Source: a candidate division FCPU426 bacterium
Lineage (GTDB): Bacteria; Oederibacteriota; Muellerivitia; Muellerivitales; Muellerivitaceae
Reading direction: 5' to 3'
DNA length: 64,000 bases
Assembly (NCBI GenBank): GCA_963796105.1
Contig: CAWCKJ010000004.1
Coordinates: 160,001 to 224,000, forward strand
Shown: piece after piece, positions 1-64,000 of the stretch
Numbering within the stretch: the stretch's first letter is position 1
Layout: every line of letters starts with the position of its first letter
Made by a program: the position numbers and the translations under genes
The notes under the pieces: generated by a model
Told to the model about the DNA's origin: nothing
The model's database searches: none
Seen by the model: the letters and a program-made list of their open reading frames with translations, nothing else

Positions 1-30
1 TACGAGGCATATTAAACCTGGCCCCTGGAA

Positions 31-276
31 CCCCGAGGGCGGGAAAATAAAAAGGCACCGCCCCGCTGACGCTCATATGGGAAATTTCCCCTATGTACCC
101 CTTCTCAAGACCAAAGGGGGCTCAGCCCCCTTTGAAATCCCGAGGGCGGAAATTAAAAAGGCACCGCCCTGCTGACGCTCATATGGGAAATTCCCCCTAT
201 GTACCCCTTCTCAAGACCAAAGGGGGCTCAGCCCCCTTTGAAATCCCGAGGGCGGAAATTAAAAAGGCCCGCCCTC
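31..276. repeat. Tandem repeat of ~106-107 bp, ~2.3 copies, each unit rich in hairpins
   Basis: CCCGAGGGCGG recurs at ~32, ~139 and ~245. Units 1 and 2 are nearly identical. Each unit holds GGGCGG..CCGCCC, CATATGGG..CCCCTATG and the perfect hairpin CAAAGGGGGC-TCA-GCCCCCTTTG. Confidence 0.9.
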
Positions 277-344
277 AATTAAGAGAGCGAGCCTTCGCGG
301 CCTAAATTAAGCCTCTCCCCGGTCAGGGGGAGCGGTGAAAACTC

Positions 345-3121
345 TTACGAACATCCGCTCGTGGACCCGCAGTTCAGGCACTTAAAGCAGGCCCCGTTGC
401 GAACCATGATGGACCCGCATTCCGAACAGGACGGCGCGTCGGACTGCGTGGCGAAAATGTTCTTCTCCCTTTTCTCCGACTCGGAGATGCCCGCGGGGGA
501 AGACTTGTGGGCGATCTTCGCGGGGGAGGCGCTGTTCAGGGTGGCGTCCTTCTCTGCCACCTCCGTCAATTCCGCCGCGCCCCTCTCGCCCGCCGCCAGG
601 AACTTGATGGCCAGCCAGCGGAAGATATAGTCGGTGATGGACTTGGCGATGCGAACTTCCGGGTTGTTGGTGATGCCCGACGGCTCATAGCGGCTGTGGG
701 AGAACTTGTTCACCAAGACCTTCAAGGGCACTCCGTATTGCAGGGCGAGCGAGATGGCGGTGGCGAAGGAATCCATCAGACCCGAGACCGTCGAGCCCTC
801 CTTCGACATGGTGATGAAGAGCTCCCCGGCTGTCCCGTCCTCGAACTTGCCCGACCGTGATATAGCCCTCGTGACCGGCGATGGAGAACTTGTGCGTGAT
901 GGCTTCCCTTTCATCCGGGAGCCTCCGGCGCACCGGCTTGTGGACCTTGGCCTTCCCCCCCTCGGAGGAGGTGGAAAGGGGCTGGGACCTCTTGCAGCCG
1001 TCGCGGTAGATGGCGACCGCCTTGAGACCCAGTTTCCAGGACTCGATGTAGGCCTGCATGATTTCCTCGGGGGTGGCCTCGTGGGGCAGGTTGACGGTCT
1101 TGGAAATGGCGCCCGACAGGAAGGGCTGGACCGCGCCCATCATGCGGATATGGCCCATGTAGTGGATGGACCTGGTGCCGTTCAATGGCTTGAAGGCGCA
1201 GTCGAACACCGGCAGGTGCTCGGCTTTCAGGTGCGGGGCGCCCTCGATGGTGTCGTGGGCCTCGATATAGGCCAGGATGTCCTTCACCTGGCTCTCGGTG
1301 TACTTCAGGTTCTTCAGGGCCTCGGGAACGGTCTGGTTGACGATCTTGATGACCCCGCCGCCCGACCAGTTTCTTGTACTTGACCAGCGCGATATCGGGC
1401 TCCACGCCGGTGGTGTCGCAATCCATCATGAAGCCGATGGTGCCGGTGGGGGCCAGAACGGTCACCTGGCCGTTGCGGAAACCCCACTCCTTGCCGCGTT
1501 TCCTGCACTTCCTTCCAGACCGTCTGGGCGGCCAGATACAGGTCCTCGGTCACGCCGTCGTGCTTGATCTTGGCGGCCTCGGCCTGGTGCATGCGCATGA
1601 CGTTGAGCATGGGCTGTTCGTTGCGGGAGTAGCCCCGGAAGGGCCCCACTTCCTTGGAAATCCTGGAGCGACATCAGGTTGGCCTCCCCCTGCATGAGGG
1701 ACGTGACCGCCGCCGCGTAATTGCGGCCCTCATCGCCGTCGTAAGGCAGGCCCCTGCGACATCAGGAGCGCGCCCAGGTTGGCGTAGCCCAGCCCCAGGG
1801 GCCGGTAGTCGTGGCTGTTGCGCTCGATGGGCTTGGTGGGATAGCTGGCGTTGTCCACAGTGATTTCCTGCGCCAGGATGGTGATATCCACCGCGTGCCG
1901 GAAGGCCTCGATGTCGAACTCGCCCTCGGGCGTCCGGAACTTCATGAGGTTCAGGGAGGCCAGGTTGCAGGCCGAATCGTCCAGGAACATGTACTCGGAA
2001 CAGGGGTTGCTCGAGTTGATGCGGGCGGTGTTGGAGGAGGTGTGCCAGCGGTTGATGGTGGTGTCGAACTGCATGCCCGGGTCGCCGCAAATCCAGGTGG
2101 ATTCCGCGATCATGCGGAGCATTTCCTTGGCCCGGTAGGTATCCATGGGGTGCCCGTCCTTGCGGGCCTTGGTGGTCCAGGTGCCGTCGTTCTGGGCGGC
2201 GCTGCATGAACTCGTCCGTGACGCGCACCGAATGGTTGGCGTTCTGGAACTGCACCGAGTCGTAGGCCCCGCCGGGAACGTTGAAACCGCCCTCGTAGCC
2301 CGCGTCAATCAGGGCCCAGGCCTTCTTCTCCTCCTCGGACTTGCTCTTGATGAAATCCACGATATCCGGATGGTCTGTGTCCAGGATGACCATCTTGGCC
2401 GCTCGTCTGGTGCGCCCGCCGGACTTGATGACGCCCGCGAAGCTGTCGTAACCCTTCATGAAGGAGACGGGGCCGGAGGCCGTGCCGCCGCCGGATAGCT
2501 TCTCCCGGCTGGAGCGAAGGGCGGAGAAGTTGGTGCCCGGTTCCCGAGCCGAACTTGAAGAGCATGCCCTCGGTCTTGGCCAAGTCCAGGATGGCTTCCA
2601 TGCTGTCGGAGACGCTGTTGATGAAGCAGGCCGAGCACTGGGGCCGGGCCTCGATGCCCACGTTGAACCAGACTGGCGAGTTGAAGGCCATTTTCTGGTG
2701 CACCAGCAGGTGGGTGAGCTCCATGTGGAAAATTTCGGCGTCCTCGTCGGATGTCAAAATAGCCCATGTCCTTTCCCCACTCGGAGATGGTATCGGCCAC
2801 GCGGCGGATCAACTGCTTGACGGATCGTTCGCGCTATGCTCGGTTCCCTGGACGCCGTGGAAGTACTTGGAGACCACGATGTTGGTGGCGGTCTGGGACC
2901 AGGGTTTGGGAACCTCGACATCCTTCTGTTCGAAAATGACCTTGCCCTTCTCGTCGGTAATGGACGCGGAGCGCAGTTCCCACTCGACCTCGTCGAAGGG
3001 ATGGATGCCCTTCGCGGGTGAAATAGCGTTTGAATTTGAGGCCACCCTCTCGGGTGAAGGTATTGGGTCGTACGAACTCTACTTTACTGGATGTGTTCGG
3101 CTGGGTCGGCTGTGCGGACAT
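345..3121 (-). CDS. nrdJ: Adenosylcobalamin-dependent (class II) ribonucleotide reductase with C-terminal TSCPD/zinc-ribbon region; split over ~11 reading-frame segments (~10 frameshifts, probably sequencing errors)
   Basis: Consecutive ORF fragments give [105 protein letters not shown] and a terminal [26 protein letters not shown] lies just upstream of the ATG at 3121. Confidence 0.95.
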
Positions 3122-3495
3122 GCGTCCTCCTTCTTAAAAATGGCCCAAAATTAACTGCCTGATGTTTACGGGCCTTAACATCAGTAGGTGATGCGGTAGT
3201 GTTGTTGTTTATTTATGGAAATGGTCGAAAGATATCGCCGGCAGTTGCGGGACAAAACTCTCAAAGCTTCCATCCAATCTACTTACTCTTTGTTAGGGAA
3301 TACCGGGATGACTTTAACCAACTTGAACCGTCAAACCCCGGCTTTATTCCTGCTTTCTTAACCTGGTCGGGGCTGGAAGGCTGAAAACTCCGCCAAAACC
3401 AAATAAAAAAACATCATTCCTATGCTAAAAAACCCGGCTAAATTGGGCTTTTATTCACTTCAGCTCCCCCAATATCGGCCAAAAATCGTTATTTA

Positions 3496-3542
3496 ACACC
3501 ATATTTAGACAACAAAAGTTTATATACCACCAGACTTAGTAT
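3496..3542. promoter_or_regulatory. Two tandem NrdR boxes
   Basis: acaCCATATTTAGaca (3496-3511) and ccaCCAGACTTAGtat (3527-3542) resemble the acaCwAtATaTwGtgt consensus, are 31 bp apart, and lie upstream of nrdJ. Confidence 0.7.
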
Positions 3543-3548
3543 TGTCAA
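3519..3548 (-). promoter_or_regulatory. Sigma70-type promoter for nrdJ overlapping the NrdR box
   Basis: Minus strand reads TTGACA (3548-3543), 18-nt spacer, TATAAA (3524-3519). Confidence 0.6.
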
Positions 3549-3671
3549 AAGAAATTTTTATATATTTTTTCAGGGTACCATTTGATTTTCAGGGAGATTT
3601 TTCCACGGTTTTTTCAGGGACTTTCCCAAGGAAGGTTTTATTCCACCCGCTCTTGCCGGATGATTTTCTGC

Positions 3672-4664
3672 TCAATTTTCGTCCTTATTTGTTTTCCCCT
3701 TGCCGGTCAACCCATCCAAATACTGCTGTTGGGCGTCATGGTTCTTGTCACTGAGCCACTCGTCGCAAAAAGAGCAGGCCACAGGCTCATCCCTCATGGC
3801 AGACAATTGTTGGCGGTACTGGCCCACCTTTTCCGTTAGGCCCAGCCTGCGGCTCAGGTCAAAACAATCGGCGATGGCGCAAAAATCCTTCGGGTGGGCG
3901 GTCAAATAACTTTCGATATATTCCAGGAGCTTCAAGGATTCGCCGTTGGTCGAGTGGACGGGGTCGTAGGATTGGACATGGTCCAAAAACTCATCCTTCG
4001 CCCCAACGAATCCCCGGCCGTTCCAGCGGAAGGGACGGCCGTAATAAATCTGGAACTCTTGCTCGTTATTGATCATGGCCTTCTGGTAATCCACCATGAG
4101 GGGTTTGCCCGATTCCTTCGCGACCCTCGGCCCCATTCCAAGCCCCTGGATGGAAGCGGATTTCCTGAAGGTTCCGTCCTTATAGATGAACACATTCGCG
4201 ATCTGGGTGATGCCCGAGGAGGAGTAAACCACCAGCTGGTCCCTTCCCTGGGCGGTCAAGTCTGCGCCCTCGAAGCCCTCGTACTTTTTGCCATCCACGA
4301 GTTCCACCTGGACGAGTTTCCAATCGTCCTTGCCCTTGTGGAAGTAGGCAAAACCAGAACCTGCGTCCTCGACCATCTGGCGTCCGAGGTTATAAACCAC
4401 CCCGTTGTCCTTATAGCCCGCGATGCCGATGATCACGTCCGACTTCGGGGAATCCGAGAAATCATGGTAGGCGATCCCGGAAACGTTCCAAAAAATCTCT
4501 TTTTTACCCTGGTATTTCTTGTTAAGTCGTTCGTTGATTTCCCCCAGGCGGATCTGACCGAAGGCGACGAGATTGGAGGCGGTATCGTCCACCGCGAATA
4601 AAGGCAGGACCGATAACTGGAATAGACCCATGATGAAAATGCTAAAAACGAACTCGGTTTTCAT
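3672..4664 (-). CDS. Secreted hypothetical protein (probable start ATG 4664)
   Basis: Long ORF with signal-peptide-like N-terminus (MKTEFVFSIFIMGLFQLSVLPLFA); no recognisable family motif. Confidence 0.7.
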   Translation of the reverse strand: MKTEFVFSIFIMGLFQLSVLPLFAVDDTASNLVAFGQIRLGEINERLNKKYQGKKEIFWNVSGIAYHDFSDSPKSDVIIGIAGYKDNGVVYNLGRQMVEDAGSGFAYFHKGKDDWKLVQVELVDGKKYEGFEGADLTAQGRDQLVVYSSSGITQIANVFIYKDGTFRKSASIQGLGMGPRVAKESGKPLMVDYQKAMINNEQEFQIYYGRPFRWNGRGFVGAKDEFLDHVQSYDPVHSTNGESLKLLEYIESYLTAHPKDFCAIADCFDLSRRLGLTEKVGQYRQQLSAMRDEPVACSFCDEWLSDKNHDAQQQYLDGLTGKGKTNKDEN

Positions 4665-4751
4665 GCCCCTGCCCCTTTCAAGCCGAAGGAAAAAGATTAT
4701 TAAAATAGGCAATGTTTCAAAAAACAAAGATTTATCAGTAAATGTTTAAGA

Positions 4752-4900
4752 TGTCATTGCGAGGAACGAATTATGTAACGAAGCAACCCAAGTTAATGGG
4801 TGGTTTTAAGTTTTCATTCACTATCAGCAAAAACATATTTAAACTTAGGTTGCTTCGTCATAAACGTCCGCCTATTCGGCGGTCAATCCTTGCAATGACA
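4752..4900. mobile_element. Non-coding palindromic element (MITE/REP-like), empty relative of the GIY-YIG element
   Basis: Ends are TGTCATTGCGAGG...ACGAAGCAACCCAAGTT and AACTTAGGTTGCTTCGT...CCTTGCAATGACA, the same end motifs as 6409-6820. Confidence 0.75.
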
Positions 4901-4979
4901 AATAAGGCTTTTTCAGGACGTAATTGTTTCATTTAGTAATTGAGTTTTCATATGTTCAAGTGCGTTTAGCTATTGTGCT

Positions 4980-6290
4980 TTAGACGCCCTTGGCTTTCAA
5001 CTGGGCCGCCAAATCCTCGTAACCCTTTTTCCCCAGGAGGGCGAACATGTTTTTCTTGTAGGCTTCCACTCCCGGCTGGTCGAAGGGGTTGATGCCCAAG
5101 AGGGTCCCGGAAATTCCGCAGGCCATCTCGAAGAAATAATAAAGGTACCCCAGCGAATACTCCGAGACCCTGTCCAGGGTCAAGCGGATGACGGGCAACC
5201 CGCCGTCCCGGTGGGCCACCGCTGTTCCCTTCATGGCCTGTTCGTTGACCCAGGAAAGCCTCTTTCCCGCGAGGAAATTCAAGCCTTCCCGGTCCTCCGG
5301 GTCCCTTGGAATCAACACTTCCTTATCCTCTTTTTGCACCCAAAGGATGGTCTCCAGCAGGGTCCTTCGCCCTTCCTGTAGGTACTGGCCCATGCTGTGC
5401 AGATCGGTGGTCAAATCCACGCTGGCGGGGAAGATGCCCTTACCTTCCTTGCCTTCCGATTCCCCATAAAGCTGTTTCCACCACTCGCCTACATAATGCA
5501 ATTCAGGCCGGAAATTAGCGAGCACCTCGATGGTCTTTCCCTTCTGATAAAGAAGGAACCTGGCCGCGGCGTAGCGGGCCGCGAGATTGACGGACAAGTC
5601 CGCCGACCTCATGTCCTTGGCCGCGTCCTGCGCCCCTTTCAGGAGCCTTCCAATGTCGAACCCCGCGATGGCGATCGGCAGGAGCCCCACGGGGGTCAGA
5701 ACGGAATAACGCCCCCCCACATCGTCCGGAATGACGAAGGTTTTGTAGCCATCCGCGTCCGCCAGATCCTTCAAGGCTCCTTTGGCCTGATCCGTCACGG
5801 CCACGATTCTCTTGCGGGCTTTTTTCTTTCCCGCTCCCTTTTCCAGCCAGGACTTCAAGATCCGGAAAGCCACGGCAGGCTCGGTGGTAGTTCCTGATTT
5901 CGAGATGACGCAAATCCCGGTTTTTTTGGGTTTCAATTCCGATAGGAGCTTCTGGAAGTCGGTGGGCGACAAGTGATGTCCGGCGAAATGGATCTTAGGC
6001 GCACCCCCGAGGGCCTCTAGGGTGGCTTTCGTCCCCAGGTAGGACCCGCCGATTCCCACGCAAACGACGTCCCTGCATTTATCAAACACCCCCGCGGCCT
6101 TCCGCAAGGCCTGAAGCTGTTTGGCCGCCGAGGAGGGAAGATCGATCCAGCCCAGGAAGTCCGCTCCCCGGCCGGTCTTTTTCAAAAGGCTCTCGAGCGC
6201 CGCTTGAACTTGCGGCTGTATGCCCTCAATGTCCTTTTCCGTCACGGTTTCCGAGATGTAGCTCAAGTCCAGGGTCAAGGGTTTTGGCAT
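4980..6290 (-). CDS. pgi: Glucose-6-phosphate isomerase
   Basis: GIGGSYLG, VISKSGTTTEP, VGGRYSVLTPVGL, WWKQLYGESEGK, DLHSMGQY and NPFDQPGVEAYK motifs. Confidence 0.97.
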   Translation of the reverse strand: MPKPLTLDLSYISETVTEKDIEGIQPQVQAALESLLKKTGRGADFLGWIDLPSSAAKQLQALRKAAGVFDKCRDVVCVGIGGSYLGTKATLEALGGAPKIHFAGHHLSPTDFQKLLSELKPKKTGICVISKSGTTTEPAVAFRILKSWLEKGAGKKKARKRIVAVTDQAKGALKDLADADGYKTFVIPDDVGGRYSVLTPVGLLPIAIAGFDIGRLLKGAQDAAKDMRSADLSVNLAARYAAARFLLYQKGKTIEVLANFRPELHYVGEWWKQLYGESEGKEGKGIFPASVDLTTDLHSMGQYLQEGRRTLLETILWVQKEDKEVLIPRDPEDREGLNFLAGKRLSWVNEQAMKGTAVAHRDGGLPVIRLTLDRVSEYSLGYLYYFFEMACGISGTLLGINPFDQPGVEAYKKNMFALLGKKGYEDLAAQLKAKGV

Positions 6291-6388
6291 GATTAGCTCC
6301 TTTTAAATAAAAAATAAGCACTAAAAAATCCGTTCATTCATCGGGAATGATATTTCGGTTCAACCTTGTTTTTTGATGAAAATCTTTT

Positions 6389-6760
6389 TTATGGAACATT
6401 TAATAGGCTGTCATTGCGAGCTTTGAATTTCAAAGCGAAGCAACCCAAGTTCATGGGTGGTTTACGCATTTGTAATTCGGATGTTAAATCCTTCCATTTC
6501 GGGTTTATACCCCGTATCAAATCAATTTTCTTTTGCCTCGAACCGCCTTTAATTTGTTTTTCTCGGGTGATTGCGGCTTTTATATCTTCGAATCCTTCAT
6601 AATAAACGAGTTTATCAGCCCTATATTTTTTAGTAAAACCTTCCTTCAACTTTAGTTTATGTTCCGCAATTCTTTTTTTGAGATCACCAGTGACACCTGT
6701 ATAGAGAGCGGTATTGTTTCTGGTAGTTGTGATGTAAACGCAATAAAGCATTTCATTCAC
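6389..6760 (-). CDS. GIY-YIG nuclease family protein (YhbQ/UPF0213-like)
   Basis: YCVYITT..LYTGVTGDLKKRIAEHK..GFTKKY..LVYYE..AITREKQIKGGSRQKKIDLI..NPKWKDL. Confidence 0.92.
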   Translation of the reverse strand: MNEMLYCVYITTTRNNTALYTGVTGDLKKRIAEHKLKLKEGFTKKYRADKLVYYEGFEDIKAAITREKQIKGGSRQKKIDLIRGINPKWKDLTSELQMRKPPMNLGCFALKFKARNDSLLNVP

Positions 6761-6820
6761 CCAAAAACTGGGGTTGCTTCGTCGCTAAAAGATTGAGGAA
6801 AAGCGCTCCTCGCAATGACA
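6409..6820. mobile_element. GIY-YIG gene enclosed by bipartite inverted repeats
   Basis: Left end TGTCATTGCGAG-(hairpin GCTTTGAA-T-TTCAAAGC)-GAAGCAACCC at 6409-6446; right end GGGTTGCTTCG...CTCGCAATGACA at 6771-6820. Confidence 0.7.
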
Positions 6821-6868
6821 TCTTAATAATTAATAAAAAAAACCAGTGATAAGCGCCGCTTCCAAGGC

Positions 6869-8551
6869 TCAGCGAATCTTAAACTTTTCCACCATCATTT
6901 TCAATTCTTCCGCCATGGCCGAGATTTCCTTGAAGGTCGCGTTGATCTGCTCCATGTTGGCGGTTTGCTCCTGGGTGGAGGCCGAGACCTCCTCGGTGGA
7001 GGCGGCCGACTCCTCGGAAACGGCGTTGATATCCTGGATGCTGTTGACGATCTTATCGTAACGCTGGTTTTGGAGCGCCACGAGGTCGGATATGCTCTTG
7101 CTGTAATGGGCAACGTTCTCGATGACCTCGTTGATCTCGTCCAGGGACCTTTCCATTTTTCGGATCCCCTCCTGGCTGACCTGGGCCTCCCTCGCGCTTT
7201 TCTCCATGGACTCCACGGCCGACAGGGTCTCATCCTGGATCAGCTGGACGACTCCCCCGATCTCATTGGTGGCTTTCGCCACACGGTCGGACAGGATGCG
7301 GATTTCCTCGGCCACCACCGCGAAACCCTTGCCGTGCTCCCCCGCCCTGGCCGCCTCGATGGCAGCGTTCAGCGACAACAGGTTGGTCTGTTCCGAGATT
7401 CCCTGGATGATTTCAACCACGCGCCCGATTTCCCGGCTCTTCTGGCCCAAATGGTGGATGAGCTCGGAATTCTTCAGGATGGTCTCATTCAAGGCCGCCA
7501 TGCGCTCGATCGTGCCCCGGGCGAGCTTGCCCCCCGCTTGGGCGGTGGAGGTGGCCTGGTCCACAGCGGAAGAGGTCTCCGCTACCCTCTTTTCGACGTC
7601 CTTCATCGTTTCCTGCATGTCCTGCATTAAATGGTGGACCTCCGAGATCTTGGACGCCTGCTCCTCCGCGCCCCTGGCGATTTGCGAGATGGTCGTGGAG
7701 ACATCCTCGCTCATGGCGGACACCTCGCCGGTGGAGTGGATCAAATCCCTCACCTGCTCCGAAAGGTGCTGGGAATGCTCCAGGACCCTTGAAACCATGG
7801 TTCGTATCTTCTCCAGGAAGGTGTTGAACCACTCGGCCATGTCCCCGATCTCGTCATGGGACCTCACCTTGATTCGGAAGGTCAAGTCCGCCTCACCCTT
7901 GGAGAAATCCATCAGTTCGGTCGTGATGGAATGGATGGGGTTCACGACGAAAACCCTCAAGAGCGGCATCAAAACCAGCATGATCGCCAGTGAAATCAAG
8001 GTCGCCAATCCGGCTGTCTGCAGGGCGGAAAACTCGACCTGGGACTCCAGCTGGGAAAGGGGGATCTCCACGTTGATCCCGCCCACCACCTTTCCTTCCG
8101 AATCCTGGACAGGAGAAAGGTACCTTAACATTTCCCCCTTCGGGGTTTTCCAGGTTTCCTCCCAGCATTTTTTCCGGGTTTGGGACCATACCAGCCTTTG
8201 CTTCAGGTCCTCCAGACGGCTTTCGTAGCCTTCCTGGTATTGGCTTCGGACCAGGATTTTTCCTTTCTTGTCGAAGAGGGAAAGGGTGCTGACCTGGAAT
8301 TGGCGGGATAGGGACGAGACCGTCTCGGAGAGGTTCTCGAAATTTTCCTTTTGGATTTGCCTGGCAAACTCCTCTTGGAGGGATTGGACGACCAGGTCCA
8401 GGTACTCGAGCTTTTGCTCCTTGAGATTCTGTTTTTGCCGCACACCATTATAAAAGCCGATGATTCCTTCCAAGGCGAAAATGGAAAGAGCCACGGTCAA
8501 GGCGATACGAAAACCCAAGTTTCTCAGGAACACTGTCGAAAACCTTTCCAA
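6869..8551 (-). CDS. Methyl-accepting chemotaxis protein (2 TM, sensor, HAMP, MA domain)
   Basis: [31 protein letters not shown] hairpin tip; HAMP region [15 protein letters not shown]. Confidence 0.95.
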
Positions 8552-8652
8552 GCGGAGGGAATGTCCGGACGATTATTTTAAAACAGTTAACAGGCAAAAG
8601 CACACTTGAAAGATGGCCCCAACCGGGCCTTTCCGGCTCATCAGAAGCCCCG

Positions 8653-9843
8653 CTAAGACCTGTCGGGCCTCAACTCTGGCTCATTCCCCTCCAAAAAGGA
8701 GGTCATCATCTGGAGTTTTTGAATGACAGAGGGCATGACAGCCAACAGTTCCCGGATCTGTTCACCCGTGTTGAACCGCCCGAAGGAAAAACGAAGGCCT
8801 TCCTTGGCTTCTTTTTGGCTCCTGCCCATGGCCATTAGGACATGGGAGGCTTCCGCCGCTCCGGCGGCGCAAGCCGATCCTGAGGAAACGGCGAAACCTT
8901 GGTTGTCCAGGCTGTGAACGAGCGTTTCCCCCTCCACCCCCGGCAGGGTGATATTGAGGATTCCCGGGAGCCTTTTCTCCGGGTCGAGCGGCCCGTTGAC
9001 CCTCAACTCGGGACAGGTTTTTTTCATCTCATCCAGGAACATCTGCGCCAACGCCCTCAAGCGCCCTTGCTCGGAGGTTTCCGAGCAGATCCTCCTGGCC
9101 GCCTCTCCCAGGCCCACGATTCCCGCCACGTTCTCTGTTCCCCCGCGGCGGCCTCTTTCCTGCCCTCCCCCGTGCTGGAGGGGGACCAGGTCCATCCCCT
9201 TTCTCTGGTAAAAGAACCCGGCGCCTTTGGGCCCGTAGATCTTGTGTCCCGAGGCCGAAAGGAAGGATAGATGGTAGCGTTCCACGTCCAGGTGAACCTT
9301 GCCGTAGGCCTGCACCGCGTCGGTGTGGAAGGGTATCCCATGGCTTTTGGCCAAGGCGCCGATTTCCTTGAAGGACTGGATCGTCCCCACCTCGTTATTG
9401 GCCGCCATGATGGAGATCAAGGTGGTTTCCCCAGGCCGGATGGCTTTTTCCACATCCCGGGGATCCACCCATCCCCCGGAATCCACCCCCACGACGGAGA
9501 TGGAGCATCCCAGACGGGTCAGCCACTCAGTGCAATCCAATACGCAATGGTGCTCCACCGCCGAAATGATGAAGTGCCGTGGTTTTCCCTGGTTCGCGAA
9601 GGCCATTCCCTTGAGAACGGCGTTCACGGATTCCGTGCCCCCGCTGGTAAAGACGATTTCCTTTGGGTCGGAATTCAGGGTCAAGGCGATCTTCTCGCGC
9701 GCGTGCTCCACCGCCGCCCTCGCGTCCCGTCCATAGGCGTGCAGGCTGGAGGGATTGCCGTATTCCTCTTTTATATAGGGCGTCATGGCTTCCAGGACTT
9801 TCTCATCCAAGGGCGTCGTGGCGGCGTGGTCAAAATAAATCAT
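8653..9843 (-). CDS. iscS: Cysteine desulfurase, IscS/NifS type
   Basis: IYFDHAATTP, FTSGGTES, FHTDAVQA, SGHKIYGPKG, RGGTEN and SSGSAC motifs. Confidence 0.93.
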   Translation of the reverse strand: MIYFDHAATTPLDEKVLEAMTPYIKEEYGNPSSLHAYGRDARAAVEHAREKIALTLNSDPKEIVFTSGGTESVNAVLKGMAFANQGKPRHFIISAVEHHCVLDCTEWLTRLGCSISVVGVDSGGWVDPRDVEKAIRPGETTLISIMAANNEVGTIQSFKEIGALAKSHGIPFHTDAVQAYGKVHLDVERYHLSFLSASGHKIYGPKGAGFFYQRKGMDLVPLQHGGGQERGRRGGTENVAGIVGLGEAARRICSETSEQGRLRALAQMFLDEMKKTCPELRVNGPLDPEKRLPGILNITLPGVEGETLVHSLDNQGFAVSSGSACAAGAAEASHVLMAMGRSQKEAKEGLRFSFGRFNTGEQIRELLAVMPSVIQKLQMMTSFLEGNEPELRPDRS

Positions 9844-9921
9844 TCAAATCCTTCCTGAATTTTTAGGGAAGTTAGTTTATCATCCGCCCCGCGGGAACAC
9901 CAAACGAATGGAGGCAAGGAG

Positions 9922-10389
9922 TCACTTATTTCCGGCACAGTTTTCCTCAGACCATTTCAAGGCCTTCTCCAACGCATCCTCAGGCAATCCCCATTCCCGG
10001 TAGCCTTGTTTCACCTGCAGGAGATACCCTAAATTAGGCGACCCGTGATTCTTAGTTTCTTCCGGAAGCCGGTAGCTGACGGCTGATAGTTTTTCCCGGT
10101 CATCCTTCTCCACAATCACATTCACGGGGATGTAGGTTCCCTTCTCCACGCCTTCCGCCTTGTCCAGGAATTGGATTAGGATGTCATCCAGCTCGTATAA
10201 AGCCCCGGGAACGAATGAGGAAGGATCAGGCAAAAAGTTCACGATGGCTCCCTTGCGCTCGGGGGAATTACCCATGAAGGCCAAGCGGAAACCAGGAAGC
10301 GCCGCCCGGGCGAAAGACCGGTTGCCCATCAGGCGCCTTTCCATCTGCGCCCGCATGAGGCTGGTTCCATACGCGAAATAGAAAGGCAT
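9922..10389 (-). CDS. Gamma-glutamylcyclotransferase family protein
   Basis: YFAYGTSL..QM, LPGFRLAF, VPGALYEL, LDKAEG, P..GYL pattern. Confidence 0.85.
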   Translation of the reverse strand: MPFYFAYGTSLMRAQMERRLMGNRSFARAALPGFRLAFMGNSPERKGAIVNFLPDPSSFVPGALYELDDILIQFLDKAEGVEKGTYIPVNVIVEKDDREKLSAVSYRLPEETKNHGSPNLGYLLQVKQGYREWGLPEDALEKALKWSEENCAGNK

Positions 10390-10427
10390 GGTGGATACCG
10401 CCTTTATGGTTTATCCGGGGTAAAAAA

Positions 10428-10622
10428 CTACTTGGAATCGGGCAGGGGGATCACCATCATACCGTCGTCCAGAAAAAATTGGTCCTTCCCCTTTTGGACG
10501 CAATCCTTAGTCTGGCATCGAAAGGCGGCCTTAAATACTTTTCGGGGATTTCTCCCTTTTTCCCTCAGGGCTTTGCGGGAAAACTCCGTCATTTCCCCGC
10601 CGCATTCCAGACAGTTCGGCAT
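10428..10622 (-). CDS. Small protein with two Cys pairs (putative zinc ribbon)
   Basis: CLECGG and CQTKDC; sits co-oriented between two genes with short gaps. Confidence 0.6.
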   Translation of the reverse strand: MPNCLECGGEMTEFSRKALREKGRNPRKVFKAAFRCQTKDCVQKGKDQFFLDDGMMVIPLPDSK

Positions 10623-10631
10623 ATTGGGTCC

Positions 10632-11516
10632 TTATAACAGCGAATAGGCGAAGCCGATTCCCAGTGTTTCCTTGATCTGCCAGCCGTTGTAAACCACGGG
10701 GTCGTACCTGTAGTCATTTTCCACATTCACGCTGATGATCTTGTTCAGGCTAACCGCCAGGAGATTGTCCCATTCCACGACTGTCCGGTCCAGGGCCCTT
10801 CCGTTCCAGAACATGTCCAGTTTGGAGCCGAAATTGGAGTTGGATGAGATTTTATAATTCAGCTCGGAAACGGAGCTGATACCCTCCTCCGTCAATTCCT
10901 TCTGGATAACCCCTGTATCCGGGTTTTTGGTATAGATGTACGCGTACTTGTCCGCGACGGTTTCCTTGACCGCGAAACCCAAGCGGGTAGTGAAAACGGG
11001 GCCAGGGGTGTACTTGAGTCCCCCGCTCTCAGTGAAATACCCGGGGTCCAGGAAGGCGGAGGTCTGGACCGCCGGATTCTTGGAATAGTCATAGCCTGCG
11101 TCGAATTGGCTCTTGGCCGCGAGGGATATAAAAGGACTTACCTGGGGCCATGTTTTCCAGGAGTAAACACTTTCCAGGTCGATGTCATCGGCCGACTTCT
11201 TGGTTCCTTGGCCGTCCACATAGGTCAAACCATATTCCAATTTCAGGGAGTTCGCCCAGTTCACAGCCGTCGTGTCCTGCTCAAGCTTCGCGCTCAGGTC
11301 GCCCTGCCAAGAGATGTAATTGGTTCCACCTTGCTTCCAATCATTGAAGGAAGCCTGGCTCAGGTTCAAGCTGGCGATGACCTGCCTCTTCCATTCGCTC
11401 GTCGGAGTGGGCGCGGGAGTCGCGGTGGATGCCGCCTTGGCGGCGTCATCATCGGCCCAAGTAAAAGAATTCATCCCGATCATTAAACAAAATAACAAGA
11501 AGCTCCTGAAACGCAT
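10632..11516 (-). CDS. DUF3078-like outer-membrane beta-barrel protein
   Basis: Signal peptide; LNLSQASFNDWKQGG, KKSADDIDL, KSQFDAGYDY, SAFLDPGY, QIKETLGIGFAY. RBS AGGAGG. Confidence 0.8.
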   Translation of the reverse strand: MRFRSFLLFCLMIGMNSFTWADDDAAKAASTATPAPTPTSEWKRQVIASLNLSQASFNDWKQGGTNYISWQGDLSAKLEQDTTAVNWANSLKLEYGLTYVDGQGTKKSADDIDLESVYSWKTWPQVSPFISLAAKSQFDAGYDYSKNPAVQTSAFLDPGYFTESGGLKYTPGPVFTTRLGFAVKETVADKYAYIYTKNPDTGVIQKELTEEGISSVSELNYKISSNSNFGSKLDMFWNGRALDRTVVEWDNLLAVSLNKIISVNVENDYRYDPVVYNGWQIKETLGIGFAYSLL

Positions 11517-11681
11517 AAATCCTCCTAAAAAAATATTTCCGAAATTGCCCGGCCATTTTACGACTTGTGGATCAGTCTATTTTCGGCCACATATTACCGC
11601 TAATGGGGCCGTCCGTGTCCCTATTTCCAATAGGCCGCGGCAAAATCAGGGTAAAATAAATCAATAAGAAGTCCAGCCTCG

Positions 11682-12212
11682 TTGATTCAAGAGGATCCCA
11701 AAAAGAAGGCTACGATGCTCCAGCCCGAATCCAAAACCGTCCCCCTCTCGGCGCTATTCACGAAATTGGCAGTTCTTTTATTCATTTTGTTCGCTTCTTG
11801 GGAAGCTTTCCAATTTTTCAACAAAAACAGTTCCTCCCCGAAAGAACCAGGCCAGTGGCTGTCAATCCAAGAGGGGCAAGAGGAGTTTCAAAAAGGCCAA
11901 AAGCCCATTCTTTACGACTTCACGGCTGAGTGGTGCGGCTTTTGCAAGAAAATGAAGGCTGAGGTTTTTAACGACAAGGCCCAGGCTGATTGGATCAGCC
12001 AATCCTTCATCCTGGTGACGGTGATGGACCGGGTCAGGGAAACGAAGAAAAACCCGCCGGAGGTCGCGGAACTCCAAGAGCGGTACAAGGTCCGGGGTTT
12101 TCCCACCCTCGTGGTGCGCTACCCGAACAACGACTTCAAGGTCCACGTGGGCTACACTGGCAAGGAAACCCTGATCCAATTCCTCAAGGACGCCGCAAAC
12201 TCCACCAAATAA
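11682..12212 (+). CDS. Membrane-anchored thioredoxin-family protein (WCGFC)
   Basis: N-terminal TM helix, KPILYDFTAEWCGFC, YKVRGFPTLVV. Confidence 0.85.
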   Translation: MIQEDPKKKATMLQPESKTVPLSALFTKLAVLLFILFASWEAFQFFNKNSSSPKEPGQWLSIQEGQEEFQKGQKPILYDFTAEWCGFCKKMKAEVFNDKAQADWISQSFILVTVMDRVRETKKNPPEVAELQERYKVRGFPTLVVRYPNNDFKVHVGYTGKETLIQFLKDAANSTK

Positions 12213-12224
12213 AAAATTTAGGAC

Positions 12225-12767
12225 TCAGGGTTCCGGATTTTCGGTGGTGGGCATCTTGGGCCCCAGGAGCGCGGACGTGGCTGAAACCCGGCTCTCCAAA
12301 ATGATTCGCAGCGGCGCGCCGCTTTGGTTCATCCTGAGGAGAGCGGTGCGGTCCGATCCGGGGTTCCCCACCCCCAATACCCCCTGGACTCCACCCTGAT
12401 CCAGCTCGAAGGTCTTGTGGAAGCTGGAGTCCGGAAGGGCCGCCCAAGGAGGATCCACGTCCGCGATGGCGGTTTCCAATGAGCCGTGCCGGAGGTCGCT
12501 ATGGTTGTCGACCGTCAGGAACAGCTTCCAATACCAATTGTGGGGCACTTTCATCTGGAAATACCGGCAATCCTCGGCGGACATGACGAAGTTATATTTC
12601 TTGAAGGGGTCCAGGTAAGCGGGGTTGTCCAGGGTCCCAACGGGTCCGGACCGCATCTCAAGGTCCGTCCGGTGCGATAACCCCAATTGCTCGGAAAGCT
12701 CCGCGCAGGAACTTAACGATATCCCCATCACCACGATCAGGCTCAATCTTATCAACATATTGGACAC
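12225..12767 (-). CDS. Hypothetical lipoprotein
   Basis: Lipobox-like ISLSSC after a hydrophobic stretch. Confidence 0.6.
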   Translation of the reverse strand: MSNMLIRLSLIVVMGISLSSCAELSEQLGLSHRTDLEMRSGPVGTLDNPAYLDPFKKYNFVMSAEDCRYFQMKVPHNWYWKLFLTVDNHSDLRHGSLETAIADVDPPWAALPDSSFHKTFELDQGGVQGVLGVGNPGSDRTALLRMNQSGAPLRIILESRVSATSALLGPKMPTTENPEP

Positions 12768-12858
12768 TTTATCCTATTGAAGTCTTAATTCGCAACCCAG
12801 GAAGAAGGAGTGAAGCGGGGATTTTACCATCCTAGACCCGCAACCCATGCTTCTCTTG

Positions 12859-15120
12859 TTAATTTTTCGATAATTTTCTCAGGTCCGCTTTCGGGAAATA
12901 ATGAATCAGGATATCCGAGCAGTTTTTCCCCTCTTTCGCCAATGCGTAACATCCCACCTGGCACATCCCCACCCCGTGCCCCCAGCCCCCCCCGTAAATA
13001 ATGAATTCTTCCGGCCATCCCTTGAGGTTGTACTGGGGCTCGATCCAGATGAGGTTGCTTCGGATCCCCCCCAGGAAACTCCGGATGGAATCCCCCTTGA
13101 ACTCCCTCTCCCCCGACTCGCCCTCCACCCTGAGGCTGTCGGCCCAGCCCGCCGTGGAGCGGTGGGTTACCACCATCCTGCGGATCCGGCCGATGGTCCC
13201 GATTTTCTTCCGGATATCCATTTCCGGCAGGATCCAAGCCCAGCGGTAATTCTGGTAGCCCCTCAATCCCTCGACCCGGCAGTAGGCGGGGCGGTCCTGG
13301 CGGATCCACTGCTCCATCCGCCTTGGGGATAGCGGGAATTCCAGGTCCCTGTTTTTGCCAGGGTCAAAATCCTCGACCCCGACCACCGGCAGTTTACTCC
13401 CCCAAGCCTCCTCGTAATCCTGGGTATGGCCCCCGCATTGGGCGGAATAAAAAACCGGCATCATCCTGGGGCCGTACTTTAGGACCATTCCCGCGGTCTC
13501 ATTCACGGCCTGGTTGGTCCTCGCCGTCTCGGCCCTCAATCCCCGGTAAACCTGGCAATGCACGTCCCCGCAGACGTCAAATCCGTCGGCCTCATGCCGG
13601 CCCATCTTGGAAAGGACGTAGGTTCTCGCCACGATGGCCTGGGCCTTCAGGGCCTCCATCGGCCAGGAGGACGGCATCTCCGAGGGAAGCACGCCCGCGG
13701 TATAGGCCTCCAGGGTGACCCGGTTGACGACATTGAAACCCTCCCCGGGCCGCGGATCCAGCTCCAAGATCCCGCGGAATGCCCGGTCCTCCTCCTTCGC
13801 GAAAAAATATCCCATGTTGGAGGGAACCGCGTGGGCCGCCAGGGCCTTGGAAGGGTCCCGCGAGACAATCCAAATGGGCGCGTCGAACTTGACAACTACC
13901 TTCCCTTTCGGGTTTTTAACGACCCAGAATTCCTTATGGGTCGGGGATTTCTTCGCGGGGACATAATCCACCTCGTAGTTCTTTTTGGCCGTAAGGACCG
14001 TGATAGGCTCCTGCCCGGAAATGACCCCGGGAAGCCCCGAGAGGGCCAGGGGCTCCAGCCGGGGATAGGGTTCCGGGGTCGGGGTACCAGTTACAGCGAG
14101 GGGTTTTACCAGGCCTAACCCCGGCGCCGGCGGGGATTTTTCCGGCCTTGAGGGGGTCGCGCCCGGATATCCCGGCGTATTCGCCACTTCCAATTCGGAT
14201 TCCCCCCGGAAAAGGAATTGGCTCAGCCCCGTGAATAATCCGACCCGGATGGTCACGGAAGAAGGGGCCACGGCCGTTTCGGGAGGAGGCACCCATTTTT
14301 CCCATAGACGAACCTTGTCCGCCTTGAGTTTTTCCTCCTCCTTCGGGGCTTTTTTCCCGATCCTCGCGACTTCCCTTTTCAACTCGGTGTTTTGCGGATC
14401 AATGTCCATGGCCTTCTCGTACTCGGCCAGGGATTTCTGGAACTCCCGTCTTTGGCCTAGAAGCATGGCGATATAGCGGTAGGCCTTCTTGAAACTCGGG
14501 TCGATTTTGACGGCCTTCTCATAGGCCTCCAAGGCCTGTTTAGTGTCGCCCAACTTCCTGGAAACCTCGGCCAGCTGCCAGAAACCCAGCGCGTATTCCG
14601 GCTTCAATGCCGTCAAGGCCGCCAGGTACTTTTGGGCCTCCCGAAGGGCTTGATCGGCGGTCTTATGGGTTTGGAGTTCCTTCCACTTGGATTGGTATAG
14701 GCAAAGCCGGGCTAGGCCCCAAAGAATATCAGGCTCCCTTGGATGCTTTTGGAACAGGTCTTTCAAGTATCCCTCAGCGTCGGTAAACTGCCCCATTTGC
14801 TCCACGGCCAGGGCCAAGGACACTTTTACTTTCCAATCCTCTTTGGCGGAAAGATATTCCTGGTAAGCCGCCACGGTTCCAGGATAGTCCCCCTGGCTTT
14901 TCCGGAATTCCGCCAGCTCCAGCCACAAGTCATGATTCGCCGGCTCCTCCGTAATCCTTTCGGCCAGGGCTTCCTCGATTTCGGAGGTTTTGCCCTGGGC
15001 AAACCACTTCCCGATTTTAACCTCGAAGACGCCCGCGGAAAGGTGGGACGCAGCGGCAAGGGCGGATAAAACAAGGGACATGATCAAAGGCGACTTTTTC
15101 AAAACGGTCTCGCTTTCCAA
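12859..15120 (-). CDS. SpoIID/LytB-domain protein with N-terminal TPR repeats
   Basis: TPR helices; VNRVTLEAYTAGVLPSEM..WPMEALKAQAIVARTY, DVCGDVHCQVY, GGGWGHGVGMCQVG, ILIHYFP. Confidence 0.92.
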   Translation of the reverse strand: MESETVLKKSPLIMSLVLSALAAASHLSAGVFEVKIGKWFAQGKTSEIEEALAERITEEPANHDLWLELAEFRKSQGDYPGTVAAYQEYLSAKEDWKVKVSLALAVEQMGQFTDAEGYLKDLFQKHPREPDILWGLARLCLYQSKWKELQTHKTADQALREAQKYLAALTALKPEYALGFWQLAEVSRKLGDTKQALEAYEKAVKIDPSFKKAYRYIAMLLGQRREFQKSLAEYEKAMDIDPQNTELKREVARIGKKAPKEEEKLKADKVRLWEKWVPPPETAVAPSSVTIRVGLFTGLSQFLFRGESELEVANTPGYPGATPSRPEKSPPAPGLGLVKPLAVTGTPTPEPYPRLEPLALSGLPGVISGQEPITVLTAKKNYEVDYVPAKKSPTHKEFWVVKNPKGKVVVKFDAPIWIVSRDPSKALAAHAVPSNMGYFFAKEEDRAFRGILELDPRPGEGFNVVNRVTLEAYTAGVLPSEMPSSWPMEALKAQAIVARTYVLSKMGRHEADGFDVCGDVHCQVYRGLRAETARTNQAVNETAGMVLKYGPRMMPVFYSAQCGGHTQDYEEAWGSKLPVVGVEDFDPGKNRDLEFPLSPRRMEQWIRQDRPAYCRVEGLRGYQNYRWAWILPEMDIRKKIGTIGRIRRMVVTHRSTAGWADSLRVEGESGEREFKGDSIRSFLGGIRSNLIWIEPQYNLKGWPEEFIIYGGGWGHGVGMCQVGCYALAKEGKNCSDILIHYFPKADLRKLSKN

Positions 15121-15200
15121 AAAAACGGAGCATGGGCTGGTGGAGCTTGAAACAAAAAAGCCCTTTTGGACGGGCCAAAAGGGCTGCCGGACTGCCGTCC

Positions 15201-15731
15201 TTACTTTTTCGCCAGTTCCATCCGTTTCGGGGATAACACCGATTCATCCCGGGAATGCCAAAACCCGGTGTTGTCAATGACCTCCAAATTCGGCACATAG
15301 CGTTTTTTGACATAGTCGAGGAGTTTGACGAGGGTGATGTGGGAGGAAGCATCGTTTTGGCGCAGACTGGTGCTGGTATGAACCTGGTGCAGGAACTGCC
15401 GCGCGGCCGCCGGAGCCCCCTGGCGGCGCGTGGATGGCGGGGCTTTCTCGTAATAAATGTGGGAGAGGTATCCATCCTTGTCGAATGTCAACTGCAGGGG
15501 GCTTGTGTTTGGGTTCAAGGTCAACCGGATGCCCCTCAGGGAGAGCCGAATCGGGGTTGTGCCGGTCTCCTGGTCAAAAACATGGTCAACGGTTTCATGG
15601 ACCCAGCCGCTCACCTGGGCAATCTCCCGGAAATCCTCCTGGATTTCCGAGACCGCGTCACGGCTGTTGATCTTTCCAAAATAATGAATCGTCGTTGGCA
15701 CCCCACCCTCCCTCTTAATCCCATCTATCAA
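15201..15731 (-). CDS. Hypothetical protein (start may be the GTG before PTTIHYFG)
   Basis: Co-oriented ORF with normal composition; GGGAGG precedes the internal GTG. Confidence 0.65.
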   Translation of the reverse strand: MIDGIKREGGVPTTIHYFGKINSRDAVSEIQEDFREIAQVSGWVHETVDHVFDQETGTTPIRLSLRGIRLTLNPNTSPLQLTFDKDGYLSHIYYEKAPPSTRRQGAPAAARQFLHQVHTSTSLRQNDASSHITLVKLLDYVKKRYVPNLEVIDNTGFWHSRDESVLSPKRMELAKK

Positions 15732-15848
15732 CCGAGAAGAACTTTAACCCGCTCTCTCAAATCACCGTAAACCGTCTTCTTGAAGCACGCGGGCTTCCAC
15801 CCAAATATAGGCATCGAATGCCGGAATTACAGGGGCTCATTCCCGGGC

Positions 15849-16208
15849 TTAACGGTTTACCACATCCATGAAAATGGGCATTTCCAACTGGCCATTCGCG
15901 GCCACAGCCGGTTCCGGCTCCTCCGGTAATTCCCTGAAAAGATTGCGGATATTTTTCCCAGCCCGAAAGGAAACTTTTCTGTAGGACGGTAGGGCCATGG
16001 AAAGGTTTTTAGCCATATCCCGCCCTTTTTTCCCGGAAACCGTCTTGATTTGAAAAACCCCAAAATCCCTTATTTCGATCCTTTTTCCGCCTATAAGACC
16101 TTCTTCAAATGCAGAAAGAATTTTTTGAGAGACGACTTTCGCGTCAGGAAGGGCAAGATGAGTCGCTTTGGCGACATCTCTCACAACATCTTGTAGGGTA
16201 ATTTTCAT
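15849..16208 (-). CDS. HU/IHF family DNA-binding protein
   Basis: RIEIRDFGVFQIK..GRD..LP.YRKVSFRAGK motif. Confidence 0.88.
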   Translation of the reverse strand: MKITLQDVVRDVAKATHLALPDAKVVSQKILSAFEEGLIGGKRIEIRDFGVFQIKTVSGKKGRDMAKNLSMALPSYRKVSFRAGKNIRNLFRELPEEPEPAVAANGQLEMPIFMDVVNR

Positions 16209-16215
16209 TATGTAG

Positions 16216-16245
16216 ATTATACGGTGTAATTAAAATTCATGTCAA
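16216..16245 (-). promoter_or_regulatory. Consensus sigma70 promoter 7 nt upstream of the HU/IHF start codon
   Basis: Minus strand reads TTGACA-N18-TATAAT-ctacata-ATG. Confidence 0.75.
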
Positions 16246-16354
16246 CGGTCGTTCGTGCGCAGGAAAGATTCCCCATATTATCAAGCCAACGTAAAAACCC
16301 CCTCTAAAACGGCTGGTTACTTTCAACTTCTATTACAAAAAACTCGTGAAGGGA

Positions 16355-16382
16355 CGGCCCTCCGCGCCGCAGCGGAGGGCCG
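16355..16382 (-). terminator. GC-rich hairpin downstream of comEC (possible terminator)
   Basis: Perfect 11-bp stem CGGCCCTCCGC/GCGGAGGGCCG; the U-tract is offset by about 12 nt. Confidence 0.4.
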
Positions 16383-16425
16383 GGCTTTGGGTCGCCCCTG
16401 CCAATCTTGGGGTCATACAGCCTGT

Positions 16426-18839
16426 TCAAAAACTTTTCCACTTTTCACCCCAAAAGGTCCGATACCGGCCCTTTCCGTCCGGCCAAAATTCCGCCTCAAT
16501 GGCTCCCTCCGAGGCAGTGGATAAAACAACCGCGTCCGGCTCCGCCGAGCGGTACAAGGAATGGTCATCCGGGTAATCCCTCCAATCGCTTAAAACCGTG
16601 AAATGGGGTTTCATTCCCGCCGCGCAAAGATCCTGGGCCCCGCTCCAACGCCCATGGTGGGGCGCCAGGAGACAATCCACCTTCGGAAAGGGCCGGTGAG
16701 TCCTCAACAACTCGGTCAATCCTTCCCGTTCCAGGTCCCCGGGAAGGATCAGGACGAAGTTCCCCCCCCGTAGGGGAAGGTAACTTCTGAAACCATGGAG
16801 CGGTTATTATCCCCATGACGATGAGGATGGAAGAAAAGGGAGGGATGAAGCGTCAGCACCCGGGTCTGATCCGATTCAACCTGGATATCGCCCATCTTGA
16901 GTTCCTCGCGGCTTATTCTTTTTTCTTTTATCATCCCCTCAAACCTTGCATAAATGGCCGAGGAGGACCTTGCTCCATTTCCCTCGAAAACCTTTCCGAT
17001 AGGCAAAGCCCCCGCGAGCTGGGACAATCCGCCCACATGATCCTCATCGGGATGGGTGTTGAAAACCGCGTCCACTTTCCTGATGCCCAGGTGGCGGAGA
17101 TAGGCCACCAACGGGTGATACCGGTCGGGGCCGCGGGATTCCCGGCCTCCGTCGAAAACAAGGACTTCCCCATGGGGGGTCCTTAGGACGAAGGCGTTGC
17201 CGTGGCCCACCGAAAGGAAAGTCATGCGCCACGGTTGCGCCTGGAGTCTCGAACCCAGCCACCAAAGTGACGAGCCAACCAGGAAAAGAACACAAACCGC
17301 GCGGACTATGTTTTGGAGCTTTTGGACAAGAACCCGGCTTTTCCGCCAGTCCATGGCTGGGTTTTCAGGTTTGGGCGCCGGCCAATAAACTGCGAAAAAG
17401 GCCAGAAGCAATAAATGGAAGCAAAAAGTCCAGGCTTTGGGCGGGGAGACCACGATGTCATGGGCGCCGGGGAGCTTGGAGATCCCGTCCGCCAGGGAAA
17501 TTAAAAGCCGGAGGGGTATCTCGCAGGCTGACCCGAATATCACCCCCAAGGCGGGATGGATCCACCCTCCCGCGAGCGCGGCCATGCCGCCTGCCACCGA
17601 GAAAAGCGCCAAAGGCACGATGAGAAGGTTGGCCAGCAATGAATAGGGGGAGGATTGGTTGAAGGAGTAGAGGATGAGGCACCAAACGCTCAATTGGGCC
17701 GCCGCGGTCGTTGATAAAAGCAGGGCCGCGGGTTTCCAAAGGAAGGACAGCCGAATCATGAAACGGGAAGCCAGGACCATCAGCCCGGCGGTGGCAAGGA
17801 ATGATATTTGGAACGAAAGGTCCTCCAGCACGAAGGGATTGACCGCCGCGAGCAGGAATAGTGTCGCCAGGAGCAAGGTCCCGCCTCTGATCCTCCGTTC
17901 CAGGATCACCCCCATGAGCGCCAGGGAGGAAAATAGTCCCGCACGGCAGACCGGCGGGTGGGCTCCGGTCATGAAGATGAAAAAGAGAAGGACCGCCAGG
18001 GATAACGCCGCCGACCATTTCCTCCCGAATTGGACCGCCCGGAAAACCAGGAAAAATAGGCCGGCCAGGAACGCTGTGATCATGCCGGAAACGGCCAAAA
18101 TATGAACGGTTCCGGTGACCATGAAGGTCTCGGTCATCTCCGAGGGAAGAGGCCCCCTTTCCCCCAGGAGAATACCCGTTAAGAGCGCGTTCTCGGGAAA
18201 CGGAAGGTAACGGTAGAGGGATTCCTCCGCCCAACGCTTCAACCGGTAAGACGCCGCCAGGAAGGAATTTCCGGTTGGGACGGCGTCCCGATGGAGGCCC
18301 CAGCGCCCAGGCGCCCCGTAGATGACATAAGCCACCCCTTTGGTCCTCAAATAATGGGAATAGTCGAATTGTCCGGGATTCCGGGGCGGGGAGGGATATT
18401 GTATTTTTCCGGTAATTTCAACCAGATCGCCATAGGACAGGACTGGGCGGGATTCGTTGGAGGATAAAAGGAAAGCGCATCTGGCTTTTACGGCAGGGAT
18501 TACGGTTCGATCGCAGGAAAGGACCTCGCAAACTGCCCGGACCTCCCGCGCGAAAGGCTGATAGAACCCCCCCAGCCTGCCCGTGTCATGGCTTCCGGCG
18601 GAGTGGTCGAAAATCACCTCCGGCTCCTCCGCCACCCGGACCAGGAAAACGCCCTTATGGGGTTCCGGGAAAATATCCCTTTGGGACTCAAAAGTGTTTC
18701 GCGCCTGGTCATAACGCGCCGGGATCAAAACCAATCCCAATACAAGGAAAGAGATCCAACGCCTCATAACGGGCTTCCCCCAAAAGATGAGGATTCTTCT
18801 CAAACTTCCGGCTAACCCGGGGAATTCCCCGGGTTCCAT
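16426..18839 (-). CDS. comEC: ComEC/Rec2 DNA-uptake competence protein, frameshifted at a G8 tract (16762-16769); start may be ATG 18767
   Basis: RNPGQFDY, GTVHILAVSG, DLSFQISF, FLSVGHGNA, THPDEDHVGG and NNRSMV; the second frame continues LILPGDLEREG..LLAPHHG. Confidence 0.92.
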
Positions 18840-18855
18840 CCCTAGTTCATCGGAA

Positions 18856-19386
18856 TCAAATCTTCGCCTGGATTTGGCGGTTAAACTCCTCCGATTGTTC
18901 CTTCAGGTACTTTCGGACGGCTTCCATCCCGGTATATCCCACATTGGTCGTGAAACTTCCGTTCGGCAAGCGAACCACCAGCGCGGGAATCCCGCTGATT
19001 TGGTATTTTTGCTGGAGTTCCTGGACCTCCGGCCGGTCTTTCCCATCCTCCCTCGATCGGTTCACCACTTTCACGGGGATAAAATGGCGGTTGATCCAAT
19101 CCGCGGTATCCGGGTCCGCGAAAACCTCCCGTTTCATCGCCTGGCAGTATCCGCACCAGTCGGCTGAAAACTCGTATAAAACCGGCTTCTCTTTTTTCAG
19201 GTATTCCTTTTCGCTTTCGGCGATGGAGATCCATTGGACCTTATCAATGTCATTGGGATATCTCGATTTGATCATGCTTGAAAGAACCCAAGCAGACGAT
19301 AAAACCCCCGCCGCCGAAAGCATCCAAAACCATTTTCTGCCCCTCAAAAAAAACCGTGCTTTGGCCTTTCTCATGTCTCCCCCCAT
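18856..19386 (-). CDS. Membrane-anchored thioredoxin-family protein (WCGYC), paralog of 11682-12212
   Basis: KPVLYEFSADWCGYC, YQISGIPALVV. Confidence 0.85.
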   Translation of the reverse strand: MGGDMRKAKARFFLRGRKWFWMLSAAGVLSSAWVLSSMIKSRYPNDIDKVQWISIAESEKEYLKKEKPVLYEFSADWCGYCQAMKREVFADPDTADWINRHFIPVKVVNRSREDGKDRPEVQELQQKYQISGIPALVVRLPNGSFTTNVGYTGMEAVRKYLKEQSEEFNRQIQAKI

Positions 19387-19413
19387 TTGCCCCGATGCCG
19401 GAGCCTCAACTTC

Positions 19414-19899
19414 TCATTGTAAGAAAGGCGAGTGTTTATTCCGGAGATCAAAAATGCCGAAACCGGTGACGCCCAAGCGGGCCCCGTTGAGGGCCGGGGC
19501 AACCTCCACCTTGAGGTAATAACCCTTTGAAAGCTTGGTGGTTTTAAGCGCGTAAGTGATGGTCTTCTTGGGCCTTTTGCGGGCACCGTCAGTGCGGGCG
19601 CCGTTGGCGTAAACCTTGGGCTCAAAACTCGTCGGCCTTCCGTATTGGGAGTACAATTTTTGCATGGCTTTTTCCAAATCCTTCTCATTGCTCACCACCG
19701 TGTTAAAGCCCTCGTCCAAATGAAGGTAAAGATCCTTGGCGTTATCCGCCACGAGATCAGCCGCCACCGCTCCAGCGACCGATTTAGCCTCCTCGAGATT
19801 GATCGTGCTTCCGTCCACGACCACCGGCTCCTGGGAACATCCTGCGATGGACGAAAATCCGAGAAGGATTATTCCGAGAAGAATAAACCTATATTTCAT
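19414..19899 (-). CDS. Hypothetical lipoprotein
   Basis: ATG 19899 with GGAGGA RBS; MKYRFILLGIILLGFSSIAGC lipobox. Confidence 0.75.
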   Translation of the reverse strand: MKYRFILLGIILLGFSSIAGCSQEPVVVDGSTINLEEAKSVAGAVAADLVADNAKDLYLHLDEGFNTVVSNEKDLEKAMQKLYSQYGRPTSFEPKVYANGARTDGARKRPKKTITYALKTTKLSKGYYLKVEVAPALNGARLGVTGFGIFDLRNKHSPFLQ

Positions 19900-19916
19900 A
19901 AATCCTCCAGACAAAA

Positions 19917-21260
19917 TCACTGATAAGAAACCGGCAAGTTTATTTCCTTGGCGATACGGTCGCGGGAAGAATAGGTCGCCATTAATCTCAAAAAGAGAGT
20001 GTAATCCCCCTTCGGAACGGTGGGTTCCGGGATCCAATCCAAAACCTGGATTCCCTCCTCCAAGTCCTTTCCTTGGTCCAAGGTTTTTATGGTTTTTCCC
20101 TGGGAATCGCGGATTTCAGACGTGACGATGGCCCTCTCAGTCAAATGGTAGTGGAATTTGAATCCTTGGCCAGAGGGTTCCGTCGTCAAATCGACCGCGT
20201 CGGTCCCGTTCCAGAAATAATGAACGCACTCCTTGTCCGCCACCAGCACCTGCCCGAACTGGTGATTGAAGGCGATTCCACGGGGTTCCAGGAACTTGAA
20301 GTCGCCCTCCCCCGCGCTTCCAAAGGAAACCACGTAGTGCAGGTCCTTGTCGAATTTCCGGAGGCAGGATTGGGAAAAGTCGGTCGCGATCACGTTGCCG
20401 TAATAATCGAAAGCGCAGCCCCAAAGTTTGACCGGGGACGCGGCCGCCGGATCCGACGCGGTCTGGGTCAAGGGGGCGCCTTCCAGGCTCAGGGTTTGAA
20501 GTCGGGTCCCGTGGCGGTCGATGACCGCGATCCGGTCGGCGTAAGGCCCCTGTTGGTAGAAGGTCCAGTCCTCCTTGGAGTCGATCACCGCCAGGGCCGA
20601 AGGGCCCTCCAGGGGAGGAGTGGACAGGACTCGGATTCTACCCTTGGCATCCATGACCTGGATGCGGTTGTTTCCCGTGTCGGCGATGTAAAGTCTTCCC
20701 TGGGAATCATAGGCGACACCCATGGGGGATATGAACTCGCCTGACAGGCTTCCCCTCTTTCCCGCGGATTTGACCCAGGAGATCCTCATCCCGTCGTGGC
20801 GCAAAAGCGCGATGCGGTTGTTTCCCGTATCGGCGACAGCCACGTTCCCGTTGGAATGGATGGCCACGCCGTTGGGAGCGAAAAACTCCTTCTCGCCGTG
20901 TCCCGGGGACCCGAAACGGCGCAGATCCTTCAATCCCACGTTGTAGACAATTTCCGCGGCCCCCGAATTGACCCCGACGCAGGTGACCACCACGTCATTT
21001 TGGGGAGCCCCCGGATCATGGTCTTTCTTTAAAAGAGCGCAAGCCACGCCCCGGGGATCGTTGAAGGAGCAGCCAGGGAGCATCAAGGAAAGCATCGTCT
21101 GGGTGCCCCTGTGGATATTGAAGGGAAGGAACCCCCCGCAGGGGTAAAGGTAGGTGGAGGGGACGTCCTTGACGACTTCCACCGTCCCCTCGGCCGCCAA
21201 GAGCAACCCGGCCCCCAGGAGGAATAAGCCCGCCAATTTAAAACAGGTCTTTCGATTCAT
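19917..21260 (-). CDS. Secreted NHL-repeat beta-propeller protein with C-terminal FlgD-like Ig domain
   Basis: Repeated F..P.GVA....G...VADTGNNRI units; C-terminal EI.DSQGKTIKTL..G...L.W....PKGDYTL. Confidence 0.85.
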   Translation of the reverse strand: MNRKTCFKLAGLFLLGAGLLLAAEGTVEVVKDVPSTYLYPCGGFLPFNIHRGTQTMLSLMLPGCSFNDPRGVACALLKKDHDPGAPQNDVVVTCVGVNSGAAEIVYNVGLKDLRRFGSPGHGEKEFFAPNGVAIHSNGNVAVADTGNNRIALLRHDGMRISWVKSAGKRGSLSGEFISPMGVAYDSQGRLYIADTGNNRIQVMDAKGRIRVLSTPPLEGPSALAVIDSKEDWTFYQQGPYADRIAVIDRHGTRLQTLSLEGAPLTQTASDPAAASPVKLWGCAFDYYGNVIATDFSQSCLRKFDKDLHYVVSFGSAGEGDFKFLEPRGIAFNHQFGQVLVADKECVHYFWNGTDAVDLTTEPSGQGFKFHYHLTERAIVTSEIRDSQGKTIKTLDQGKDLEEGIQVLDWIPEPTVPKGDYTLFLRLMATYSSRDRIAKEINLPVSYQ

Positions 21261-21328
21261 TCCATCCGCCTTTTCAGGATCATTCCATTATCGAGTGCAA
21301 ATCCTTTTATTGCCCATGCCAGAATGAC

Positions 21329-23470
21329 TTAGTGAATTTTCTCCACGACCTCGAATTCTCTCTCATTATGCGCGATCAAATTTCCGGTTCTGTTCCGCAC
21401 CTTGAACTCCGCCCGGTAGACCCCCAGCGGGCCCTTCAGGGGAAGGTGAAACCCTTCCTGATGGTTGAAGCGATCCGGGGTATCAAACGGCTTGGCCACG
21501 CAGTCGGCTTTCACTCCGCAAATTCTCTTCTCCCTGAAGATCACCCTGCTCCGGGAATCCATTACCCGGGCCTCCACCCTCAAACCCTTGATGGGTTTTC
21601 CAAAATCGTTGATCAGCACGAGTTCCCTCAAGAGGGACTTTCCCCAGAATAGCACATCCCCCGGGTTAAACCGGTTGACGTGGGGTCTCCAGAGGGGAAG
21701 AAGGGGCTGGGAAGCCGTTTGAAGGGCCCTATAGGCTTCCTTGGGATTCCGGAAATAATCCACGACGCTCCAGGTGATGGCCGGCCAGCAATCCACGAAC
21801 ATGAAATGGAAATAACCGTTCATGGGCTGGTATTTCTTGAGCCGGATGCTCTGGATGTAATCCTTCACCAGGCGGGCCTGGTATCGCTGGCTGTTATTCA
21901 CGAATTCACCGATGGATTTTCCCATTTCAATCCGCGCAACATTGAAGGTCTGGAAATACTGGAAATCATGGAAGGCCCATTTTTTGAAATCCGGCGGCCA
22001 GAGTTCCACCGGCTTGAACATTTTTCTCAGGGTTTTGACTGAGGGAAGGGCCTGGGCCCCGAACTCAGAATAAAAAGGCGCGTCAGCCCCCACGGCTCCG
22101 GGCTTGACGTCCCGCAGGATGGAATCCTCCCAGTACCATCCCGGATAGGGGTGGTATTGGAAATCGCTGGCTGTGTCCACATGCCGGCTCGAGTCCTCCT
22201 CCCGAACCGCCCGGGCCAGGATAGGGTCCAACTCGTCGCGGTTCACGGAGGGCTCATTGTGACAGCACCAGACCAGGATGGAGGGATGGTTGTATAACTG
22301 CCTCACCATATCCTTGATCTGGCGGCAAGCGTTTCGGGTGAAAGACTCTGTCCGCTCGTAGCTCCATTGCAAAGCGAAGTCCTGCCAGACGAATAGCCCC
22401 GCCTCGTCACAGGCCTTGTAGAATTCCTCCCGGTTGACGTGGGCGTGGACCCGGACGGCGTTCAGTCCAGCCTCTTTCATCATTTTGACGTCCCGGTCGG
22501 CACGTTCCTGGTTGTACTCGGAAAGCCATTGGGCGGGGATAATATTCGTGCCCCGGGGAAAAAATTTCCGGCCGTTGAGGAAAAATTCCCATCGGGAGGA
22601 AACCTTGACCTCGCGTATGCCGAACCTGACTTCTCCCCTCTCCACAACTTTGCCATCCTTCGATCCGCGCAGGGCGATGGAAGCCTTGTATAGATTTGGT
22701 TCCCCCTGATCCCAAGTCCACCAAAGCCGGGGTTTGGGTATGACCTGCTCCAAGCGGACCTGGGATCTTCCCCTGGGCAAATGGACCTTTTTACGGATGA
22801 GCCACCGGCCCGGAAATTTTTCCCCGTGGATTGCGACTTCCACATCGTATGCGCCCGCTTGGCCGACATTGACTAGAATGAGTTTAAGGCTTACTAAAGC
22901 CCGGTGGTTCGGAAGGAGTTTCGGGGTGACTTGGATGCGCTCCAGGAAAAGACGGTCGGCGGTCAGGAGTTCCACGCCGTTCCAAAGTCCCCCGGTGTTG
23001 TAGTCTTGGCCGTGTTCCGTGTCCCAGCTTCCTGGCCTGGCATCATGATGGTTGAAAATGCCCTTGATCAGGTATTTCTCGTGAGGCCAGACCTTGGAAT
23101 TTTCCTTGGGCGATTCCACCCATACCTTTAATCGGTTCTTCTCCCGGAGGGCCTTTGTCGCCGTAAACTCGAAGGACTGGAAATAACCCTCATGTTTTCC
23201 TAATGGACTGCCGTTCAACTCTGCTTTCAGGAAATAATCCGCGCCCTTGAATCTCAGGAAAGCCGCTTGGCCTTGCATCAGAAGAGGCGCTTGGAATTCC
23301 CTCTCATAAAGGGCCTCCCCGGCGAAGTTTTCGCCTTGCAAGTACCAATTGGCTGGAACTTGTATATTCCGGCTTTCAGGTTTCTTCACCGCCACCGAAT
23401 GTTTTTCGAGGGTGGATTCTGTCAATTGGGTGAATTTCCATTTTCCATTCAGGGATATGATTTCAGGCAA
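21329..23470 (-). CDS. Glycoside hydrolase family 2 (beta-mannosidase-like), no signal peptide
   Basis: RLWWTWDQGEPNLY, FGIREV, NGRKFFPRGTN, LNAVRVHAH, CDEAGLFVWQDF, NHPSILVWCCHNE, SEFGAQA. Confidence 0.9.
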   Translation of the reverse strand: MPEIISLNGKWKFTQLTESTLEKHSVAVKKPESRNIQVPANWYLQGENFAGEALYEREFQAPLLMQGQAAFLRFKGADYFLKAELNGSPLGKHEGYFQSFEFTATKALREKNRLKVWVESPKENSKVWPHEKYLIKGIFNHHDARPGSWDTEHGQDYNTGGLWNGVELLTADRLFLERIQVTPKLLPNHRALVSLKLILVNVGQAGAYDVEVAIHGEKFPGRWLIRKKVHLPRGRSQVRLEQVIPKPRLWWTWDQGEPNLYKASIALRGSKDGKVVERGEVRFGIREVKVSSRWEFFLNGRKFFPRGTNIIPAQWLSEYNQERADRDVKMMKEAGLNAVRVHAHVNREEFYKACDEAGLFVWQDFALQWSYERTESFTRNACRQIKDMVRQLYNHPSILVWCCHNEPSVNRDELDPILARAVREEDSSRHVDTASDFQYHPYPGWYWEDSILRDVKPGAVGADAPFYSEFGAQALPSVKTLRKMFKPVELWPPDFKKWAFHDFQYFQTFNVARIEMGKSIGEFVNNSQRYQARLVKDYIQSIRLKKYQPMNGYFHFMFVDCWPAITWSVVDYFRNPKEAYRALQTASQPLLPLWRPHVNRFNPGDVLFWGKSLLRELVLINDFGKPIKGLRVEARVMDSRSRVIFREKRICGVKADCVAKPFDTPDRFNHQEGFHLPLKGPLGVYRAEFKVRNRTGNLIAHNEREFEVVEKIH

Positions 23471-23487
23471 GTTCGAATACTCCGTTG

Positions 23488-23679
23488 TTATTTCTTAATT
23501 CTGTTCAAGGCGTTTCCATTAGGTTGGGATGGGTCCGCCCCAGTCCAGTGCCGATAAAGCAAAACAGCCAACCCCAAAAGAGTCAGTAAAAGCAGAAATC
23601 CCAGGACTTTCTTTTCTTGCGAGGTCAATGCAATCCCCACGGAACCAGCCTCCGAGTCGGGATGAGGAAATAAAGGCAT
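23488..23679 (-). CDS. Small single-TM protein resembling a ComEA N-terminal anchor (start uncertain)
   Basis: LTSQEKKVLGFLLLLTLLGLAVLLYRHW; no helix-hairpin-helix domain follows. Confidence 0.45.
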   Translation of the reverse strand: MPLFPHPDSEAGSVGIALTSQEKKVLGFLLLLTLLGLAVLLYRHWTGADPSQPNGNALNRIKK

Positions 23680-23750
23680 ATTATAATAAAAGATAAGTTG
23701 AAAACTGTCATTTCGTGGCTTTTTCCGGGAAAGCGTTGATAGAATTAAAG

Positions 23751-23780
23751 CCGACACATCAAACGTTCCACTTACGTCTA
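23751..23780 (+). promoter_or_regulatory. Putative ECF autoregulatory promoter CCGACAC-N17-CGTCTA
   Basis: Lies 26 nt upstream of the sigma ATG; identical boxes and spacing recur at 24343-24372. Confidence 0.7.
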
Positions 23781-23806
23781 AAGAAAAGCGATGCCGACCA
23801 AATTCC

Positions 23807-24403
23807 ATGAACGACAAAGAAATCATAAAGCAAATCAAGGCCGGCCACACCGAGGCCTACGGGGACTTCATCCGCGAGTATCATAAGAAAGTCCTTGGCT
23901 ATTGCCTATCCATGCTTTCCAACCGCACCGACGCGGAGGAAGCGGTGCAGGATATTTTCGTAAAGGCCTATAATTCCCTGGACCGGTTCAAGGGCAATTC
24001 AGCCTTTTCCACCTGGCTTTACCGCATCACCGCCAACCATTGCCTGGATATCCTGAGGAAGAAAAACCGGCGAAAAACCGTTTCCCTGGATGCCTTGATA
24101 GAGGATGAGGGTTCCCGGATCGAGGGCCTTTTCGCTTCGAATCGGGCCGAAAGTTCTGCGCTGGAGAATCGGGATCTTGCTGATAAAATATTGGCCACTC
24201 TTCCGGCGGACTACCGGACCATCCTGACCCTTCGGGAAGCCAATGGATTGGAATACCAGGAAATCTCGGCCATATTGGGCTGCTCCCTGGACGCCGTGAA
24301 GGGCCGTTTGGCGAGGGCCCGCAAGCTTTTACAGGGCAATCTCCGACACTTCCTGGAGCCGGGAAGCGTCTATAAGGAAGAAGGTGAAAACCATGAACCA
24401 TGA
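23807..24403 (+). CDS. ECF RNA polymerase sigma factor
   Basis: DAEEAVQDIFVKAY, FSTWLYRITANHCLD, LEYQEISAILGCSLDAVKGRLARAR. Confidence 0.95.
   Translation: MNDKEIIKQIKAGHTEAYGDFIREYHKKVLGYCLSMLSNRTDAEEAVQDIFVKAYNSLDRFKGNSAFSTWLYRITANHCLDILRKKNRRKTVSLDALIEDEGSRIEGLFASNRAESSALENRDLADKILATLPADYRTILTLREANGLEYQEISAILGCSLDAVKGRLARARKLLQGNLRHFLEPGSVYKEEGENHEP
24343..24372 (+). promoter_or_regulatory. Second copy of the ECF promoter, inside the sigma 3' end and upstream of the anti-sigma gene
   Basis: CCGACAC-ttcctggagccgggaag(17)-CGTCTA, 20 nt before ATG 24393. Confidence 0.7.
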
Positions 24404-24866
24404 CGAGATCCAGGAAAAACTATTCGCCCTTTACGACGGCCCCCTGACCGAGAAGGAAAGGGAGTTGACGGAGGGGCACTTGGCCAAATGTCCCGAATGC
24501 CAAAAGGCGATCGCCGAGTGGAAAGCTTTGTCGGCGTCGCTTTTCGCCGCTCCGGCTTTTTCCGAGGCGGATGAGGACCGGATGGTTTCACGAGTGATGG
24601 CCAGGATCTCTTCCCCAACCGTCGAAAACCGGATTTCTTTTTTGGACTTGGCCCTGCGGTGGTTCTTCCCCCTCTTGGGATCCACCGCCGCAGCGGCTTG
24701 GGTATTTTTCTCGCTCCTCCCCGGCACACCGGGCCTGACCGCGGGGTCAACGGCCGAGAATTATCTTTACTCACAGCCGGTTGAGAATAATTCCACCCAA
24801 TGGTCGGTACTTCCGGCAGCTTATACCCCGGACAACGATGATATGGTGGTCAGTTTCTTAAAATAA
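24393..24866 (+). CDS. Zinc-finger (zf-HC2/ZAS) membrane anti-sigma factor
   Basis: HLAKCPEC motif plus one TM helix; overlaps the sigma stop. Confidence 0.88.
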   Translation: MNHDEIQEKLFALYDGPLTEKERELTEGHLAKCPECQKAIAEWKALSASLFAAPAFSEADEDRMVSRVMARISSPTVENRISFLDLALRWFFPLLGSTAAAAWVFFSLLPGTPGLTAGSTAENYLYSQPVENNSTQWSVLPAAYTPDNDDMVVSFLK

Positions 24867-24875
24867 GGAAACGTT

Positions 24876-25298
24876 ATGAAACCTTGGATTAAATTTTCTT
24901 TCACTTTTCTCATTGGATTGCTGCTGGGTATCGCTGGAACCGGCATCTATATCCACCGGCATTTCTCGCGGGCCTTCGCTCCCGGGGACTATCATCATAT
25001 GGTGGATCACCTTGGCTCGAAGTTGGGTTTGTCTAGCGACCAAAAAGACAAAGTCCTGGAAATTTTCAAGGAAGAATCGCCCAAAATGGACGCCATCCGG
25101 GATGAGACCAACGGCAAGCTGAAGTCTTTCCGAAACGGGTTTCATGTCCGCATTCTTTCAGTCCTGAATGATGACCAGAAGAAAAAGTTCGAGGAAATGA
25201 CGGCGCGATGGGATGCGAGGCATAACAACCCTAAAGAATGGCAGATTCCAGGCCTTTCCGCCGGCCCAGTATCCGGATCTCCACCTGGCCAGAAATAA
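24876..25298 (+). CDS. Spy/CpxP-like periplasmic helical protein
   Basis: N-terminal TM; LGLSSDQKDKV and VLNDDQKKKF (LTxxQ-type) repeats. Confidence 0.75.
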   Translation: MKPWIKFSFTFLIGLLLGIAGTGIYIHRHFSRAFAPGDYHHMVDHLGSKLGLSSDQKDKVLEIFKEESPKMDAIRDETNGKLKSFRNGFHVRILSVLNDDQKKKFEEMTARWDARHNNPKEWQIPGLSAGPVSGSPPGQK

Positions 25299-25317
25299 AC
25301 ACTTGAGTGTAAACGCG

Positions 25318-25346
25318 GGCCTTAGGCAATTCGCCTAGGGCCTTTT
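25318..25346 (+). terminator. Intrinsic terminator after the ECF operon
   Basis: GGCCTTAGGC-aattc-GCCTAGGGCC followed by TTTT. Confidence 0.6.
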
Positions 25347-25445
25347 GTTTACATGATTTTTTCATTTCATTAGGATTGAAATGCTTAGATTTATGCTGAT
25401 AATGTTTTGCTCCCGAACGTGAAATATTTTTTAGGAGAATTAAAC

Positions 25446-26783
25446 TTGAACCGAAATCTTTTTTTAAACGCTATTGTCGCTGTAGGTCTTTCAATATTTT
25501 CATTCGGTTGCGCCGGGGCTCCGGTGAAGGTCGGTGAGGGTCCGGTGGAAAAACCTCTCCAAGAAGTCAGTGGCATTACCACCGAAGACGTGCAAAAAGC
25601 CCTTAAAAAAGAGACTTTAAATCTGATGGATGTTTATTCCCTCGCCGTGAAACGCACCGAAACACTTGCTACAGCATCAGAAAGCGTTCTTCAGGCCAAA
25701 TCCCAAAACGCCCAAGCGGTCGGGGCTTGGCTTCCCCAGGTTTACCTGGGCGATATGAAAAAATGGCAATATTCAGCCGTCCCGAATAATTCACTTTCCT
25801 TATCCGTCTCCGAAACTATCCTGGGTGGCTTGAACCAAGTCGCCGCCATCCAGGGCGCCGGAGCCAATATCGATTACCAAAACAACGTCTTTAAAAACCA
25901 ATCCCGTCTTCTTTTATTGAACGTGGCCACTGCTTTCTACAACGTGCTTTCGTTAGAGGAATCCCTAGAGGCCTTGCAAACCTCTAAAGAATTAAATGAG
26001 AAAACCTTGGGTGTAGAAAAGCAATGGCAGAAAATGGGCCGTTCCCGCACAGCCGACGTCTCCAATACTCAGGCCCAGTTGGCCCAGATCCTAGCGGACC
26101 TCCAGAACACCAAATACCAGTTGGTGCAGGCAAGGGAAGTTCTAGCCACCCTAGCAGACATTAAAAACGACCAACATTTGGTATCCGAGGAAACTTATTC
26201 CACCCCATCCTTCACTTTGGACGAAGCCCAAGGAAAGGTAGAAAGCCGCCCCGACGTACAGTCCGCCGCCGCTAGCGTGGTGGTTGCGGACGCTTACCTT
26301 TTGCAGGCCCACGGAGGACATTTGCCTACTATATCAGTCGAAGGTCAGTATTATTTATCGCAAGATGGGATAAATTCATCAAATGATTGGAACGCCACTT
26401 TCCTGGCTTCACTCCCTATTTTCGAAGGGGGACAAGTCATCGCACAGGAAGATGAAGCTTCTTCCAAAAAACGCCAGGCGGAAATGCAATTATCCCTTAC
26501 GCGCCGAACGGCCGTCGACGATATCCGCGAAGCTTACAAGAGCCTGGTGGAGTCCATCGGTGAAACGGAAGCCTACCAGAAAGCAGAGCAGTCCTATGAA
26601 CAGGCCTATCAGGACGTTTTACACGACTATAAGCTGAACCTGACCACCAACTTGGAACTTCTGCAAACCATGACGGCCTTGGAAAACACCAAGATCAGCT
26701 ATATCAAGGCCAAGTACCAGGCCTTGTACGACCAGATCTGGCTGGGAGTCGCCACAAGTGAACTTCCAAAAATAAAAGAGTAA
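25446..26783 (+). CDS. TolC-family outer-membrane efflux lipoprotein (probable TTG start 25446)
   Basis: Lipobox FSFGC; two OEP repeats (WLPQVYL.., HLPTISV.., SLPIFEGG); AGGAG RBS. Confidence 0.9.
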   Translation: MNRNLFLNAIVAVGLSIFSFGCAGAPVKVGEGPVEKPLQEVSGITTEDVQKALKKETLNLMDVYSLAVKRTETLATASESVLQAKSQNAQAVGAWLPQVYLGDMKKWQYSAVPNNSLSLSVSETILGGLNQVAAIQGAGANIDYQNNVFKNQSRLLLLNVATAFYNVLSLEESLEALQTSKELNEKTLGVEKQWQKMGRSRTADVSNTQAQLAQILADLQNTKYQLVQAREVLATLADIKNDQHLVSEETYSTPSFTLDEAQGKVESRPDVQSAAASVVVADAYLLQAHGGHLPTISVEGQYYLSQDGINSSNDWNATFLASLPIFEGGQVIAQEDEASSKKRQAEMQLSLTRRTAVDDIREAYKSLVESIGETEAYQKAEQSYEQAYQDVLHDYKLNLTTNLELLQTMTALENTKISYIKAKYQALYDQIWLGVATSELPKIKE

Positions 26784-26826
26784 TTTTGCATCTCAGTTTC
26801 AAATTTTAAATAACAGGGGTTATTCA

Positions 26827-29800
26827 ATGACGCTATCAGACCTTTCCATCCGCAATCCGGTCTTCGCCTGGATGCTCATGGCGGCTTTCATCATCTTCGG
26901 TTTCATCTGCTGGGTGCGCATGGGAGTCTCGAACCTCCCGGACGTCAACTTCCCGGTCGTAAATATCTCCATCACCCTTCCCAACGCCTCTCCCGAGGTG
27001 GTGGAGTCGGACGTGGCCGATCCAGTGGAGCAGGCGGTTTTGGGGGCCCAAGGGGTTCAGGATGTGCAAACTACCTGCACCCAGGGCAACGCCAATATCA
27101 CGGTTTACCTGGATTTGAGCCGCGACGTCGATTCCGCAGTCCAGGACGTGCAAACCCTGGTCTTCCAGGCCCAAAAACAACTTCCGACAAATATTTTTCC
27201 GCCCGTGATTCGAAAGCAGAATCCAAATGCCTCGCCCATACTTTGGCTCGCGGTCACCGCAGACCCCCCCCTGACCGTCCGGGACCTGATGCTTTATTCC
27301 CGGGACCATATCCAGGATAAGTTCACGAGCCTCAACGGGGTTGCCAACGTATTCCTGGGTGGTTTTTTAAACCGTGAAATTAACCTTTGGGTGGACAATA
27401 ACAAGTTGAACGCCCGGCAATTGACGGCCCTCGATATCATCAGCACCATCCAGCACCAGCACCAGGAAACCCCGGCCGGCTCCCTGGAAACCCCGAACAC
27501 CCAGTACAACATCCGGGTCATGGGAGAAGCCTATACGGTTCCCGATTTCGCCAACCTGCCTATCCTCACCCGCGGCGGGTCGCCCAACTATACGCTGACC
27601 CGATTGAAAGACATTGCCACTATCGAGGACGGGGTCGTGACCCCAATCGTCCGCCTTTCCAGGTTCGACACGGTCACAGCGGTTGGTTTGGGAATCGTCA
27701 TGCAAGATGGTTTCAATGCGGTAGAGGTTGGCGACTCAGCGAAGGCCCGCATGGAGGAAGTTCGAGAAATCATTGCCCAAGGGTTTCCATATTAACCTTA
27801 ATTTCGATACCACCAAGTTCATCAAGGACAACGTCCATGAGCTGGAATTAACCATCCTTATCGCGACCTTCCTCACCGCGGGCGTATGCTTCCTTTTCCT
27901 GGGGAGTTTCTCCTCCACCGTGAACATCTTCCTGGCGATCCCGACCTCCCTCTTTGGGACCTTCATGGTCATGAGCCTCTTCGGCTTCAACCTGAACACC
28001 TTTACCTTGATGGCCCTTTCCCTATCCATCGGGGTCGTGGTAGATGACGCCATCATGGTTTTGGAAAATATCGTGCGCCACCAGGAAAAGGGCGAGGACC
28101 AGGTGGAAGCGGCCCTCATCGGCGCCAAGGAAATCACCTTCGCCGCCATGGCCACTTCGATTGCCATCGTGGCCATCTTCCTCCCCATCGCCTTCATGCA
28201 AGGCATCATAGGCAAGTTTTTCTTCCAGTTCGGGGTCACCCTCTCCGGCGCGGTTCTCATCTCGTTGTTGGAAGCCATCACCCTGACCCCAATGCGTTGT
28301 TCCGAATTCGTGCACGCGGCGGATGAGCACAGCAAGTTCAACCAGTTCGTGAACAAGCAGTTTCTCCTGATCACGGAGTCCTACAAAAAAACCCTGAGAT
28401 GGAGTTTGGATCACCGCTGGGCCGTGGTCCTGGCGGCGGGTTTCATTTTCTTCGGTTCTTTCGTCATGTTGAAATTCATCAAAGTAAATTTCAATCCTGC
28501 CACTGACCAGAGCGCCTTCGTCGTAAACATGAAACTTCCCGTGACTTATTCCCTGGACCACACCGACCAGATCGTACACCAGTGCGAGTCCATCCTGAGA
28601 CAACGCGGCGAGGTAAAACATCTTTACGCGGCCATCGGCGGTTTCGACGGGACAACACCCAACCAGGGTATTATATTTTTGACCATGAAGGATGCTTCGG
28701 ACCGTCCCGTGGCTTCCCTCTCGGAGAAATTTCCGGCCACTGGACCATTGTCTTTCATCACCAACCTATGGCGCCGCGTATCACCCCAGCGCCTGACTGA
28801 ATTCGAGTTCATGGGGGTGGTCCGTAATGCCCTTTCCAAGGTTTCGCCCGACCTGCAGGTTTTCTGCCTGGACTTGTCCCAGCGGGGCATGTCCACCGGA
28901 AAAGGCTACGCCGTGGAATTGATGATCACCGGACCGGATTGGGACACTCTGGGTGACTGTGTACAGAAAATCCGTAAAGCCTTCCGGGCCAGCCCGAAAT
29001 TGGCCGATTCGGACGACAACTTCTTGGACGGAATGCCTGAAATCAGGGTCATTCCCAACCGGGTAAAAGCCGCCCTTATGGGAGTTAATATGGACGACCT
29101 GGGGAACGTCATCGGGTCCACCATCGGGGGATACCAGTTCCAAGGTACTTATTTCCACGAGGGGGGCCACGACAATCCCATCGCCATCCGGGTCCCCGTG
29201 GACCAGCGCAAGGGACCTGACTCCATGAAGGATATTTATGTCCGTAATAACCGCGGTGAGGTGCTTCCCATTTCCGCGATCGCCACCCTGCAACAAGTCC
29301 CCTCGTACCAACAGATTTTCCGTGATAACCGCCAGAGGGCGGTTTACCTCACCTCTGGGGCCAGTAAGACCGCTTCCCAGCAGGAAGCCGTCCAGGAAGC
29401 CCTGTCCATTTGCAAGGGGATCCTGCCGCAGGGATACAACGTGCAATTGACCGGCTCGGCCCAAGCCAACGCCGACTCTATGAAACAACTATTGTTCGTC
29501 ATGCTCCTAGGGATCCTGGTGGCCTATATGGTCTTGGCCAGCCAGTTCAACAGTTTCCTTCACCCCATCATCATCTTGCTGGCCTTGCCTTTCTCTGTCA
29601 CCGGGGCATTTTTTAGCATGTGGCTCTTCAACCAAAGTCTGGGCATCTACAGCATCATCGGCATCATTCTGCTGATGGGACTGGTAAAGAAAAATTCCAT
29701 CATGTTGGTGGATTTTACCAACCAGCGCCGGCATAAGGGCATGAATGTTCACGACGCCTTGATGGACGCCTGTCCGGTGCGCTTGAGACCGATCCTGATG

Positions 29801-30055
29801 ACCTCTTCCGCCACCGTGGCGGGAGCCCTTCCCGCCGCCCTGGCCTGGGGACCCGGCGCCGAGCTGCGCCAACCCATGGCGATCGCCATCATTGGGGGCA
29901 TCATCTTCTCGACCCTCTTGACCCTGATCGTGGTGCCCTGCGCTTACAGCCTGATGAGCAGGTTGGAACGCCGGAAAGCCCACCATAGCACCGGATTCAA
30001 GGACCACCCAGACCAGGTTCCGAGCAACGAAAATACGGGTAACCCCGCGACTTAA
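26827..30055 (+). CDS. AcrB/AcrD/AcrF-family RND permease with one frameshift near 27762
   Basis: LSIRNPVFAWM, PDVNFPVV, IGVVVDDAIMVLENI, GLVKKNSIMLVDF, RLRPILMTS. Removing one base near 27762 joins MEEV to EKSLPKG. Confidence 0.93.
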
Positions 30056-30256
30056 TCACGATCAGAACCATCCAACCCTTCGTCGATAAGCCACAAGGGT
30101 TGAATTACTTGTCTTATTCTTCTTGTTTCCGCATCGCTCTGAAATCCTACCATTTTGGATTCGAGTGAAGTAGCATAGGCAAAATATGATTTTGCCATCG
30201 GGAGCCAACCCCTGAATCCCCAGACCCTTCAACAAATCCGTAACCATTATCCCTTA

Positions 30257-31750
30257 TTGCTTTTTATCTTTGCTTATCTCCTTTGGGCTTTCTTGACCTA
30301 CACAGACTATGGAATGACTTTCGATGAGTCCGGCGTTTACGCCAGGGGTATGGGTCTAGGCCATTATCTGGTCCATGACGATTACGCTGGGTTTTTGCAT
30401 AAAAGCGTTCCGGATGACGGCCTTGTCATTTACGACCATCTCTATGCCATGCTGCTTGGCATCATCAATCCCAGGGGAGACCTGGATATTTACCATTTCC
30501 TTAATATGGTTTTTTGCCTGATCCTGTTCGCCACGGCTTTCGAGGCGCTTCTAAAGCAATACGGCAAACCCTGGCTGGCCGTGCTGGGCCCCCTTTTTAT
30601 TGCCTTAACTCCCCGTTTCCTGGGCGATATCCCCGGGAACCCCAAGGATATGCCTTTCGCGGTCTTCTATTTCCTGGCCCTTACCGGCATTTATTATTTC
30701 AACCACAAACCAGGAAATCCCCTTTTGAAAAACCTGATCCTGGGTATTTTATTCGGTTTTGCCCAGAGTTCCAGGATCCTGGGCTTCACCCTATACCCCG
30801 TTTACCTGATGTTCGACTTCCATGTCTTTTATCACCGGGATAAACCAGGTTTGAAGGAGTGGCGGTCCCACATCGCGGAGACTTTCGGAGTCATTCTGAC
30901 TATCCTGATAGTCTCGAGTTTCATCATGGTGGCTTCCTGGCCCTATCTGGGCGCCAATTTTTTCCGCCATATGATTGAAGCCTTCTCGATTTCCAAGAAT
31001 TTTTTCTGGAATAACAAGGTCCTATTCATGGGCCGGGAAATCCTCAGTTCTCAACTGCCCTGGTATTACGTCCCAGTCTGGCTTCTGGTCACGACGCCCC
31101 TTTTTATTCTATTCTTTCTCGGAGGGGCGCTTTTTTTCATCCGAAACAAGGCGGAAAACCCATGGGTGGTCCTGCTGGGATGCGCTTTGACTTTCAATGG
31201 GCTCCTTTTCATGCTTGCGAAACCCATTCTTTACGACGGTGTCAGGCACTTTCTATTCCTTCTTCCAATCCTGGGGGTATTGGCGGCCGCCTCAGCCTTG
31301 GAATTTTTCCAAAAATACTATTCCTCCCGCTTCGGCAAAATCGTGCTCGCTTTCGGCCTTTTGAACTTATTGGCCCTCTCTTCCCAGTTGGCCCGACTGC
31401 ACCCCTATGAATATGTGTATTTCAACGAGCTCACCGGCGGGGTGAAAGGTTCGGCGGGCCTCTTTGACAACGATTACTGGGGCGCCAGCTTCAAGGAAGG
31501 CGTGGAATGGCTCAAGCAAAACGCGATCCAGGATAGCAAAAAAACCTATAAAATCACCGGAACCGGCAGCCCCTACCAGATTTTTTACTACTTCTCGGAA
31601 AACATGAAATGGGTGGACGATTTAAAAAACGCCGATTATTCCCTTTCCTACACCAGGGACCATAAGCAGGAATCCGTGGACCCCTCCAAGGTCGTCCATG
31701 TGGTGGAACGGGAAGGGGTTCCCCTTTGCTATGTCTTTAAGCTGAAATGA
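30257..31750 (+). CDS. Polytopic membrane glycosyltransferase (GT-C, ArnT/PMT-like)
   Basis: DYGMTFDE N-terminal motif, NPKDMPFA, LPWYYVPVW, YDGVRHFLF, HPYEYVYFN, DYWG; many TM helices. Confidence 0.75.
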   Translation: MLFIFAYLLWAFLTYTDYGMTFDESGVYARGMGLGHYLVHDDYAGFLHKSVPDDGLVIYDHLYAMLLGIINPRGDLDIYHFLNMVFCLILFATAFEALLKQYGKPWLAVLGPLFIALTPRFLGDIPGNPKDMPFAVFYFLALTGIYYFNHKPGNPLLKNLILGILFGFAQSSRILGFTLYPVYLMFDFHVFYHRDKPGLKEWRSHIAETFGVILTILIVSSFIMVASWPYLGANFFRHMIEAFSISKNFFWNNKVLFMGREILSSQLPWYYVPVWLLVTTPLFILFFLGGALFFIRNKAENPWVVLLGCALTFNGLLFMLAKPILYDGVRHFLFLLPILGVLAAASALEFFQKYYSSRFGKIVLAFGLLNLLALSSQLARLHPYEYVYFNELTGGVKGSAGLFDNDYWGASFKEGVEWLKQNAIQDSKKTYKITGTGSPYQIFYYFSENMKWVDDLKNADYSLSYTRDHKQESVDPSKVVHVVEREGVPLCYVFKLK

Positions 31751-32505
31751 CCCCGTCAGCCATGAATGACAAGGACCTGAAGGAACTTCAAAAGAACTGG
31801 GACCAAATGGGCCGTCAGGACCCTTTCTACGGCGTCTTGAGCCATCCGGAAAAATTCAACCGGGGCTGGGAGGCGGGGGAATTCTTCGAGACGGGGCGCA
31901 AGGAAATTGACGCCTTGATGACGCGGGCGCGGACCCTGGGATGGAACCCCACCGGGAAGGCCCTAGATTTCGGATGCGCGGTGGGTCGTCTGACCCAGGC
32001 CCTTTGCCCCTATTTCGATTCCTGCGTGGGGATCGATATCGCCCCCTCCATGCTGGAAAAAGCCGCCTTTTACAACCGCTTTCCTAATAAGTGCCAATAC
32101 GTCCTCAACGAGAAAAATGATTTGGCTATCTTCCCAGCCGCCGACTTCGATTTCATTTATTCCGCCCTTGTCCTTCAGCATATGGCGCCGGAACAAGCTG
32201 GCAAGTACATCATGGAATTCTTGAGGGTCCTGAAGCCCGGCGGCCTACTCGTGTTCCAGATTCCTTCCAAGCCCCGGTACCATCCCTTGCGCCTTCTTTT
32301 AAAAAAAACGGTCCCAAAATCGATCCTGAGGATGTACCGCCGGCTGCGTTACGGTTCCGCCGTGAATCCGGATATCCAGATCGAAATGAATTTTCTTCCC
32401 AAAAAGAAAGTCCTGGGTTTGCTGGCGTTAAACTCCTGTCAACTAATAAAAGAAGAGAAGGATTATTACTGGGTTAAAAAGATTATTACCCATTCCTCGC
32501 ATTGA
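31747..32505 (+). CDS. Class I SAM-dependent methyltransferase
   Basis: ALDFGCAVGRL, GIDIAPSML, FDFIYS.LVLQH, RVLKPGG. Confidence 0.9.
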   Translation: MTPSAMNDKDLKELQKNWDQMGRQDPFYGVLSHPEKFNRGWEAGEFFETGRKEIDALMTRARTLGWNPTGKALDFGCAVGRLTQALCPYFDSCVGIDIAPSMLEKAAFYNRFPNKCQYVLNEKNDLAIFPAADFDFIYSALVLQHMAPEQAGKYIMEFLRVLKPGGLLVFQIPSKPRYHPLRLLLKKTVPKSILRMYRRLRYGSAVNPDIQIEMNFLPKKKVLGLLALNSCQLIKEEKDYYWVKKIITHSSH

Positions 32506-32559
32506 TCTTTTCAGCTGTTGTAACTCCCGCCTCATGTTCCTTTGGATCTTCCCGGACTT

Positions 32560-33141
32560 TCACCCATCAGGCGTTTTATTCAACTCCCTCATGGCGGCCT
32601 CGGCTCCCCGGAGAATGAAACTCTCGATCCCCGCCGAAGCCCGCTCGACAGCCTCCTCAATCAAGGGCTTTTCCTCAGGCGAAAACGCCGATAAAACGTG
32701 GCTTACGCCCTGATCCGGGGAAAGTGGTTGGCCCACGCCGATTCGAAGCCGCGGGAAGTCTGAACTGCCCAGGTGGGCGATCAAGGAATCCAAACCATGG
32801 TGGCCGCCTGATCCACCGGAAGTTTTGAGGCGCGTCCTCCCCACTGGCAAGTCCAGATCGTCTGACACGCAAAGGAAATGGTCTATGGGGATTTGGCGGT
32901 ATCTCAGGAATTGCGCGACAGCCCGGCCGGATTCGTTCATGTAGGTTTGAGGGAAGAATAAAAAGACTTCCCGGCCTTCGAGGGAATAATTTCCGAAAAT
33001 GGCCTCGCCCTTTTCCCGGACTTTGACAAACCGTTTGAGGACAAGGGATTCCACCACGCGGAAACCAACATTGTGGCGCGTGAACCGGTAATTCTCCCCG
33101 GGGTTTCCCAGGCCGGCGATCAACCAGGTTTCTAGGGGCAT
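32560..33141 (-). CDS. pth: Peptidyl-tRNA hydrolase
   Basis: GLGNPG..Y..TRHNVGF, PQTYMNESG, DDLDLP, GGHHGL, RLRIGVG. Confidence 0.96.
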   Translation of the reverse strand: MPLETWLIAGLGNPGENYRFTRHNVGFRVVESLVLKRFVKVREKGEAIFGNYSLEGREVFLFFPQTYMNESGRAVAQFLRYRQIPIDHFLCVSDDLDLPVGRTRLKTSGGSGGHHGLDSLIAHLGSSDFPRLRIGVGQPLSPDQGVSHVLSAFSPEEKPLIEEAVERASAGIESFILRGAEAAMRELNKTPDG

Positions 33142-33150
33142 AAGGGCCTC

Positions 33151-33193
33151 AAAAAAACACGGCCATTCGGGGTTTCCCCCGGATGGCCGTGTT
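33151..33193 (-). terminator. Intrinsic terminator between rplY and pth
   Basis: AACACGGCCAT..ATGGCCGTGTT long stem with a T-run on the minus strand. Confidence 0.75.
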
Positions 33194-33213
33194 GGGTTGA
33201 AGCATCCCGCGGC

Positions 33214-33960
33214 TTACTTTTTCTCGGCAGGCTTCTTCTCAGTGGGCTTCTTATCGGCGGCGGGGGCCTTTTCGGCGGCCTCGCCTTCCTCTTTCTTCTT
33301 GGCCGTAATAACCTCCGGCTCGGTCCCGGGGGCGGTGGCAGCGGCGGCGGCTCCCTCCACGGTTGGAGTGGCCTCAGCCTTGACTTCCTCGGCCATCTGC
33401 GCGGCCACGGAAATCACCACAACGCCGGGCGACTGAAGGGGTCTCACTCCCTCCGGCAGTTTCAGGTCGGAAACGTGAAGCGAGTGTCCCACGGCCAGGG
33501 GGGTGGAGTCCACCTCGATCGCGTCCGGAATTTGCGTGGGAAGACACTGCACTTCCAAGGCGCGCAGCAGTGTCTGGAGGACTCCGCCGACCTTGACTCC
33601 CTCGCATTTGTCGGCGTTCAGCACGTGGATGGGAATCTTGATGCGGATTTTCTGGTCCATCTTGACCTGGTGGAAATCCGCATGGACGAGCGAGCTGTTG
33701 ACCTTGTGGTATTGGACTTCCTTCAGGACCGCCAGGACAGGCGAACCCTTCGAGCCGTCGATTTTCAACTCAAAAAAGATGTTCTCCCCTTCTGTTGAGG
33801 AGAGGATCTTTCCCAGTTCCTTCTCGGAAACCTCAATGGATTGGTTGGTCTCGTTCCGGCCGTACACTTCCGCCGGCACGAATCCGCTCGAGCGAAGGCG
33901 GCGGGCCCGACTGCTTCCCCGGTCCGTCCGAATTTTCGCGTTTAAAGGTACTTGTTTCAT
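33214..33960 (-). CDS. rplY: 50S ribosomal protein L25 / general stress protein Ctc
   Basis: ARRLRSSGFVPAEVYG, KEVQYH, HADF, GVKVGGVL, CLPTQIPDAIEVD, EPEVI. Confidence 0.96.
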   Translation of the reverse strand: MKQVPLNAKIRTDRGSSRARRLRSSGFVPAEVYGRNETNQSIEVSEKELGKILSSTEGENIFFELKIDGSKGSPVLAVLKEVQYHKVNSSLVHADFHQVKMDQKIRIKIPIHVLNADKCEGVKVGGVLQTLLRALEVQCLPTQIPDAIEVDSTPLAVGHSLHVSDLKLPEGVRPLQSPGVVVISVAAQMAEEVKAEATPTVEGAAAAATAPGTEPEVITAKKKEEGEAAEKAPAADKKPTEKKPAEKK

Positions 33961-34072
33961 GTCGAAGTTGCTCCTTCTGCCGTTTTAAATTTCAGGGCTA
34001 AACCAACAAACCCGGCGCCGTGTTGAAAGTAGGCCATCAGTCTGGCGCTTTATCCTCACGGTCTTTTTCGGT

Positions 34073-35035
34073 TCACAAATCGTCGAACAACGAACTAATG
34101 GACTTTTCGTTGTGGATCCGCAGGATTGCCTCCCCTAATAGAGGGGCCACCGGAAGAACCTTAATCTTGCCCACCCGCTTCTCCGGGGGAAGAGGAATGG
34201 TATCCGTTACAACGACTTCTTTCAAGACGGAATTTTGGATCTTTTCCACAGCATTTCCCGACAAAATAGCGTGGGTACAGGAAGCGTAGATATCCTTGGC
34301 CCCAAATCGCACCAGGGCGTTGACCGCCTCGACCAGGGAGGCGGCGGTGGCGATCATGTCGTCCGGGATGAGGACCGTCCTGCCCTTGACCTCGCCAATC
34401 AAATTCATGGCCTCCACCTCGTTAGGACCCGAGCGGCGCTTGTCCACGATAGCCAAGTCAGCCCCCAGGCCCTTGGCGTAGGCCCGGGCCATCTTAATGC
34501 CTCCGACATCCGGGGACACGACAGTCAGGTCTTTCAGGTTCTTCTGGCGGAAATAGGACGAGAGGACTGGGTAGGCGTAAAGATGATCCACAGGAATGTC
34601 GAAGAATCCCTGGATCTGCTGGGCATGAAGATCCATCGTGAGAACCCGGTGAGCCCCGCCCACGGTGATGAGGTTGGCCATGAGTTTCGCGGTGATGGGC
34701 ACCCGGGGCTGGTCTTTACGGTCCTGGCGCGCGTAGCCGTAATAAGGAAGCACCGCTGTGATTCGACGGGCGGAGGCCCGGCGGAAGGCGTCGAGCATGA
34801 TCAAAAGCTCCATCACGTTGTCGTTGACCGGGGGACAGGTAGGTTGGACGATAAAAACGTCGCGTCCCCGCACATCTTCCATGATTTTGAGACGGATTTC
34901 CCCCTCCGAGAAGCGGGAAACCATTATTTCACCCAGGGGAACTTTTAAGGCATCGGCGATGTTTTTAGCCAGATCCCTGTTGGCTGTACCTGTGAAAATT
35001 TTCAAGCCGTCTAACTCCTCGTCCCGCGGACTCAT
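34073..35035 (-). CDS. prs: Ribose-phosphate pyrophosphokinase
   Basis: FSEGEI, PYYGYARQDRK, DLHAQQIQGFFDIPVD, VVSPDVGG, DDMIAT; ATG 35035 with AGGAG RBS. Confidence 0.97.
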   Translation of the reverse strand: MSPRDEELDGLKIFTGTANRDLAKNIADALKVPLGEIMVSRFSEGEIRLKIMEDVRGRDVFIVQPTCPPVNDNVMELLIMLDAFRRASARRITAVLPYYGYARQDRKDQPRVPITAKLMANLITVGGAHRVLTMDLHAQQIQGFFDIPVDHLYAYPVLSSYFRQKNLKDLTVVSPDVGGIKMARAYAKGLGADLAIVDKRRSGPNEVEAMNLIGEVKGRTVLIPDDMIATAASLVEAVNALVRFGAKDIYASCTHAILSGNAVEKIQNSVLKEVVVTDTIPLPPEKRVGKIKVLPVAPLLGEAILRIHNEKSISSLFDDL

Positions 35036-35076
35036 GATCGCTCCTAAATGAGTAAAAATAGAAAACCGGATTTTAC

Positions 35077-35099
35077 CACCAAGACACCAAGGCACCAAG
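35077..35099 (+). repeat. Short tandem repeat (CACCAAG)x3 with period 8
   Basis: CACCAAG-a-CACCAAG-g-CACCAAG in the glmU-prs spacer. Confidence 0.6.
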
Positions 35100-35158
35100 A
35101 AAAACTAAATCGCGAGTTAAGTCAAATTCTCTTTGAACCAAGGGTAATTCCGAGCGGT

Positions 35159-36526
35159 TTAATGCTTCTTGACCAGTTTGGCTGGAACACCCACGACAGT
35201 CGTTCGAGCCGGAACATCCCGGGTCACCACCGCCCCGGCTCCAACCACCGACTTGGGTCCGATCCTGACCGGGGCCACAAGGGTTGAATTGCTTCCAAGG
35301 AACGCCCCATCCCCGACCCGGGTTTCATGTTTTTTCTTCCCGTCGAAATTGGCGAAAACACAGCCTGCTCCCACGTTCACATCCTTACCCAAAACGGCGT
35401 CGCCCACATAGGAGAAGTGGCCCACCTTGCTTCCATTCCCGATACGGGCGTTTTTCAACTCGGTGTTGGTTCCCACGTGAACCTTCGCGCCCAGTCGGCT
35501 TCCTCCACGGATGTGCGCGAAAGGCCCGGCGTCGCAATGGTCCCCCAGATGGCTCTCGACAATGCGGGAGGCTTTTACGGTGACGCCCCGGCCCAGAACT
35601 GAGGAATCCACGAAGCTTCCCGGCTCTAACAGGCAGTCTTCACCTAGAACGGTCTCACCCGAGAGTTTTACGTTCCCACCTATAACCGTATCACGGCCAA
35701 TAATCACCCTGGGCCCGATTTCCACAGTGGAACCGTCCAGGATCGTCACCCCATTTCCCTGATGCTCCTCAATCCTCCGCAGGTTCAGGGTCCGGTGGGC
35801 CCTGGCTAGTTGAAACCGGTCGTTGACCCCCAGCACTTCGGACCGGTCCGGCACCATAAGCGCGTCGACCCTCTCCCCTCCTGCCAAAACCAGATGGATG
35901 GTGTCGGTGAGGTAATACTCCCCCTTCACATTGTTTGGCTTCAATTGCTTTAATACGGTTGTCAGGGCTTTTGCCTTGAAGAGGTAGACACCCGCGTTGA
36001 TCTCGTTGATTCTTCTTTCCTTCTCGGTGGCCTCCCTTTCCTCGACGATTCTTTCCACCTGGCCTTCGCTCCCCCGCAATATACGCCCATAACCGCAGGG
36101 GTCCTCCACCCGGGCGGTCAGGAGGGTCAGGGCCCCGTTTTGAAGCCGATGGAACTGCCGCAAGGCCTGGACCGTCTGGGAGCGCACCAGGCAGGCGTCG
36201 GCGCAAAGCACGAGAACATTTCCATGGAGGGATTTCAGGAAAGGAAGGGCTTGTTGGACGGCATGTCCCGTGCCGAGCTTTTTCTTCTGGACGATGGGCA
36301 CAACCCTTTTTCCCAAGTAACGGGCAATTTCGCCAGTTTTCGAGTCCACCACCGCGTAAACGCGGGAGGCTCCCGCCGACATGGCGTTTTGGAGGGCGTA
36401 TTCAACCATGGGTTGGCCAGCGATTTCATGTAACACCTTCGGAATCTTGGAGTTCATGCGGGTACCCTCTCCCGCCGCGAGAAGAATCGCCACTAAGGGT
36501 TCAGCCATAGTTGTCCTCTCTTTCAT
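35159..36526 (-). CDS. glmU: Bifunctional UDP-GlcNAc pyrophosphorylase / glucosamine-1-P acetyltransferase
   Basis: LAAGEGTRMNS..PKVLH, LGTGHAV, GYGRI, EINAGVY, EYYLTD and hexapeptide repeats. Confidence 0.97.
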   Translation of the reverse strand: MKERTTMAEPLVAILLAAGEGTRMNSKIPKVLHEIAGQPMVEYALQNAMSAGASRVYAVVDSKTGEIARYLGKRVVPIVQKKKLGTGHAVQQALPFLKSLHGNVLVLCADACLVRSQTVQALRQFHRLQNGALTLLTARVEDPCGYGRILRGSEGQVERIVEEREATEKERRINEINAGVYLFKAKALTTVLKQLKPNNVKGEYYLTDTIHLVLAGGERVDALMVPDRSEVLGVNDRFQLARAHRTLNLRRIEEHQGNGVTILDGSTVEIGPRVIIGRDTVIGGNVKLSGETVLGEDCLLEPGSFVDSSVLGRGVTVKASRIVESHLGDHCDAGPFAHIRGGSRLGAKVHVGTNTELKNARIGNGSKVGHFSYVGDAVLGKDVNVGAGCVFANFDGKKKHETRVGDGAFLGSNSTLVAPVRIGPKSVVGAGAVVTRDVPARTTVVGVPAKLVKKH

Positions 36527-36589
36527 GTAAAAGGATAAAACCGTCTATATAATAATCGAGAAAACAGCTAGTCATTCAGGTGAAAAGAA

Positions 36590-38680
36590 TTAAATTTCAG
36601 CCTTTCTGAAAAGCAATAAAAGGTCGGTAATCCGAATATTCCTTATTTCCGAGACAGGCCGCAAGCGGTAAACACCGTTGCTTCCCCGCATATAACATAA
36701 ATCGCAATATCGCTGGATGAAATCATCCAGCCGTCCCCATTCCTCTGTGTTTAAAGAATAGACATAGGGGTAGTCCCGGGATAGACGGATGCCTTCCCGT
36801 CCTGAAACGGCCAGGGCATCCACGCCTAATTTTTTTAGCCCTCGAAAAATCTCATCGCCGTTCTTGGCCTTTTTCGCGAGGGAAGCCAACATTTGCTCGT
36901 CGAATGCGCTATTAGTGAGGAAAGGCTGTCGGTAATAAAGTCCACGGCTGTCCCCCGCAACCAGGATTCGGGCATCAGCCGGAAGTATTTGGGCGCAGGC
37001 CTCAGTTAAATCGTAATAGGTGTTGGTAAGATCGGATTGGGCAAGATACTCGGAATGGAGTTCCGCTCCGAACCAGACTTTCTGGCTTTGGTAATAAACC
37101 GTGCTTAACCGGCAAAGGGAAAGAAAACCAATCAAACCGAATAAAAGAGACATGGTGGCCCAAGCCCGAATAATGGATTTCACCTTGATATCGGACAAAA
37201 CGCAAACCATGGCTATGAGGCTTAATAGAATCGCCGGCATCGCCAGCCTCAATTGATGCGATACACCGAAACTCGCAATCAGATAAAGAACACTCAATAA
37301 CGCGATTTTCTTGGCGGATTTGGAAAAGGAGAAGCGGAAGAATAAAAAAGGCAGGAATGAAAAAAGCATCGGCGCGATGGATTGGGTCAAATCCCTGATA
37401 AAGATCAATTGGAACCATCTGACCGGTGATTCCCCTGATCCCCAAACCGCCGCGTGATCCCCCATCAAGCCTTTGAGATTTTCCAAGGGAAGGCTTTTTC
37501 CTTCGAACAAGGCGGATAAATAGGGATAAAAGGGATCCCCGGTAAAAAAATAATTTTTTATCGCCCACGGGGATAGAACCCCGGCTATCAGCAGAACAAA
37601 CCAGATCCAGCCCCTGGCGGAGTTTGTCTTACCATGGCCTTTAAAAGATGAACTTAAAACAACGAGTCCAATGAAAATTCCAATGACTGCAGTGTATTTG
37701 ATGGTCAAAGCGGTCCCGCCAAGAATGGCGGCTGCATAAACCCAATTCGTTTCTCCCTTGGTCCAGCGCGTTAGTCCGTAAAAAAACAGGACAAGATAAA
37801 GACACAATAAGATGTCGACTTGAGTCGTCCAAACGGTTGATGATACTAGTGGAAAAGCTGAGACCATTCCGAAAACAAGGAAACCATAAGTCGTCCCGGC
37901 CATTTCCGCCACCCAACCCGACGCGGCTAGGAGAAGGGTTCCGGCGGCCAAAGCGTTCAGCGTTTTGGCAGCCTCGGCTCCCTGGAAGAAAAGACCGTTG
38001 AGAAAATATAGTTCCCCGCCGAACGGGTAATAGGAATAAAGGTTGGTGGGAAAATCTATAATTCCATGGTGAAAAATCCAATAACTCAATGTGGATAGGT
38101 GATAAGCCAAACTGTCGTAATAAACTTCAGGGACAGCGCCTTGGGCCAAAGAAAATATTCCCAAAGTAATTCCGAGAAGAAACAGCAACCGCAAGGAGAG
38201 TTCTTCTGGCAACTCGAATCGAAAGGCAGGACGCTTCATAAGAATGAATAAAAACTCAATAAGCGCTATGCCCCAAGCGAAAATGGCAATAAGGGAAACC
38301 AAGGGTTGGTACCAAAGGCCAGATAAACCCAGTCCGAGCCAAATGCTGTTAGCTCCCCCCACTCCCAGTGCGAAATCCATGGAGATTTTTAAAGCCCTAT
38401 TCCCAGTGGATAAACCCAGCCACTTTCTAAAACGCCTTCCCCAAATCACAATCGTCAGCCAGATATTCAGGGACAAAAGAAAGGTCTTTAGAAAATACAG
38501 ACTGTTGGATTGAAAGCGAAAATAAGTGGCTGATTTCAAGTCCGCGAGGAGAGTCTTGAGGAAGGCGAAATCGGTTATGGATGACCAAGAGAAATAATAG
38601 AAAAAGACTATTCCCGCCCATACTACACTCAGGCCCAATAATCCCTTTTTCCTCGCAGTCAAGTTCTCAGCTTTTCCCAT
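36590..38680 (-). CDS. Polytopic membrane protein, probable GT-C (ArnT/PMT-like) glycosyltransferase
   Basis: PEVYYDSLAYHL, TIKYT, PWAIKNYFFTGDPFYP motifs; more than 10 TM helices. Confidence 0.7.
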   Translation of the reverse strand: MGKAENLTARKKGLLGLSVVWAGIVFFYYFSWSSITDFAFLKTLLADLKSATYFRFQSNSLYFLKTFLLSLNIWLTIVIWGRRFRKWLGLSTGNRALKISMDFALGVGGANSIWLGLGLSGLWYQPLVSLIAIFAWGIALIEFLFILMKRPAFRFELPEELSLRLLFLLGITLGIFSLAQGAVPEVYYDSLAYHLSTLSYWIFHHGIIDFPTNLYSYYPFGGELYFLNGLFFQGAEAAKTLNALAAGTLLLAASGWVAEMAGTTYGFLVFGMVSAFPLVSSTVWTTQVDILLCLYLVLFFYGLTRWTKGETNWVYAAAILGGTALTIKYTAVIGIFIGLVVLSSSFKGHGKTNSARGWIWFVLLIAGVLSPWAIKNYFFTGDPFYPYLSALFEGKSLPLENLKGLMGDHAAVWGSGESPVRWFQLIFIRDLTQSIAPMLFSFLPFLFFRFSFSKSAKKIALLSVLYLIASFGVSHQLRLAMPAILLSLIAMVCVLSDIKVKSIIRAWATMSLLFGLIGFLSLCRLSTVYYQSQKVWFGAELHSEYLAQSDLTNTYYDLTEACAQILPADARILVAGDSRGLYYRQPFLTNSAFDEQMLASLAKKAKNGDEIFRGLKKLGVDALAVSGREGIRLSRDYPYVYSLNTEEWGRLDDFIQRYCDLCYMRGSNGVYRLRPVSEIRNIRITDLLLLFRKAEI

Positions 38681-38833
38681 GGCGGTATTCTAAGGCAAGG
38701 AACCTTAACTATTTAAATTAAATAAACCTCGATTTATACCGGATATGAATAAAAGGGCTCGTAAGATTTAATGATCTCGGAATTATTTACGGGAAAGAAG
38801 AGAAGCTGTTCAAAATAAATATCAGATAAGAAG

Positions 38834-39502
38834 TTAAGGGCAAGCGGTGTAAACAAGTCTGAGATTATCGAGATAGACATTGCCTGTTCCCTTGGTTGTA
38901 TTGGCGTTGATGATGAGGTAAAGCTTTGTTAGGTAGGTACTGGAAACGACCCCATTCGCGGCCTTCAGAATTCCTCCAGCCCCAAGATTGATGCCCCAAG
39001 TCACAGACTGTTGTCCGCTGGTAATTGCGGGTTGACTGGAACAAATGGGTTGGTAAAAGGTGACGGGACTGTCGGCCAAAAGCATCAATTGGCTGTATGA
39101 GGCTCCAGCTAGAACTGTTGGGTCAATATAAATATCGGCGATCAGCTGGCTGTAATTATTCCAATTCTGTGGTGAGGAAAATGCTTCAATGTAAAACTGG
39201 TCGTTCCAATTATTAGGACCAGGTCCTGAACTAGCGGGAAGCGGATTGGTTATATCCAGGTCCAGGGACCACTGGCCTTGGGCAACATGTAATGGGGAAA
39301 GGGTTTTTGTATCGGTACTGCCGGTTATGTTCGAGAATTCCGAATTGCTCTCAAATCCATGAAATAGAAAAGGGGCACAGGGAGGTTTTGTTTTCATTTC
39401 TGTTAAAGATGGAACCTGAGTAGTGCATCCCTGGAATAGCACGATTAACGGGAGAAAACCCAAAACAATCAACCCCAATTTCCAGATTAATTTTATTCTC
39501 AT
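38834..39502 (-). CDS. Lipoprotein with CBM-like jelly-roll domain
   Basis: Lipobox LFQGC; GFES..., GQWSLDLDI, PQNWNNYSQLIADIY, VYLDNLRL pattern. Confidence 0.65.
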   Translation of the reverse strand: MRIKLIWKLGLIVLGFLPLIVLFQGCTTQVPSLTEMKTKPPCAPFLFHGFESNSEFSNITGSTDTKTLSPLHVAQGQWSLDLDITNPLPASSGPGPNNWNDQFYIEAFSSPQNWNNYSQLIADIYIDPTVLAGASYSQLMLLADSPVTFYQPICSSQPAITSGQQSVTWGINLGAGGILKAANGVVSSTYLTKLYLIINANTTKGTGNVYLDNLRLVYTACP

Positions 39503-39565
39503 CGTTTCATCCTCATCTTTGGATTCCGATAAAAAAACGGAACCCCTTTTCCAGTGCCGGTCGTT

Positions 39566-41944
39566 TTAAAACCGAACTTCGTAACTCAACTCAATGAATT
39601 GGTTCACCAACGTCCCCTGGACAGGGTTTGTTGGCATCATATTTCCAGAAGTCCAATCATAATCAATGAAGATATTGGAATTCCGGTTGACCTTGAAAAC
39701 ATTAGAAAATCTCCAGCTTTGAATTTTCCCGTCCAATTGGACAGGCGAGTAAAGGGTTAGGTCCGCATTATCATACAAATAGGAATACCGGACCCAAAGC
39801 GTGCCACCCAAACCTTCCTCGATCCCCTTGGCGGTCTGTTGGCTGAAAGCCGCCGAAATTTCCCATACTGGCAGTAGATCCACTCGGATTCCCCCGATGA
39901 TCCAAGTACTATCGAGAGAGCCCAAATCGCTGGTGGTCCGCTCGTATCGGACGTTGGTTCCCAATTCCAAATCCCGATCCCAACCCAAATAAGGGCCCAG
40001 GTTGAAGGAGGGGCCCACGTTGATGTATGTGAAATTACGAGTCAACACTTGGTTCGTGTTATACCAGCCGTCCACCGGAGCATAACCAGTTCCTGTGGTA
40101 TTGATCACCATATTGCCGGTCATTTCTTTGACCAAATAGGCAGACCCCTTAATTTTCAGTGAATCCTTATTTAAAGTTTTCAGATCAATATCCAACCCGA
40201 ACCCTTCCCGATTCGGAGTAGCCAATCCATAAGGGAAAGTATTGTCCTGGGTGCGATCGTAATACCCGAAAATGGCTCCAGGCCGTGGTACATTCGATAG
40301 GAAATACTGGCTCCTTAGAACCGGATCATAAAGATCAGGAGAAGTAATAAAACTTGAGCCAGAGTTGGCCGCATCTTGGCGAGTTTGAGCCAGGGGCGAA
40401 TAATAATAAGGCCCAACATTCAAATAATTTAACGAAACCTTAGAATTAGCGAATTGCAGATAAGGCCCTGCCATGACCGCAAAATCCCCGATCATGCGGT
40501 TCGGATCTCTCTTGTCGTCCTGGTAACGGGAATAAGCGTATTCAGCCATTCCGCCAACGTAGCACTCATCCCCCAGCCCTACCTTTACATCAGGCCTTAC
40601 ACTTCCGGTCAGATATTGATGGGCCCAAGTCAATGGATTCATCGGATCGTACGGGGAACCAGGTTGCTCGGTATCCAACGGTTCGTCCAGGATGAGACCG
40701 AAGGTATCCAGACTCAGTTGGAGGGTATTGGAACCCAACATCCATTGAGGGGTCTTCAAACCTGCTGATCCGCCGAAAATCCAATCCGTGTATTGGTTGG
40801 GGCCGTAATACCAGCCCCCGTTGTCACTAAACCCATTTCGAATCATATGTATGAAAGTTGAAACCTTCAGTAATTCCAACAGATCCGAATCAGGCCACAT
40901 CAAGGATTCCCCTAGTCTCAAACCACGGAAAGGCCAATAAGGCTCGTTGTTGAAAAAACTCTCGTACTTCTCGCGGGAGTCCCACCTGGCCCACATTTCG
41001 GGCATGTATTTTAAATCCAACGTGTTGCGGTTCCACAAGGTGAAAGGAGTGTAAGCCTCGTCAAAATCACCTAAGGTAGCTGAGAGCCAGGAAGGATTAA
41101 AATCTAGGGATATACGACGGACACTGAATGAAAAATCAGAATTAGACGGTAAAAAATTTGAACCAATTCTAAAAATAACATTCCAGCGCACTTCTTTGGA
41201 GATTGTACCCTCGGGTTGTAAATCTAAAAAACCATAAGTATTCCTCGCGCCCATCAATCCAACATCATCGCCGGAAGATTGTTGTGTAAATCCAAGCCCC
41301 AGTCCATAACCATGCACCGCGATGGTTGGATATTGGGAAATTCCCTTAAGCTTCTTCCTCAAATCATACTGCTCGGATTCAAAGTCGGCAGTTTTAGTCT
41401 TGAGAGCCTTCAACTTGTCTTTCAATTCCTGAAGCTCATAACTGTATGCTTCTTCTAGGCTATGAAGGGCTTTGGCGGCTTTCAGGCGGGCTTGCTCCCG
41501 TTCGGCCGGCGTTGAAGCAACTGGTCCTGTGTTGGACGCCGGAGCCGCCTCAGTCTCTTGCGTCGGAAGCAGCATGTCTTCCTGATCGGAGGCACTTGGA
41601 GTCACCGCCGCCTGAGCCAATATGATTGCACTGGAGGTTTTCTCCGCCTTTTGGATTAACTGGACCACATCGAAGCGGGTCAAACTGGATGGAGTAACAT
41701 CCTTGTTGGAAAGCCAACCTGCTTGGGCCAATTGTTTCAATTCTGTATAGGTGGGATCCCCAACTGATACAACGCCAAAAAGATTACTTGAGGGAATTCC
41801 AAGCGCAAACAACGGCATGCATAAAAATAAAATGAACGAGCAAAAAAATGGCCCCATTTGGGCAAATCGGAAATATTTGTTTTTTCTTACCACGATTCGC
41901 GAAGTCTCCTGATTAGAGTATTTTTCATCAGAAGGATGTTTCAC
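39566..41944 (-). CDS. Outer-membrane protein C: SLH-like N-terminus, coiled coil, putative beta-barrel (true start probably downstream)
   Basis: DPTYTELKQLAQAGWL..LTRFDVVQLI; LHSLEEAYSYELQELKDKLKALK; alternating beta strands; ends YEVRF. Confidence 0.7.
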   Translation of the reverse strand: MKHPSDEKYSNQETSRIVVRKNKYFRFAQMGPFFCSFILFLCMPLFALGIPSSNLFGVVSVGDPTYTELKQLAQAGWLSNKDVTPSSLTRFDVVQLIQKAEKTSSAIILAQAAVTPSASDQEDMLLPTQETEAAPASNTGPVASTPAEREQARLKAAKALHSLEEAYSYELQELKDKLKALKTKTADFESEQYDLRKKLKGISQYPTIAVHGYGLGLGFTQQSSGDDVGLMGARNTYGFLDLQPEGTISKEVRWNVIFRIGSNFLPSNSDFSFSVRRISLDFNPSWLSATLGDFDEAYTPFTLWNRNTLDLKYMPEMWARWDSREKYESFFNNEPYWPFRGLRLGESLMWPDSDLLELLKVSTFIHMIRNGFSDNGGWYYGPNQYTDWIFGGSAGLKTPQWMLGSNTLQLSLDTFGLILDEPLDTEQPGSPYDPMNPLTWAHQYLTGSVRPDVKVGLGDECYVGGMAEYAYSRYQDDKRDPNRMIGDFAVMAGPYLQFANSKVSLNYLNVGPYYYSPLAQTRQDAANSGSSFITSPDLYDPVLRSQYFLSNVPRPGAIFGYYDRTQDNTFPYGLATPNREGFGLDIDLKTLNKDSLKIKGSAYLVKEMTGNMVINTTGTGYAPVDGWYNTNQVLTRNFTYINVGPSFNLGPYLGWDRDLELGTNVRYERTTSDLGSLDSTWIIGGIRVDLLPVWEISAAFSQQTAKGIEEGLGGTLWVRYSYLYDNADLTLYSPVQLDGKIQSWRFSNVFKVNRNSNIFIDYDWTSGNMMPTNPVQGTLVNQFIELSYEVRF

Positions 41945-44177
41945 AAGTCACCTTCCATATTTGCTCACGCCTGTCAAAGCTCGGTACATTGCTCCAGGAA
42001 TATGTATTGATGAAGCAGTCCCCATGAATCTCAAATGTGCGGCTCACGGGGCATTTGAACCCAAAAGCCCAGGAAGTTTTCGTGAAATCCAGGAGTTGGA
42101 GATTGTATAAAGCGTTGGCCGGTAGCGTATTGAAATAGGAATAATATTCAGCCAAAGTCGGGTAATCCGACGATTGGGCAAACGCCGAGTTGTTCAAGGT
42201 ATATTCGTAACCGCTGGACTCGGCCTGTTCGTAGGCCGCCGAGAGAATCAAGCCTTCAAATAGAGGGACCTGGGGGAAGGGGCCGATGTCCGCGCAGACG
42301 ATAAGGGTATCAACGGTAAAAGGGCCTAACCCGGTCCCACCGTCGGTGGCTTGGTGTTTGTAATCACCTGATAACGCGCAGGTCTTGGGCGCCCCCTCTA
42401 GGGCCTTTGCCAGGTTCGCAGTCAATGCCCCTTCGTACCCTTCAAAATTCCTGGTATTAGTCACGGGTTGGCCGGAGTCCGCCGGAAGTACCTCATTTCC
42501 ATTGCCCGTCAAGACATAATTTGGCTGGAGTTCCTTCATTTTCAATATGTAGGACGCCTGGGGTTTCAGCCATCCTCCTTTTCCAATGTCGGCAGTGAAT
42601 CCAAGGACCGCGCCTTCCCGGTTAGGGGTCGCGTCCCCGTAAGGCAGGATGTTCTCACTCATTCGGTCATAGGGTTCGAATATCTGTTGGTTGATCCCTT
42701 GGAAGGCAAACCCAGACAGGTAATCATTAAGCCCGTCATCCAAAAGGTTGAAACCACTGCCTGCCAAATCCGGCGAAAATCGGTTGGTTTGAGCCCCCGG
42801 AGAGTAGAAATAAGGACCATTACTGAGATATTTGGCCGATAACTGGATTCCCTCGACATTAATAGAACCTTGGGTCAACACCGCCCAATCCTTGAGGGTG
42901 TCCTGGGGGTTGATGGTATCGTTCTGGTATTGGCTGGAAGCGTACTCACCGGAAGCCGAAACGCTGACTGAGTTATCAAGAGGAACATTTGCGCGGGCCG
43001 AAAGGCTGCCCACCTGGTATTGCCGGTTAGGCGGGGTAATACCTGGATAATAGTCTGCGGAATTGGAATCCGCCCAAAGCAAAAGCCCGCTCCCCTTAAA
43101 TTCTAACTGGTTCTTGAAGAGATCGATAGAAGCCTCACTGCCAGCGTAATCGTTGGCGAAAATGTATTGGGATTCCGGCGTAACAATTCCGCCCATTGCC
43201 TGGAGATGGAAGGAACTGAAAACCTCGCTGTTGGAAACCACTTGGTCGGAAGCCCCCTCAAAACCCCTCATGTGCCAGTCAGGTCCATGGTCCATATAAA
43301 CTAATTCCTCAATATCTTTTCGAGCCCTATTAAAAGAAGTCGGCTCGATCATGGTGTAGACGGGAATTTCGTTGTTCCAAAAGGTTAAGGGAGTATAGCT
43401 TCTGTAGAAATCGCCCACCGTGAGGTTCGCCACATCGTTGGTGTTATTGAGGGAAATCCACCTCAAGGTGCAGTTAGGGTTGATAGGTTCCCCGTAAATC
43501 ATTCCGACGGTGCGGGTGAGACGCAAATCCGCGTTAAACAGAACAAATGGAACCGGAATGCTTTTCAATCGTATATCCCCGAACAGGATATCGTTGTAAT
43601 CCATGGGGCCATAAACCGCGTTGGTTCCAAAACCGCGGAAAGTGTTGAAATAAGCCCTCGCGTAACCAGTCAGGTTGGTCCCGGTTTGTTTGAGGTATTC
43701 CTGCTGGAGGATCGAGAATTTTTCATTGCGGTGCCGGATGTCGTAAAACCTGTCGTCCAAACGAACCACATCCAAATCCATGACTTCCAATTCGGGCTTG
43801 AACTCATCCACCAGTTTTTGAAGGTTTCGATCCGGGAGGCCGGGGGAAGTTTTTAAATTAGAACCGCCCGAAGTTACCAACTCTTGGTCTTGAGATGTCC
43901 AGGACCGAACAGCCAAACTGGTCATCTGGGCCACTTCCAAATTGGTCATTTGGTTAACTGGTTTCACCGGTTGCGGGACCAAACCAGCATCTACTATTTC
44001 CTGAATGGCAGAATTAACCCATCCATCCCTGTCTGAGGTCGTCAGCGCCCCATGAACGGCAAGGGCTGGTAGCACAGGGCAAGACAGAAAAACAATAGTG
44101 TAAAGAAGAACTTGCTTCACACCGATCAAGTTTTTAATTTTTTCTTTTAACACTTTTATCTTTGCCCCTTGTGTCAA
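41928..44177 (-). CDS. Outer-membrane protein B: SLH-like N-terminus, coiled coil, putative beta-barrel (start may be GTG 44120)
   Basis: DGWVNSAIQEIVDAGLV..MTNLEVAQM; LQKLVDEFKPELEVMDLDVVRLD; ends CETSF. Confidence 0.7.
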   Translation of the reverse strand: MTQGAKIKVLKEKIKNLIGVKQVLLYTIVFLSCPVLPALAVHGALTTSDRDGWVNSAIQEIVDAGLVPQPVKPVNQMTNLEVAQMTSLAVRSWTSQDQELVTSGGSNLKTSPGLPDRNLQKLVDEFKPELEVMDLDVVRLDDRFYDIRHRNEKFSILQQEYLKQTGTNLTGYARAYFNTFRGFGTNAVYGPMDYNDILFGDIRLKSIPVPFVLFNADLRLTRTVGMIYGEPINPNCTLRWISLNNTNDVANLTVGDFYRSYTPLTFWNNEIPVYTMIEPTSFNRARKDIEELVYMDHGPDWHMRGFEGASDQVVSNSEVFSSFHLQAMGGIVTPESQYIFANDYAGSEASIDLFKNQLEFKGSGLLLWADSNSADYYPGITPPNRQYQVGSLSARANVPLDNSVSVSASGEYASSQYQNDTINPQDTLKDWAVLTQGSINVEGIQLSAKYLSNGPYFYSPGAQTNRFSPDLAGSGFNLLDDGLNDYLSGFAFQGINQQIFEPYDRMSENILPYGDATPNREGAVLGFTADIGKGGWLKPQASYILKMKELQPNYVLTGNGNEVLPADSGQPVTNTRNFEGYEGALTANLAKALEGAPKTCALSGDYKHQATDGGTGLGPFTVDTLIVCADIGPFPQVPLFEGLILSAAYEQAESSGYEYTLNNSAFAQSSDYPTLAEYYSYFNTLPANALYNLQLLDFTKTSWAFGFKCPVSRTFEIHGDCFINTYSWSNVPSFDRREQIWKVTCETSF

Positions 44178-44180
44178 TTC

Positions 44181-46985
44181 CTAAAACGAGAAAATAAACA
44201 TCGAATAGACCTGGTCGGCCTGGTAGCTGTTGGCCGAAACGTAAAGATCGCGGAATGTCACATGCTTATACCGCATTTCTAATTTTCCGCCGCCCCAAGG
44301 AAAATCATAGGCCATACCGGCCCCGAGAGAATCCGTCCGGTAGTCCACTTTGGGAATGGTGTAATTAGATTTCCACTGCTCCAATCCATAGTCTGCCAGG
44401 AGGTTGACCCATTTAAAAATGCCGTACATGAAAGCCGCGTCGTAAACGGTCTGGTCGAATAGACACGGGATATGGGCCAAGGTCTGTCCCGGACGGTTGG
44501 GGTCGGCTACGTTCGCAAGGGTTGGATTGTTCGTGTCACCCGATACCTCATTGTCAGTGAAAAATAAACCCGCGTAGAAAGGGGTATTCAAGCCGAGCAT
44601 TTTATTGAGCTGCAATTTCGCGGTAACCGTGGCGTAGTTAAAGGTTTTTATATGGTCTAGGGAAGTAAAAGTCACGCCGTTATCAGGAGAAGTAACCGAC
44701 TGTGAGCCTGGAATGTAATTTAGGATCAAAGGCACACGCTCCGCGATGGGAGGACCAAAACGGATAACATCGGGATTGAAAGTATTGCCGTCGCCCCGAG
44801 AAGACTCGATATTACTTACATAGGCTGCTCCCGCAGGATGCATCCCTTGGTATCCATCCCAAACGTTACTGCCGAAAATACCAGTGCTTTCAGGATAAAA
44901 AACCGATATCAGGTTGTAGGCCTCAACGGATTTATATCCCATTTCATCGGACACGGCTTGGTACTCGGTTTTCCGGGCCACATCCATATTGATGATCAAA
45001 TCGTCCAGGAAGCTTGGCAGGGATTTGGTCCAGCTTTCCTGGCGGCCCTTCCAACCCAATGTGGCCCGCCATCCATAGCGGTCACTGATCAAGTCATCCG
45101 CCATGCCCACAAATCCAAACTGGTCGTTCATGACGGGATTATTGTTATTGGTATTGGCCGGGAAACCGAATTTCCAAAATTGGATCCCCGTCAGGAGAAC
45201 TTTACTCTGGAAGTTTGAGTACTGCTCGCTAATGGCCGTGTAATAAAGCGTGAGGGGATAAAGGCTGAGGGCTGCTTGGCCCGCCGGCGCGCTTAAAGTT
45301 TGCGCCAGTGCGATATTCCCGGAATGAAAGCTGACCGGCCCTCCATCGTTATAAACACCGGTATAAAGATGGGTATAACCGCCCTCGATATCCAAAAACG
45401 CTGGTTTCAGGTCAAATCCCAAATCCGCCGCGTAAGATTTCATATCCATGTTCCCTTGCGTCAAGGGGGCGGAAAGCCCGTTATCGTTCACCCACAACGC
45501 CGAAAGGGAAGAAAGTAAAAACCCATTGGCCCAAGGTTGGGCGTACTTAATCCCCTCCTCCCATTGGTGGGTATCACCATCCACTCTCCCGAAGAGCATG
45601 TTCATTTTCGCGTCTTTGCTCACCAAGGGAAGGCTCGTCCCGACCATGTAAAGACCGTCGAAAACCTTCGTGGTTTGGTTTTGGGTGATCCAGGAAGTGG
45701 AACTGGGCACGTATCCCAAATTGGTCATATAGTCATCCCAGGTTTTCTGGTTCTTATCCCCGGAATATCTTTTCACGTCAAAAGGATCCTCGAAACGCAG
45801 GGCATTCGCCGCGCCGCCCCTCGTGAAGTCCCCGTAGTCAGTGTCCCAAGTGTAGGATTCCACGGCAATGGTACTGCTCCAATGGCCCAACATCCCATCC
45901 AGGTTATAGTTCAAGGAAGGGGCGCTGATATACAGGGAGGCCGGGGCTGAGGTAGCGTTTGAGGACTGAAGGGTGCTTTGTAAATTAACGGTATAAGAAC
46001 CCTTCCCTCCTAAATCACTCCAAACGCCTAAAGTGAAATCATTCGCCACCGCGGTGGCGCTGACGATAGTAATTCCTGACAGATGAAAGTTCTCCGCCTT
46101 GACGTCGGCCTCATAAATGAAATGGGGGGAAGTCGAGGATTTGTTGGACTTGCGAAAAATGGAGTTGATGTCGTCCTGTGTTGATTGGAGGGTTTCCAAT
46201 TCTTTTTCCTGGTCCTGAAGGCGGTAATCCAGCAGGGCCATCCGCGTCCGAAGATAATCCGACTCCTCGTCGAGGATCTTGAGAAGCGCGTTAATTTCAG
46301 TCTCAATATCGGTGTTGGCGGGCTGAGCCGGTATCGAGGCGGAGCCCACTTGCGCGTCAACCCATTGCTGTTCCGCCTGCGTCAGCCTGGCCTTCACTCG
46401 CGTGAGGTAATCCCGAATGGAGGGATTGGGTTGTTTCTGGATGAACTGGGTCAAAGCTACCGCGCCTTCCTTTGTTTTTCCCGCCATGACCTGGCAATAA
46501 CCCAGGTAATAGTAGGCCATCGCGATATTGGGGTTTTGCTGGATGACAGCCTGGAATTTGGGAATGGCTTGCGCGTACTGCTTTTGCTGATAAAGGGAGA
46601 ACCCTTGCACAAAATCTTGGTTCTGAGCCGGTGTTGCCACCGTTACTGCCGCCGCTGGAGCCGGATTTGCGGTTAAGTCGGTAGTAGACGCGGCTTGGGG
46701 CGCCAATGCGACTTGCAACTCTTTGGAAGTTTGGTAATTAGCCTTGGCCTTTTCAGTGAAGAAACCAAGCTCCAGTTTCGTCACTACCCGGCCCTGGTCG
46801 AGAACAGCTTGGTCTTGGGGGTCCAAAAGGCCGTAGGCTTCCAACGCTTTTACCCGCTGGTAAAGGGGCTGGTCGGAGGTCACATTATCCGAAGGATTGG
46901 CCCAAAGGCTTGTCGCTAGTGTCGTTGTACATAGAAGGGATAAGAAAAAAATACCCTTAAATGATTTTTTTAATCGTCGATTCAA
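44181..46985 (-). CDS. Outer-membrane protein A: SLH-like N-terminus, TPR insert, coiled coil, putative beta-barrel
   Basis: Signal peptide; DQPLYQRVKALEAYGLL..VTKLELG; TPR FVQGFSLYQQKQYAQAIPKFQAVIQQNP..AYYYLG; coiled coil; ends FIFSF. Confidence 0.7.
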   Translation of the reverse strand: MNRRLKKSFKGIFFLSLLCTTTLATSLWANPSDNVTSDQPLYQRVKALEAYGLLDPQDQAVLDQGRVVTKLELGFFTEKAKANYQTSKELQVALAPQAASTTDLTANPAPAAAVTVATPAQNQDFVQGFSLYQQKQYAQAIPKFQAVIQQNPNIAMAYYYLGYCQVMAGKTKEGAVALTQFIQKQPNPSIRDYLTRVKARLTQAEQQWVDAQVGSASIPAQPANTDIETEINALLKILDEESDYLRTRMALLDYRLQDQEKELETLQSTQDDINSIFRKSNKSSTSPHFIYEADVKAENFHLSGITIVSATAVANDFTLGVWSDLGGKGSYTVNLQSTLQSSNATSAPASLYISAPSLNYNLDGMLGHWSSTIAVESYTWDTDYGDFTRGGAANALRFEDPFDVKRYSGDKNQKTWDDYMTNLGYVPSSTSWITQNQTTKVFDGLYMVGTSLPLVSKDAKMNMLFGRVDGDTHQWEEGIKYAQPWANGFLLSSLSALWVNDNGLSAPLTQGNMDMKSYAADLGFDLKPAFLDIEGGYTHLYTGVYNDGGPVSFHSGNIALAQTLSAPAGQAALSLYPLTLYYTAISEQYSNFQSKVLLTGIQFWKFGFPANTNNNNPVMNDQFGFVGMADDLISDRYGWRATLGWKGRQESWTKSLPSFLDDLIINMDVARKTEYQAVSDEMGYKSVEAYNLISVFYPESTGIFGSNVWDGYQGMHPAGAAYVSNIESSRGDGNTFNPDVIRFGPPIAERVPLILNYIPGSQSVTSPDNGVTFTSLDHIKTFNYATVTAKLQLNKMLGLNTPFYAGLFFTDNEVSGDTNNPTLANVADPNRPGQTLAHIPCLFDQTVYDAAFMYGIFKWVNLLADYGLEQWKSNYTIPKVDYRTDSLGAGMAYDFPWGGGKLEMRYKHVTFRDLYVSANSYQADQVYSMFIFSF

Positions 46986-47037
46986 AATAGCCTCGGGTCA
47001 AAAAGTTAAACCGGTTTCAAGCCCTCATTAACATTTA

Positions 47038-47808
47038 TCAAAAAAACTCGACTTCATCCACCCAGTAATCGATGTTGTAACTTCCCGCGGTGTTGCCCGC
47101 GTTATGGGTCCATTCAATACCCAAAATTTCCTTCAGGTGCTCTGTGAATTCGGGGGGCGTGATGGTGTTGCCCCATCCGGGCTGCCGGGTGAGGTTCGCG
47201 AAAGGCAATGTCACCAAGGTCCATTCCCCTTTGGAGGCAAGGTCATAACCGAAATTATTGTAACAACCGTCCAAGCAAGTTCCTCCAGCTGAAGAGGGCA
47301 TGATGGGCGCGATGGAAATGGCGAACCGTCTGGAGGGAGCCTGATCCCCCGCGGGATACTTATAATAGAACTGGATTCCTTTAAAGGGACTGGCATCGTA
47401 ATAACCGGTTGGTTTTAATTTGCCGTCCAAAAGGAAAGCGGGATAGGTATTATCCCCCTTATTCACCAGCTTGCCGAAAACATGGGCGGCCATCTTGGTG
47501 CCATTGGCTCCGCCCGCCGTCACGAAAACCTCGTTGATGGTGTTTCCGCCGTAAGTATTTGTGCTCCAGGCCCCGTTCGTGGAGCCGTAGAGTTTGGGGT
47601 TCATATGAACCGAACCATCCTCAAAATTCCCGATGATTTTTTGTTCGGGAGCCACGACCACTTTGGGCTGGGAGTTCTCGGGGTTGACCAATCCATCCGT
47701 CAGGGGCTCGTTCTTCGAACCTTCGTTCACCAGGACCGCCCCGCATCCTGCCAGTAAACCAAACACGAGGAAGCAAGGAAAGAGGATGGAATATTTCAAC
47801 TTGGTCAT
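47038..47808 (-). CDS. Lipoprotein with CBM11/CIA30-like carbohydrate-binding domain
   Basis: Lipobox LLAGC; IGNFEDG, YDASPFKGIQFYYK, EWTLVTLPFANL..PGWG, YWVDEVEFF. Confidence 0.75.
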   Translation of the reverse strand: MTKLKYSILFPCFLVFGLLAGCGAVLVNEGSKNEPLTDGLVNPENSQPKVVVAPEQKIIGNFEDGSVHMNPKLYGSTNGAWSTNTYGGNTINEVFVTAGGANGTKMAAHVFGKLVNKGDNTYPAFLLDGKLKPTGYYDASPFKGIQFYYKYPAGDQAPSRRFAISIAPIMPSSAGGTCLDGCYNNFGYDLASKGEWTLVTLPFANLTRQPGWGNTITPPEFTEHLKEILGIEWTHNAGNTAGSYNIDYWVDEVEFF

Positions 47809-47921
47809 AGCCACCTTTTTTGAACGAATGGCCCGGATAGGCATCAGCCTGGAAAGCATCCTTAGGCGAGGCGGGCTTATTCTACTAAAAAGCGACGAGA
47901 AGCCGAAATGATTTTCTTTGT

Positions 47922-47956
47922 TGAAACTCGCTGAAATGAGTTTAATGAAGTTTCAA
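47922..47956. promoter_or_regulatory. Putative transcription-factor operator, copy 1
   Basis: TGAAAC-tcgc-TGAAAT-g-AGTTT-a-AT-gaag-TTTCAA in a divergent promoter region; matches 54565-54598. Confidence 0.65.
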
Positions 47957-48169
47957 ATGGATAAAGATGATTTTCATCACTAAACCGTTTTGACCTAAAG
48001 AATCGGGCTCTTGCTTCACGGTTCAAGGTAAACGAACCGGGACAAAATTTTTCCAGACTGAAAATTCAACGAAGTAAACATTGGACGCCATCCCGGGTAA
48101 AGGTAAACTAATGCCCGTTTCGCCCCTATTCGACAACTTTTTTCAAATCTCACATAAAGGAGCTGGTTT

Positions 48170-50158
48170 ATGAAAAGGATGATCAAGTTGTTCCTCCTCC
48201 TTCTTCTCTTCATGGGCCCTTCCTATTTGAGTGCTCAGACTCCGGTTGTTTCAATCAACGTTGACTCCTCCGTGACCCTCAACAGTTTCCGCCCCATCAG
48301 TATTTTCGGGAACAACACCAACGGCTGGGCCAGCCCTGTGCCGGTCAAGGACAAGATCCAAGCGGCCGGCAACTTTCTCCTTCGTTATCCCGGCGGCTCT
48401 TGGGGGGATATTTTCCATTGGAACGGAACAGGTTCCTTCAACAAGGAAGGCTGCTGGGTACCGGACAACAAGGAATACTCCCCAAGCTTTATCGAGCCAG
48501 AGGATGGCTCCACCTATTGCTCACGCAAAGCCATTGATGGGGACAAATCCACCGCTTGGCGTTCCAACCCGGATACCGACTTTCCCCAAGCCCAATGCTT
48601 GATCCTGGACCTCGGGGAGAAAAAATCCGTGGACGCGGTGACTCTGTCCTGGGGCGACGTAGCCAACAAGGACTGGCCTTACGCTAAAAAGTTCACCATC
48701 CAATATTGGGATCCCAAGGAAGGCCGGCAATGGATGCCTTATGGCGCCGAGAAGAACGCCTGGCTAGATACCACCGCATTGGACACGATTGGAAACAAAG
48801 GCGCCCAGGACGTGACCTTTGAACCGGTTACAACCCAATATTTAAGGATTTTAATGACTGAAAGCTCCGCGGGAAAAACAGGCGCTTATTCCGTGGCTGA
48901 GGTTAAGGCATTTTCCTCCGGATCGGATCTTTCTATTGCTAAAGACGGGGCCATCGCCTCCAGCACTCACCCCGCCTCTGAACGCAGTCCCCGAAAAATC
49001 TTTGGGTTCGAGGAATACATGGATTTCATGAATTCCCTCACCCCTAAAGGAATACCCCTGATCATCGTGAATTTCGGTACAGGCACTCCCCAAGAAGCCG
49101 CGTCCTGGGTCCACTACGCCAACCGCGTGAAACATTACGGCATCAAGTATTGGGAAATCGGAAATGAGATGGGTGGGCATTGGGAGGCCGGAGGGCCAGT
49201 CAACATCCAGGATTACGCCAGGCGGTATATCGAGTTTTATGAGGCCATGAAGGCTGAGGACCCCACCATCACCCTGGTGGCCCAGACCGGCGCCACAGAC
49301 TCCTCGGAACTTTATGACGGTAATTTATGTCTTCAGGATTTCGTGGATCGCCTGGCGAAAGATAAAAAAGAAAAATATCTCGAATGCTTCTCGATCCACC
49401 AATATCCCAATTGGGGACAGTCGGTACGGGATTTGCTGAATTCCCCGAAATCGGGAATGGATGACCTGGAAAAATCCATCCAAAAGCAACTCGCGGCCTA
49501 TCCTTCCCTGGCGAATGTCCCTGTTTGGATCAGTGAGTTCAACACCTCGGATCATGTCACGCCCGGGGACATTTCGGTTCACTTGGAAAATGGTCTGTGG
49601 CTAGCCCAGTATCTGGTGGAATTCATCCGTCACTTTGGAAGCCGGGGCTATGCCACCCTTTGGGACACCTTGAACGGTGGGAGCGCGATAAAGGATCCTA
49701 AAGGCGGTGACCATGGATACTTGCAGGCGGAGGAGGGCCCATACCAATACCAGGAGCGCGCCGATTACTGGACCATGAAGATGATGACCAATGATTGGTC
49801 CAAGCCGGGTGATGACCAGATCCATCAAATGGTGGACGCCCAAAGTTCCGAACCCTTTTTGGCGACTTACGCTGATTACAGGCCGGACGGCACCCTAAGC
49901 CTTTTAGTGATAAACAAGAGCCAGGACACGGCCTTTAAATCCTCGATCAACCTGAAAAATTTCAAACCCAACCCCAAAGCCAAGGGCTGGAGTTTTAATA
50001 AAACCAACTATATTTGGGAAACTGAAGTCTTGCCTTACCATGCCGACCCCGATGAACCGCCAAAATCGTTTAATCTGCATGGCGGAACCAATGGTTTTAA
50101 TTGCGATTTCCCTGCTTATTCCATTACAGTACTTCAATTCAACCCTGAGAAACCATGA
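48170..50158 (+). CDS. Secreted clan GH-A glycoside hydrolase (GH51-like) with inserted F5/8 type C (CBM32-like) domain
   Basis: Signal peptide; LLRYPGGSWGDIFHW, IVNFGTGTPQEAASWV, YWEIGNE, VWISEFN; insert AIDGDKSTAWRS..LILDLGE..TQYLRI..SVAEV. Confidence 0.75.
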   Translation: MKRMIKLFLLLLLFMGPSYLSAQTPVVSINVDSSVTLNSFRPISIFGNNTNGWASPVPVKDKIQAAGNFLLRYPGGSWGDIFHWNGTGSFNKEGCWVPDNKEYSPSFIEPEDGSTYCSRKAIDGDKSTAWRSNPDTDFPQAQCLILDLGEKKSVDAVTLSWGDVANKDWPYAKKFTIQYWDPKEGRQWMPYGAEKNAWLDTTALDTIGNKGAQDVTFEPVTTQYLRILMTESSAGKTGAYSVAEVKAFSSGSDLSIAKDGAIASSTHPASERSPRKIFGFEEYMDFMNSLTPKGIPLIIVNFGTGTPQEAASWVHYANRVKHYGIKYWEIGNEMGGHWEAGGPVNIQDYARRYIEFYEAMKAEDPTITLVAQTGATDSSELYDGNLCLQDFVDRLAKDKKEKYLECFSIHQYPNWGQSVRDLLNSPKSGMDDLEKSIQKQLAAYPSLANVPVWISEFNTSDHVTPGDISVHLENGLWLAQYLVEFIRHFGSRGYATLWDTLNGGSAIKDPKGGDHGYLQAEEGPYQYQERADYWTMKMMTNDWSKPGDDQIHQMVDAQSSEPFLATYADYRPDGTLSLLVINKSQDTAFKSSINLKNFKPNPKAKGWSFNKTNYIWETEVLPYHADPDEPPKSFNLHGGTNGFNCDFPAYSITVLQFNPEKP

Positions 50159-50242
50159 ATTATGAGATGGGATAGACTTAATTAAATATGAGTAGGTGTA
50201 TAATTTATATTCTAAATGGATGAATCCGAAGGAGGAGTAAAG

Positions 50243-51649
50243 ATGAAGCAATTGACTTTGATGGTACCGGTTTTATTCTTGTTTTTACTAGGGGTTTGGA
50301 TCTCCTCCGAAGGATGCCACCAAGTGGTTTCTCCGACTTTGCCCGCGACAAAAACTTTTACTCCTACAGTTACAACTTCGCCCACCAGGACCCCCACAAT
50401 AACACAGACCAATACCCAGACACCGACCTCAACACCAACACCCACGAACAGTCCGACCCCTTGGCCGACTGGCGTGCCCACCAACACTTTCACCGACACA
50501 CCCACGCCTACGCAAACCCCGACTAATACGCTGACTCCGACGATTACCCTTACGCCTACCATCACCCTTACACCTACCATCACGAGTACCCCATCTTGCG
50601 CGGGGGTCAATTTCCAAGCCACCTATACTTTCGAATCCTCCACTGATTGTTGGTCGGTTGTGACAGCAAACGGCGGGCCGGCAAGCATCATTCTCGGTTA
50701 CGGACTTTCTACGGCGCAACACCATGGCGGAAACAGTTCTTTCGCCGTGACCATCAACAATACCACCGCATCGACCCAAAGCATTAACTTGGTTCTCAAT
50801 TACGCATCGGCCCAGAATTTCGGTGGAGCAACCATTGTTTTTAATTGCTACTTGGATACTACATTAGCAGGTTGCGGGGCCATCCAACCGGCTGATACCA
50901 ATCCCGGTTGTGGATGGGATAACGCTTGGAAAGGAGGCCCAGGCACTGGTTCCTGGTTCCCTGTCACTTTGTTGCCATCCGCGGCAGGGTGTAGCGGAGC
51001 TTCCCAGCCCGCTTCCGTCATGGGACTTTATTTGCAGTTGTACAACATTCCCGTTGGCGCTTCCGGCAATTTCTACGTGGATGACATTACCATTACAATT
51101 CCAGCCGGACCCACCCCAACTTTCACATCGACCGCCACTCCTTCAACAGCCAACTCTTTTTATTTTTTAACGAATAATCTTTCGGGTTGGTCTTCCATTC
51201 CGGGTTTTGGATCTCCCGCTACTGCAAACCCAGTGACTCTTTCAAATTTAATCTATGAAACACCGGGTTATGGGGGCACAGATGGTTGCATAGGCGTTAC
51301 TGTGCAATGGAACCAGGCGGGGCAAAGCGAAGAAATACTGTATACTTATGCGTCAAATACCAGCTGGACAAGCTTAAATCTGGTGGGCTTCCGGGCTTGG
51401 GTCAACAGCAACCCCGTTATCTCGAATAACGCGGGAGCCCTGCTTTTCGTTAATGGTAGCGGCGGCTGGACTCAAGGAACTTACACCGATTTAGGAACGG
51501 CTAATACTTGGGTTCAGTTGAACTTACCGCTTCCCAATGGTTACGATGCCACCGGGGTCCAAGTATTCGGAGTACAATTCCAATCCGGGGGTGGTTCAAC
51601 CTCCTGGAATACTAGTACCGAATTCTTGGATAACGTGGAACTTTACTAA
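50243..51649 (+). CDS. Probable lipoprotein with Pro/Thr linker and two CBM-like jelly-roll domains
   Basis: AAGGAGGAG RBS before ATG 50243; hydrophobic leader ending SEGC; TPT repeats; domains end FYVDDITI and FLDNVELY. Confidence 0.7.
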   Translation: MKQLTLMVPVLFLFLLGVWISSEGCHQVVSPTLPATKTFTPTVTTSPTRTPTITQTNTQTPTSTPTPTNSPTPWPTGVPTNTFTDTPTPTQTPTNTLTPTITLTPTITLTPTITSTPSCAGVNFQATYTFESSTDCWSVVTANGGPASIILGYGLSTAQHHGGNSSFAVTINNTTASTQSINLVLNYASAQNFGGATIVFNCYLDTTLAGCGAIQPADTNPGCGWDNAWKGGPGTGSWFPVTLLPSAAGCSGASQPASVMGLYLQLYNIPVGASGNFYVDDITITIPAGPTPTFTSTATPSTANSFYFLTNNLSGWSSIPGFGSPATANPVTLSNLIYETPGYGGTDGCIGVTVQWNQAGQSEEILYTYASNTSWTSLNLVGFRAWVNSNPVISNNAGALLFVNGSGGWTQGTYTDLGTANTWVQLNLPLPNGYDATGVQVFGVQFQSGGGSTSWNTSTEFLDNVELY

Positions 51650-51657
51650 GAATTTAC

Positions 51658-51692
51658 AAAAAAGCCTCGCCTTAAAAAGGCGAAGCTTTTTT
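51658..51692. terminator. Bidirectional intrinsic terminator between convergent genes
   Basis: AAAAAAGCCTCGCCTT-aaa-AAGGCGAAGCTTTTTT. Confidence 0.75.
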
Positions 51693-51718
51693 TATCTCCG
51701 GACACCGCTTAACGATCT

Positions 51719-54433
51719 CTAATTCTTATTAGAACTAAATTCCATTTTGGCCGACTTTAGCCCTTTCGCCTTTGCGGCAAGGGTAATCTTCCCCGGCTTT
51801 TCCCCAGCCCCCATATAAACCGCGCAGAGACCGTTGAAGGCCTTCCTCTTATTGGATTTGTCAGGCTCGTGGCTGGAAGGGTCTCCGTTGCCGACCCCCG
51901 CGATCCGGCCTTGCCCCCGCACCTGGAAATGAACCTCGTTGTCAGCCGTCGGGACCAATCGCCCCTTCGCGTCGAGGATTTCGACCGTCACCGGCGTTAC
52001 ATCTTCCCCATCCGCCATGAGTTCTTTGCAATAGGGGGTCAGCCTAATGGCTGCCGCGGGACCGGTGGTTTCCACCCTTGTTTCCTCGGCAAATATCCCT
52101 TTCCGGTATGCTTTCGCGGTTAATATCCCTGGCTCGTACCAGACCTTCCATTCCAAGTGCCCGTTTCGAGACATTTCCTTGATTCCCTTGGATTTGCCGT
52201 TGAGGAAAAGTTCCACTTGGTCGTGGTTCGTGTGGCACCAGACGTCAATTTGATTCCCTTCCATACCCTTCCAATTCCAATGGGGGAACAGGTGCAAGAC
52301 GGGTTTGTCCCCCCACCAGGCCCGGTAATAATGGAAGTTATCCTTGGGAAAACCGCATATATCAATTATCCCGAAATGGGAGTTGATGCAGGGCCAGCCA
52401 TAGGGGGTGGGTTCGCCCTTGTAGTCGAATCCCGTCCAAATATAAACACCGGCCATATGGGACCGGTCAGCCGCTACCCTCCAAGCGTTCTCGGCGGGCG
52501 ATGACCACTCGGTATGGTTCACATCGTAGGCGCTCACATAACCCTTTTTCCGGTCAGTTTGGTAAATCCCCCTGGTCGAGACGGTACTGGCCGTCTCGCT
52601 TCCGAACATGGGCATGCGCGGGAATTTTTTCCGGAAGGGATCATATTGTAGGATGTTGTAGTTGAAGCCTTGTACGTCTACCACGTGTGTCAACCCTTCC
52701 CCCCAGCCTCCGTTCATGGCGCAGGTGATGGGCCGGGTCTTGTCGAATTTCAGAAGGATTTTCCTCATGGCCAGGCCCATCTTCCTGCCCTCTTCCTTGC
52801 CTTGCTTCCCTTCCTCGTTGCAGAGGGACCAGGCGATGATGGAAGGGTGGTTCCGGTCCCGGAGCACCATGCTGGTGACCTGCGATAGGATTTCCGGCGA
52901 GTCCCCCAAGCGGCGGTTCTCATCCAAGACGAGCATGCCTAACCGGTCGCACTCCTCCAGAAGTTCCGGGGCAGGCGGATTATGGGAACAGCGGTAGGAA
53001 TTGGAGCCCATTTCCTTGAGCTTTTCCAGCCGGTAGGTGAAAAGCCGGTCAGGCAAGGCGACTCCCACCCCGGCGTGGTCCTGGTGATTGCAGGTTCCCT
53101 TGAGCAGGACGTGTTTTCCATTCAGGAAAAAACCCTTGTCCTTATCGAAGCGGATGGACCGCACTCCGAAGGAAGTCTCCACCCTGTCCACCAAACGGCC
53201 GTCCCTTTCCACCTTCGTCACCAACTTATATAAATAAGGATTTTCCAAAGACCAAAGAAATGGGTTGGCGATGTCTCCCTTTTGAACGATTTCCTTTCGC
53301 CCGCCTTGAGGAATTTTTACCTGGCTGTAAAGCTTGAGGACTTTATTCCCCTTAGTGTCCATGATTTCCGAGGTCAATCGAAAGGAAGAAGCGGCTTGGG
53401 CCTTATTGGTGACTGCGGTTTGAATGGAAAGATCCGCCTTGGTTCCTTTTGGTTTCGAAACCACGTAAACTCCCCAGGGTTCCACGTACAGGGGATCGGC
53501 CTTGTTAAGCCAGACATGCCGGTAGATACCCCCTCCCTCATACCACCAGCCCTCATGGCCCCGCGCGTCCACTCTTACCGCCAGGACGTTCCTTCCGCCA
53601 TACATCACCTCGTCCGTGATATCGAACCGGAAGCTGGTATAGCCGCTCCGGTGGCGTCCCAGCAGTCGGCCATTCAGCCAGACCCGGCAGTTACGGAACA
53701 CCCCGTCGAAATCAATCCAAAGGCTTCTGCCCCGGTCCTCTTCCGGGACCTCGAAAGTCTTCCGGTACCAGCCGATGTCCTTGGGGAGATAGCCATGGGC
53801 GGGGTCGTCGGTTTTCCGGTCGAATTTCCCTTCCACCACGAAATCATGGGGCAGGTGGACATTCCTCCATCCTTGGTCTTTGAAATGATAGGAAGCCGGC
53901 CCTTGCCAGGTGGCCGGAGGCACGGGAAGCTCCAAATCGGCGCCTCCAATAAAGCCGTGGCCCCAGTAGCTTTTCACCAGGACAGCCAAATGGTTGGGCC
54001 CGCCCTCTTTCCAGGCTGAGTCCAATGGAACATCAAAAGGGTCGGTCCACAACTCGTGATGCAGAAGCTCCCGGCCGTTAAGATAGATGGTGCCGTCGTT
54101 GTTGATGGAGACGAAATGAAGCGTCCGGTTGGGGCCGGGAATTTCCGGCAGGAGGGTCCGGTACCAGGCAAAACCCTTTTTTTTATCGAAGGCATCCTTC
54201 CATGGCCGGATGGTCTTCCAGTTCCGGTCCGGAAAACCCGGGGCCGCCATTTTAAGATTTTTCGGTTCTTCCTCCCCGATTAACTGGTAGCGCCAATTCC
54301 TGATGGGAATGGAATAGGGATAACCCGGCAAATCCCCCAGGTGGAACCGCCAGTCGGAATCGAACCTCAACCGTTCCCTTGCCATTGATTTTGTGGCCGC
54401 TTTTTTCCGTGTCATAAAACCTCTAAAATTCAT
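51719..54433 (-). CDS. GH2 beta-galactosidase-like enzyme (DUF4982 type), cytoplasmic, with an extra nested jelly-roll domain
   Basis: WRNVHLPHDF, GWYRKTF, FDGVF, WWYEGGGIYRHVWL, GTCNHQDHAG, RCSHNPP, RDRNHPSIIAWSLCNE, FGSE, WTGFDYKGEP, GVGNGDP. Confidence 0.92.
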   Translation of the reverse strand: MNFRGFMTRKKAATKSMARERLRFDSDWRFHLGDLPGYPYSIPIRNWRYQLIGEEEPKNLKMAAPGFPDRNWKTIRPWKDAFDKKKGFAWYRTLLPEIPGPNRTLHFVSINNDGTIYLNGRELLHHELWTDPFDVPLDSAWKEGGPNHLAVLVKSYWGHGFIGGADLELPVPPATWQGPASYHFKDQGWRNVHLPHDFVVEGKFDRKTDDPAHGYLPKDIGWYRKTFEVPEEDRGRSLWIDFDGVFRNCRVWLNGRLLGRHRSGYTSFRFDITDEVMYGGRNVLAVRVDARGHEGWWYEGGGIYRHVWLNKADPLYVEPWGVYVVSKPKGTKADLSIQTAVTNKAQAASSFRLTSEIMDTKGNKVLKLYSQVKIPQGGRKEIVQKGDIANPFLWSLENPYLYKLVTKVERDGRLVDRVETSFGVRSIRFDKDKGFFLNGKHVLLKGTCNHQDHAGVGVALPDRLFTYRLEKLKEMGSNSYRCSHNPPAPELLEECDRLGMLVLDENRRLGDSPEILSQVTSMVLRDRNHPSIIAWSLCNEEGKQGKEEGRKMGLAMRKILLKFDKTRPITCAMNGGWGEGLTHVVDVQGFNYNILQYDPFRKKFPRMPMFGSETASTVSTRGIYQTDRKKGYVSAYDVNHTEWSSPAENAWRVAADRSHMAGVYIWTGFDYKGEPTPYGWPCINSHFGIIDICGFPKDNFHYYRAWWGDKPVLHLFPHWNWKGMEGNQIDVWCHTNHDQVELFLNGKSKGIKEMSRNGHLEWKVWYEPGILTAKAYRKGIFAEETRVETTGPAAAIRLTPYCKELMADGEDVTPVTVEILDAKGRLVPTADNEVHFQVRGQGRIAGVGNGDPSSHEPDKSNKRKAFNGLCAVYMGAGEKPGKITLAAKAKGLKSAKMEFSSNKN

Positions 54434-54564
54434 TAAAAGTTATCTAGAAGGATTGGTAGTTTATATAAAAGACCTGAGTTTTACCCTGACAAAAATTTCC
54501 TAAATAACTTCTATTACCTTTTAAAATACCTGTCTAGTTAACTAGAATTATTTGCTCTAAACAA

Positions 54565-54598
54565 TGAAACAACATGAAATAAGTTTCATATATTTCAA
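54565..54598. promoter_or_regulatory. Putative transcription-factor operator, copy 2
   Basis: TGAAAC-aaca-TGAAAT-a-AGTTT-c-AT-ata-TTTCAA between the divergent GH2 and GH44 genes. Confidence 0.65.
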
Positions 54599-54674
54599 TT
54601 ACGCTACCCAGTTTAACTTCCCGGCATTCGAACCCATTCTCGCATTCCCATTTATAGTTTGGCCTCCTTTTGCC

Positions 54675-54683
54675 TGCTATAAT
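54675..54683 (+). promoter_or_regulatory. Extended -10 promoter element for the GH44 gene
   Basis: TGcTATAAT 32 nt upstream of ATG 54716, with AAGGAG RBS in between. Confidence 0.55.
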
Positions 54684-54715
54684 GCCGCTTCATCCCAACC
54701 CAAGGAGTCCTTTTC

Positions 54716-57304
54716 ATGCGTAAAATCCTTTTTTCATTCATAGCCGTCCTCATGATCCTGCCCAGTCTGGTCCGGGCGGATGAGGACATCGCCTTCTTCG
54801 GCCCCTGCTGGGCCGACGCCTCCGGCAAGGACGGCAAGGGCGGGGTCAGCATCCTTTGCGTGGGCGACCAGCACAAGTTCGTCCTGCGCCCCGATGTCGG
54901 CAAGGAAAAGATCGATCCCAAAACAATCGGGGACCATCCCGAATGGGTGATTTACGACGGGGAGGACTCCGGCAACTGCCTGTCCTTCGAGTTCGTTTCC
55001 GTCACCAGCGCCACTGACCAGTTCTGGGGTAAGCGTTGGGCGGGCGGCGGCATCGCCTTCAATAACTCCTGGGCTCCCATGGACCTCTCCCAGGCAAAGT
55101 ACATTGTGCTTTACGCCAGGTCCAACGACCCGGATATCGACATGAACCTGGCCGTGATCGGCAGCACGGATTCCTCCGCCACCGGCACCGTGAAACTTTC
55201 CGATTTCGCGGAGGGCCATAAAATCGCCGAGACCTGGACCAGGGTGGTCATTCCCTTCGCCTCGATCCCGGACCTCGCCAAGCTGGACGCCTCCCAAGTC
55301 AAGACCCTCCGTTTCGACCTGGCCGGAAGCTACCCGGACAACAAACCGGTTTACGTGCATCTGGATAAGATCTACTTCACGAACGCCCAACTCGTCACTC
55401 CAGTGGAGAACCTGGGCTGGCTGAGGGTGCCTGGCGGCGTGGAGGTGGTCTGGGACAAGTCCAACGACGAGGGCATCGAGAAATATTTGGTGACGGTGGA
55501 CGGAAAAGCGGCGGGACGGGTGGAAGGCGCCGCTAAAAGGAAGGTGAAGTTACCCCTTTCAGTCCTTCCAGGCACAGGCTCCCATGTGGTGGGTGTTGCC
55601 GCCTCCACGGGCAAACAGAATTCTTCCTATCAAACCGTAACTGTCACCGCGGCCCCCTCTGCCTCCGCGAAGGCCCAAGTGACCCTTTCCGGCGAGCTGG
55701 GCCACGCCATTTCCCCCTATATCTTCGGGTTCAATTACATGGCCCCCGGGAGCCTCAAGAAAGCCGGCGGGACCTTGAACCGGTGGGGGGGCAACGCCAC
55801 CACCAATTACAACTGGAAAGAGGATGCGGATAACCGCGGCGCCGACTGGTACTTCCTCAACACCTCCAAGGCGGATCCCGGCGCTCCCGAAAAGGACAAG
55901 CAATATTACAAATTCATCGAGGACACCTACAAGGGCGGTGCCGACCCCATCCTGACCATCCCCATCATCGGATGGGTAGCCAAGGCTCCCCCGAAAAACG
56001 GCCCTGAACTCTGCTCCTTCCCCACTGCCAAATACCCGAACCAGACCGGAAGCGACGGCCAGGGCGCGGGCAACGGCCAATTGCCCGGCAACAAACTCAT
56101 CTGGGACAACGACCCCAACTACAATTACGTCAAATCGGACCCGGCTTTCATGAAGGAATGGGTGGAGGCCTGCGTCAAGAATTTCGGCTCCGCCTCAAAG
56201 GGGGGCGTCAAGTTCTACCAGATGGACAACGAGCCGGGGTTGTGGTGCTGGAACCACCGGGATGTGAACCCCAAGGGCATCGGTTATGACGACCTAGTGG
56301 ACCTGAACGCCCAATACGCTGAGGCGGTGAAGTCCGCAGACCCCGACGCGAAAGTCATCGGATTCGTGGCCTGGGGCGCGAAGGAGTTGGCGGGATCCGC
56401 CTGGGACTACATGCCCGGAGGCGAGAAAGGTTACCAACTCGGGGAATCCGGCCTCAAGACCGAGGATCTGCGATGGACCGACCGGAAAGCACATGGGAAC
56501 GTTTCCCAGTTCGAGTATTTCCTCAGCGAGATGGCCAAGCGCTCCAAGAAAGCCGGTAAAAGGCTGATTGATTACGTGGATAACCACGGCTTCCCTGAGG
56601 TCTGGGGCAAGAACGGCAAGGGCGAGAAAGTGAACGTGCTGGGAGATTTCGCCTACGATCCGGTCTTGACCCCCAAGCAGTTCGACGCCTTGAGGATTTT
56701 CTACGACCCGACTTTCGAGAGTCCTGACAGCTGGTGCGCCCTGCCGGAATTGAAACCTTACCTTTGGGACCCCTGGGCCGGATTGATCCCTAAGATGAAG
56801 AAGATCATCGAAAAGACCTACCCAGGCACCAAACTGGCCATGACCGAGTATTACCCCTCCAGCTCGCATTACTATCACGGCGGCCTGCTGGAGGCAGTGA
56901 ACCTGGGCATCTTTATGCGGGAGGGCATGGACCTGGCTTGCGACTGGGGCAACGCCTGGGACGGCAACTATGTCTTCCTCGGACAGAAGCTCTACAGCAA
57001 CTACGACGACAAGGGTTCCAAGGTGGGGGGAAATTACGTGAATTGCACCAGCACTCATCCGGATCTTTATTCCTTCGCGGCCAAGGACAAGGCCAAAACC
57101 TATGTCATCCTGGTCAACAAGAACCACGACACCGACCTGGAGACCGTCGTGACATTGCCGGGCGCATCCACGAGTTATCACGTTTATACGCTGTCGGAGA
57201 CCCTGGGGAAGAGGTTGTTCGACTCGGGTGCCCGCGCGGCGTCAGGCGCGGAGCTGAAGATTGATGTGCCGGCCTTCTCGGCACTCTTGATCGTCGCGGA
57301 ATAA
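54716..57304 (+). CDS. Secreted GH44 endoglucanase/xyloglucanase with N-terminal CBM-like and Fn3-like domains
   Basis: ISPYIFG.N, NRWGGNATTNYNW, ADWYF.N, LTIPIIGWVAK, YQMDNEPGLW..HRDV.P, YPGTKLAMTEY. Confidence 0.88.
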   Translation: MRKILFSFIAVLMILPSLVRADEDIAFFGPCWADASGKDGKGGVSILCVGDQHKFVLRPDVGKEKIDPKTIGDHPEWVIYDGEDSGNCLSFEFVSVTSATDQFWGKRWAGGGIAFNNSWAPMDLSQAKYIVLYARSNDPDIDMNLAVIGSTDSSATGTVKLSDFAEGHKIAETWTRVVIPFASIPDLAKLDASQVKTLRFDLAGSYPDNKPVYVHLDKIYFTNAQLVTPVENLGWLRVPGGVEVVWDKSNDEGIEKYLVTVDGKAAGRVEGAAKRKVKLPLSVLPGTGSHVVGVAASTGKQNSSYQTVTVTAAPSASAKAQVTLSGELGHAISPYIFGFNYMAPGSLKKAGGTLNRWGGNATTNYNWKEDADNRGADWYFLNTSKADPGAPEKDKQYYKFIEDTYKGGADPILTIPIIGWVAKAPPKNGPELCSFPTAKYPNQTGSDGQGAGNGQLPGNKLIWDNDPNYNYVKSDPAFMKEWVEACVKNFGSASKGGVKFYQMDNEPGLWCWNHRDVNPKGIGYDDLVDLNAQYAEAVKSADPDAKVIGFVAWGAKELAGSAWDYMPGGEKGYQLGESGLKTEDLRWTDRKAHGNVSQFEYFLSEMAKRSKKAGKRLIDYVDNHGFPEVWGKNGKGEKVNVLGDFAYDPVLTPKQFDALRIFYDPTFESPDSWCALPELKPYLWDPWAGLIPKMKKIIEKTYPGTKLAMTEYYPSSSHYYHGGLLEAVNLGIFMREGMDLACDWGNAWDGNYVFLGQKLYSNYDDKGSKVGGNYVNCTSTHPDLYSFAAKDKAKTYVILVNKNHDTDLETVVTLPGASTSYHVYTLSETLGKRLFDSGARAASGAELKIDVPAFSALLIVAE

Positions 57305-57350
57305 TCATCCCAAAGAACCGGGTTAAACCCGGCATAAAAGGGTTAGCTTC

Positions 57351-57387
57351 AAAGGGCGGTGAAAAAAATTTCTTTCACCGCCTTTTT
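57351..57387. terminator. Bidirectional terminator
   Basis: AAAGGGCGGTGAAA..TTTCACCGCCTTTT between convergent genes. Confidence 0.7.
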
Positions 57388-57393
57388 GAAAGT

Positions 57394-60300
57394 TTATCTC
57401 CGGATTAAGAGTTTCATGACCGAAATATTTGTTTTCCCGTTTTTTCCATCCACCACTACCAGATAATAAAGCCCATTCGCGATATTCCCAACCTTGTTCC
57501 AATCCAGTTGGACTAGATGCTGTCCTTGGGAGGTATCAAGGCCAGAATTCTCATAGACTTTCCGAAATGCCAAGGTGAAAAGTTTGACGGTGACTCGGTC
57601 GGTATTGGCTGGAACCGTGTGATAGAAAGACAATGGAACATTTCCCTCCCAGGGGTTGGGAAAAGCCAAGTTATTGTTCGGGACGGGTGTTTCCGTAACA
57701 GTGGAAGTGATAGTGGCGGTAGAGGTGGGGGTTGGCGTGGGGGTAATCGTGGGTGTGGTAGTTGGAGTCGACGTGAAAGTCTGGGTGGAAACGCCGCAGG
57801 GACATTGGCCTTTCAGGGTGCAATAGACCTTATTGGCGAAAACACTGTAGCCCGCGGCGTTGAGGTGCACCCCGTCGGAGTACCATTCAGGGTGGTTCAA
57901 GGTCGCGTCGAAAACATCAATCACGCAGACATTCATTTGCTGGGCGATTTGAAGGAGGAGGGGATCTCTTGGTTGTAGAGCGTGGCTTCCGTTATCCCCG
58001 CGAAGTCCTGGTAAACCCAAGGGGGCAGGCAGAGATAAACCGTGGGATGGCTTCCCAGGTTCTGGAAGGTCTGGATCATGGCCTCGTAATCCGGGATGAA
58101 GTCGGATTCGTACTGCCAGTTTCCGCTTTTGGTGTCGTTGGTCCCCAGGCAGATCACCACGATGTTGGGTTGGAAATTCTGGGCGTCGATAAACTGCTGT
58201 CCGTTCCAATAGGGCAAATCGCCCAATTTCAAAAGGGTAGACCCGAAATAGCCATCGTTCTGGACCTGGTAGCCAGGGCCTAATAATGCCCCCAAGTCAG
58301 CCGGATAACTTTGGGAACCGGGAGCCCCTGTCCCATACGTGATGCTGTCCCCCACGCAGGCGATCCGGATAACAGGGCTTCCCGTGGGGGTCAAGGAGGG
58401 GGTGTAGGTAACGGTAAAAGTGATGGAAGGAGTAGCTGTCAAAGTCTGCGTAAATGTGGTGGTTGGGGTATCAGTCGCGGTGCCGGTGGCGGTAACTGTG
58501 GTAGTGGCCGTAGGCGTGCCGGTGTTGATTGGGGTGGAACTCGAAGTAAGAGTTTCTGCAACCGTCAGGCTGATAGTGGCGGTAGGGGTCAGTGTCAAGG
58601 TAGGGGTGTCCGTACCAGTTGGGGTAGGGGTTAATGAGTTCGTGAAAGTGATCGACGGGGTCAAAGTAATGGTGGATGTTGCCGTCGGAGTGGTTGTTTG
58701 GGTCTGTGTGGAAGTCCCGGTGAATGTTGGGGTGATGGTCGCGGTCGATCCGGAAACGGCGCAATCCAGGTACTCGCTCCAATTTTCCGAGGTGCTGACC
58801 ATGGTGTTCAAGGTCCCGGGATAAGCCCCGAATGCGAAGTCCTGCACAAACCCGGTACCGGCTGCGCCCGGGGTGTAACTGGGTATGTCCAGTGTTGTAT
58901 CCACCTGCCAGCATAACCAGTAAGTTCCGGGATTCAGCGACAGGGATGAGGGGATACCAGAGGAAATATTCTGGGTGATCCATCCCCCGCTGGTGTTATT
59001 CACGATCGCACCGGAATCCCAAAGCAGGTTCGGGGGAGAGGAATTGTCGTAAATTCCCAAGCGGACGTGCCCGCTAGCCGCAGTGGAATAAAATTTAATG
59101 TCATTCACAACCGCGGTTTGGCTCAAAACCGCCTGGGTGCCCTTGATGGCCGCCTTCTGCGAAAAAGCCACCTTGACCACCTGACCCGGCGAGCTGTCCG
59201 TCCCGAAATAGGCGTAACCCGCGTTGTTGTCGATCACCGAGCCCTGGGCGTAAACCTCCCCATAAGGGAAGGTAAATGGCGGTACCGTTTGCGGGGCATT
59301 GTCGAAATATTGCGGATTCCCGTCGCAGACGGTCATTGCGAAACCTGGCTGGAGTTGCAGGGGAGCCCCCGCGTTTTCCGTGGGGGCCGAATCCCCGGCG
59401 TTATTTTTGACCTTGAAGACCTTCATGGGGAATACGCCGTCCGTGCCGTAGATCGTGTAACCGCTAGGAGGGTCGGCCAATCCCGAGGACAAGGCCTGTT
59501 CCAGGGCCGTGGAGCCCGTGCATCCCCCGCTTCCAGGATTGAGAAAGCCCTTGGACACCTCGGTGAAATTGGACAGGTTGATCTTGACCACGTCCGCCTG
59601 CCTGTTCGGGACATAGAGCCCGCAATAAAGGTAATGGGTCGAAGTGGTGGTGTCCACCGCCGGAAACCGGCCGTAGGCGAAAAAATCCCCCGTAGTGACC
59701 GGGTCGCTGGTGGTTAAAACGGCGTTTTCTGTTGGGGCATTGGCGCCATTCAGGGCGACCTGGACAATTTGATTTGAGGTGTAGCAGTTGAAATAAGCGT
59801 AGCCCGCGGAGGGGTCAATGGTACCGTGGACGGCCCCTCCGGTTCCCGGAAAGACGGGACTATTGAGGGTAACCCCGCCTCCCCCCACGAGCGCGGGCGG
59901 GGTCGTGTCGGGCGGCCCCCCATTGGCGGGTGAAGCCGGAAGAGACAATTTATAGACGATGGCGGGACTGGTATAGGAGATGAAATATGCGTAATGTTGG
60001 GAAGGATCCGCGTTGCTGGCGTCAATGGCCGCCCCGCCCACCGATCCAACGCTTAGCGTAGCCTCTTCAACGGGGGCAACGCCCGGTCCGCCCAGCTTGA
60101 CCTTATGGACAAGTGATCCGGATTGAAAATAAGAGTAGCCGTTGACCGAATCCATGAGAACATCCCCGAAATTCCCGCCGCTTGCCAGCGTCAGGGTGCT
60201 TTCCTCGGTCATAGCGCCTAAGTTGATTTTTGAGAAGGTTCCGTTTCTTCCCCCAAAATAGCCATATCCGTTGGCGGGATCGATTCCGCCCCCATAAAGG

Positions 60301-60476
60301 CCCTGGTAGTTGGGGTTGCTGAGGACAACATTTCCCACGCGCCTTAAGCCCTGGGTGGGATAGGCGGTGCTTCCGGCGGAGGAGATTCCCAACTGTTGGC
60401 CGTAACCGAATGGGGCGGTTTCCAATAAGAGGATCAGCGCAAAAAAGAATGTTTCGGTTAAATTCAGGGGCCGCAC
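57394..60476 (-). CDS. Large secreted protein: beta-propeller-like domain, jelly-roll domain, Pro/Thr linker, SGNH/GDSL esterase, T9SS-like C-terminal domain; one frameshift at ~57960
   Basis: IACVGDSITYG, LGTND and (second frame) SDGVHLNAAGY; AFPNP..KLFTLAFRKV..NGLYYL..KLLIRR tail. One extra C in the C4 run joins EIP to LLLQIAQQ. Confidence 0.8.
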
Positions 60477-60827
60477 GGCTGAATAACAAAAAAAACTCGA
60501 AATGAAATTTTGGTTAATTCCCAGGTTTATTCTGCGGTTTTTCAGGTTAATCCCGATCAGAAAAAGAATTGGACATATTTAGATTATAACGCTCAGGGGT
60601 TTGACTTGTAGATGGCCTTGAAAAAAAGATTTTGAATCCGAAATAGGATTTATTGGCTGTTATTACTTAGAGACGCTAACAAAATTACTTCTTTAAACAG
60701 TGGGGCTTCGCACCGAAGTGAGTTGTTTTTTGGTTTAAAGTATTGAGATTTTCCCCACTGCGCCTTAGTGGTTCTGAAAGAACCTGTGGTGAAATTTTTT
60801 ATTAGATGTTCTTAATATCGGGGGCGG

Positions 60828-62153
60828 TTAATTCGCCCCGGCCGGCTGGGCATCGGCGTCCCCGAAGTTCAAGGGGTTCCCCTGGCTGTCGTACAGGTCG
60901 AAGGAACCGTCCCCCAGGGTGACCATGATCTCCAGTGGCTGGCCCTGGGAAACGTCTGAAAATTTCACGCCAGTCACCTGGGACGCCAGGTAAATAGGGT
61001 TGAAAGTGGGCGGGATAGCCGCGTCAAACAGGAACGCGTCCCCTGTATCCGTCAACACCTTCACCATCCGGGTCCCGTCGGGGCTGGAATAGATGGATAC
61101 GTTGGCCGCCTGGGTCGCGGTCACCATCGTGTCCTTGGCGGAATCGCAGGGGATATATTGTCCGTCGGAATAGAAATAAAGGTCCGCCACGTGGTAGGGG
61201 TCCTGCCACCACCAATAACCGTTGTCCCAGAAGCACCAGCGGTCGTTGTCCGAGTCGTAAAACCACCAGCGGTCCTGGTAATAGCGGGTCCAAAAATAAT
61301 TGTCCCCCAGGTACCAGCCGTACCATTGGTAGCCCCAGCCGTCCACATAGTGGCAGTAATTGAAGCCGTTGCCGTTGTGCCAGTAATAATGACCGGCCCG
61401 GGTTTCCGACTGGTTCATCTGGGCCACTTGGCTCGTCATCTCGTCGCCATGGACCAGGTTCATGTGGTTGAGCACGGAGGGATCGTTGAAGTTTTTCGAC
61501 GGGATGACCGCGGCCATCAGGGGCGTTTTGTTGGGCCCTTTTTGGGGAAAACGGATGGCCGAGTGGTCCTTGTCCGCGACCATCATCTGCTGGCGGTCGG
61601 TGATGTAATGGGCCAGGCTGGTAACGCCCAGTTTCTGGAGTTTTTTTCGGACGTATCCCGCCGTGAAGGGATGGTGGTGGTGGACCACGTTGCTGGTGGG
61701 GGCCACGCTCACGAATTGGGTGGTATTAACAGCCATGTCTGGCCGGCTGTTCCAGTGGATATTGGGCTTCTGACGGATGGCCGCGCTATTAAACGTACCG
61801 GCGACACCGATCTTATGCTGGTAAACGGCCTGCTGGGCCGTCTTTGGGGCTTGTGGAGCGGGCTGGGGCGCTTGGGGGGCCTGATGGGAAACTTGGGGCG
61901 CCGGCTGGCTTGGACGGGACGGACCGCTGTTGTTCCGGAAAGCCGGTTTGCTGATGTCAATTCTCACCGGCTGGCTCACCGCCGCCGCAACCGGCGCGGG
62001 CCTGGCTGGTTTTTCCGACGCCGCCCCCACTGGCGGGCTGATGGGTTTTTCATTTCCCTGTTTTTTGAGTAAATCGTTCCGGTCGATTTGGGCGTAAAGG
62101 GTCCAGCTTTGAAGTAAAGCCGCCGCCAGGAAAATAACGAGTATTCGTTTCAT
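60828..62153 (-). CDS. Secreted hypothetical protein with Pro/Gln-rich linker and Trp/Tyr-rich domain
   Basis: Signal peptide, PQAPQPAPQAP region, HHHHPF, YYWH..YQWYGWY..YFWTRYY..RWWFY..WCFW..YWWW. Confidence 0.8.
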   Translation of the reverse strand: MKRILVIFLAAALLQSWTLYAQIDRNDLLKKQGNEKPISPPVGAASEKPARPAPVAAAVSQPVRIDISKPAFRNNSGPSRPSQPAPQVSHQAPQAPQPAPQAPKTAQQAVYQHKIGVAGTFNSAAIRQKPNIHWNSRPDMAVNTTQFVSVAPTSNVVHHHHPFTAGYVRKKLQKLGVTSLAHYITDRQQMMVADKDHSAIRFPQKGPNKTPLMAAVIPSKNFNDPSVLNHMNLVHGDEMTSQVAQMNQSETRAGHYYWHNGNGFNYCHYVDGWGYQWYGWYLGDNYFWTRYYQDRWWFYDSDNDRWCFWDNGYWWWQDPYHVADLYFYSDGQYIPCDSAKDTMVTATQAANVSIYSSPDGTRMVKVLTDTGDAFLFDAAIPPTFNPIYLASQVTGVKFSDVSQGQPLEIMVTLGDGSFDLYDSQGNPLNFGDADAQPAGAN

Positions 62154-62358
62154 TTTTCGATTCCTTTCCTTCCCCTTAATTTAGTCGAATCCTCTGCCCG
62201 TTTCCAGCCGGACGTTTGCCTTTAAATCCATGGCTGAATTGAAAGACACTAACAAAAATTCTTTTACTCAAAACCCCAGAGTCTCAGCAAAGATAATCCA
62301 TTTTAATTCAATCTTTTTGGCTGGGTCTCCGTGCCTGCGGCGGATTTGGATGTTTCTC

Positions 62359-63999
62359 TCAGCCTTTTGCCTGAAGGCGGAATAACCCGCAATGCAGGGG
62401 CCCGGGAATATGGCCCGGCCTGAAAGCTTCCGGGAGCCAGCCTTCCTCCATGAGTTTCTTCCCCGTAAAAAACAATTTTTTACCAAGCACTTCATAATAT
62501 TGGTTTGGATCCAAACCCCTCAAGCGGATGGGTTTTACCCCTGAAGGCTCCTGGGGAGGCCTCACCTGGAACACGAATAGCAACGCTTCCCGCAAGCCGG
62601 GACTGGTGAACATCCAGGAGCACCTGTCGGTGCCGTAGGGACTTTCCAACCGATGGAAATTCCCGAACTGCACGGTATCCCTGATTTCCTTATAGAGGGC
62701 GATATACCCCGCCATTTCCCTCCGTTCGTCCTTGCCCCATTTGGAAACGTCCAGTTCCAGGCCGAAATTGGCCGACATGGCCAGGTGGGCCCGCCACTTG
62801 AGGGGCGATTCCCTCTTGGTAATGTGGTTGGGCGAGGAGGAAACGTGGGAGCCCTGGGCGATGGGGGGATAGCCGAAAGTGGTCCCGTACTGAATTAAAA
62901 GACGGTCCAGGCCGTCCATGTTGTCCGAGGACCAGATTTGGGGGTGGTAGCTCAGGATGCCCAGGTCGAATCGGCCTCCTCCTCCCGCGCAGCCCTCGAA
63001 GAGGACTTGGGGAAACCTTTTATTGAGTCTCTCCATCAACTCGTAAAGCCCCAGCGCGTAACGGTGGTAGGTCTCGGATTGCCGGTGGGGCGGCAAGGCC
63101 AGGGTCCCAACCTCCGTAAGAGGACGGTTCATGTCCCATTTCACGTAATCGACTTTCCCCTCCTCGAACACGGCAGAGAGGGTTTCGAAGAGATAGTCCC
63201 TGATCTCCTTCTGCCCCATATCCAACACCAGCTGGTTGCGGGCGGTCTTTCGCTCCCGTCCCGGCACGTGCAGGCACCAGTCCGGGTGTTTCTCGTACAG
63301 GCGGCTTCTCGGGCTGATCATTTCCGGCTCGACCCAAAGGCCGAACAGGAGCCCCATGGCGTGGAGTTCCTCCCCAAGGCCCTTCAAGCCCCTGGGAAGC
63401 TTTTTGGGGTCCACGATCCAGTCCCCCAGCGAGGAATCGTCCTTGTCCCGTTTCCCGAACCAACCGTCGTCCAGGACCAGCAGCTCAACGCCCAATTCCC
63501 TGGCGGACTTCCCGATCCGCGCGATGTCCTCGTGCTTGAAATTGAAATAGGTGGCCTCCCAGTTGTTGATGAGGATGGGCCGTGGCTTGTCGCGCCAGGC
63601 GCCCCTCGCCACCCTTTGGCGGATGAATTTATGGAATGCCTGGCTGAGGCCGTCATAGCCTTTTTCGGAATAGCTTGTCACGCACTCGGGAGTCACGAAA
63701 CTTTCCCCCGGCTCCAGGGTCCATTTGAATCCGAAATCGTTGATGCCGCTGTTCAATCGAAGCCTTCGGTCGTGGTAAACCTCGGCCTCCAAAAGCCAAT
63801 TGCCGCTGTAGGCCAGGGACAGGCCGTAAACGCCACCCTCCTCCTCCCCGGCCCCCGCCTTGGCGGCCATGACGAAGGGGTTCAAGTCATGGGAGGAAAT
63901 GCCCCTGCGGCTTTCCAGCCGGACGATACCCTGCAGGAGGGGCCTTTCCTGGAAGTTGCGCTCATGCGCCCAGGCGCCCCCGAAGCTGATGAGCTTGTA
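62359..63999 (-). CDS. GH36 alpha-galactosidase (5' end beyond the window)
   Basis: INNWEATYF, LVLDDGWFG, FGLWVEPEM, YVKWDMNR, EGCAGGGGRFDLG, WSSDNMD; frame stays open to the window edge. Confidence 0.95.
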   Translation of the reverse strand, partial: YKLISFGGAWAHERNFQERPLLQGIVRLESRRGISSHDLNPFVMAAKAGAGEEEGGVYGLSLAYSGNWLLEAEVYHDRRLRLNSGINDFGFKWTLEPGESFVTPECVTSYSEKGYDGLSQAFHKFIRQRVARGAWRDKPRPILINNWEATYFNFKHEDIARIGKSARELGVELLVLDDGWFGKRDKDDSSLGDWIVDPKKLPRGLKGLGEELHAMGLLFGLWVEPEMISPRSRLYEKHPDWCLHVPGRERKTARNQLVLDMGQKEIRDYLFETLSAVFEEGKVDYVKWDMNRPLTEVGTLALPPHRQSETYHRYALGLYELMERLNKRFPQVLFEGCAGGGGRFDLGILSYHPQIWSSDNMDGLDRLLIQYGTTFGYPPIAQGSHVSSSPNHITKRESPLKWRAHLAMSANFGLELDVSKWGKDERREMAGYIALYKEIRDTVQFGNFHRLESPYGTDRCSWMFTSPGLREALLFVFQVRPPQEPSGVKPIRLRGLDPNQYYEVLGKKLFFTGKKLMEEGWLPEAFRPGHIPGPLHCGLFRLQAKG

Positions 64000-64000
64000 G

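Follow-up and report, generated by a model that had tools for sequence, protein, structure and literature searches.

What does a solitary nuclease gene do between two inverted copies of a palindrome, with no transposase for company? The question is posed by a small cassette in the window (the whole 64,000-nucleotide stretch of DNA analysed here; Table 1), and the account that we consider probable is that a nuclease gene of the Ssn family, enclosed by two hairpins that are also dispersed around the genome, was inserted here as a unit and supplies the cuts by which gene-less doublets of the same hairpin move. The cassette sits in an AT-rich gap between pgi and a chemotaxis receptor gene, with a GC content of 36-40% across 6200-6799 against 52-64% within pgi. 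Its open reading frame (6389-6760, minus strand) counts 123 aa from GTG 6760, the first possible start, and probably begins at ATG 6751, where its relatives begin; the product (120-123 aa, below 150 aa) matches Pfam GIY-YIG PF01541 at E 1e-15 as its sole domain. No transposase was found within the arm-gene-arm unit, and a repeat search of the window recovered both inverted arm pairs. Sequence, Pfam match, repeat search and base composition alike thus bear out the preliminary description of an AT-rich, stand-alone GIY-YIG frame between inverse repeats, as they do its report that the unit holds no transposase. The window genome carries a single nuclease gene of this kind, and no near-identical second cassette was found in it. 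With the nuclease protein, NCBIfam returned no family, a PDB sequence search gave a weak UPF0213 match alone (1zg2, E 0.014) and no solved SsnA, and the phage collection held no homologue at E ≤ 1e-12; the plasmid collection yielded 30 records. Rfam over 4600-7000 found nothing at E ≤ 1, and a promoter scan at the locus gave no signal above chance.

Table 1. Features of the cassette and its neighbourhood (window coordinates)
Feature	Position	Strand	Remarks
Gene-less doublet, two inward-facing arms	4752..4900		147 bp between GTC tags; at pgi 3' end; absent at orthologous site of the sister species (G001)
pgi (glucose-6-phosphate isomerase), host gene flanking cassette	4980..6290	-	NF010697 above cut-off
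Ssn-family single-domain GIY-YIG nuclease gene	6389..6751	-	ATG 6751 likely start; 93-aa core + 27-aa read-through tail
Left arm, downstream of gene	6409..6449	+	TGTC tag, ATTGC/GCAAC outer stem, GA/GAA internal loop, 7-bp inner hairpin, CCAAG tail
CAA codon where close relatives stop	6470..6472	-	TAA or TGA in 11/11 other intact clade members examined
Right arm, upstream of gene	6768..6820	-	Tag, outer stem and tail as left arm; inner segment longer, weaker
Methyl-accepting chemotaxis protein (MCP) gene, host gene on cassette's other side	6869..8551	-	PF00015, PF00672

Both arms follow one plan, in which a GA/GAA internal loop separates an ATTGC/GCAAC outer stem from a variable inner stem, with a TGTC tag ahead of the hairpin and a C-Y-M-A-G tail after it. 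In the left arm this reads TGTCATTGCGAG-CTTTGAATTTCAAAG-CGAAGCAACCC, beginning at 6409, with an extended tail TTCATGGGTGGTTT that reaches to about 6464; the right arm is its inverse, GGGTTGCTTCG…CTCGCAATGACA at 6771-6820, and the two face inward with their TGTC tags at 6409 and 6820. The bipartite palindromic ends first described therefore stand as inverse arms and fall as two separate ends, each arm being one hairpin with an internal loop. Folding favours the left arm (MFE -8.3 kcal/mol, z -2.4), while the right (z +0.5) folds no better than its shuffles and has a weak inner stem.

Enzymes of this kind have a known family. Ssn proteins are single-domain GIY-YIG proteins (cd10448) whose cut in single-stranded DNA (ssDNA) lies a few bases to the 5' side of a CGTC-tagged hairpin (Chenal et al. 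2025, PMC11893778). According to the available text of that paper, four Ssn members were assayed and cut ssDNA beside their own hairpin, ssn genes are flanked by their own hairpin (71% being the figure for repeat-flanked Ssn genes), and NTS-ssnA-NTS units, their likeness to IS200/605 and REP systems and their possible domestication have all been described, so that the possible REP/RAYT-like unit proposed for this locus belongs to a system that is not new. By its sequence the window protein is a member of this family. SsnA orthologues were taken from two of five Neisseria genomes, N. gonorrhoeae (in place of CAX49033.1) and N. musculi; they are 94-95 aa long, carry Y6, Y17 and E64, and have 11 and 3 NTS copies around them. 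Identity between the window protein and these orthologues is 45% over 89-93 aa (E 4e-22 for N. gonorrhoeae and 1e-24 for N. musculi, with database size set to 1e6), and pairwise and multiple alignments alike show the equivalents of all three residues retained. Membership was taken as blastp E < 1e-10 over at least 75% of SsnA, and the alignment spans 89 of the 94 aa of the N. gonorrhoeae protein. In a quick IQ-TREE tree (117 rows, 98 columns, midpoint root; 64 of 114 inner branches open), a branch with SH-aLRT 96 divides 12 distant small GIY-YIG proteins from the other 105 rows, among them the query and the two Neisseria proteins, and the query's own clade (support 99) has 15 members, 12 of them from its own bacterial family. 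The window protein is thus very probably an Ssn member that cuts this two-part type of hairpin; cutting here is an extrapolation, since the published SRM pattern matches neither cassette arm. The earlier proposal that the nuclease recognises these palindromes gains support at one remove, by way of membership of a family with that habit (PMC11893778).

That pattern, HGTCWYN(0-2)YYVSBRHN(0-5)WNVSBRGN(0-2)RNCYNB, also matches none of 40 repeat copies in the genome and only one of 67 loci holding homologues of the gene. It misses the repeat on two counts, the ATTGC at the start of the stem and the greater length of the hairpin, and for want of a match we class the repeat as SRM-like rather than SRM; the string GTCATTGC is likewise absent from those supplements of PMC11893778 that were searched. 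The association of gene and repeat was measured with a pattern fixed from the window and relatives before the metagenome loci were looked at. Among 80 metagenome homologues, 67 have at least 150 bp on both sides (loci not de-duplicated, with 8 pairs at least 98% identical), and a repeat lies within 300 bp of the homologue in 59 of these, on both sides in 48, whereas of 77 control windows placed 900-1200 bp off only 2 contain one, an enrichment that the preliminary description had anticipated. The repeat adjoining those 59 is the longer two-part hairpin (GTCATTGCGAG…GAAGCAAYC). It is also present at 26 of 28 relatives' loci as opposed to 1 of 12 distant GIY-YIG genes, although the exact layout of one arm per side occurs at only 9 of the 67. 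With the SRM pattern finding one of 67 loci and the two-part pattern 59, the published 71% is probably an underestimate, and the two-part-hairpin branch would offer candidate ssDNA-cutting specificities beyond those assayed. Within the bacterial family, the gene is found in 18 of 31 genomes (E ≤ 1e-18) and the repeat in 26; genomes with the gene have a median of 24.5 copies and those without it 7 (one-sided p 0.011, a value overstated by the non-independence of kin), and 9 of the 13 genomes with no gene match still hold repeats, many of the assemblies being incomplete.

The preliminary description had proposed counting the motif genome-wide, and the count lies beyond chance. In the 4.98-Mb genome, head and tail together recover 41 copies (of 86 head matches), where two order-2 Markov simulations gave 1 and 0, and a second pattern recovers 40, against 0 for the reversed pattern used as control; these 40-41 copies are extragenic, none of the 40 falling within ORFs of at least 150 codons though such ORFs span 76% of positions. 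In 39 of 40 copies GTC precedes the stem and C follows it, in agreement with the positions important for SsnA, and the outer stem covaries (33 ATTGC/GCAA, 7 ATCGC/GCGA, 0 mixed), a pattern that may stem from a single ancestral change. Fifteen inverted pairs lie no more than 700 bp apart: one is tail-less and was dropped, one is the cassette of ~410-412 bp, and the remaining 13, that at window 4752-4900 among them, are gene-less doublets of 124-228 bp. Near the pair ends, 11 of the 15 have no direct repeat of at least 4 nt, and no consistent or fixed-length target-site duplication was seen; the cassette itself has TTAATA at 6400-6405 and 6823-6828, where chance is plausible given the AT-rich flanks. 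As internal deletions of the cassette the doublets fared poorly: when the 3' end of the gene was sought with position weights, the best of 21 doublets scored 7.0 and the cassette 23.7. Two doublets of the window genome (C10:65528-65734 and C4:1554145-1554301) are built from the cassette's two arm types. In the former, ATG CCG stands where distance would place the start, some codons resemble those for the nuclease's last residues, and by eye it looks like an internal deletion derivative; its scan score, on the other strand, is not significant (p 0.08).

If not the nuclease, another enzyme might move these repeats. An HUH transposase of the RAYT/IS200-like kind encoded elsewhere, with the GIY-YIG gene as mere cargo, would have the virtue that HUH enzymes can cut and re-join ssDNA hairpins (a point also found in the discussion of PMC11893778), and the genome does hold 16 Y1_Tnp matches. 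Yet the nearest repeat lies at least 5,036 bp from any Y1_Tnp gene, and on that distance (all 16 more than 5 kb from repeats) the HUH transposase was rejected as the repeat's partner; 4 of the 16 are on repeat-free contigs, the link between repeat and Ssn gene extends over the 67 loci, and the available text of PMC3733652 names no dedicated transposase for CGTC repeats, which together leave this explanation highly improbable. The Y1_Tnp genes themselves form a family at 16 sites in the genome (for example C12:332943 and C4:1337874), mostly as frames of 307-320 aa.

Whether the cassette moves is addressed by comparison with G001, the only congeneric genome, which is 93% complete and ~82% identical to the window genome (G000). 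G001 holds 38 repeats, and no Ssn gene was found in it. Its pgi-MCP gap has neither cassette nor repeat, so the locus does show the presence/absence variation that had been predicted, and is filled by an unrelated insertion, a 687-aa membrane-protein ORF bracketed by duplicates of the final ~41 bp of the MCP gene (L041, G001:C39:222610-224900), which resembles an integrated element with its attachment site doubled on entry. Of 38 repeat matches in G001, 30 were fetched and 7 second arms dropped, leaving 23 distinct loci; 13 of these are syntenic on both sides, and the window genome lacks a repeat at 10 of the 13 and carries one at the other 3 (2 recognised by pattern, 1 by eye). Homology to the window cassette runs arm to arm, at 67-71%, in the five closest cassettes, and the two of them tested by tblastx have no flanking genes in common with it. 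Two other cassettes, 89% identical and at different sites (L124 and L136), begin their homology exactly at TGTC and end it 2 nt beyond the other arm. Related cassettes sharing one site also occur (L114 with L116, L074 with L121), which points to vertical inheritance. No base-precise empty site was recovered from G001, its intergenic DNA being too diverged and the gap filled by the other insertion, no strain closer than G001 was found, and contigs of three sequencing runs, with a low share of this DNA, gave no joint across the cassette. Other small elements share the neighbourhood. In a further genome an Ssn gene with decayed arms lies at the 3' end of pgi (L006, G004:C4:1238645-1238920), where the window genome has a gene-less doublet, its own cassette being at the 5' end of pgi. 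A CACAGAG-type repeat, present in 15-23 copies in the window genome by two patterns, often stands at sites where G001 has the GTCATTGCGAG repeat (C3:96325-96566, C3:39009-39216, C4:499420-499633, C4:1602421-1602506 of the window genome), as though small repeats of unrelated kinds were drawn to these gaps. In G001, two doublets (L065 and L055) are nested in outer inverted repeats, of ~26 bp in L065 and weaker in L055, as though they had landed in a different palindromic element or travelled with it.

How might a lone nuclease bring this about? The enzyme would likely bind the TGTC-tagged strand of the hairpin in ssDNA and, to judge from the Ssn proteins of PMC11893778, its predicted cleavage site lies a few bases 5' to the tag; since the arms face inward, each end of the unit would be cut just on its outer side, the two cuts being on opposite strands. 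The 412-bp arm-gene-arm unit was likely inserted at the pgi-MCP gap, and likely provides the cuts that allow gene-less doublets to move. GIY-YIG enzymes hydrolyse DNA and are not known to form a covalent intermediate or to re-join ends as HUH enzymes do, so re-joining, and hence spread, would rest on host repair or recombination. We infer that the nuclease mobilises the repeats; that it is needed for their spread is a claim on which we are evenly divided. More tentative still, and in our judgement somewhat short of an even chance, is the fullest version, in which the cassette would be an autonomous element with a hydrolytic GIY-YIG protein as its only enzyme, nicking outside the TGTC ends while host repair copies or re-inserts it, and the 124-228-bp doublets would be its non-autonomous derivatives. 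Alternatively, the nuclease may serve the host through ssDNA restriction, as in Neisseria, cutting incoming or transient ssDNA at the repeats and so limiting recombination, with the repeats spreading by other routes (gene conversion, MITE hitch-hiking). This is the only in vivo function demonstrated in the available text of PMC11893778, and it accords with repeats that persist without the gene (the nine gene-less family genomes, the 38 copies of G001) and with the nested doublets L065 and L055; we nevertheless hold it possible but rather unlikely, as there are merely ~40 copies, an informal look found no clustering at particular gene classes, and the gene is patchy and mostly at different sites in relatives, a better fit to a parasite than to a retained host function. 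Should the version with an autonomous element be true, Ssn would be the long-missing mobiliser of CGTC-type REPs, and the large two-part-hairpin branch would represent ssDNA specificities uncounted in the published survey. The locus as such is ordinary, another Ssn cassette, and its interest lies in the clean design that one enzyme gene, 13 gene-less doublets and turnover against a sister species provide for asking whether Ssn mobilises CGTC-type repeats.

Set beside known systems, the closest is Ssn/SRM itself (SsnA, NMB0047/NMV_0044, of N. meningitidis; cd10448; PMC11893778), which in its available description shares the single-domain GIY-YIG protein of ~94 aa with its Y/Y/E residues, the oriented (C/T)GTC-tagged hairpins that flank the gene in a repeat-gene-repeat order and are also dispersed between genes, and the conserved C after the stem. 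The window repeat differs in its length (36-53 nt) and its two parts, a 4-5-bp ATTGC/GCAA outer stem and a variable inner hairpin about a GA/GAA loop, in numbering ~40 copies in its genome rather than hundreds, and in the 27-aa read-through tail on its nuclease. With the CGTC-tagged REP superfamily, for which the available text of PMC3733652 reports no dedicated enzyme, it shares the CGTC/TGTC tag, AT at the stem start, a CCA-type tail, a mostly extragenic distribution and frequent inverted heterodimers; families 1-4 of that superfamily have 8-9-bp stems and mostly 4-5-nt loops, a comparison by described sizes rather than by consensus, so that the window repeat may still match one of the described families. 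Judged by tag, tail and dimer habit, the window repeat belongs within this superfamily, and outside both its described stem and loop sizes and the SRM pattern. RAYT/REP/REPIN and IS200/IS605 elements likewise place one small nuclease gene between its own hairpins and scatter gene-less inverted doublets of similar size, but theirs are HUH tyrosine transposases that cut and re-join, with GTAG-tagged REPs, whereas the window enzyme is a GIY-YIG protein (PF01541) with no known strand-transfer step. Unlike a classical TIR transposon or MITE, cassette and doublets lack a target-site duplication of fixed length. One class of Rickettsia palindromic elements (RPE) presumably has the exact GTCATTGCGAG form. 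RPE-4, -6 and -7, compared by description rather than sequence (PMC3767692, in its available text), are palindromic inserts rich in an ATGAC (= GTCAT) end whose orthologous sites hold different repeat types, and they are often intragenic, in contrast to the window-genome copies (0 of 40 in ORFs of at least 150 codons). Among the papers listed by the literature searches, none gave an account of a two-part repeat paired with Ssn, or of Ssn-driven mobility, and the motif-letter matches listed were unrelated primers. What goes beyond published work is the longer, two-part form of the repeat, set apart by the SRM search pattern and available text of PMC11893778, not by its figures, together with the proposal that the enzyme spreads this repeat; also added here are the absence of the cassette at the sister-species site, the arm-to-arm homology of related cassettes and the stop-loss origin of the read-through.

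That read-through had been reported from the first, the ORF running on through the left repeat, and its cause is a lost stop. Codon 97 is a stop in 11 of 11 other intact clade members and CAA in the window gene, and it is because of this loss that the ORF overlaps the left arm; by comparison of the sequences the overlap is a lineage-specific stop loss or an assembly error, and no design feature. Contigs of the three sequencing runs, with their low share of this DNA, gave no near-identical cover of the CAA codon. The lost stop and the weakly folding right arm could instead mark the window copy as an inactive, decaying relic, of a piece with the frameshifted or internally stopped family copies L007, L008 and L016 and the decayed arms of L006. 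We think this unlikely, for the 93-aa core, catalytic residues included, is intact, as are the tags, outer stems and tails of both arms, and assembly errors are possible so near to a broken gene at 345-3045. There, on the minus strand, an apparently single long gene, which from its motifs we take to be a probable class II ribonucleotide reductase, is split into ~7 overlapping ORFs in differing frames; this suggests assembly indel errors or a pseudogene, so that single-base oddities in the window are to be trusted less far. Nearby, the gene at 3672-4727 has two tandem paralogues on contig C7, at 71-75% DNA identity.

Follow-up and report, generated by a model that had tools for sequence, protein, structure and literature searches.

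Five tightly packed genes in the 64,000-nucleotide stretch analysed here (the window) encode what we read, with somewhat better than even confidence, as a variant of the glycan-uptake system known from Cytophaga, built from three stalked subunits; these outer-membrane barrel proteins (A, B and C) would form a wall-anchored channel free of SusC and SusD. The closest known system is the atypical cellulose PUL chu_1276-1280 of Cytophaga, not OmpM or the cyanobacterial porins. The initial annotation had matched the architecture to OmpM, SlpA and cyanobacterial porins; of that comparison only the stalk survives, which OmpM accounts for, and the barrels of B and C belong with the CHU_1277 family. 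As first described, the five genes are co-oriented, all on the minus strand, and three barrel genes are flanked by lipoprotein genes in the order L1 > A > B > C > L2 (intergenic gaps of 52, 3, -17 and 63 bp); the locus comprises the following features.

47038..47808, minus strand: L1, conserved lipoprotein whose CBM11/CIA30-like domain is assigned transitively; in most cases the gene immediately upstream of A
44181..46985, minus strand: subunit A; signal peptide, degenerate SLH, TPR insert, coiled-coil stalk, predicted 22-strand barrel
41928..44177, minus strand: subunit B; SLH that retains the conserved Trp and lacks the TRAE Arg, then a stalk and a barrel with CHU_1277-family homology
39566..41944, minus strand: subunit C, paralogue of B; SLH with Tyr and TRAE Arg and without Trp, stalk, predicted 22-strand barrel
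38834..39502, minus strand: L2, lipoprotein of variable type downstream of C; putative CBM-like beta-sandwich from a weak CBM_17_28 match
48170..50158, plus strand: divergent secreted glycoside-hydrolase-like protein with a CBM32 (F5/8) domain, an accessory gene of the locus; ArfA-like at E 1e-7, below cut-off
50216..51649, plus strand: L3, Thr-rich lipoprotein with galactose-binding-domain-like modules; often adjoins accessory cassettes
51719..54433, minus strand: GH2 (domain match)
54716..57304, plus strand: GH44 (domain match), the commonest CAZyme next to accessory cassettes

The L1 ORF runs from 47859 to 47038, and a conserved Met18 places its likely start at 47808. A has 934 aa, B 749 aa and L2 222 aa, while C has 792 aa counted from the first GTG and 750 aa in the database call. 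All three barrel proteins end in Phe, as had been noted, and so do most relatives (A, 42/43; B, 42/47, the other 5 having Tyr; C, 47/48). A promoter and terminator scan gave results at or below chance. The glycoside hydrolases in the window include GH44, GH2 and GH36; hydrolases and downstream CBM-like lipoproteins with lipoboxes are both present, as in a chu_1276-1280-type locus. The locus has no SusC or SusD, as first noted for the window, where no ABC transporter was seen either. An ABC-type solute-binding protein, a family-1 sugar-binding protein, lies ~1 kb past the window end; being periplasmic, it complements rather than replaces an outer-membrane channel.

The flanking proteins are lipoproteins as claimed (lipobox LAGC in L1, with G38-C39-G40 invariant in 32 members, and FQGC in L2), but their reading as carbohydrate-binding modules stands in a weaker form. 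None of the 32 L1 members has a direct Pfam CBM11 match; the L1 profile matches Pfam CBM_11/CIA30-positive proteins (domain E 7e-8), a transitive link that also covers the L4-type lipoproteins standing in place of L2 in other cassettes. L2 has a weak CBM17/28 match (E 0.025), and searching PDB sequences with the L1 protein or with the alignment of either lipoprotein family returned no credible CBM match.

Barrel architecture and kinship with CHU_1277

No SLH or porin model of Pfam or NCBIfam passed on single A, B or C proteins, a PF00395 search of the whole genome gave no match, and no Pfam or NCBIfam family was found for the barrels in the window, their paralogues or 32 homologues; the sole NCBIfam hint (NF033921, por_somb, E 0.046) falls on the coiled coil. 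The SLH-stalk-barrel architecture originally proposed is borne out by family profiles, whose best PDB match is the SLH/stalk of Veillonella OmpM1 (E 1.4e-5 for A, 1.1e-4 for B and 8e-4 for C), and by AlphaFold2 models of A (pLDDT 77) and C (pLDDT 86). An N-terminal SLH as in OmpM is thus present in the profiles, although degenerate and below Pfam detection, and its consensus lines show no clear second Gly in the GIIxG motif. Both models comprise SLH-like helices, a long helix and a C-terminal barrel of 22 strands without a plug, in line with the strand-rich bodies first described, with long loops 3 and 7 and, in A, also a long loop 8; folding covered A and C, and the barrel of B is taken from homology. 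Fold searches returned generic outer-membrane barrels only, none standing out; the VIA search among them covered C. B and C are clear paralogues (28% identity over 525 aa) and sister clades in a quick tree (SH-aLRT 99), but A aligns with them over the SLH/stalk only, so that the description of three divergent paralogues fits B and C and extends to A in that region alone. The linker of A carries a TPR insert, seen in two of the four copies in its own genome.

Could the barrels be TonB-energised transporters with an unusual N-terminus, that is, atypical SusC equivalents? In favour are the 22 strands, an alignment with TonB-receptor barrels over ~390 residues and the TBDT matches that structure prediction retrieved for CHU_1276 (PMC12016534), but we consider this very improbable because the plug domain is absent from both models, no TonB-receptor Pfam match was found, and the structural alignments (rmsd 4.3-5.3 Å, Z ~12-13) are no better than those of porins.

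The barrels of B and C are homologous over their full length (~500 columns) to a stalk-less Cytophagaceae family (hhalign probability 100; E 2e-39 and 5e-39), in which C. hutchinsonii CHU_1277 was placed by eye from its first ~360 printed residues (PMC5553014 Table S2). A profile of this family matched all eight B and C proteins in the genome and nothing else; no homologue turned up in plasmids by tblastn with a Cytophagaceae member. On one Bacteroidota contig an A-like outer-membrane protein precedes a CHU_1277-family barrel and a 360-aa lipoprotein, with gene sizes that agree with the 85/65/41-42 kDa of CHU_1276-1279. A profile built from distant A-types matches both the upstream gene on this contig (42.6 bits, E 1.4e-12 at Z=1000) and A of the window (83.6 bits), whereas the window-family A profile alone gave the upstream gene 4.5 bits. 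A is likely the counterpart of CHU_1276, through a link that is transitive and positional.

Published work on C. hutchinsonii reports that chu_1276 and chu_1277, like chu_1279, are each required for growth on cellulose and the SusCD homologues are not, and that chu_1276 and chu_1279 mutants grow poorly on low glucose (PMC12016534). The homology to CHU_1277 joins the genome survey in upholding the proposed SusCD-independent glycan role: SusD (PF07980) is absent from the genome (0 matches, Bacteroides thetaiotaomicron control positive), no SusC model passes its cut-off there, and none of nine TonB receptors lies near a cassette. A, B and C might alternatively be a surface scaffold that adheres to glycan and displays or stabilises CBM lipoproteins and hydrolases, with largely occluded barrels and sugars entering through OprB (two in the genome) or the TonB receptors. 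CHU_1277 is indeed present among cellulose-bound outer-membrane proteins, its loss lowers cell-associated beta-glucosidase activity (both PMC5553014), and the barrel loops of A and C are very long. We nevertheless judge a scaffold unlikely, since the highest residue conservation in the barrels falls on loops 3 and 7, which form the constriction in OmpM1 (PMC10628300), the Cytophaga mutants have the low-glucose defect, and periplasmic sugar-binding proteins frequently adjoin the cassette.

Cassette copies and subunit assembly

The genome holds four complete cassettes, with exactly four A, four B and four C genes and no orphan subunit. Relatives' cassettes were detected by profile scan of genome contigs, a single-protein scan having given none. 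The core copy (see below) occurs in 30 of 30 other genomes of the family, and 56 of 99 genomes of the phylum have a match. Of 51 stretches from the family and order, 43 hold the full A>B>C series in sequence, the remaining eight being cut by the stretch end. Elsewhere in the phylum the cassette is a two-gene one, A>B, and 10 of 13 stretches from other families have an A-like gene directly followed by a B-like one. Across 35 cassettes the pairwise identities of A, B, C and L1 rise and fall together (rho 0.68-0.82, kin not being independent), which indicates that cassettes duplicate as units.

Synteny of the trio with CAZymes is found away from the core copy, where 16 of 24 stretches have CAZyme or CBM genes and three more a sugar-binding protein (the C7 locus looks xyloglucan-like), but not at the core copy itself, which makes up 27 of the 51 sampled stretches and lies among trmA, lepA, lepB and hemN without a CAZyme in the ~5 kb flank. 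Upstream of core cassettes stands a trmA-fusion ORF whose C-terminal part matched no Pfam family. Two findings named beforehand as counting against the initial annotation were made in part: this housekeeping-linked copy, and the binding protein just outside the window.

The housekeeping context and the presence in every other family genome would suit a cassette that is mainly a constitutive outer-membrane tether and general porin, an OmpM equivalent secondarily reused beside CAZymes, as would the ranking of OmpM1 as best PDB match and the lack of a Pal over cut-off in the genome. This reading of the cassette seems improbable to us: the core copy retains L1, usually two CBM11-like L4 lipoproteins and often a nearby LacI; many phylum genomes have no match; the stalk-less homologues are essential for cellulose use in Cytophaga; five OmpA-like wall-binding domains, below the Pal cut-off, exist in the genome; and CsaB (PF04230) was not found in this 96.8%-complete assembly.

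Residues of the SLH head are distributed unevenly. The equivalent of OmpM1 W34 is Trp in 32 of 36 B proteins and lies outside the six commonest residues in A and the five commonest in C; the Arg position of TRAE is R or K in 66 of 67 A, R in 111 of 115 C and Asn in all 36 B; and the Y36 equivalent is Tyr in 65 of 67 A and 109 of 115 C, and N or D in B. Trp and Arg thus occur together in no single subunit. As SLH grooves are formed from three different SLH domains (PMC6081394), this split of wall-binding residues between B and A/C favours a heterotrimer, as do the fixed A>B>C order and the lack of orphan copies, and wall tethering by a composite SLH head is likely, although the degeneracy of the SLH and the failure to find CsaB speak against it. 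The stalk may serve oligomerisation only; the Bacteroidota homologues lack it.

A glycan channel in which A, B and C are separate homotrimers or loose mixtures, each for different substrates, is quite unlikely. OmpM1 forms a homotrimer, four paralogues exist in Veillonella (PMC10628300), and co-regulation alone can preserve operon order, but cassettes duplicate as units and leave no orphan subunits, no subunit has both SLH Trp and Arg, and chu_1276 and chu_1277 are each required.

In the A:B:C heterotrimer that we prefer, the three predicted 22-strand barrels would assemble through their coiled-coil stalks, and the composite SLH head would tether them to the cell wall. Neighbouring GH44, GH2, GH29 and GH35 enzymes would cleave the polymer, CBM-like lipoproteins would capture plant-glycan oligosaccharides, and these would diffuse through the barrels into the periplasm without SusC or SusD, passing loops 3 and 7, which may fold into the lumen as an aromatic, charged sugar filter comparable to the OmpM1 constriction; products would then be handed to periplasmic family-1 binding proteins. 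The lepA-linked core copy would act as a constitutive channel, possibly also a tether, and accessory copies would serve particular hemicelluloses. The ancestral form was probably an A+B pair, with B and C arising by duplication within this taxonomic order.

More tentatively, and short of an even chance, the cassette could represent, with its stalk and wall anchor, one form of a 22-strand glycan channel that has no name yet, extends across phyla and is obligately hetero-oligomeric. This channel would provide outer-membrane import wherever cellulose is degraded in a contact-dependent way (in Cytophagales, Fibrobacterota and the Goldbacteria/Firestonebacteria group), would descend from an OmpM-like tether, and would here be a true A:B:C heterotrimer having one composite wall-binding site.

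Comparison with known systems

The SusC/SusD-free passage of cellulose products through the outer membrane of Cytophaga-type bacteria still lacks an explanation (PMC12016534). The chu_1276-1280 locus has so far been described only in three close Cytophagales; the CHU_1277 barrel family now spans another phylum, with Fibrobacterota as a lead, and in the open-access literature we found no paper on the cassette or its CHU_1277 link. The present work offers a structural hypothesis (plug-less 22-strand barrels, a loop 3/7 filter and a hetero-oligomer) and a profile marker for polysaccharide loci overlooked by SusCD-based annotation.

SusC/SusD utilisomes of Bacteroidota combine a 22-strand barrel with surface glycan-binding lipoproteins and are clustered with CAZymes and regulators. 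The cassette shares the strand number, the lipoproteins and the CAZyme clustering, but its barrels have no plug, no sequence similarity to SusC and a periplasmic stalk instead. SusC membership is ruled out by the missing plug and the lack of a PF00593 or TIGR04056 match at these genes. The PopA superfamily, whose paper mentions Fibrobacter and Cytophaga, consists of 16- and 8-strand proteins and is unrelated.

OmpM (Veillonella parvula OmpM1; PDB 8BYS/8BYM/8BZ2) has SLH, coiled-coil stalk and barrel in the same order as A, B and C, with SLH/stalk sequence homology and, as in A and C, long loops 3 and 7 (PMC10628300). Its barrel has 16 strands, however, against 22 predicted for A and C, and the cassette barrels (~590-650 aa) have no sequence match to it; the structural match (Z 13.4, rmsd 6.6) is tied with unrelated porins. 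The cassette further differs in its degenerate SLH, with residues split among subunits, and in having three fixed, different subunits plus lipoproteins. Classical OmpM membership is ruled out by barrel size and by profile matches that end at the stalk. OmpM is reported absent from Gracilicutes (bioRxiv 2021.05.31.446380); the host lineage is probably outside Terrabacteria, and OmpM-like SLH stalks are found in it here.

The chu_1276-1280 locus resembles the cassette in that consecutive outer-membrane barrels, two in number and neither of them SusC, are followed by CBM-like lipoproteins (CBM11-like fold) and a hydrolase, the lipoproteins of the cassette being likened to CHU_1278/1279 by CBM-like type and position, not by sequence homology. 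What sets the cassette apart from that locus is the N-terminal SLH and coiled-coil stalk on each barrel, the duplication of the CHU_1277-type subunit into B and C, and the additional conserved lipoprotein L1 ahead of A; cassettes moreover number four per genome, and their neighbours point to hemicellulose as well as cellulose.

Cassette structure, copies and origin

The initial annotation proposed five packed, co-oriented genes encoding three outer-membrane barrels (A, B and C) and two flanking lipoproteins (L1 and L2). All five are present on the minus strand as annotated, in the order L1 > A > B > C > L2, with intergenic spacings of 52, 3, -17 and 63 bp.

47808/47859-47038, minus: L1, lipobox
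46985-44181, minus: A, signal peptide, terminal Phe, TPR insert
44177-41928, minus: B, signal peptide, terminal Phe
41944-39566, minus: C, signal peptide, terminal Phe
39502-38834, minus: L2, lipobox

In many of the cassettes, the ATG or GTG that opens the next gene lies within the conserved Y-E-x-x-F codons at the end of B and C; the resulting 17-nt overlap (for example, MKSNF starts) may reflect translational coupling or a mere first-start artefact. Between the cassette and glmU/prs lies a 696-aa polytopic membrane protein (36590-38680, minus), presumably GT-C-like, with a weak LIC_10190-family match and found only in the same-genus copy. Following an OEP gene, the AcrB-family RND gene at 26827-30055 (plus) is broken into two ORFs of 322 and 775 aa that overlap in different frames, owing to a frameshift or an error of assembly.

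The genome itself (G000; 4.98 Mb, 96.8% complete) holds four cassettes, with four copies each of A, B and C, zero orphan subunits and 41-68% identity between same-type subunits of different cassettes.

Cassettes of G000 by contig (C3, C4, C7)
C4:198.8-207.9 kb: window cassette
C4:349-360 kb: second cassette
C7:44.8-53.9 kb: third cassette
C3:8.3-16.8 kb: fourth cassette

The cassette is real and conserved: subunit C was matched in 24/24 same-family and 1/1 same-order genomes and the B profile in 56/99 phylum genomes, among them 30/30 other family members. In stretches fetched around best matches, and hence not a random sample, A > B > C was complete and ordered in 43 of the 51 from the family and order, cut by an end in eight and rearranged in none. 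Stretches from other families mostly carried an adjacent pair of distant A and B relatives (A-like > B-like) with the third barrel absent (10/13), and 8/13 held CAZyme or CBM genes. Because B and C form sister clades (SH-aLRT 99) apart from single-copy B-likes, and also from Bacteroidota and Fibrobacterota-like groups, in a quick midpoint-rooted tree, an ancestral pair probably gave rise to the trio. A two-gene A > B cassette whose barrels lack SLH and stalk, as in the Bacteroidota form, also occurs inside the phylum (L139, G056:C123; P0256). Of 25 titled contigs that encode a C orthologue, one is labelled Candidatus Firestonebacteria and the others uncultured or unclassified; Goldbacteria/FCPU426 are described as sister of Firestonebacteria and Elusimicrobia, and as cellulose degraders rich in CBM11 and GH44 (PMC7031533). 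The cassette-bearing lineage would fall within this group. Split genes in two relatives (A as two ORFs, L149:8532-11430; a B-like gene, L145:1995-4115) are frameshifts or assembly errors. Transposase-like ORFs, recognised from sequence, lie directly upstream of the C3 cassette (L007:94-6777, the start of C3), which suggests that accessory copies, those away from the trmA-fusion/lepA site, are mobile.

Predicted barrel architecture and possible subunit assembly

Searched singly, A, B and C gave no match to a barrel or SLH model of Pfam or NCBIfam. Family profiles (115 C, 34 A and 36 B sequences) each found Veillonella parvula OmpM1, an SLH-stalk-porin, as best PDB match (E 8e-4 for C, 1.4e-5 for A and 1.1e-4 for B), in agreement with the proposed degenerate SLH-like N-terminus and coiled coil; these matches are confined to SLH or SLH plus stalk, and the suggested OmpM-like architecture holds for that part and not as classical OmpM, which Gracilicutes are reported to lack (bioRxiv 2021.05.31.446380). 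Description as three divergent paralogs fits B and C (28% identity across 525 aa), while A is alignable to both over the N-terminal SLH/stalk only (hhalign probability 96-97). AlphaFold2 models of A and C (pLDDT 76.8 and 86.3) predict SLH-like helices, a linker of low confidence, a long helix and 22 barrel strands (DSSP count on the predicted models); neither has a plug, and in both the loops behind strands 5 and 13 (loops 3 and 7) are long. This favours the expected beta-barrel bodies for these two proteins. Fold searches returned generic outer-membrane barrels only; in a wide VIA search of C (best Z 14.2), TonB-receptor barrels aligned ~350-400 residues at 4.3-5.3 Å rmsd over the whole barrel, a result that fits a closed barrel of 22 strands to which no solved structure is closely related. 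OmpM1 is constricted by loops 3 and 7 (PMC10628300); in the cassette barrels these loops are rich in conserved aromatic and charged residues and, by analogy, would fold inward.

In the SLH groove, the Trp, Gly and TRAE Arg are contributed by three different SLH domains (PMC6081394), the OmpM1 equivalents being W34, G58 and R64; for OmpM1 Y36, a role in polyamine binding has been proposed (PMC10628300). In alignments of A, B and C to OmpM1, the Trp is present in 32/36 B and ranks outside the commonest residues of A and of C; the TRAE position is Arg in 57 and Lys in 9 of 67 A, Arg in 111/115 C and Asn in 36/36 B; and the Y36-equivalent Tyr occurs in 65/67 A and 109/115 C and is not kept in B. 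With Trp in B and Arg in A and C, both residues would come together in a mixed trimer and in no homotrimer, which points indirectly to an A:B:C heterotrimer. Both residues occur in 3 of the 10 single-copy B-likes shown. Across 35 cassettes, the pairwise identities of the four proteins A, B, C and L1 rise and fall together (rho 0.68-0.82), a pattern that shared ancestry alone can yield. Since the second Gly of GIIxG cannot be made out in the consensus lines and no CsaB was found in G000, the SLH head may be partly vestigial; no Pal scored over the cut-off in this genome.

Lipoproteins and genomic context

Both flanking lipoproteins have lipoboxes, and their annotation as CBM proteins stands in part: the well-conserved L1 (mean identity 54%) has a direct Pfam CBM11 match in 0/32 members and is linked to CBM11 transitively, its profile matching proteins with Pfam CBM_11/CIA30 domains (domain E 7e-8), and L2 has a weak CBM17/28 match. 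L1 and L2 would serve in substrate capture.

By labels BLAST-propagated from Pfam-annotated representatives, synteny with CAZymes applies to 16 of the 24 non-core stretches, which carry GH/CE/CBM genes; three others have a sugar-binding protein, one galK, and four, spanning 2.5-11.6 kb, none of these. It fails for the core copies (27/51 stretches), located between a trmA-fusion gene and lepA/lepB/hemN, with a CAZyme in 0/27 fetched flanks; these retain L1 and L4-type CBM11-like lipoproteins, and LacI lies near several. The window cassette neighbours GH44, GH2, a GDSL esterase and GH36, and the C7 cassette LacI, GH35, GH29, GH44, AraC and GH2. The TrmA-fusion protein (1240-1540 aa), which 23 stretches keep immediately upstream of the core cassette, joins a TRAM+TrmA methyltransferase to ~900 aa without a Pfam family (L002:15036-19178, C4:360.0-364.2 kb, and orthologues). 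Elsewhere, G000 encodes many giant secreted proteins of 1000-3000 aa with Thr/Pro-rich repeats (for example, C6:111263-120493, C9:35284-42795 and C4:955468-962340), and several of its CAZymes carry C-terminal FlgD-like Ig domains, possibly a lineage-specific secretion or sorting signal.

SusD is absent from the whole of G000, and SusC has no match over the cut-off there; its TonB receptors (nine) and OprB porins (two) all lie far from every cassette. The proposed lack of an ABC transporter is qualified by one of nine family-1 binding proteins, ~1 kb past the window end.

Relation to the Cytophaga cellulose locus

Searched against 1.84 billion representatives, the B profile gave 409 matches, among them a ~570-aa, barrel-only family lacking SLH and stalk, whose named members belong to Cytophagaceae and other Bacteroidota. 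This family aligns with B and C over ~500 columns (probability 100, E 2e-39 and 5e-39), and its profile retrieves from G000 all eight B/C proteins and nothing else. In a by-eye comparison, the first ~360 residues of Cytophaga hutchinsonii CHU_1277, printed in PMC5553014 Table S2, match block by block both the consensus of this family and its 577-aa member from a Bacteroidota metagenome locus (L156); the motifs at the entry to loop 3 and loop 7 are among the matching blocks. There the order is partial barrel > 577-aa barrel > 360-aa lipoprotein, the last with a weak CBM_11 match (E 0.035); a profile of 11 distant A-type proteins scores 42.6 bits on the partial barrel and 83.6 bits on window A, and the close A profile only 4.5 bits on the partial barrel. 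One 662-aa homologue, which matches the B profile at E 2.5e-13, is placed by language-model features among clusters with Fibrobacterota as commonest phylum, a lead only to that phylum. Among the Atlas structural neighbours of one Cytophagaceae member is a cluster of 911 aa that bears an SLH (TM 0.73).

CHU_1276, 1277, 1278 and 1279 are proteins of 85, 65, 41 and 42 kDa (PMC6247017); mutants in chu_1276 and in chu_1279 show poor growth when glucose is low, CHU_1279 carries a cellulose-binding domain of CBM11-like type, and the chu_1276-1280 cluster is known from two further Cytophagales (PMC12016534). An abundant outer-membrane hypothetical protein of C. hutchinsonii, CHU_2679 (65.5 kDa), equals CHU_1277 in mass (PMC6247017) and may be a second member of its family.

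Channel function and heterotrimer taken together are, in our judgement, marginally favoured. The cassette belongs with neither SusC/SusD nor classical OmpM; most likely it works like the SusCD-independent chu_1276-1280 cellulose system of Cytophaga, as its stalked, three-barrel, multi-copy variant.

Follow-up and report, generated by a model that had tools for sequence, protein, structure and literature searches.

A phased four-box promoter element shared by an outer-membrane barrel operon and glycoside hydrolase genes, and a candidate LacI-family reader

The carbohydrate locus and its two arrays

The window analysed here, a stretch of 64,000 nucleotides, belongs to a genome (G000) with a 4,978,684-bp assembly that is 96.8% complete. 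Its gene set comes from a simple home-made open reading frame caller (3,841 genes, 78.5% coding), and some of the regions treated below as intergenic contain missed genes. Two divergent promoter regions of a carbohydrate locus in the window carry the same element, among the following features:

39566..44177, minus strand: second and third genes of the barrel operon (41928-44177 and 39566-41944), no Pfam family, gene order kept across the family
44181..46985, minus strand: first barrel protein, with TPR-like repeats in a helical N-terminal region; likely target
47006..47019, unstranded: canonical CG-centred LacI-type operator with the same half-site as the arrays, between the lipoprotein gene and the first barrel gene
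47038..47808, minus strand: lipoprotein-like first gene of the barrel operon, without a Pfam family; likely target
47879..47884, minus strand: presumed -10 hexamer of the lipoprotein-barrel operon, placed by conservation; array A ends 37 bp upstream
47922..47955, unstranded: four-box array A, between the lipoprotein-barrel operon and the CBM32/GH51-like gene; boxes 47922-27 and 47932-37 forward, 47940-45 and 47950-55 reverse, centre GA
47981..47991, unstranded: second, different CG-centred motif of the AAACCGTTTT type, just beyond array A
48081..48109, plus strand: presumed -35/-10 pair of the CBM32/GH51-like gene, 17-bp spacer, in a conserved block
48170..50158, plus strand: secreted protein with an F5/8 (CBM32-type) domain and a weak GH51-like catalytic region; possible target
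51719..54415, minus strand: GH2 beta-galactosidase (NCBIfam GalA above cut-off); likely target
54565..54597, unstranded: four-box array B, between GH2 and GH44; boxes 54565-70 and 54575-80 forward, 54583-88 and 54592-97 reverse, centre AA
54675..54683, plus strand: presumed extended -10 of GH44, 80 bp downstream of array B
54716..57304, plus strand: GH44 endoglucanase/xyloglucanase-family enzyme; likely target

The initial annotation spoke of three outer-membrane proteins. This description stands for the first, which is predicted to form a large C-terminal outer-membrane beta-barrel: its model (43-sequence alignment, mean pLDDT 69) finds outer-membrane barrels in Foldseek, none of them a close relative. 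The second and third proteins belong to no Pfam family, and modelling covered the first only. For the gene called GH51-like, what remains of the label is a weak local resemblance of residues 275-371 to GH51 arabinofuranosidases (E about 5e-10) and nothing stronger, to which the F5/8 (CBM32-type) domain can be added. Both assignments beside array B, GH2 and GH44, hold.

The motif claimed for both divergent promoter regions is real at its exact coordinates. In the window the pattern occurs on the plus strand at 47922-47956 and 54565-54598 only, and 100 dinucleotide shuffles gave no match. The whole 4,978,684-bp assembly holds two matches, both within the window, a count that is circular on its own because the pattern was built from those two copies. 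The TGAAA pairs 10 bp apart and their mirrored half, as first described, can be refined to four 6-bp boxes (TKAAAC) laid out forward-forward-reverse-reverse at a 10-bp period, 34 bases in total. Over 37 arrays, the centre is 2 bp long in 23, 1 bp in 10 and 3 bp in four, and it is CG in two; the box period is 10 in 31 and 11 in six, and conservation is lowest in the fourth box. The palindrome TGAAAC-N12-GTTTCA alone is little enriched among 31 genomes (16 sites vs 12 for the reversed control), and therefore the inner box matters.

Recurrence of the element across the family

With a simple four-box score the two window sites reach 24 and 23 of 24, and five shuffles of all intergenic DNA reach at most 20. 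Because this score was derived from the window sites themselves, independent tests were sought. In G001, a genome of the same genus, every box of array A is unchanged and 4/4 bases of the first spacer differ; array B keeps its first three boxes there, and the fourth is degraded. A weight matrix trained on nine sites, all from other genomes, ranks array B (33.1) first and array A (25.2) second in G000. Sites before a 1717-aa secreted protein, a GH5 gene and xylose isomerase (xylA) come next, and at a score of at least 21 there are five matches in G000 vs one in the reversed genome.

Across the 31 family genomes, a three-box pattern with one mismatch allowed gave 29 matches vs two for the reversed pattern. 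About 17 of the 29 are intergenic and beside carbohydrate or large secreted genes; most of the others fall in coding sequence and were counted as chance. The array beats all 40 shuffles upstream of the lipoprotein gene in 14/32 cases, GH44 in 9/21, GH2 in 7/9, GH5 in 3/3 and the sugar-binding protein gene in 6/28, in lists that take in orthologues and paralogues, operon-internal genes and divergent pairs counted twice (from each side). Enrichment near CAZyme and sugar genes, for which the initial annotation had advised looking, is thus seen as arrays at GH44, GH2, GH5, sugar-binding-protein and barrel-operon promoters of the family. The two objections it raised against its own motif also have an answer: a frequent occurrence in random AT-rich intergenic DNA is countered by counts above the shuffled and reversed controls, and a lack of conservation in orthologous promoters by boxes that are kept while spacers change. 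Coverage is uneven. The four-box array was not found at the GH44 promoter of G017, and G004, in which the XylR-like protein described below was not found, contributes one of the 37 arrays (score 17, L019).

The sequence evidence supports one shared regulatory site for the barrel operon and the hydrolases. The barrel operon had been tied to glycan use, and this is upheld: across the family the element recurs at orthologous promoters of the barrel operon, GH44, GH2, GH5 and the sugar-binding protein gene. A link between the barrel operon and xyloglucan or xylan use is, at the level of sequence, well supported. The gene set of the locus (GH44, GH2, a YicI-like GH31, GH29, GH5, xylA and xylB) fits, by established enzyme specificities, the breakdown of xyloglucan and xylan, which makes xylose or a xyloglucan fragment the likely inducer. 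Regulation and gene order may in this way assign an otherwise unannotated outer-membrane barrel operon of an uncultured family to plant hemicellulose use.

At least three further paralogous operons of a lipoprotein plus three barrel proteins occur in the genome (G000:C7:29955-53870, C3:8260-16817 and C4:349148-359663). The C7 copy shares its locus with GH44, GH35, GH29, an AraC gene and a third xylR paralogue, and the four-box array is absent from this barrel/GH44 locus.

An XylR-like LacI regulator and its CG-centred operator

G000 encodes eight LacI proteins. The candidate reader of the array is an XylR-like protein, G000:C10:130101, with paralogues at C3:897874 and C7:31492; it lies beyond the window, in line with the earlier proposal that the regulator is encoded elsewhere. 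The gene order is xylA (TIGR02631 above cut-off), this lacI gene, a sugar-binding protein and xylulokinase (xylB). The XylR-like protein combines an N-terminal LacI helix-turn-helix with a sugar domain like that of periplasmic binding proteins (PF00356, 51 bits; PF13377, 109 bits; both above cut-off). The YPAL hinge, a LacI/GalR family motif as described in PMC3875437, is intact in the family orthologues compared, including one that has E after Y with the pattern intact. When GTDB representatives were searched with the XylR-like protein, only distant LacI proteins (at most 37% identity) were found outside the family among 80 loci.

This gene and a CG-centred operator travel together. Among 23 family xylA loci, 18 have this lacI within 1.5 kb, and the operator is present in 18/18 of these and in 0/4 of those without a neighbouring lacI; the 23rd locus is contig-truncated and has the operator. 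In five genomes (G022, G042, G043, G016 and G011) the xylR gene closes the barrel operon, with the operator upstream of xylR itself. Three of them (G022, G042 and G043), in which xylA lies a few kilobases from the barrel-operon xylR, are among the four genomes whose xylA has no neighbouring lacI. The strict CG operator pattern occurs in 18/22 genomes with the XylR-like regulator vs 1/9 without it (Fisher p about 0.0005, which is overstated as kin genomes are not independent), and it has 64 sites in the family genomes vs 17 for the reversed control. The genomes without XylR are smaller, less complete and related, so that this presence profile overstates independence. These comparisons give good confidence that the CG-centred operator belongs to the XylR-like protein.

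The xylA and xylR operators are canonical, that is, even palindromes with a central CG, and so is the site at 47006-47019 of the window, which the initial annotation did not mention. Its core, AACCGGTT, precedes the first barrel gene in 4/27 loci examined (G019 and G006 included), and G001 carries a one-base variant. Strict CG-centred operators of the XylR type also stand before giant secreted proteins of 1,490-2,506 aa (G000:C3:805053, C4:1247089, C11:10407 and C12:258046), and the regulon would therefore be wider than the sugar locus.

Several further features of these loci were seen. One copy of a 302-aa transposase gene lies just upstream of the xylA promoter (G000:C10:127837-128745) and another (C10:170581-171489) between an array-like site at C10:170486 and a secreted-protein gene fragment. 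At L069/L105 (G016:C19), a xylA-linked paralogue has TA for KA in its recognition helix, and the operator bases beside the CG are changed; the outermost extra box is altered in the same way. This is a single case, and G010 has a similar box without the protein change. In a divergent xylR clade of about 50% identity (L072-L074, in G011, G012 and G017) xylA has two or three separate CG operators, which replace the phased extension. The xylR of G042 consists of two overlapping open reading frames (L136:14430-15499), possibly through a frameshift or assembly error.

Candidate readers of the array, possible modes of action and known systems

A central CG is found in 1173/1303 LacI motifs, with a spacing that is usually constant, according to the survey in PMC4052901. 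The four-box array departs from the canonical LacI operator in both respects, the central CG and the constant spacing of inverted halves. Its half-site nevertheless points to the XylR-like protein. Reverse boxes with five or six of 6 bases matching were counted by offset in 22 xylA/xylR operators: nine have one at +18, nine at +28 and seven at +29, and the other 16 offsets hold 0-4 each; +18 and +28/29 are the positions of array boxes 3 and 4. The gene xylR thus carries both a CG-centred operator and phased extra boxes upstream, which bears on the suggestion in the initial annotation to look for the site before a transcription factor gene. A half-site model with 18 CG operators as its sole training set, arranged as four boxes, was used to rank 2,696 intergenic regions. 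Its top six are, in order, site A, GH5, xylA (a region that sits in the training set), site B, the 1717-aa secreted protein and the sugar-binding protein, whose gene lies just past the window end. At a score of at least 23 there are eight strand-hits vs one reversed, and a model made from the half-site of another LacI did not reproduce the top-six ranking. In G000 the xylA promoter has its four-box match immediately 3' of TATAAT.

The base preferences of boxes 1 and 2 in the 37 arrays mirror the half-site of the CG operator (G/T alternation at position 2, C at position 6). Intermediate forms, in which the array geometry surrounds a central CG, stand ahead of the barrel gene in G019 and of GH44 in G046. 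At the latter gene the CG operator stands just before the start codon, where orthologues have an upstream array, which suggests a common function for both site types. In 19/29 loci of a second LacI of the lineage, tandem boxes with a period of 10-11 bp precede its gene. Against the assignment to XylR, the other five strict CG operators in G000 have no comparable extra boxes (two have a single 5-of-6 box), and the half-site is short and AT-rich, so likeness between the sites of two proteins could be chance. On this sequence evidence the four-box motif most likely works like an extended LacI operator with an atypical layout. Our main reading, to which we give a probability of roughly 0.55, is that the array is the operator of the LacI-family XylR-like regulator beside xylA, which would keep the barrel operon, GH44, GH2, GH5 and the sugar-binding protein repressed until a xylose-type sugar is present. 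This names a candidate regulator together with about six direct targets per genome.

The second LacI, C4:365464, is encoded beside a paralogous lipoprotein-barrel operon and is a second LacI regulon with tandem half-sites: a conserved TGAAAGC direct repeat lies at G000:C4:366500-366570 (orthologues L212-L241), and this upstream repeat often has a CG-centred site nearby.

The position of the arrays bears on both reader and mode of action. The xylA/xylR operators sit at the presumed transcript start and the arrays upstream of the presumed -35s. Box 1 is 56-115 bp upstream of the -10 (picked by eye) in 32/34 curated promoters, at distances of 56, 68-73, 75-81, 83-87 and 104-115 bp without strict helical phasing. 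The -35 matches the consensus at a mean of 3.1 of 6 positions with an array (n=13) vs 2.6 without (n=5). Since the -35 is not weaker with an array and the distances are not strictly phased, activation is supported by position alone. The account of C. bescii in PMC8579813 has all LacI sites overlapping promoters or 5' UTRs and treats a position upstream of promoters as the usual place of activator binding. A promoter scan found nothing useful. A conserved CCGAAATG block at window 47903-47910 lies 19 bp ahead of box 1 of array A, in overlap with the presumed -35. It could represent this -35 or else a fifth box.

The same position could also mean that a separate activator, with a half-site like that of XylR, reads the array at about -50 to -100 before the barrel, GH44, GH5 and sugar-binding-protein genes and binds over the xylA and xylR operators as well. 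We consider this unlikely, although it is the alternative to be taken most seriously. It would account for arrays upstream of the presumed -35, with box 1 at 84-87 bp from the -10 in 9/32 promoters, and for a centre that is variable and not CG; the regulator census in G000 took in 11 Pfam families and sigma factors, with LysR, TetR, MarR, RpiR, LytTR, XRE and sigma-54 activators outside it. But two proteins with identical half-site degeneracy would be required, the extra boxes move together with the xylR gene, and neither the loosely phased distances nor the -35 boxes, no weaker with an array, are what such an activator would lead one to expect. The regulator genes recognised in 22 locus stretches annotated by best hit are xylR and one AraC gene only. 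Another LacI is a considerably less probable reader, and the most plausible one would be C3:234489, which has the recognition helix VSVATVSR and looks like a global carbon regulator. Orthologues 73-95% identical occur in 25/30 other family genomes (one split across contigs), and no autoregulatory site of its own is visible. Yet it was not found in the array-bearing genomes G010 (97% complete) and G005 (80%), and it is present in 7/9 genomes without XylR, a group in which the CG operator pattern occurs in one of nine. C4:365464, as a third LacI candidate, has a half-site that ends in G and does not fit the arrays. The gene of the global LacI (C3:234489-235526; L187-L211) encodes a longer loop behind the recognition helix.

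AraC-family sensors of about 600 aa would offer an attractive geometry, as the two helix-turn-helix motifs of one monomer could read boxes 10 bp apart and activate through the array. G000 has seven AraC proteins, six of these sensor genes adjoin large secreted carbohydrate enzymes, and AraC-type regulators in C. bescii bind upstream of promoters in the account of PMC8579813. Among the matches listed for 40 AraC loci in 13 genomes, however, there is no orthologue common to all array-bearing genomes, the G043 copy has close orthologues in G000 and G042 only, and one borderline array-like site lies just outside an AraC gene; promoters beside three of these sensor genes in G000 carry a different AT-rich repeat (by eye). 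Activation by these sensors is accordingly improbable. DeoR-family sites are direct repeats phased at 10 bp, and the initial annotation had been reminded of them by the array. The tandem boxes at helical spacing agree with this, in a feature not specific to DeoR, and a DeoR-family site with tandem repeats is reported in PMC8579813. HTH_DeoR (PF08220) nevertheless has no match in the 96.8%-complete G000, with 13/14 control genomes positive, and the half-site of the arrays, different in this from DeoR tandem operators, matches the operator of the LacI-family regulator at xylA; the lead was dropped, a DeoR-family repressor being very improbable. Least credible of all is that the array is an ECF-sigma promoter or a chance AT-rich match. 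TGAAAC is the -35 of sigma-W/M promoters, CGTA follows it by 16 bp at the GH5 site, and G000 has 16 sigma-70-family regions. The four bases at the CGTA position differ at other sites, though, with no conserved -10 at 16-17 bp after TGAAAC, and the two-fold symmetry, box-by-box conservation and counts above shuffled and reversed controls speak against both promoter and chance.

In profile searches of G000, no GntR or SorC-type Sugar-bind proteins were found. The IclR matches are cross-matches with no true IclR among them, and neither ROK match is long enough to hold a helix-turn-helix. The OmpR, LuxR and CRP-family genes (three CRP-family helix-turn-helix domains above cut-off) and the ECF sigma genes that were inspected do not lie at sugar loci. 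The six AraC genes of about 600 aa (G000:C4:968482, 1221666, 1239844, 1426834 and 1434591; C7:41408) have a long uncharacterised N-terminal region, and several adjacent promoters show a TATAAA repeat with about 22-bp spacing (by eye).

If the XylR-like protein is the reader, it would bind the CG-less arrays as two dimers, each spanning a pair of boxes separated by one helical turn; this would explain a centre that is neither CG nor fixed in length. The simplest model would have one sign of regulation for the whole regulon. Since both site types seem to do the same job, repression without inducer is favoured and, given XylR, comes out somewhat better than even. Bound upstream of the -35, the protein could block the alpha-subunit contacts of RNA polymerase or a neighbouring activator, and xylose or a xyloglucan fragment would relieve this. 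Given the same assignment, activation with inducer is a minority prospect, and Cra-like activation without inducer slightly more doubtful still. We regard as rather improbable an inducer-driven switch. Without sugar, hinge-clamped CG palindromes at the transcript starts of xylA, xylR and the first barrel gene would be repressed; sugar would free the DNA-binding heads, and these would shift to the CG-less arrays, upstream of the -35, to switch on the barrel operon and the hydrolases. Such a switch, if true, would amount to an AraC-like change from repressor to activator on a LacI scaffold, possibly a lineage-wide habit, with a second LacI here also using tandem boxes.

A search of mainly open literature, supplements excluded, found no published description of this motif or of four-box LacI arrays. 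The proposed regulon logic resembles that of XynR, and the site layout resembles CytR and the cre-var of CcpA. XynR of Anaerocellum (Caldicellulosiruptor) bescii is a LacI-family protein encoded in the xylose-catabolic operon (PMC12285236, PMC8579813), and it is described as also controlling distant xylan-degrading enzymes and transporters, as the XylR-like regulon would (PMC12285236). Its operators are CG-centred with a similar GAAA/GTAA half-site (PMC12285236, Table 1), but the sites in that description are single 20-bp palindromes at promoters, and four-box CG-less arrays do not figure in it. CytR of Escherichia coli, in the account of PMC3454398, is a LacI-family protein whose half-sites may be directly repeated or inverted; in the inverted form the spacer varies, with an optimum of 10-13 bp when CRP is absent. 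It works by anti-activation from a position upstream of the promoter and requires flanking CRP sites. Array boxes 1 and 3 are 12 bp apart, within the optimal spacer range of CytR. CytR is not known to have the YPAL hinge, whereas the XylR-like candidate has one and also uses canonical CG operators; the candidate falls short of the CytR profile (NCBIfam NF008269, 193 bits vs a cut-off of 436) and so does not qualify as a CytR orthologue. CcpA of Clostridium acetobutylicum is described as a single LacI-family protein using both CG-type sites and non-canonical half-site pairs, the cre-var, which are two inverted 6-mers with a free spacer of 0-40 bp and are linked to repression and activation (PMC5263246). 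The present arrays differ from cre-var in their four boxes, fixed 10-11 bp period and narrow sugar regulon, with about six arrays per genome. Should the LacI assignment be true, CytR and CcpA would be joined by a third LacI protein that reads half-sites outside the CG-palindrome rule, in this instance with fixed helical phasing, and such CG-less arrays would escape standard palindrome searches.

The second CG-centred motif near array A, at 47981-47991, is likely the site of another LacI-family protein. Such a motif lies 21-41 bp before the array in 6/34 promoters: the distance is 36-41 bp in five lipoprotein promoters, and at GH5 it is 21 bp. Seven of 12 occurrences of the AAACCGTTTT type are intergenic, often ahead of large secreted genes, and further places include G000:C4:136409, C3:677016 and C9:126667, among others.
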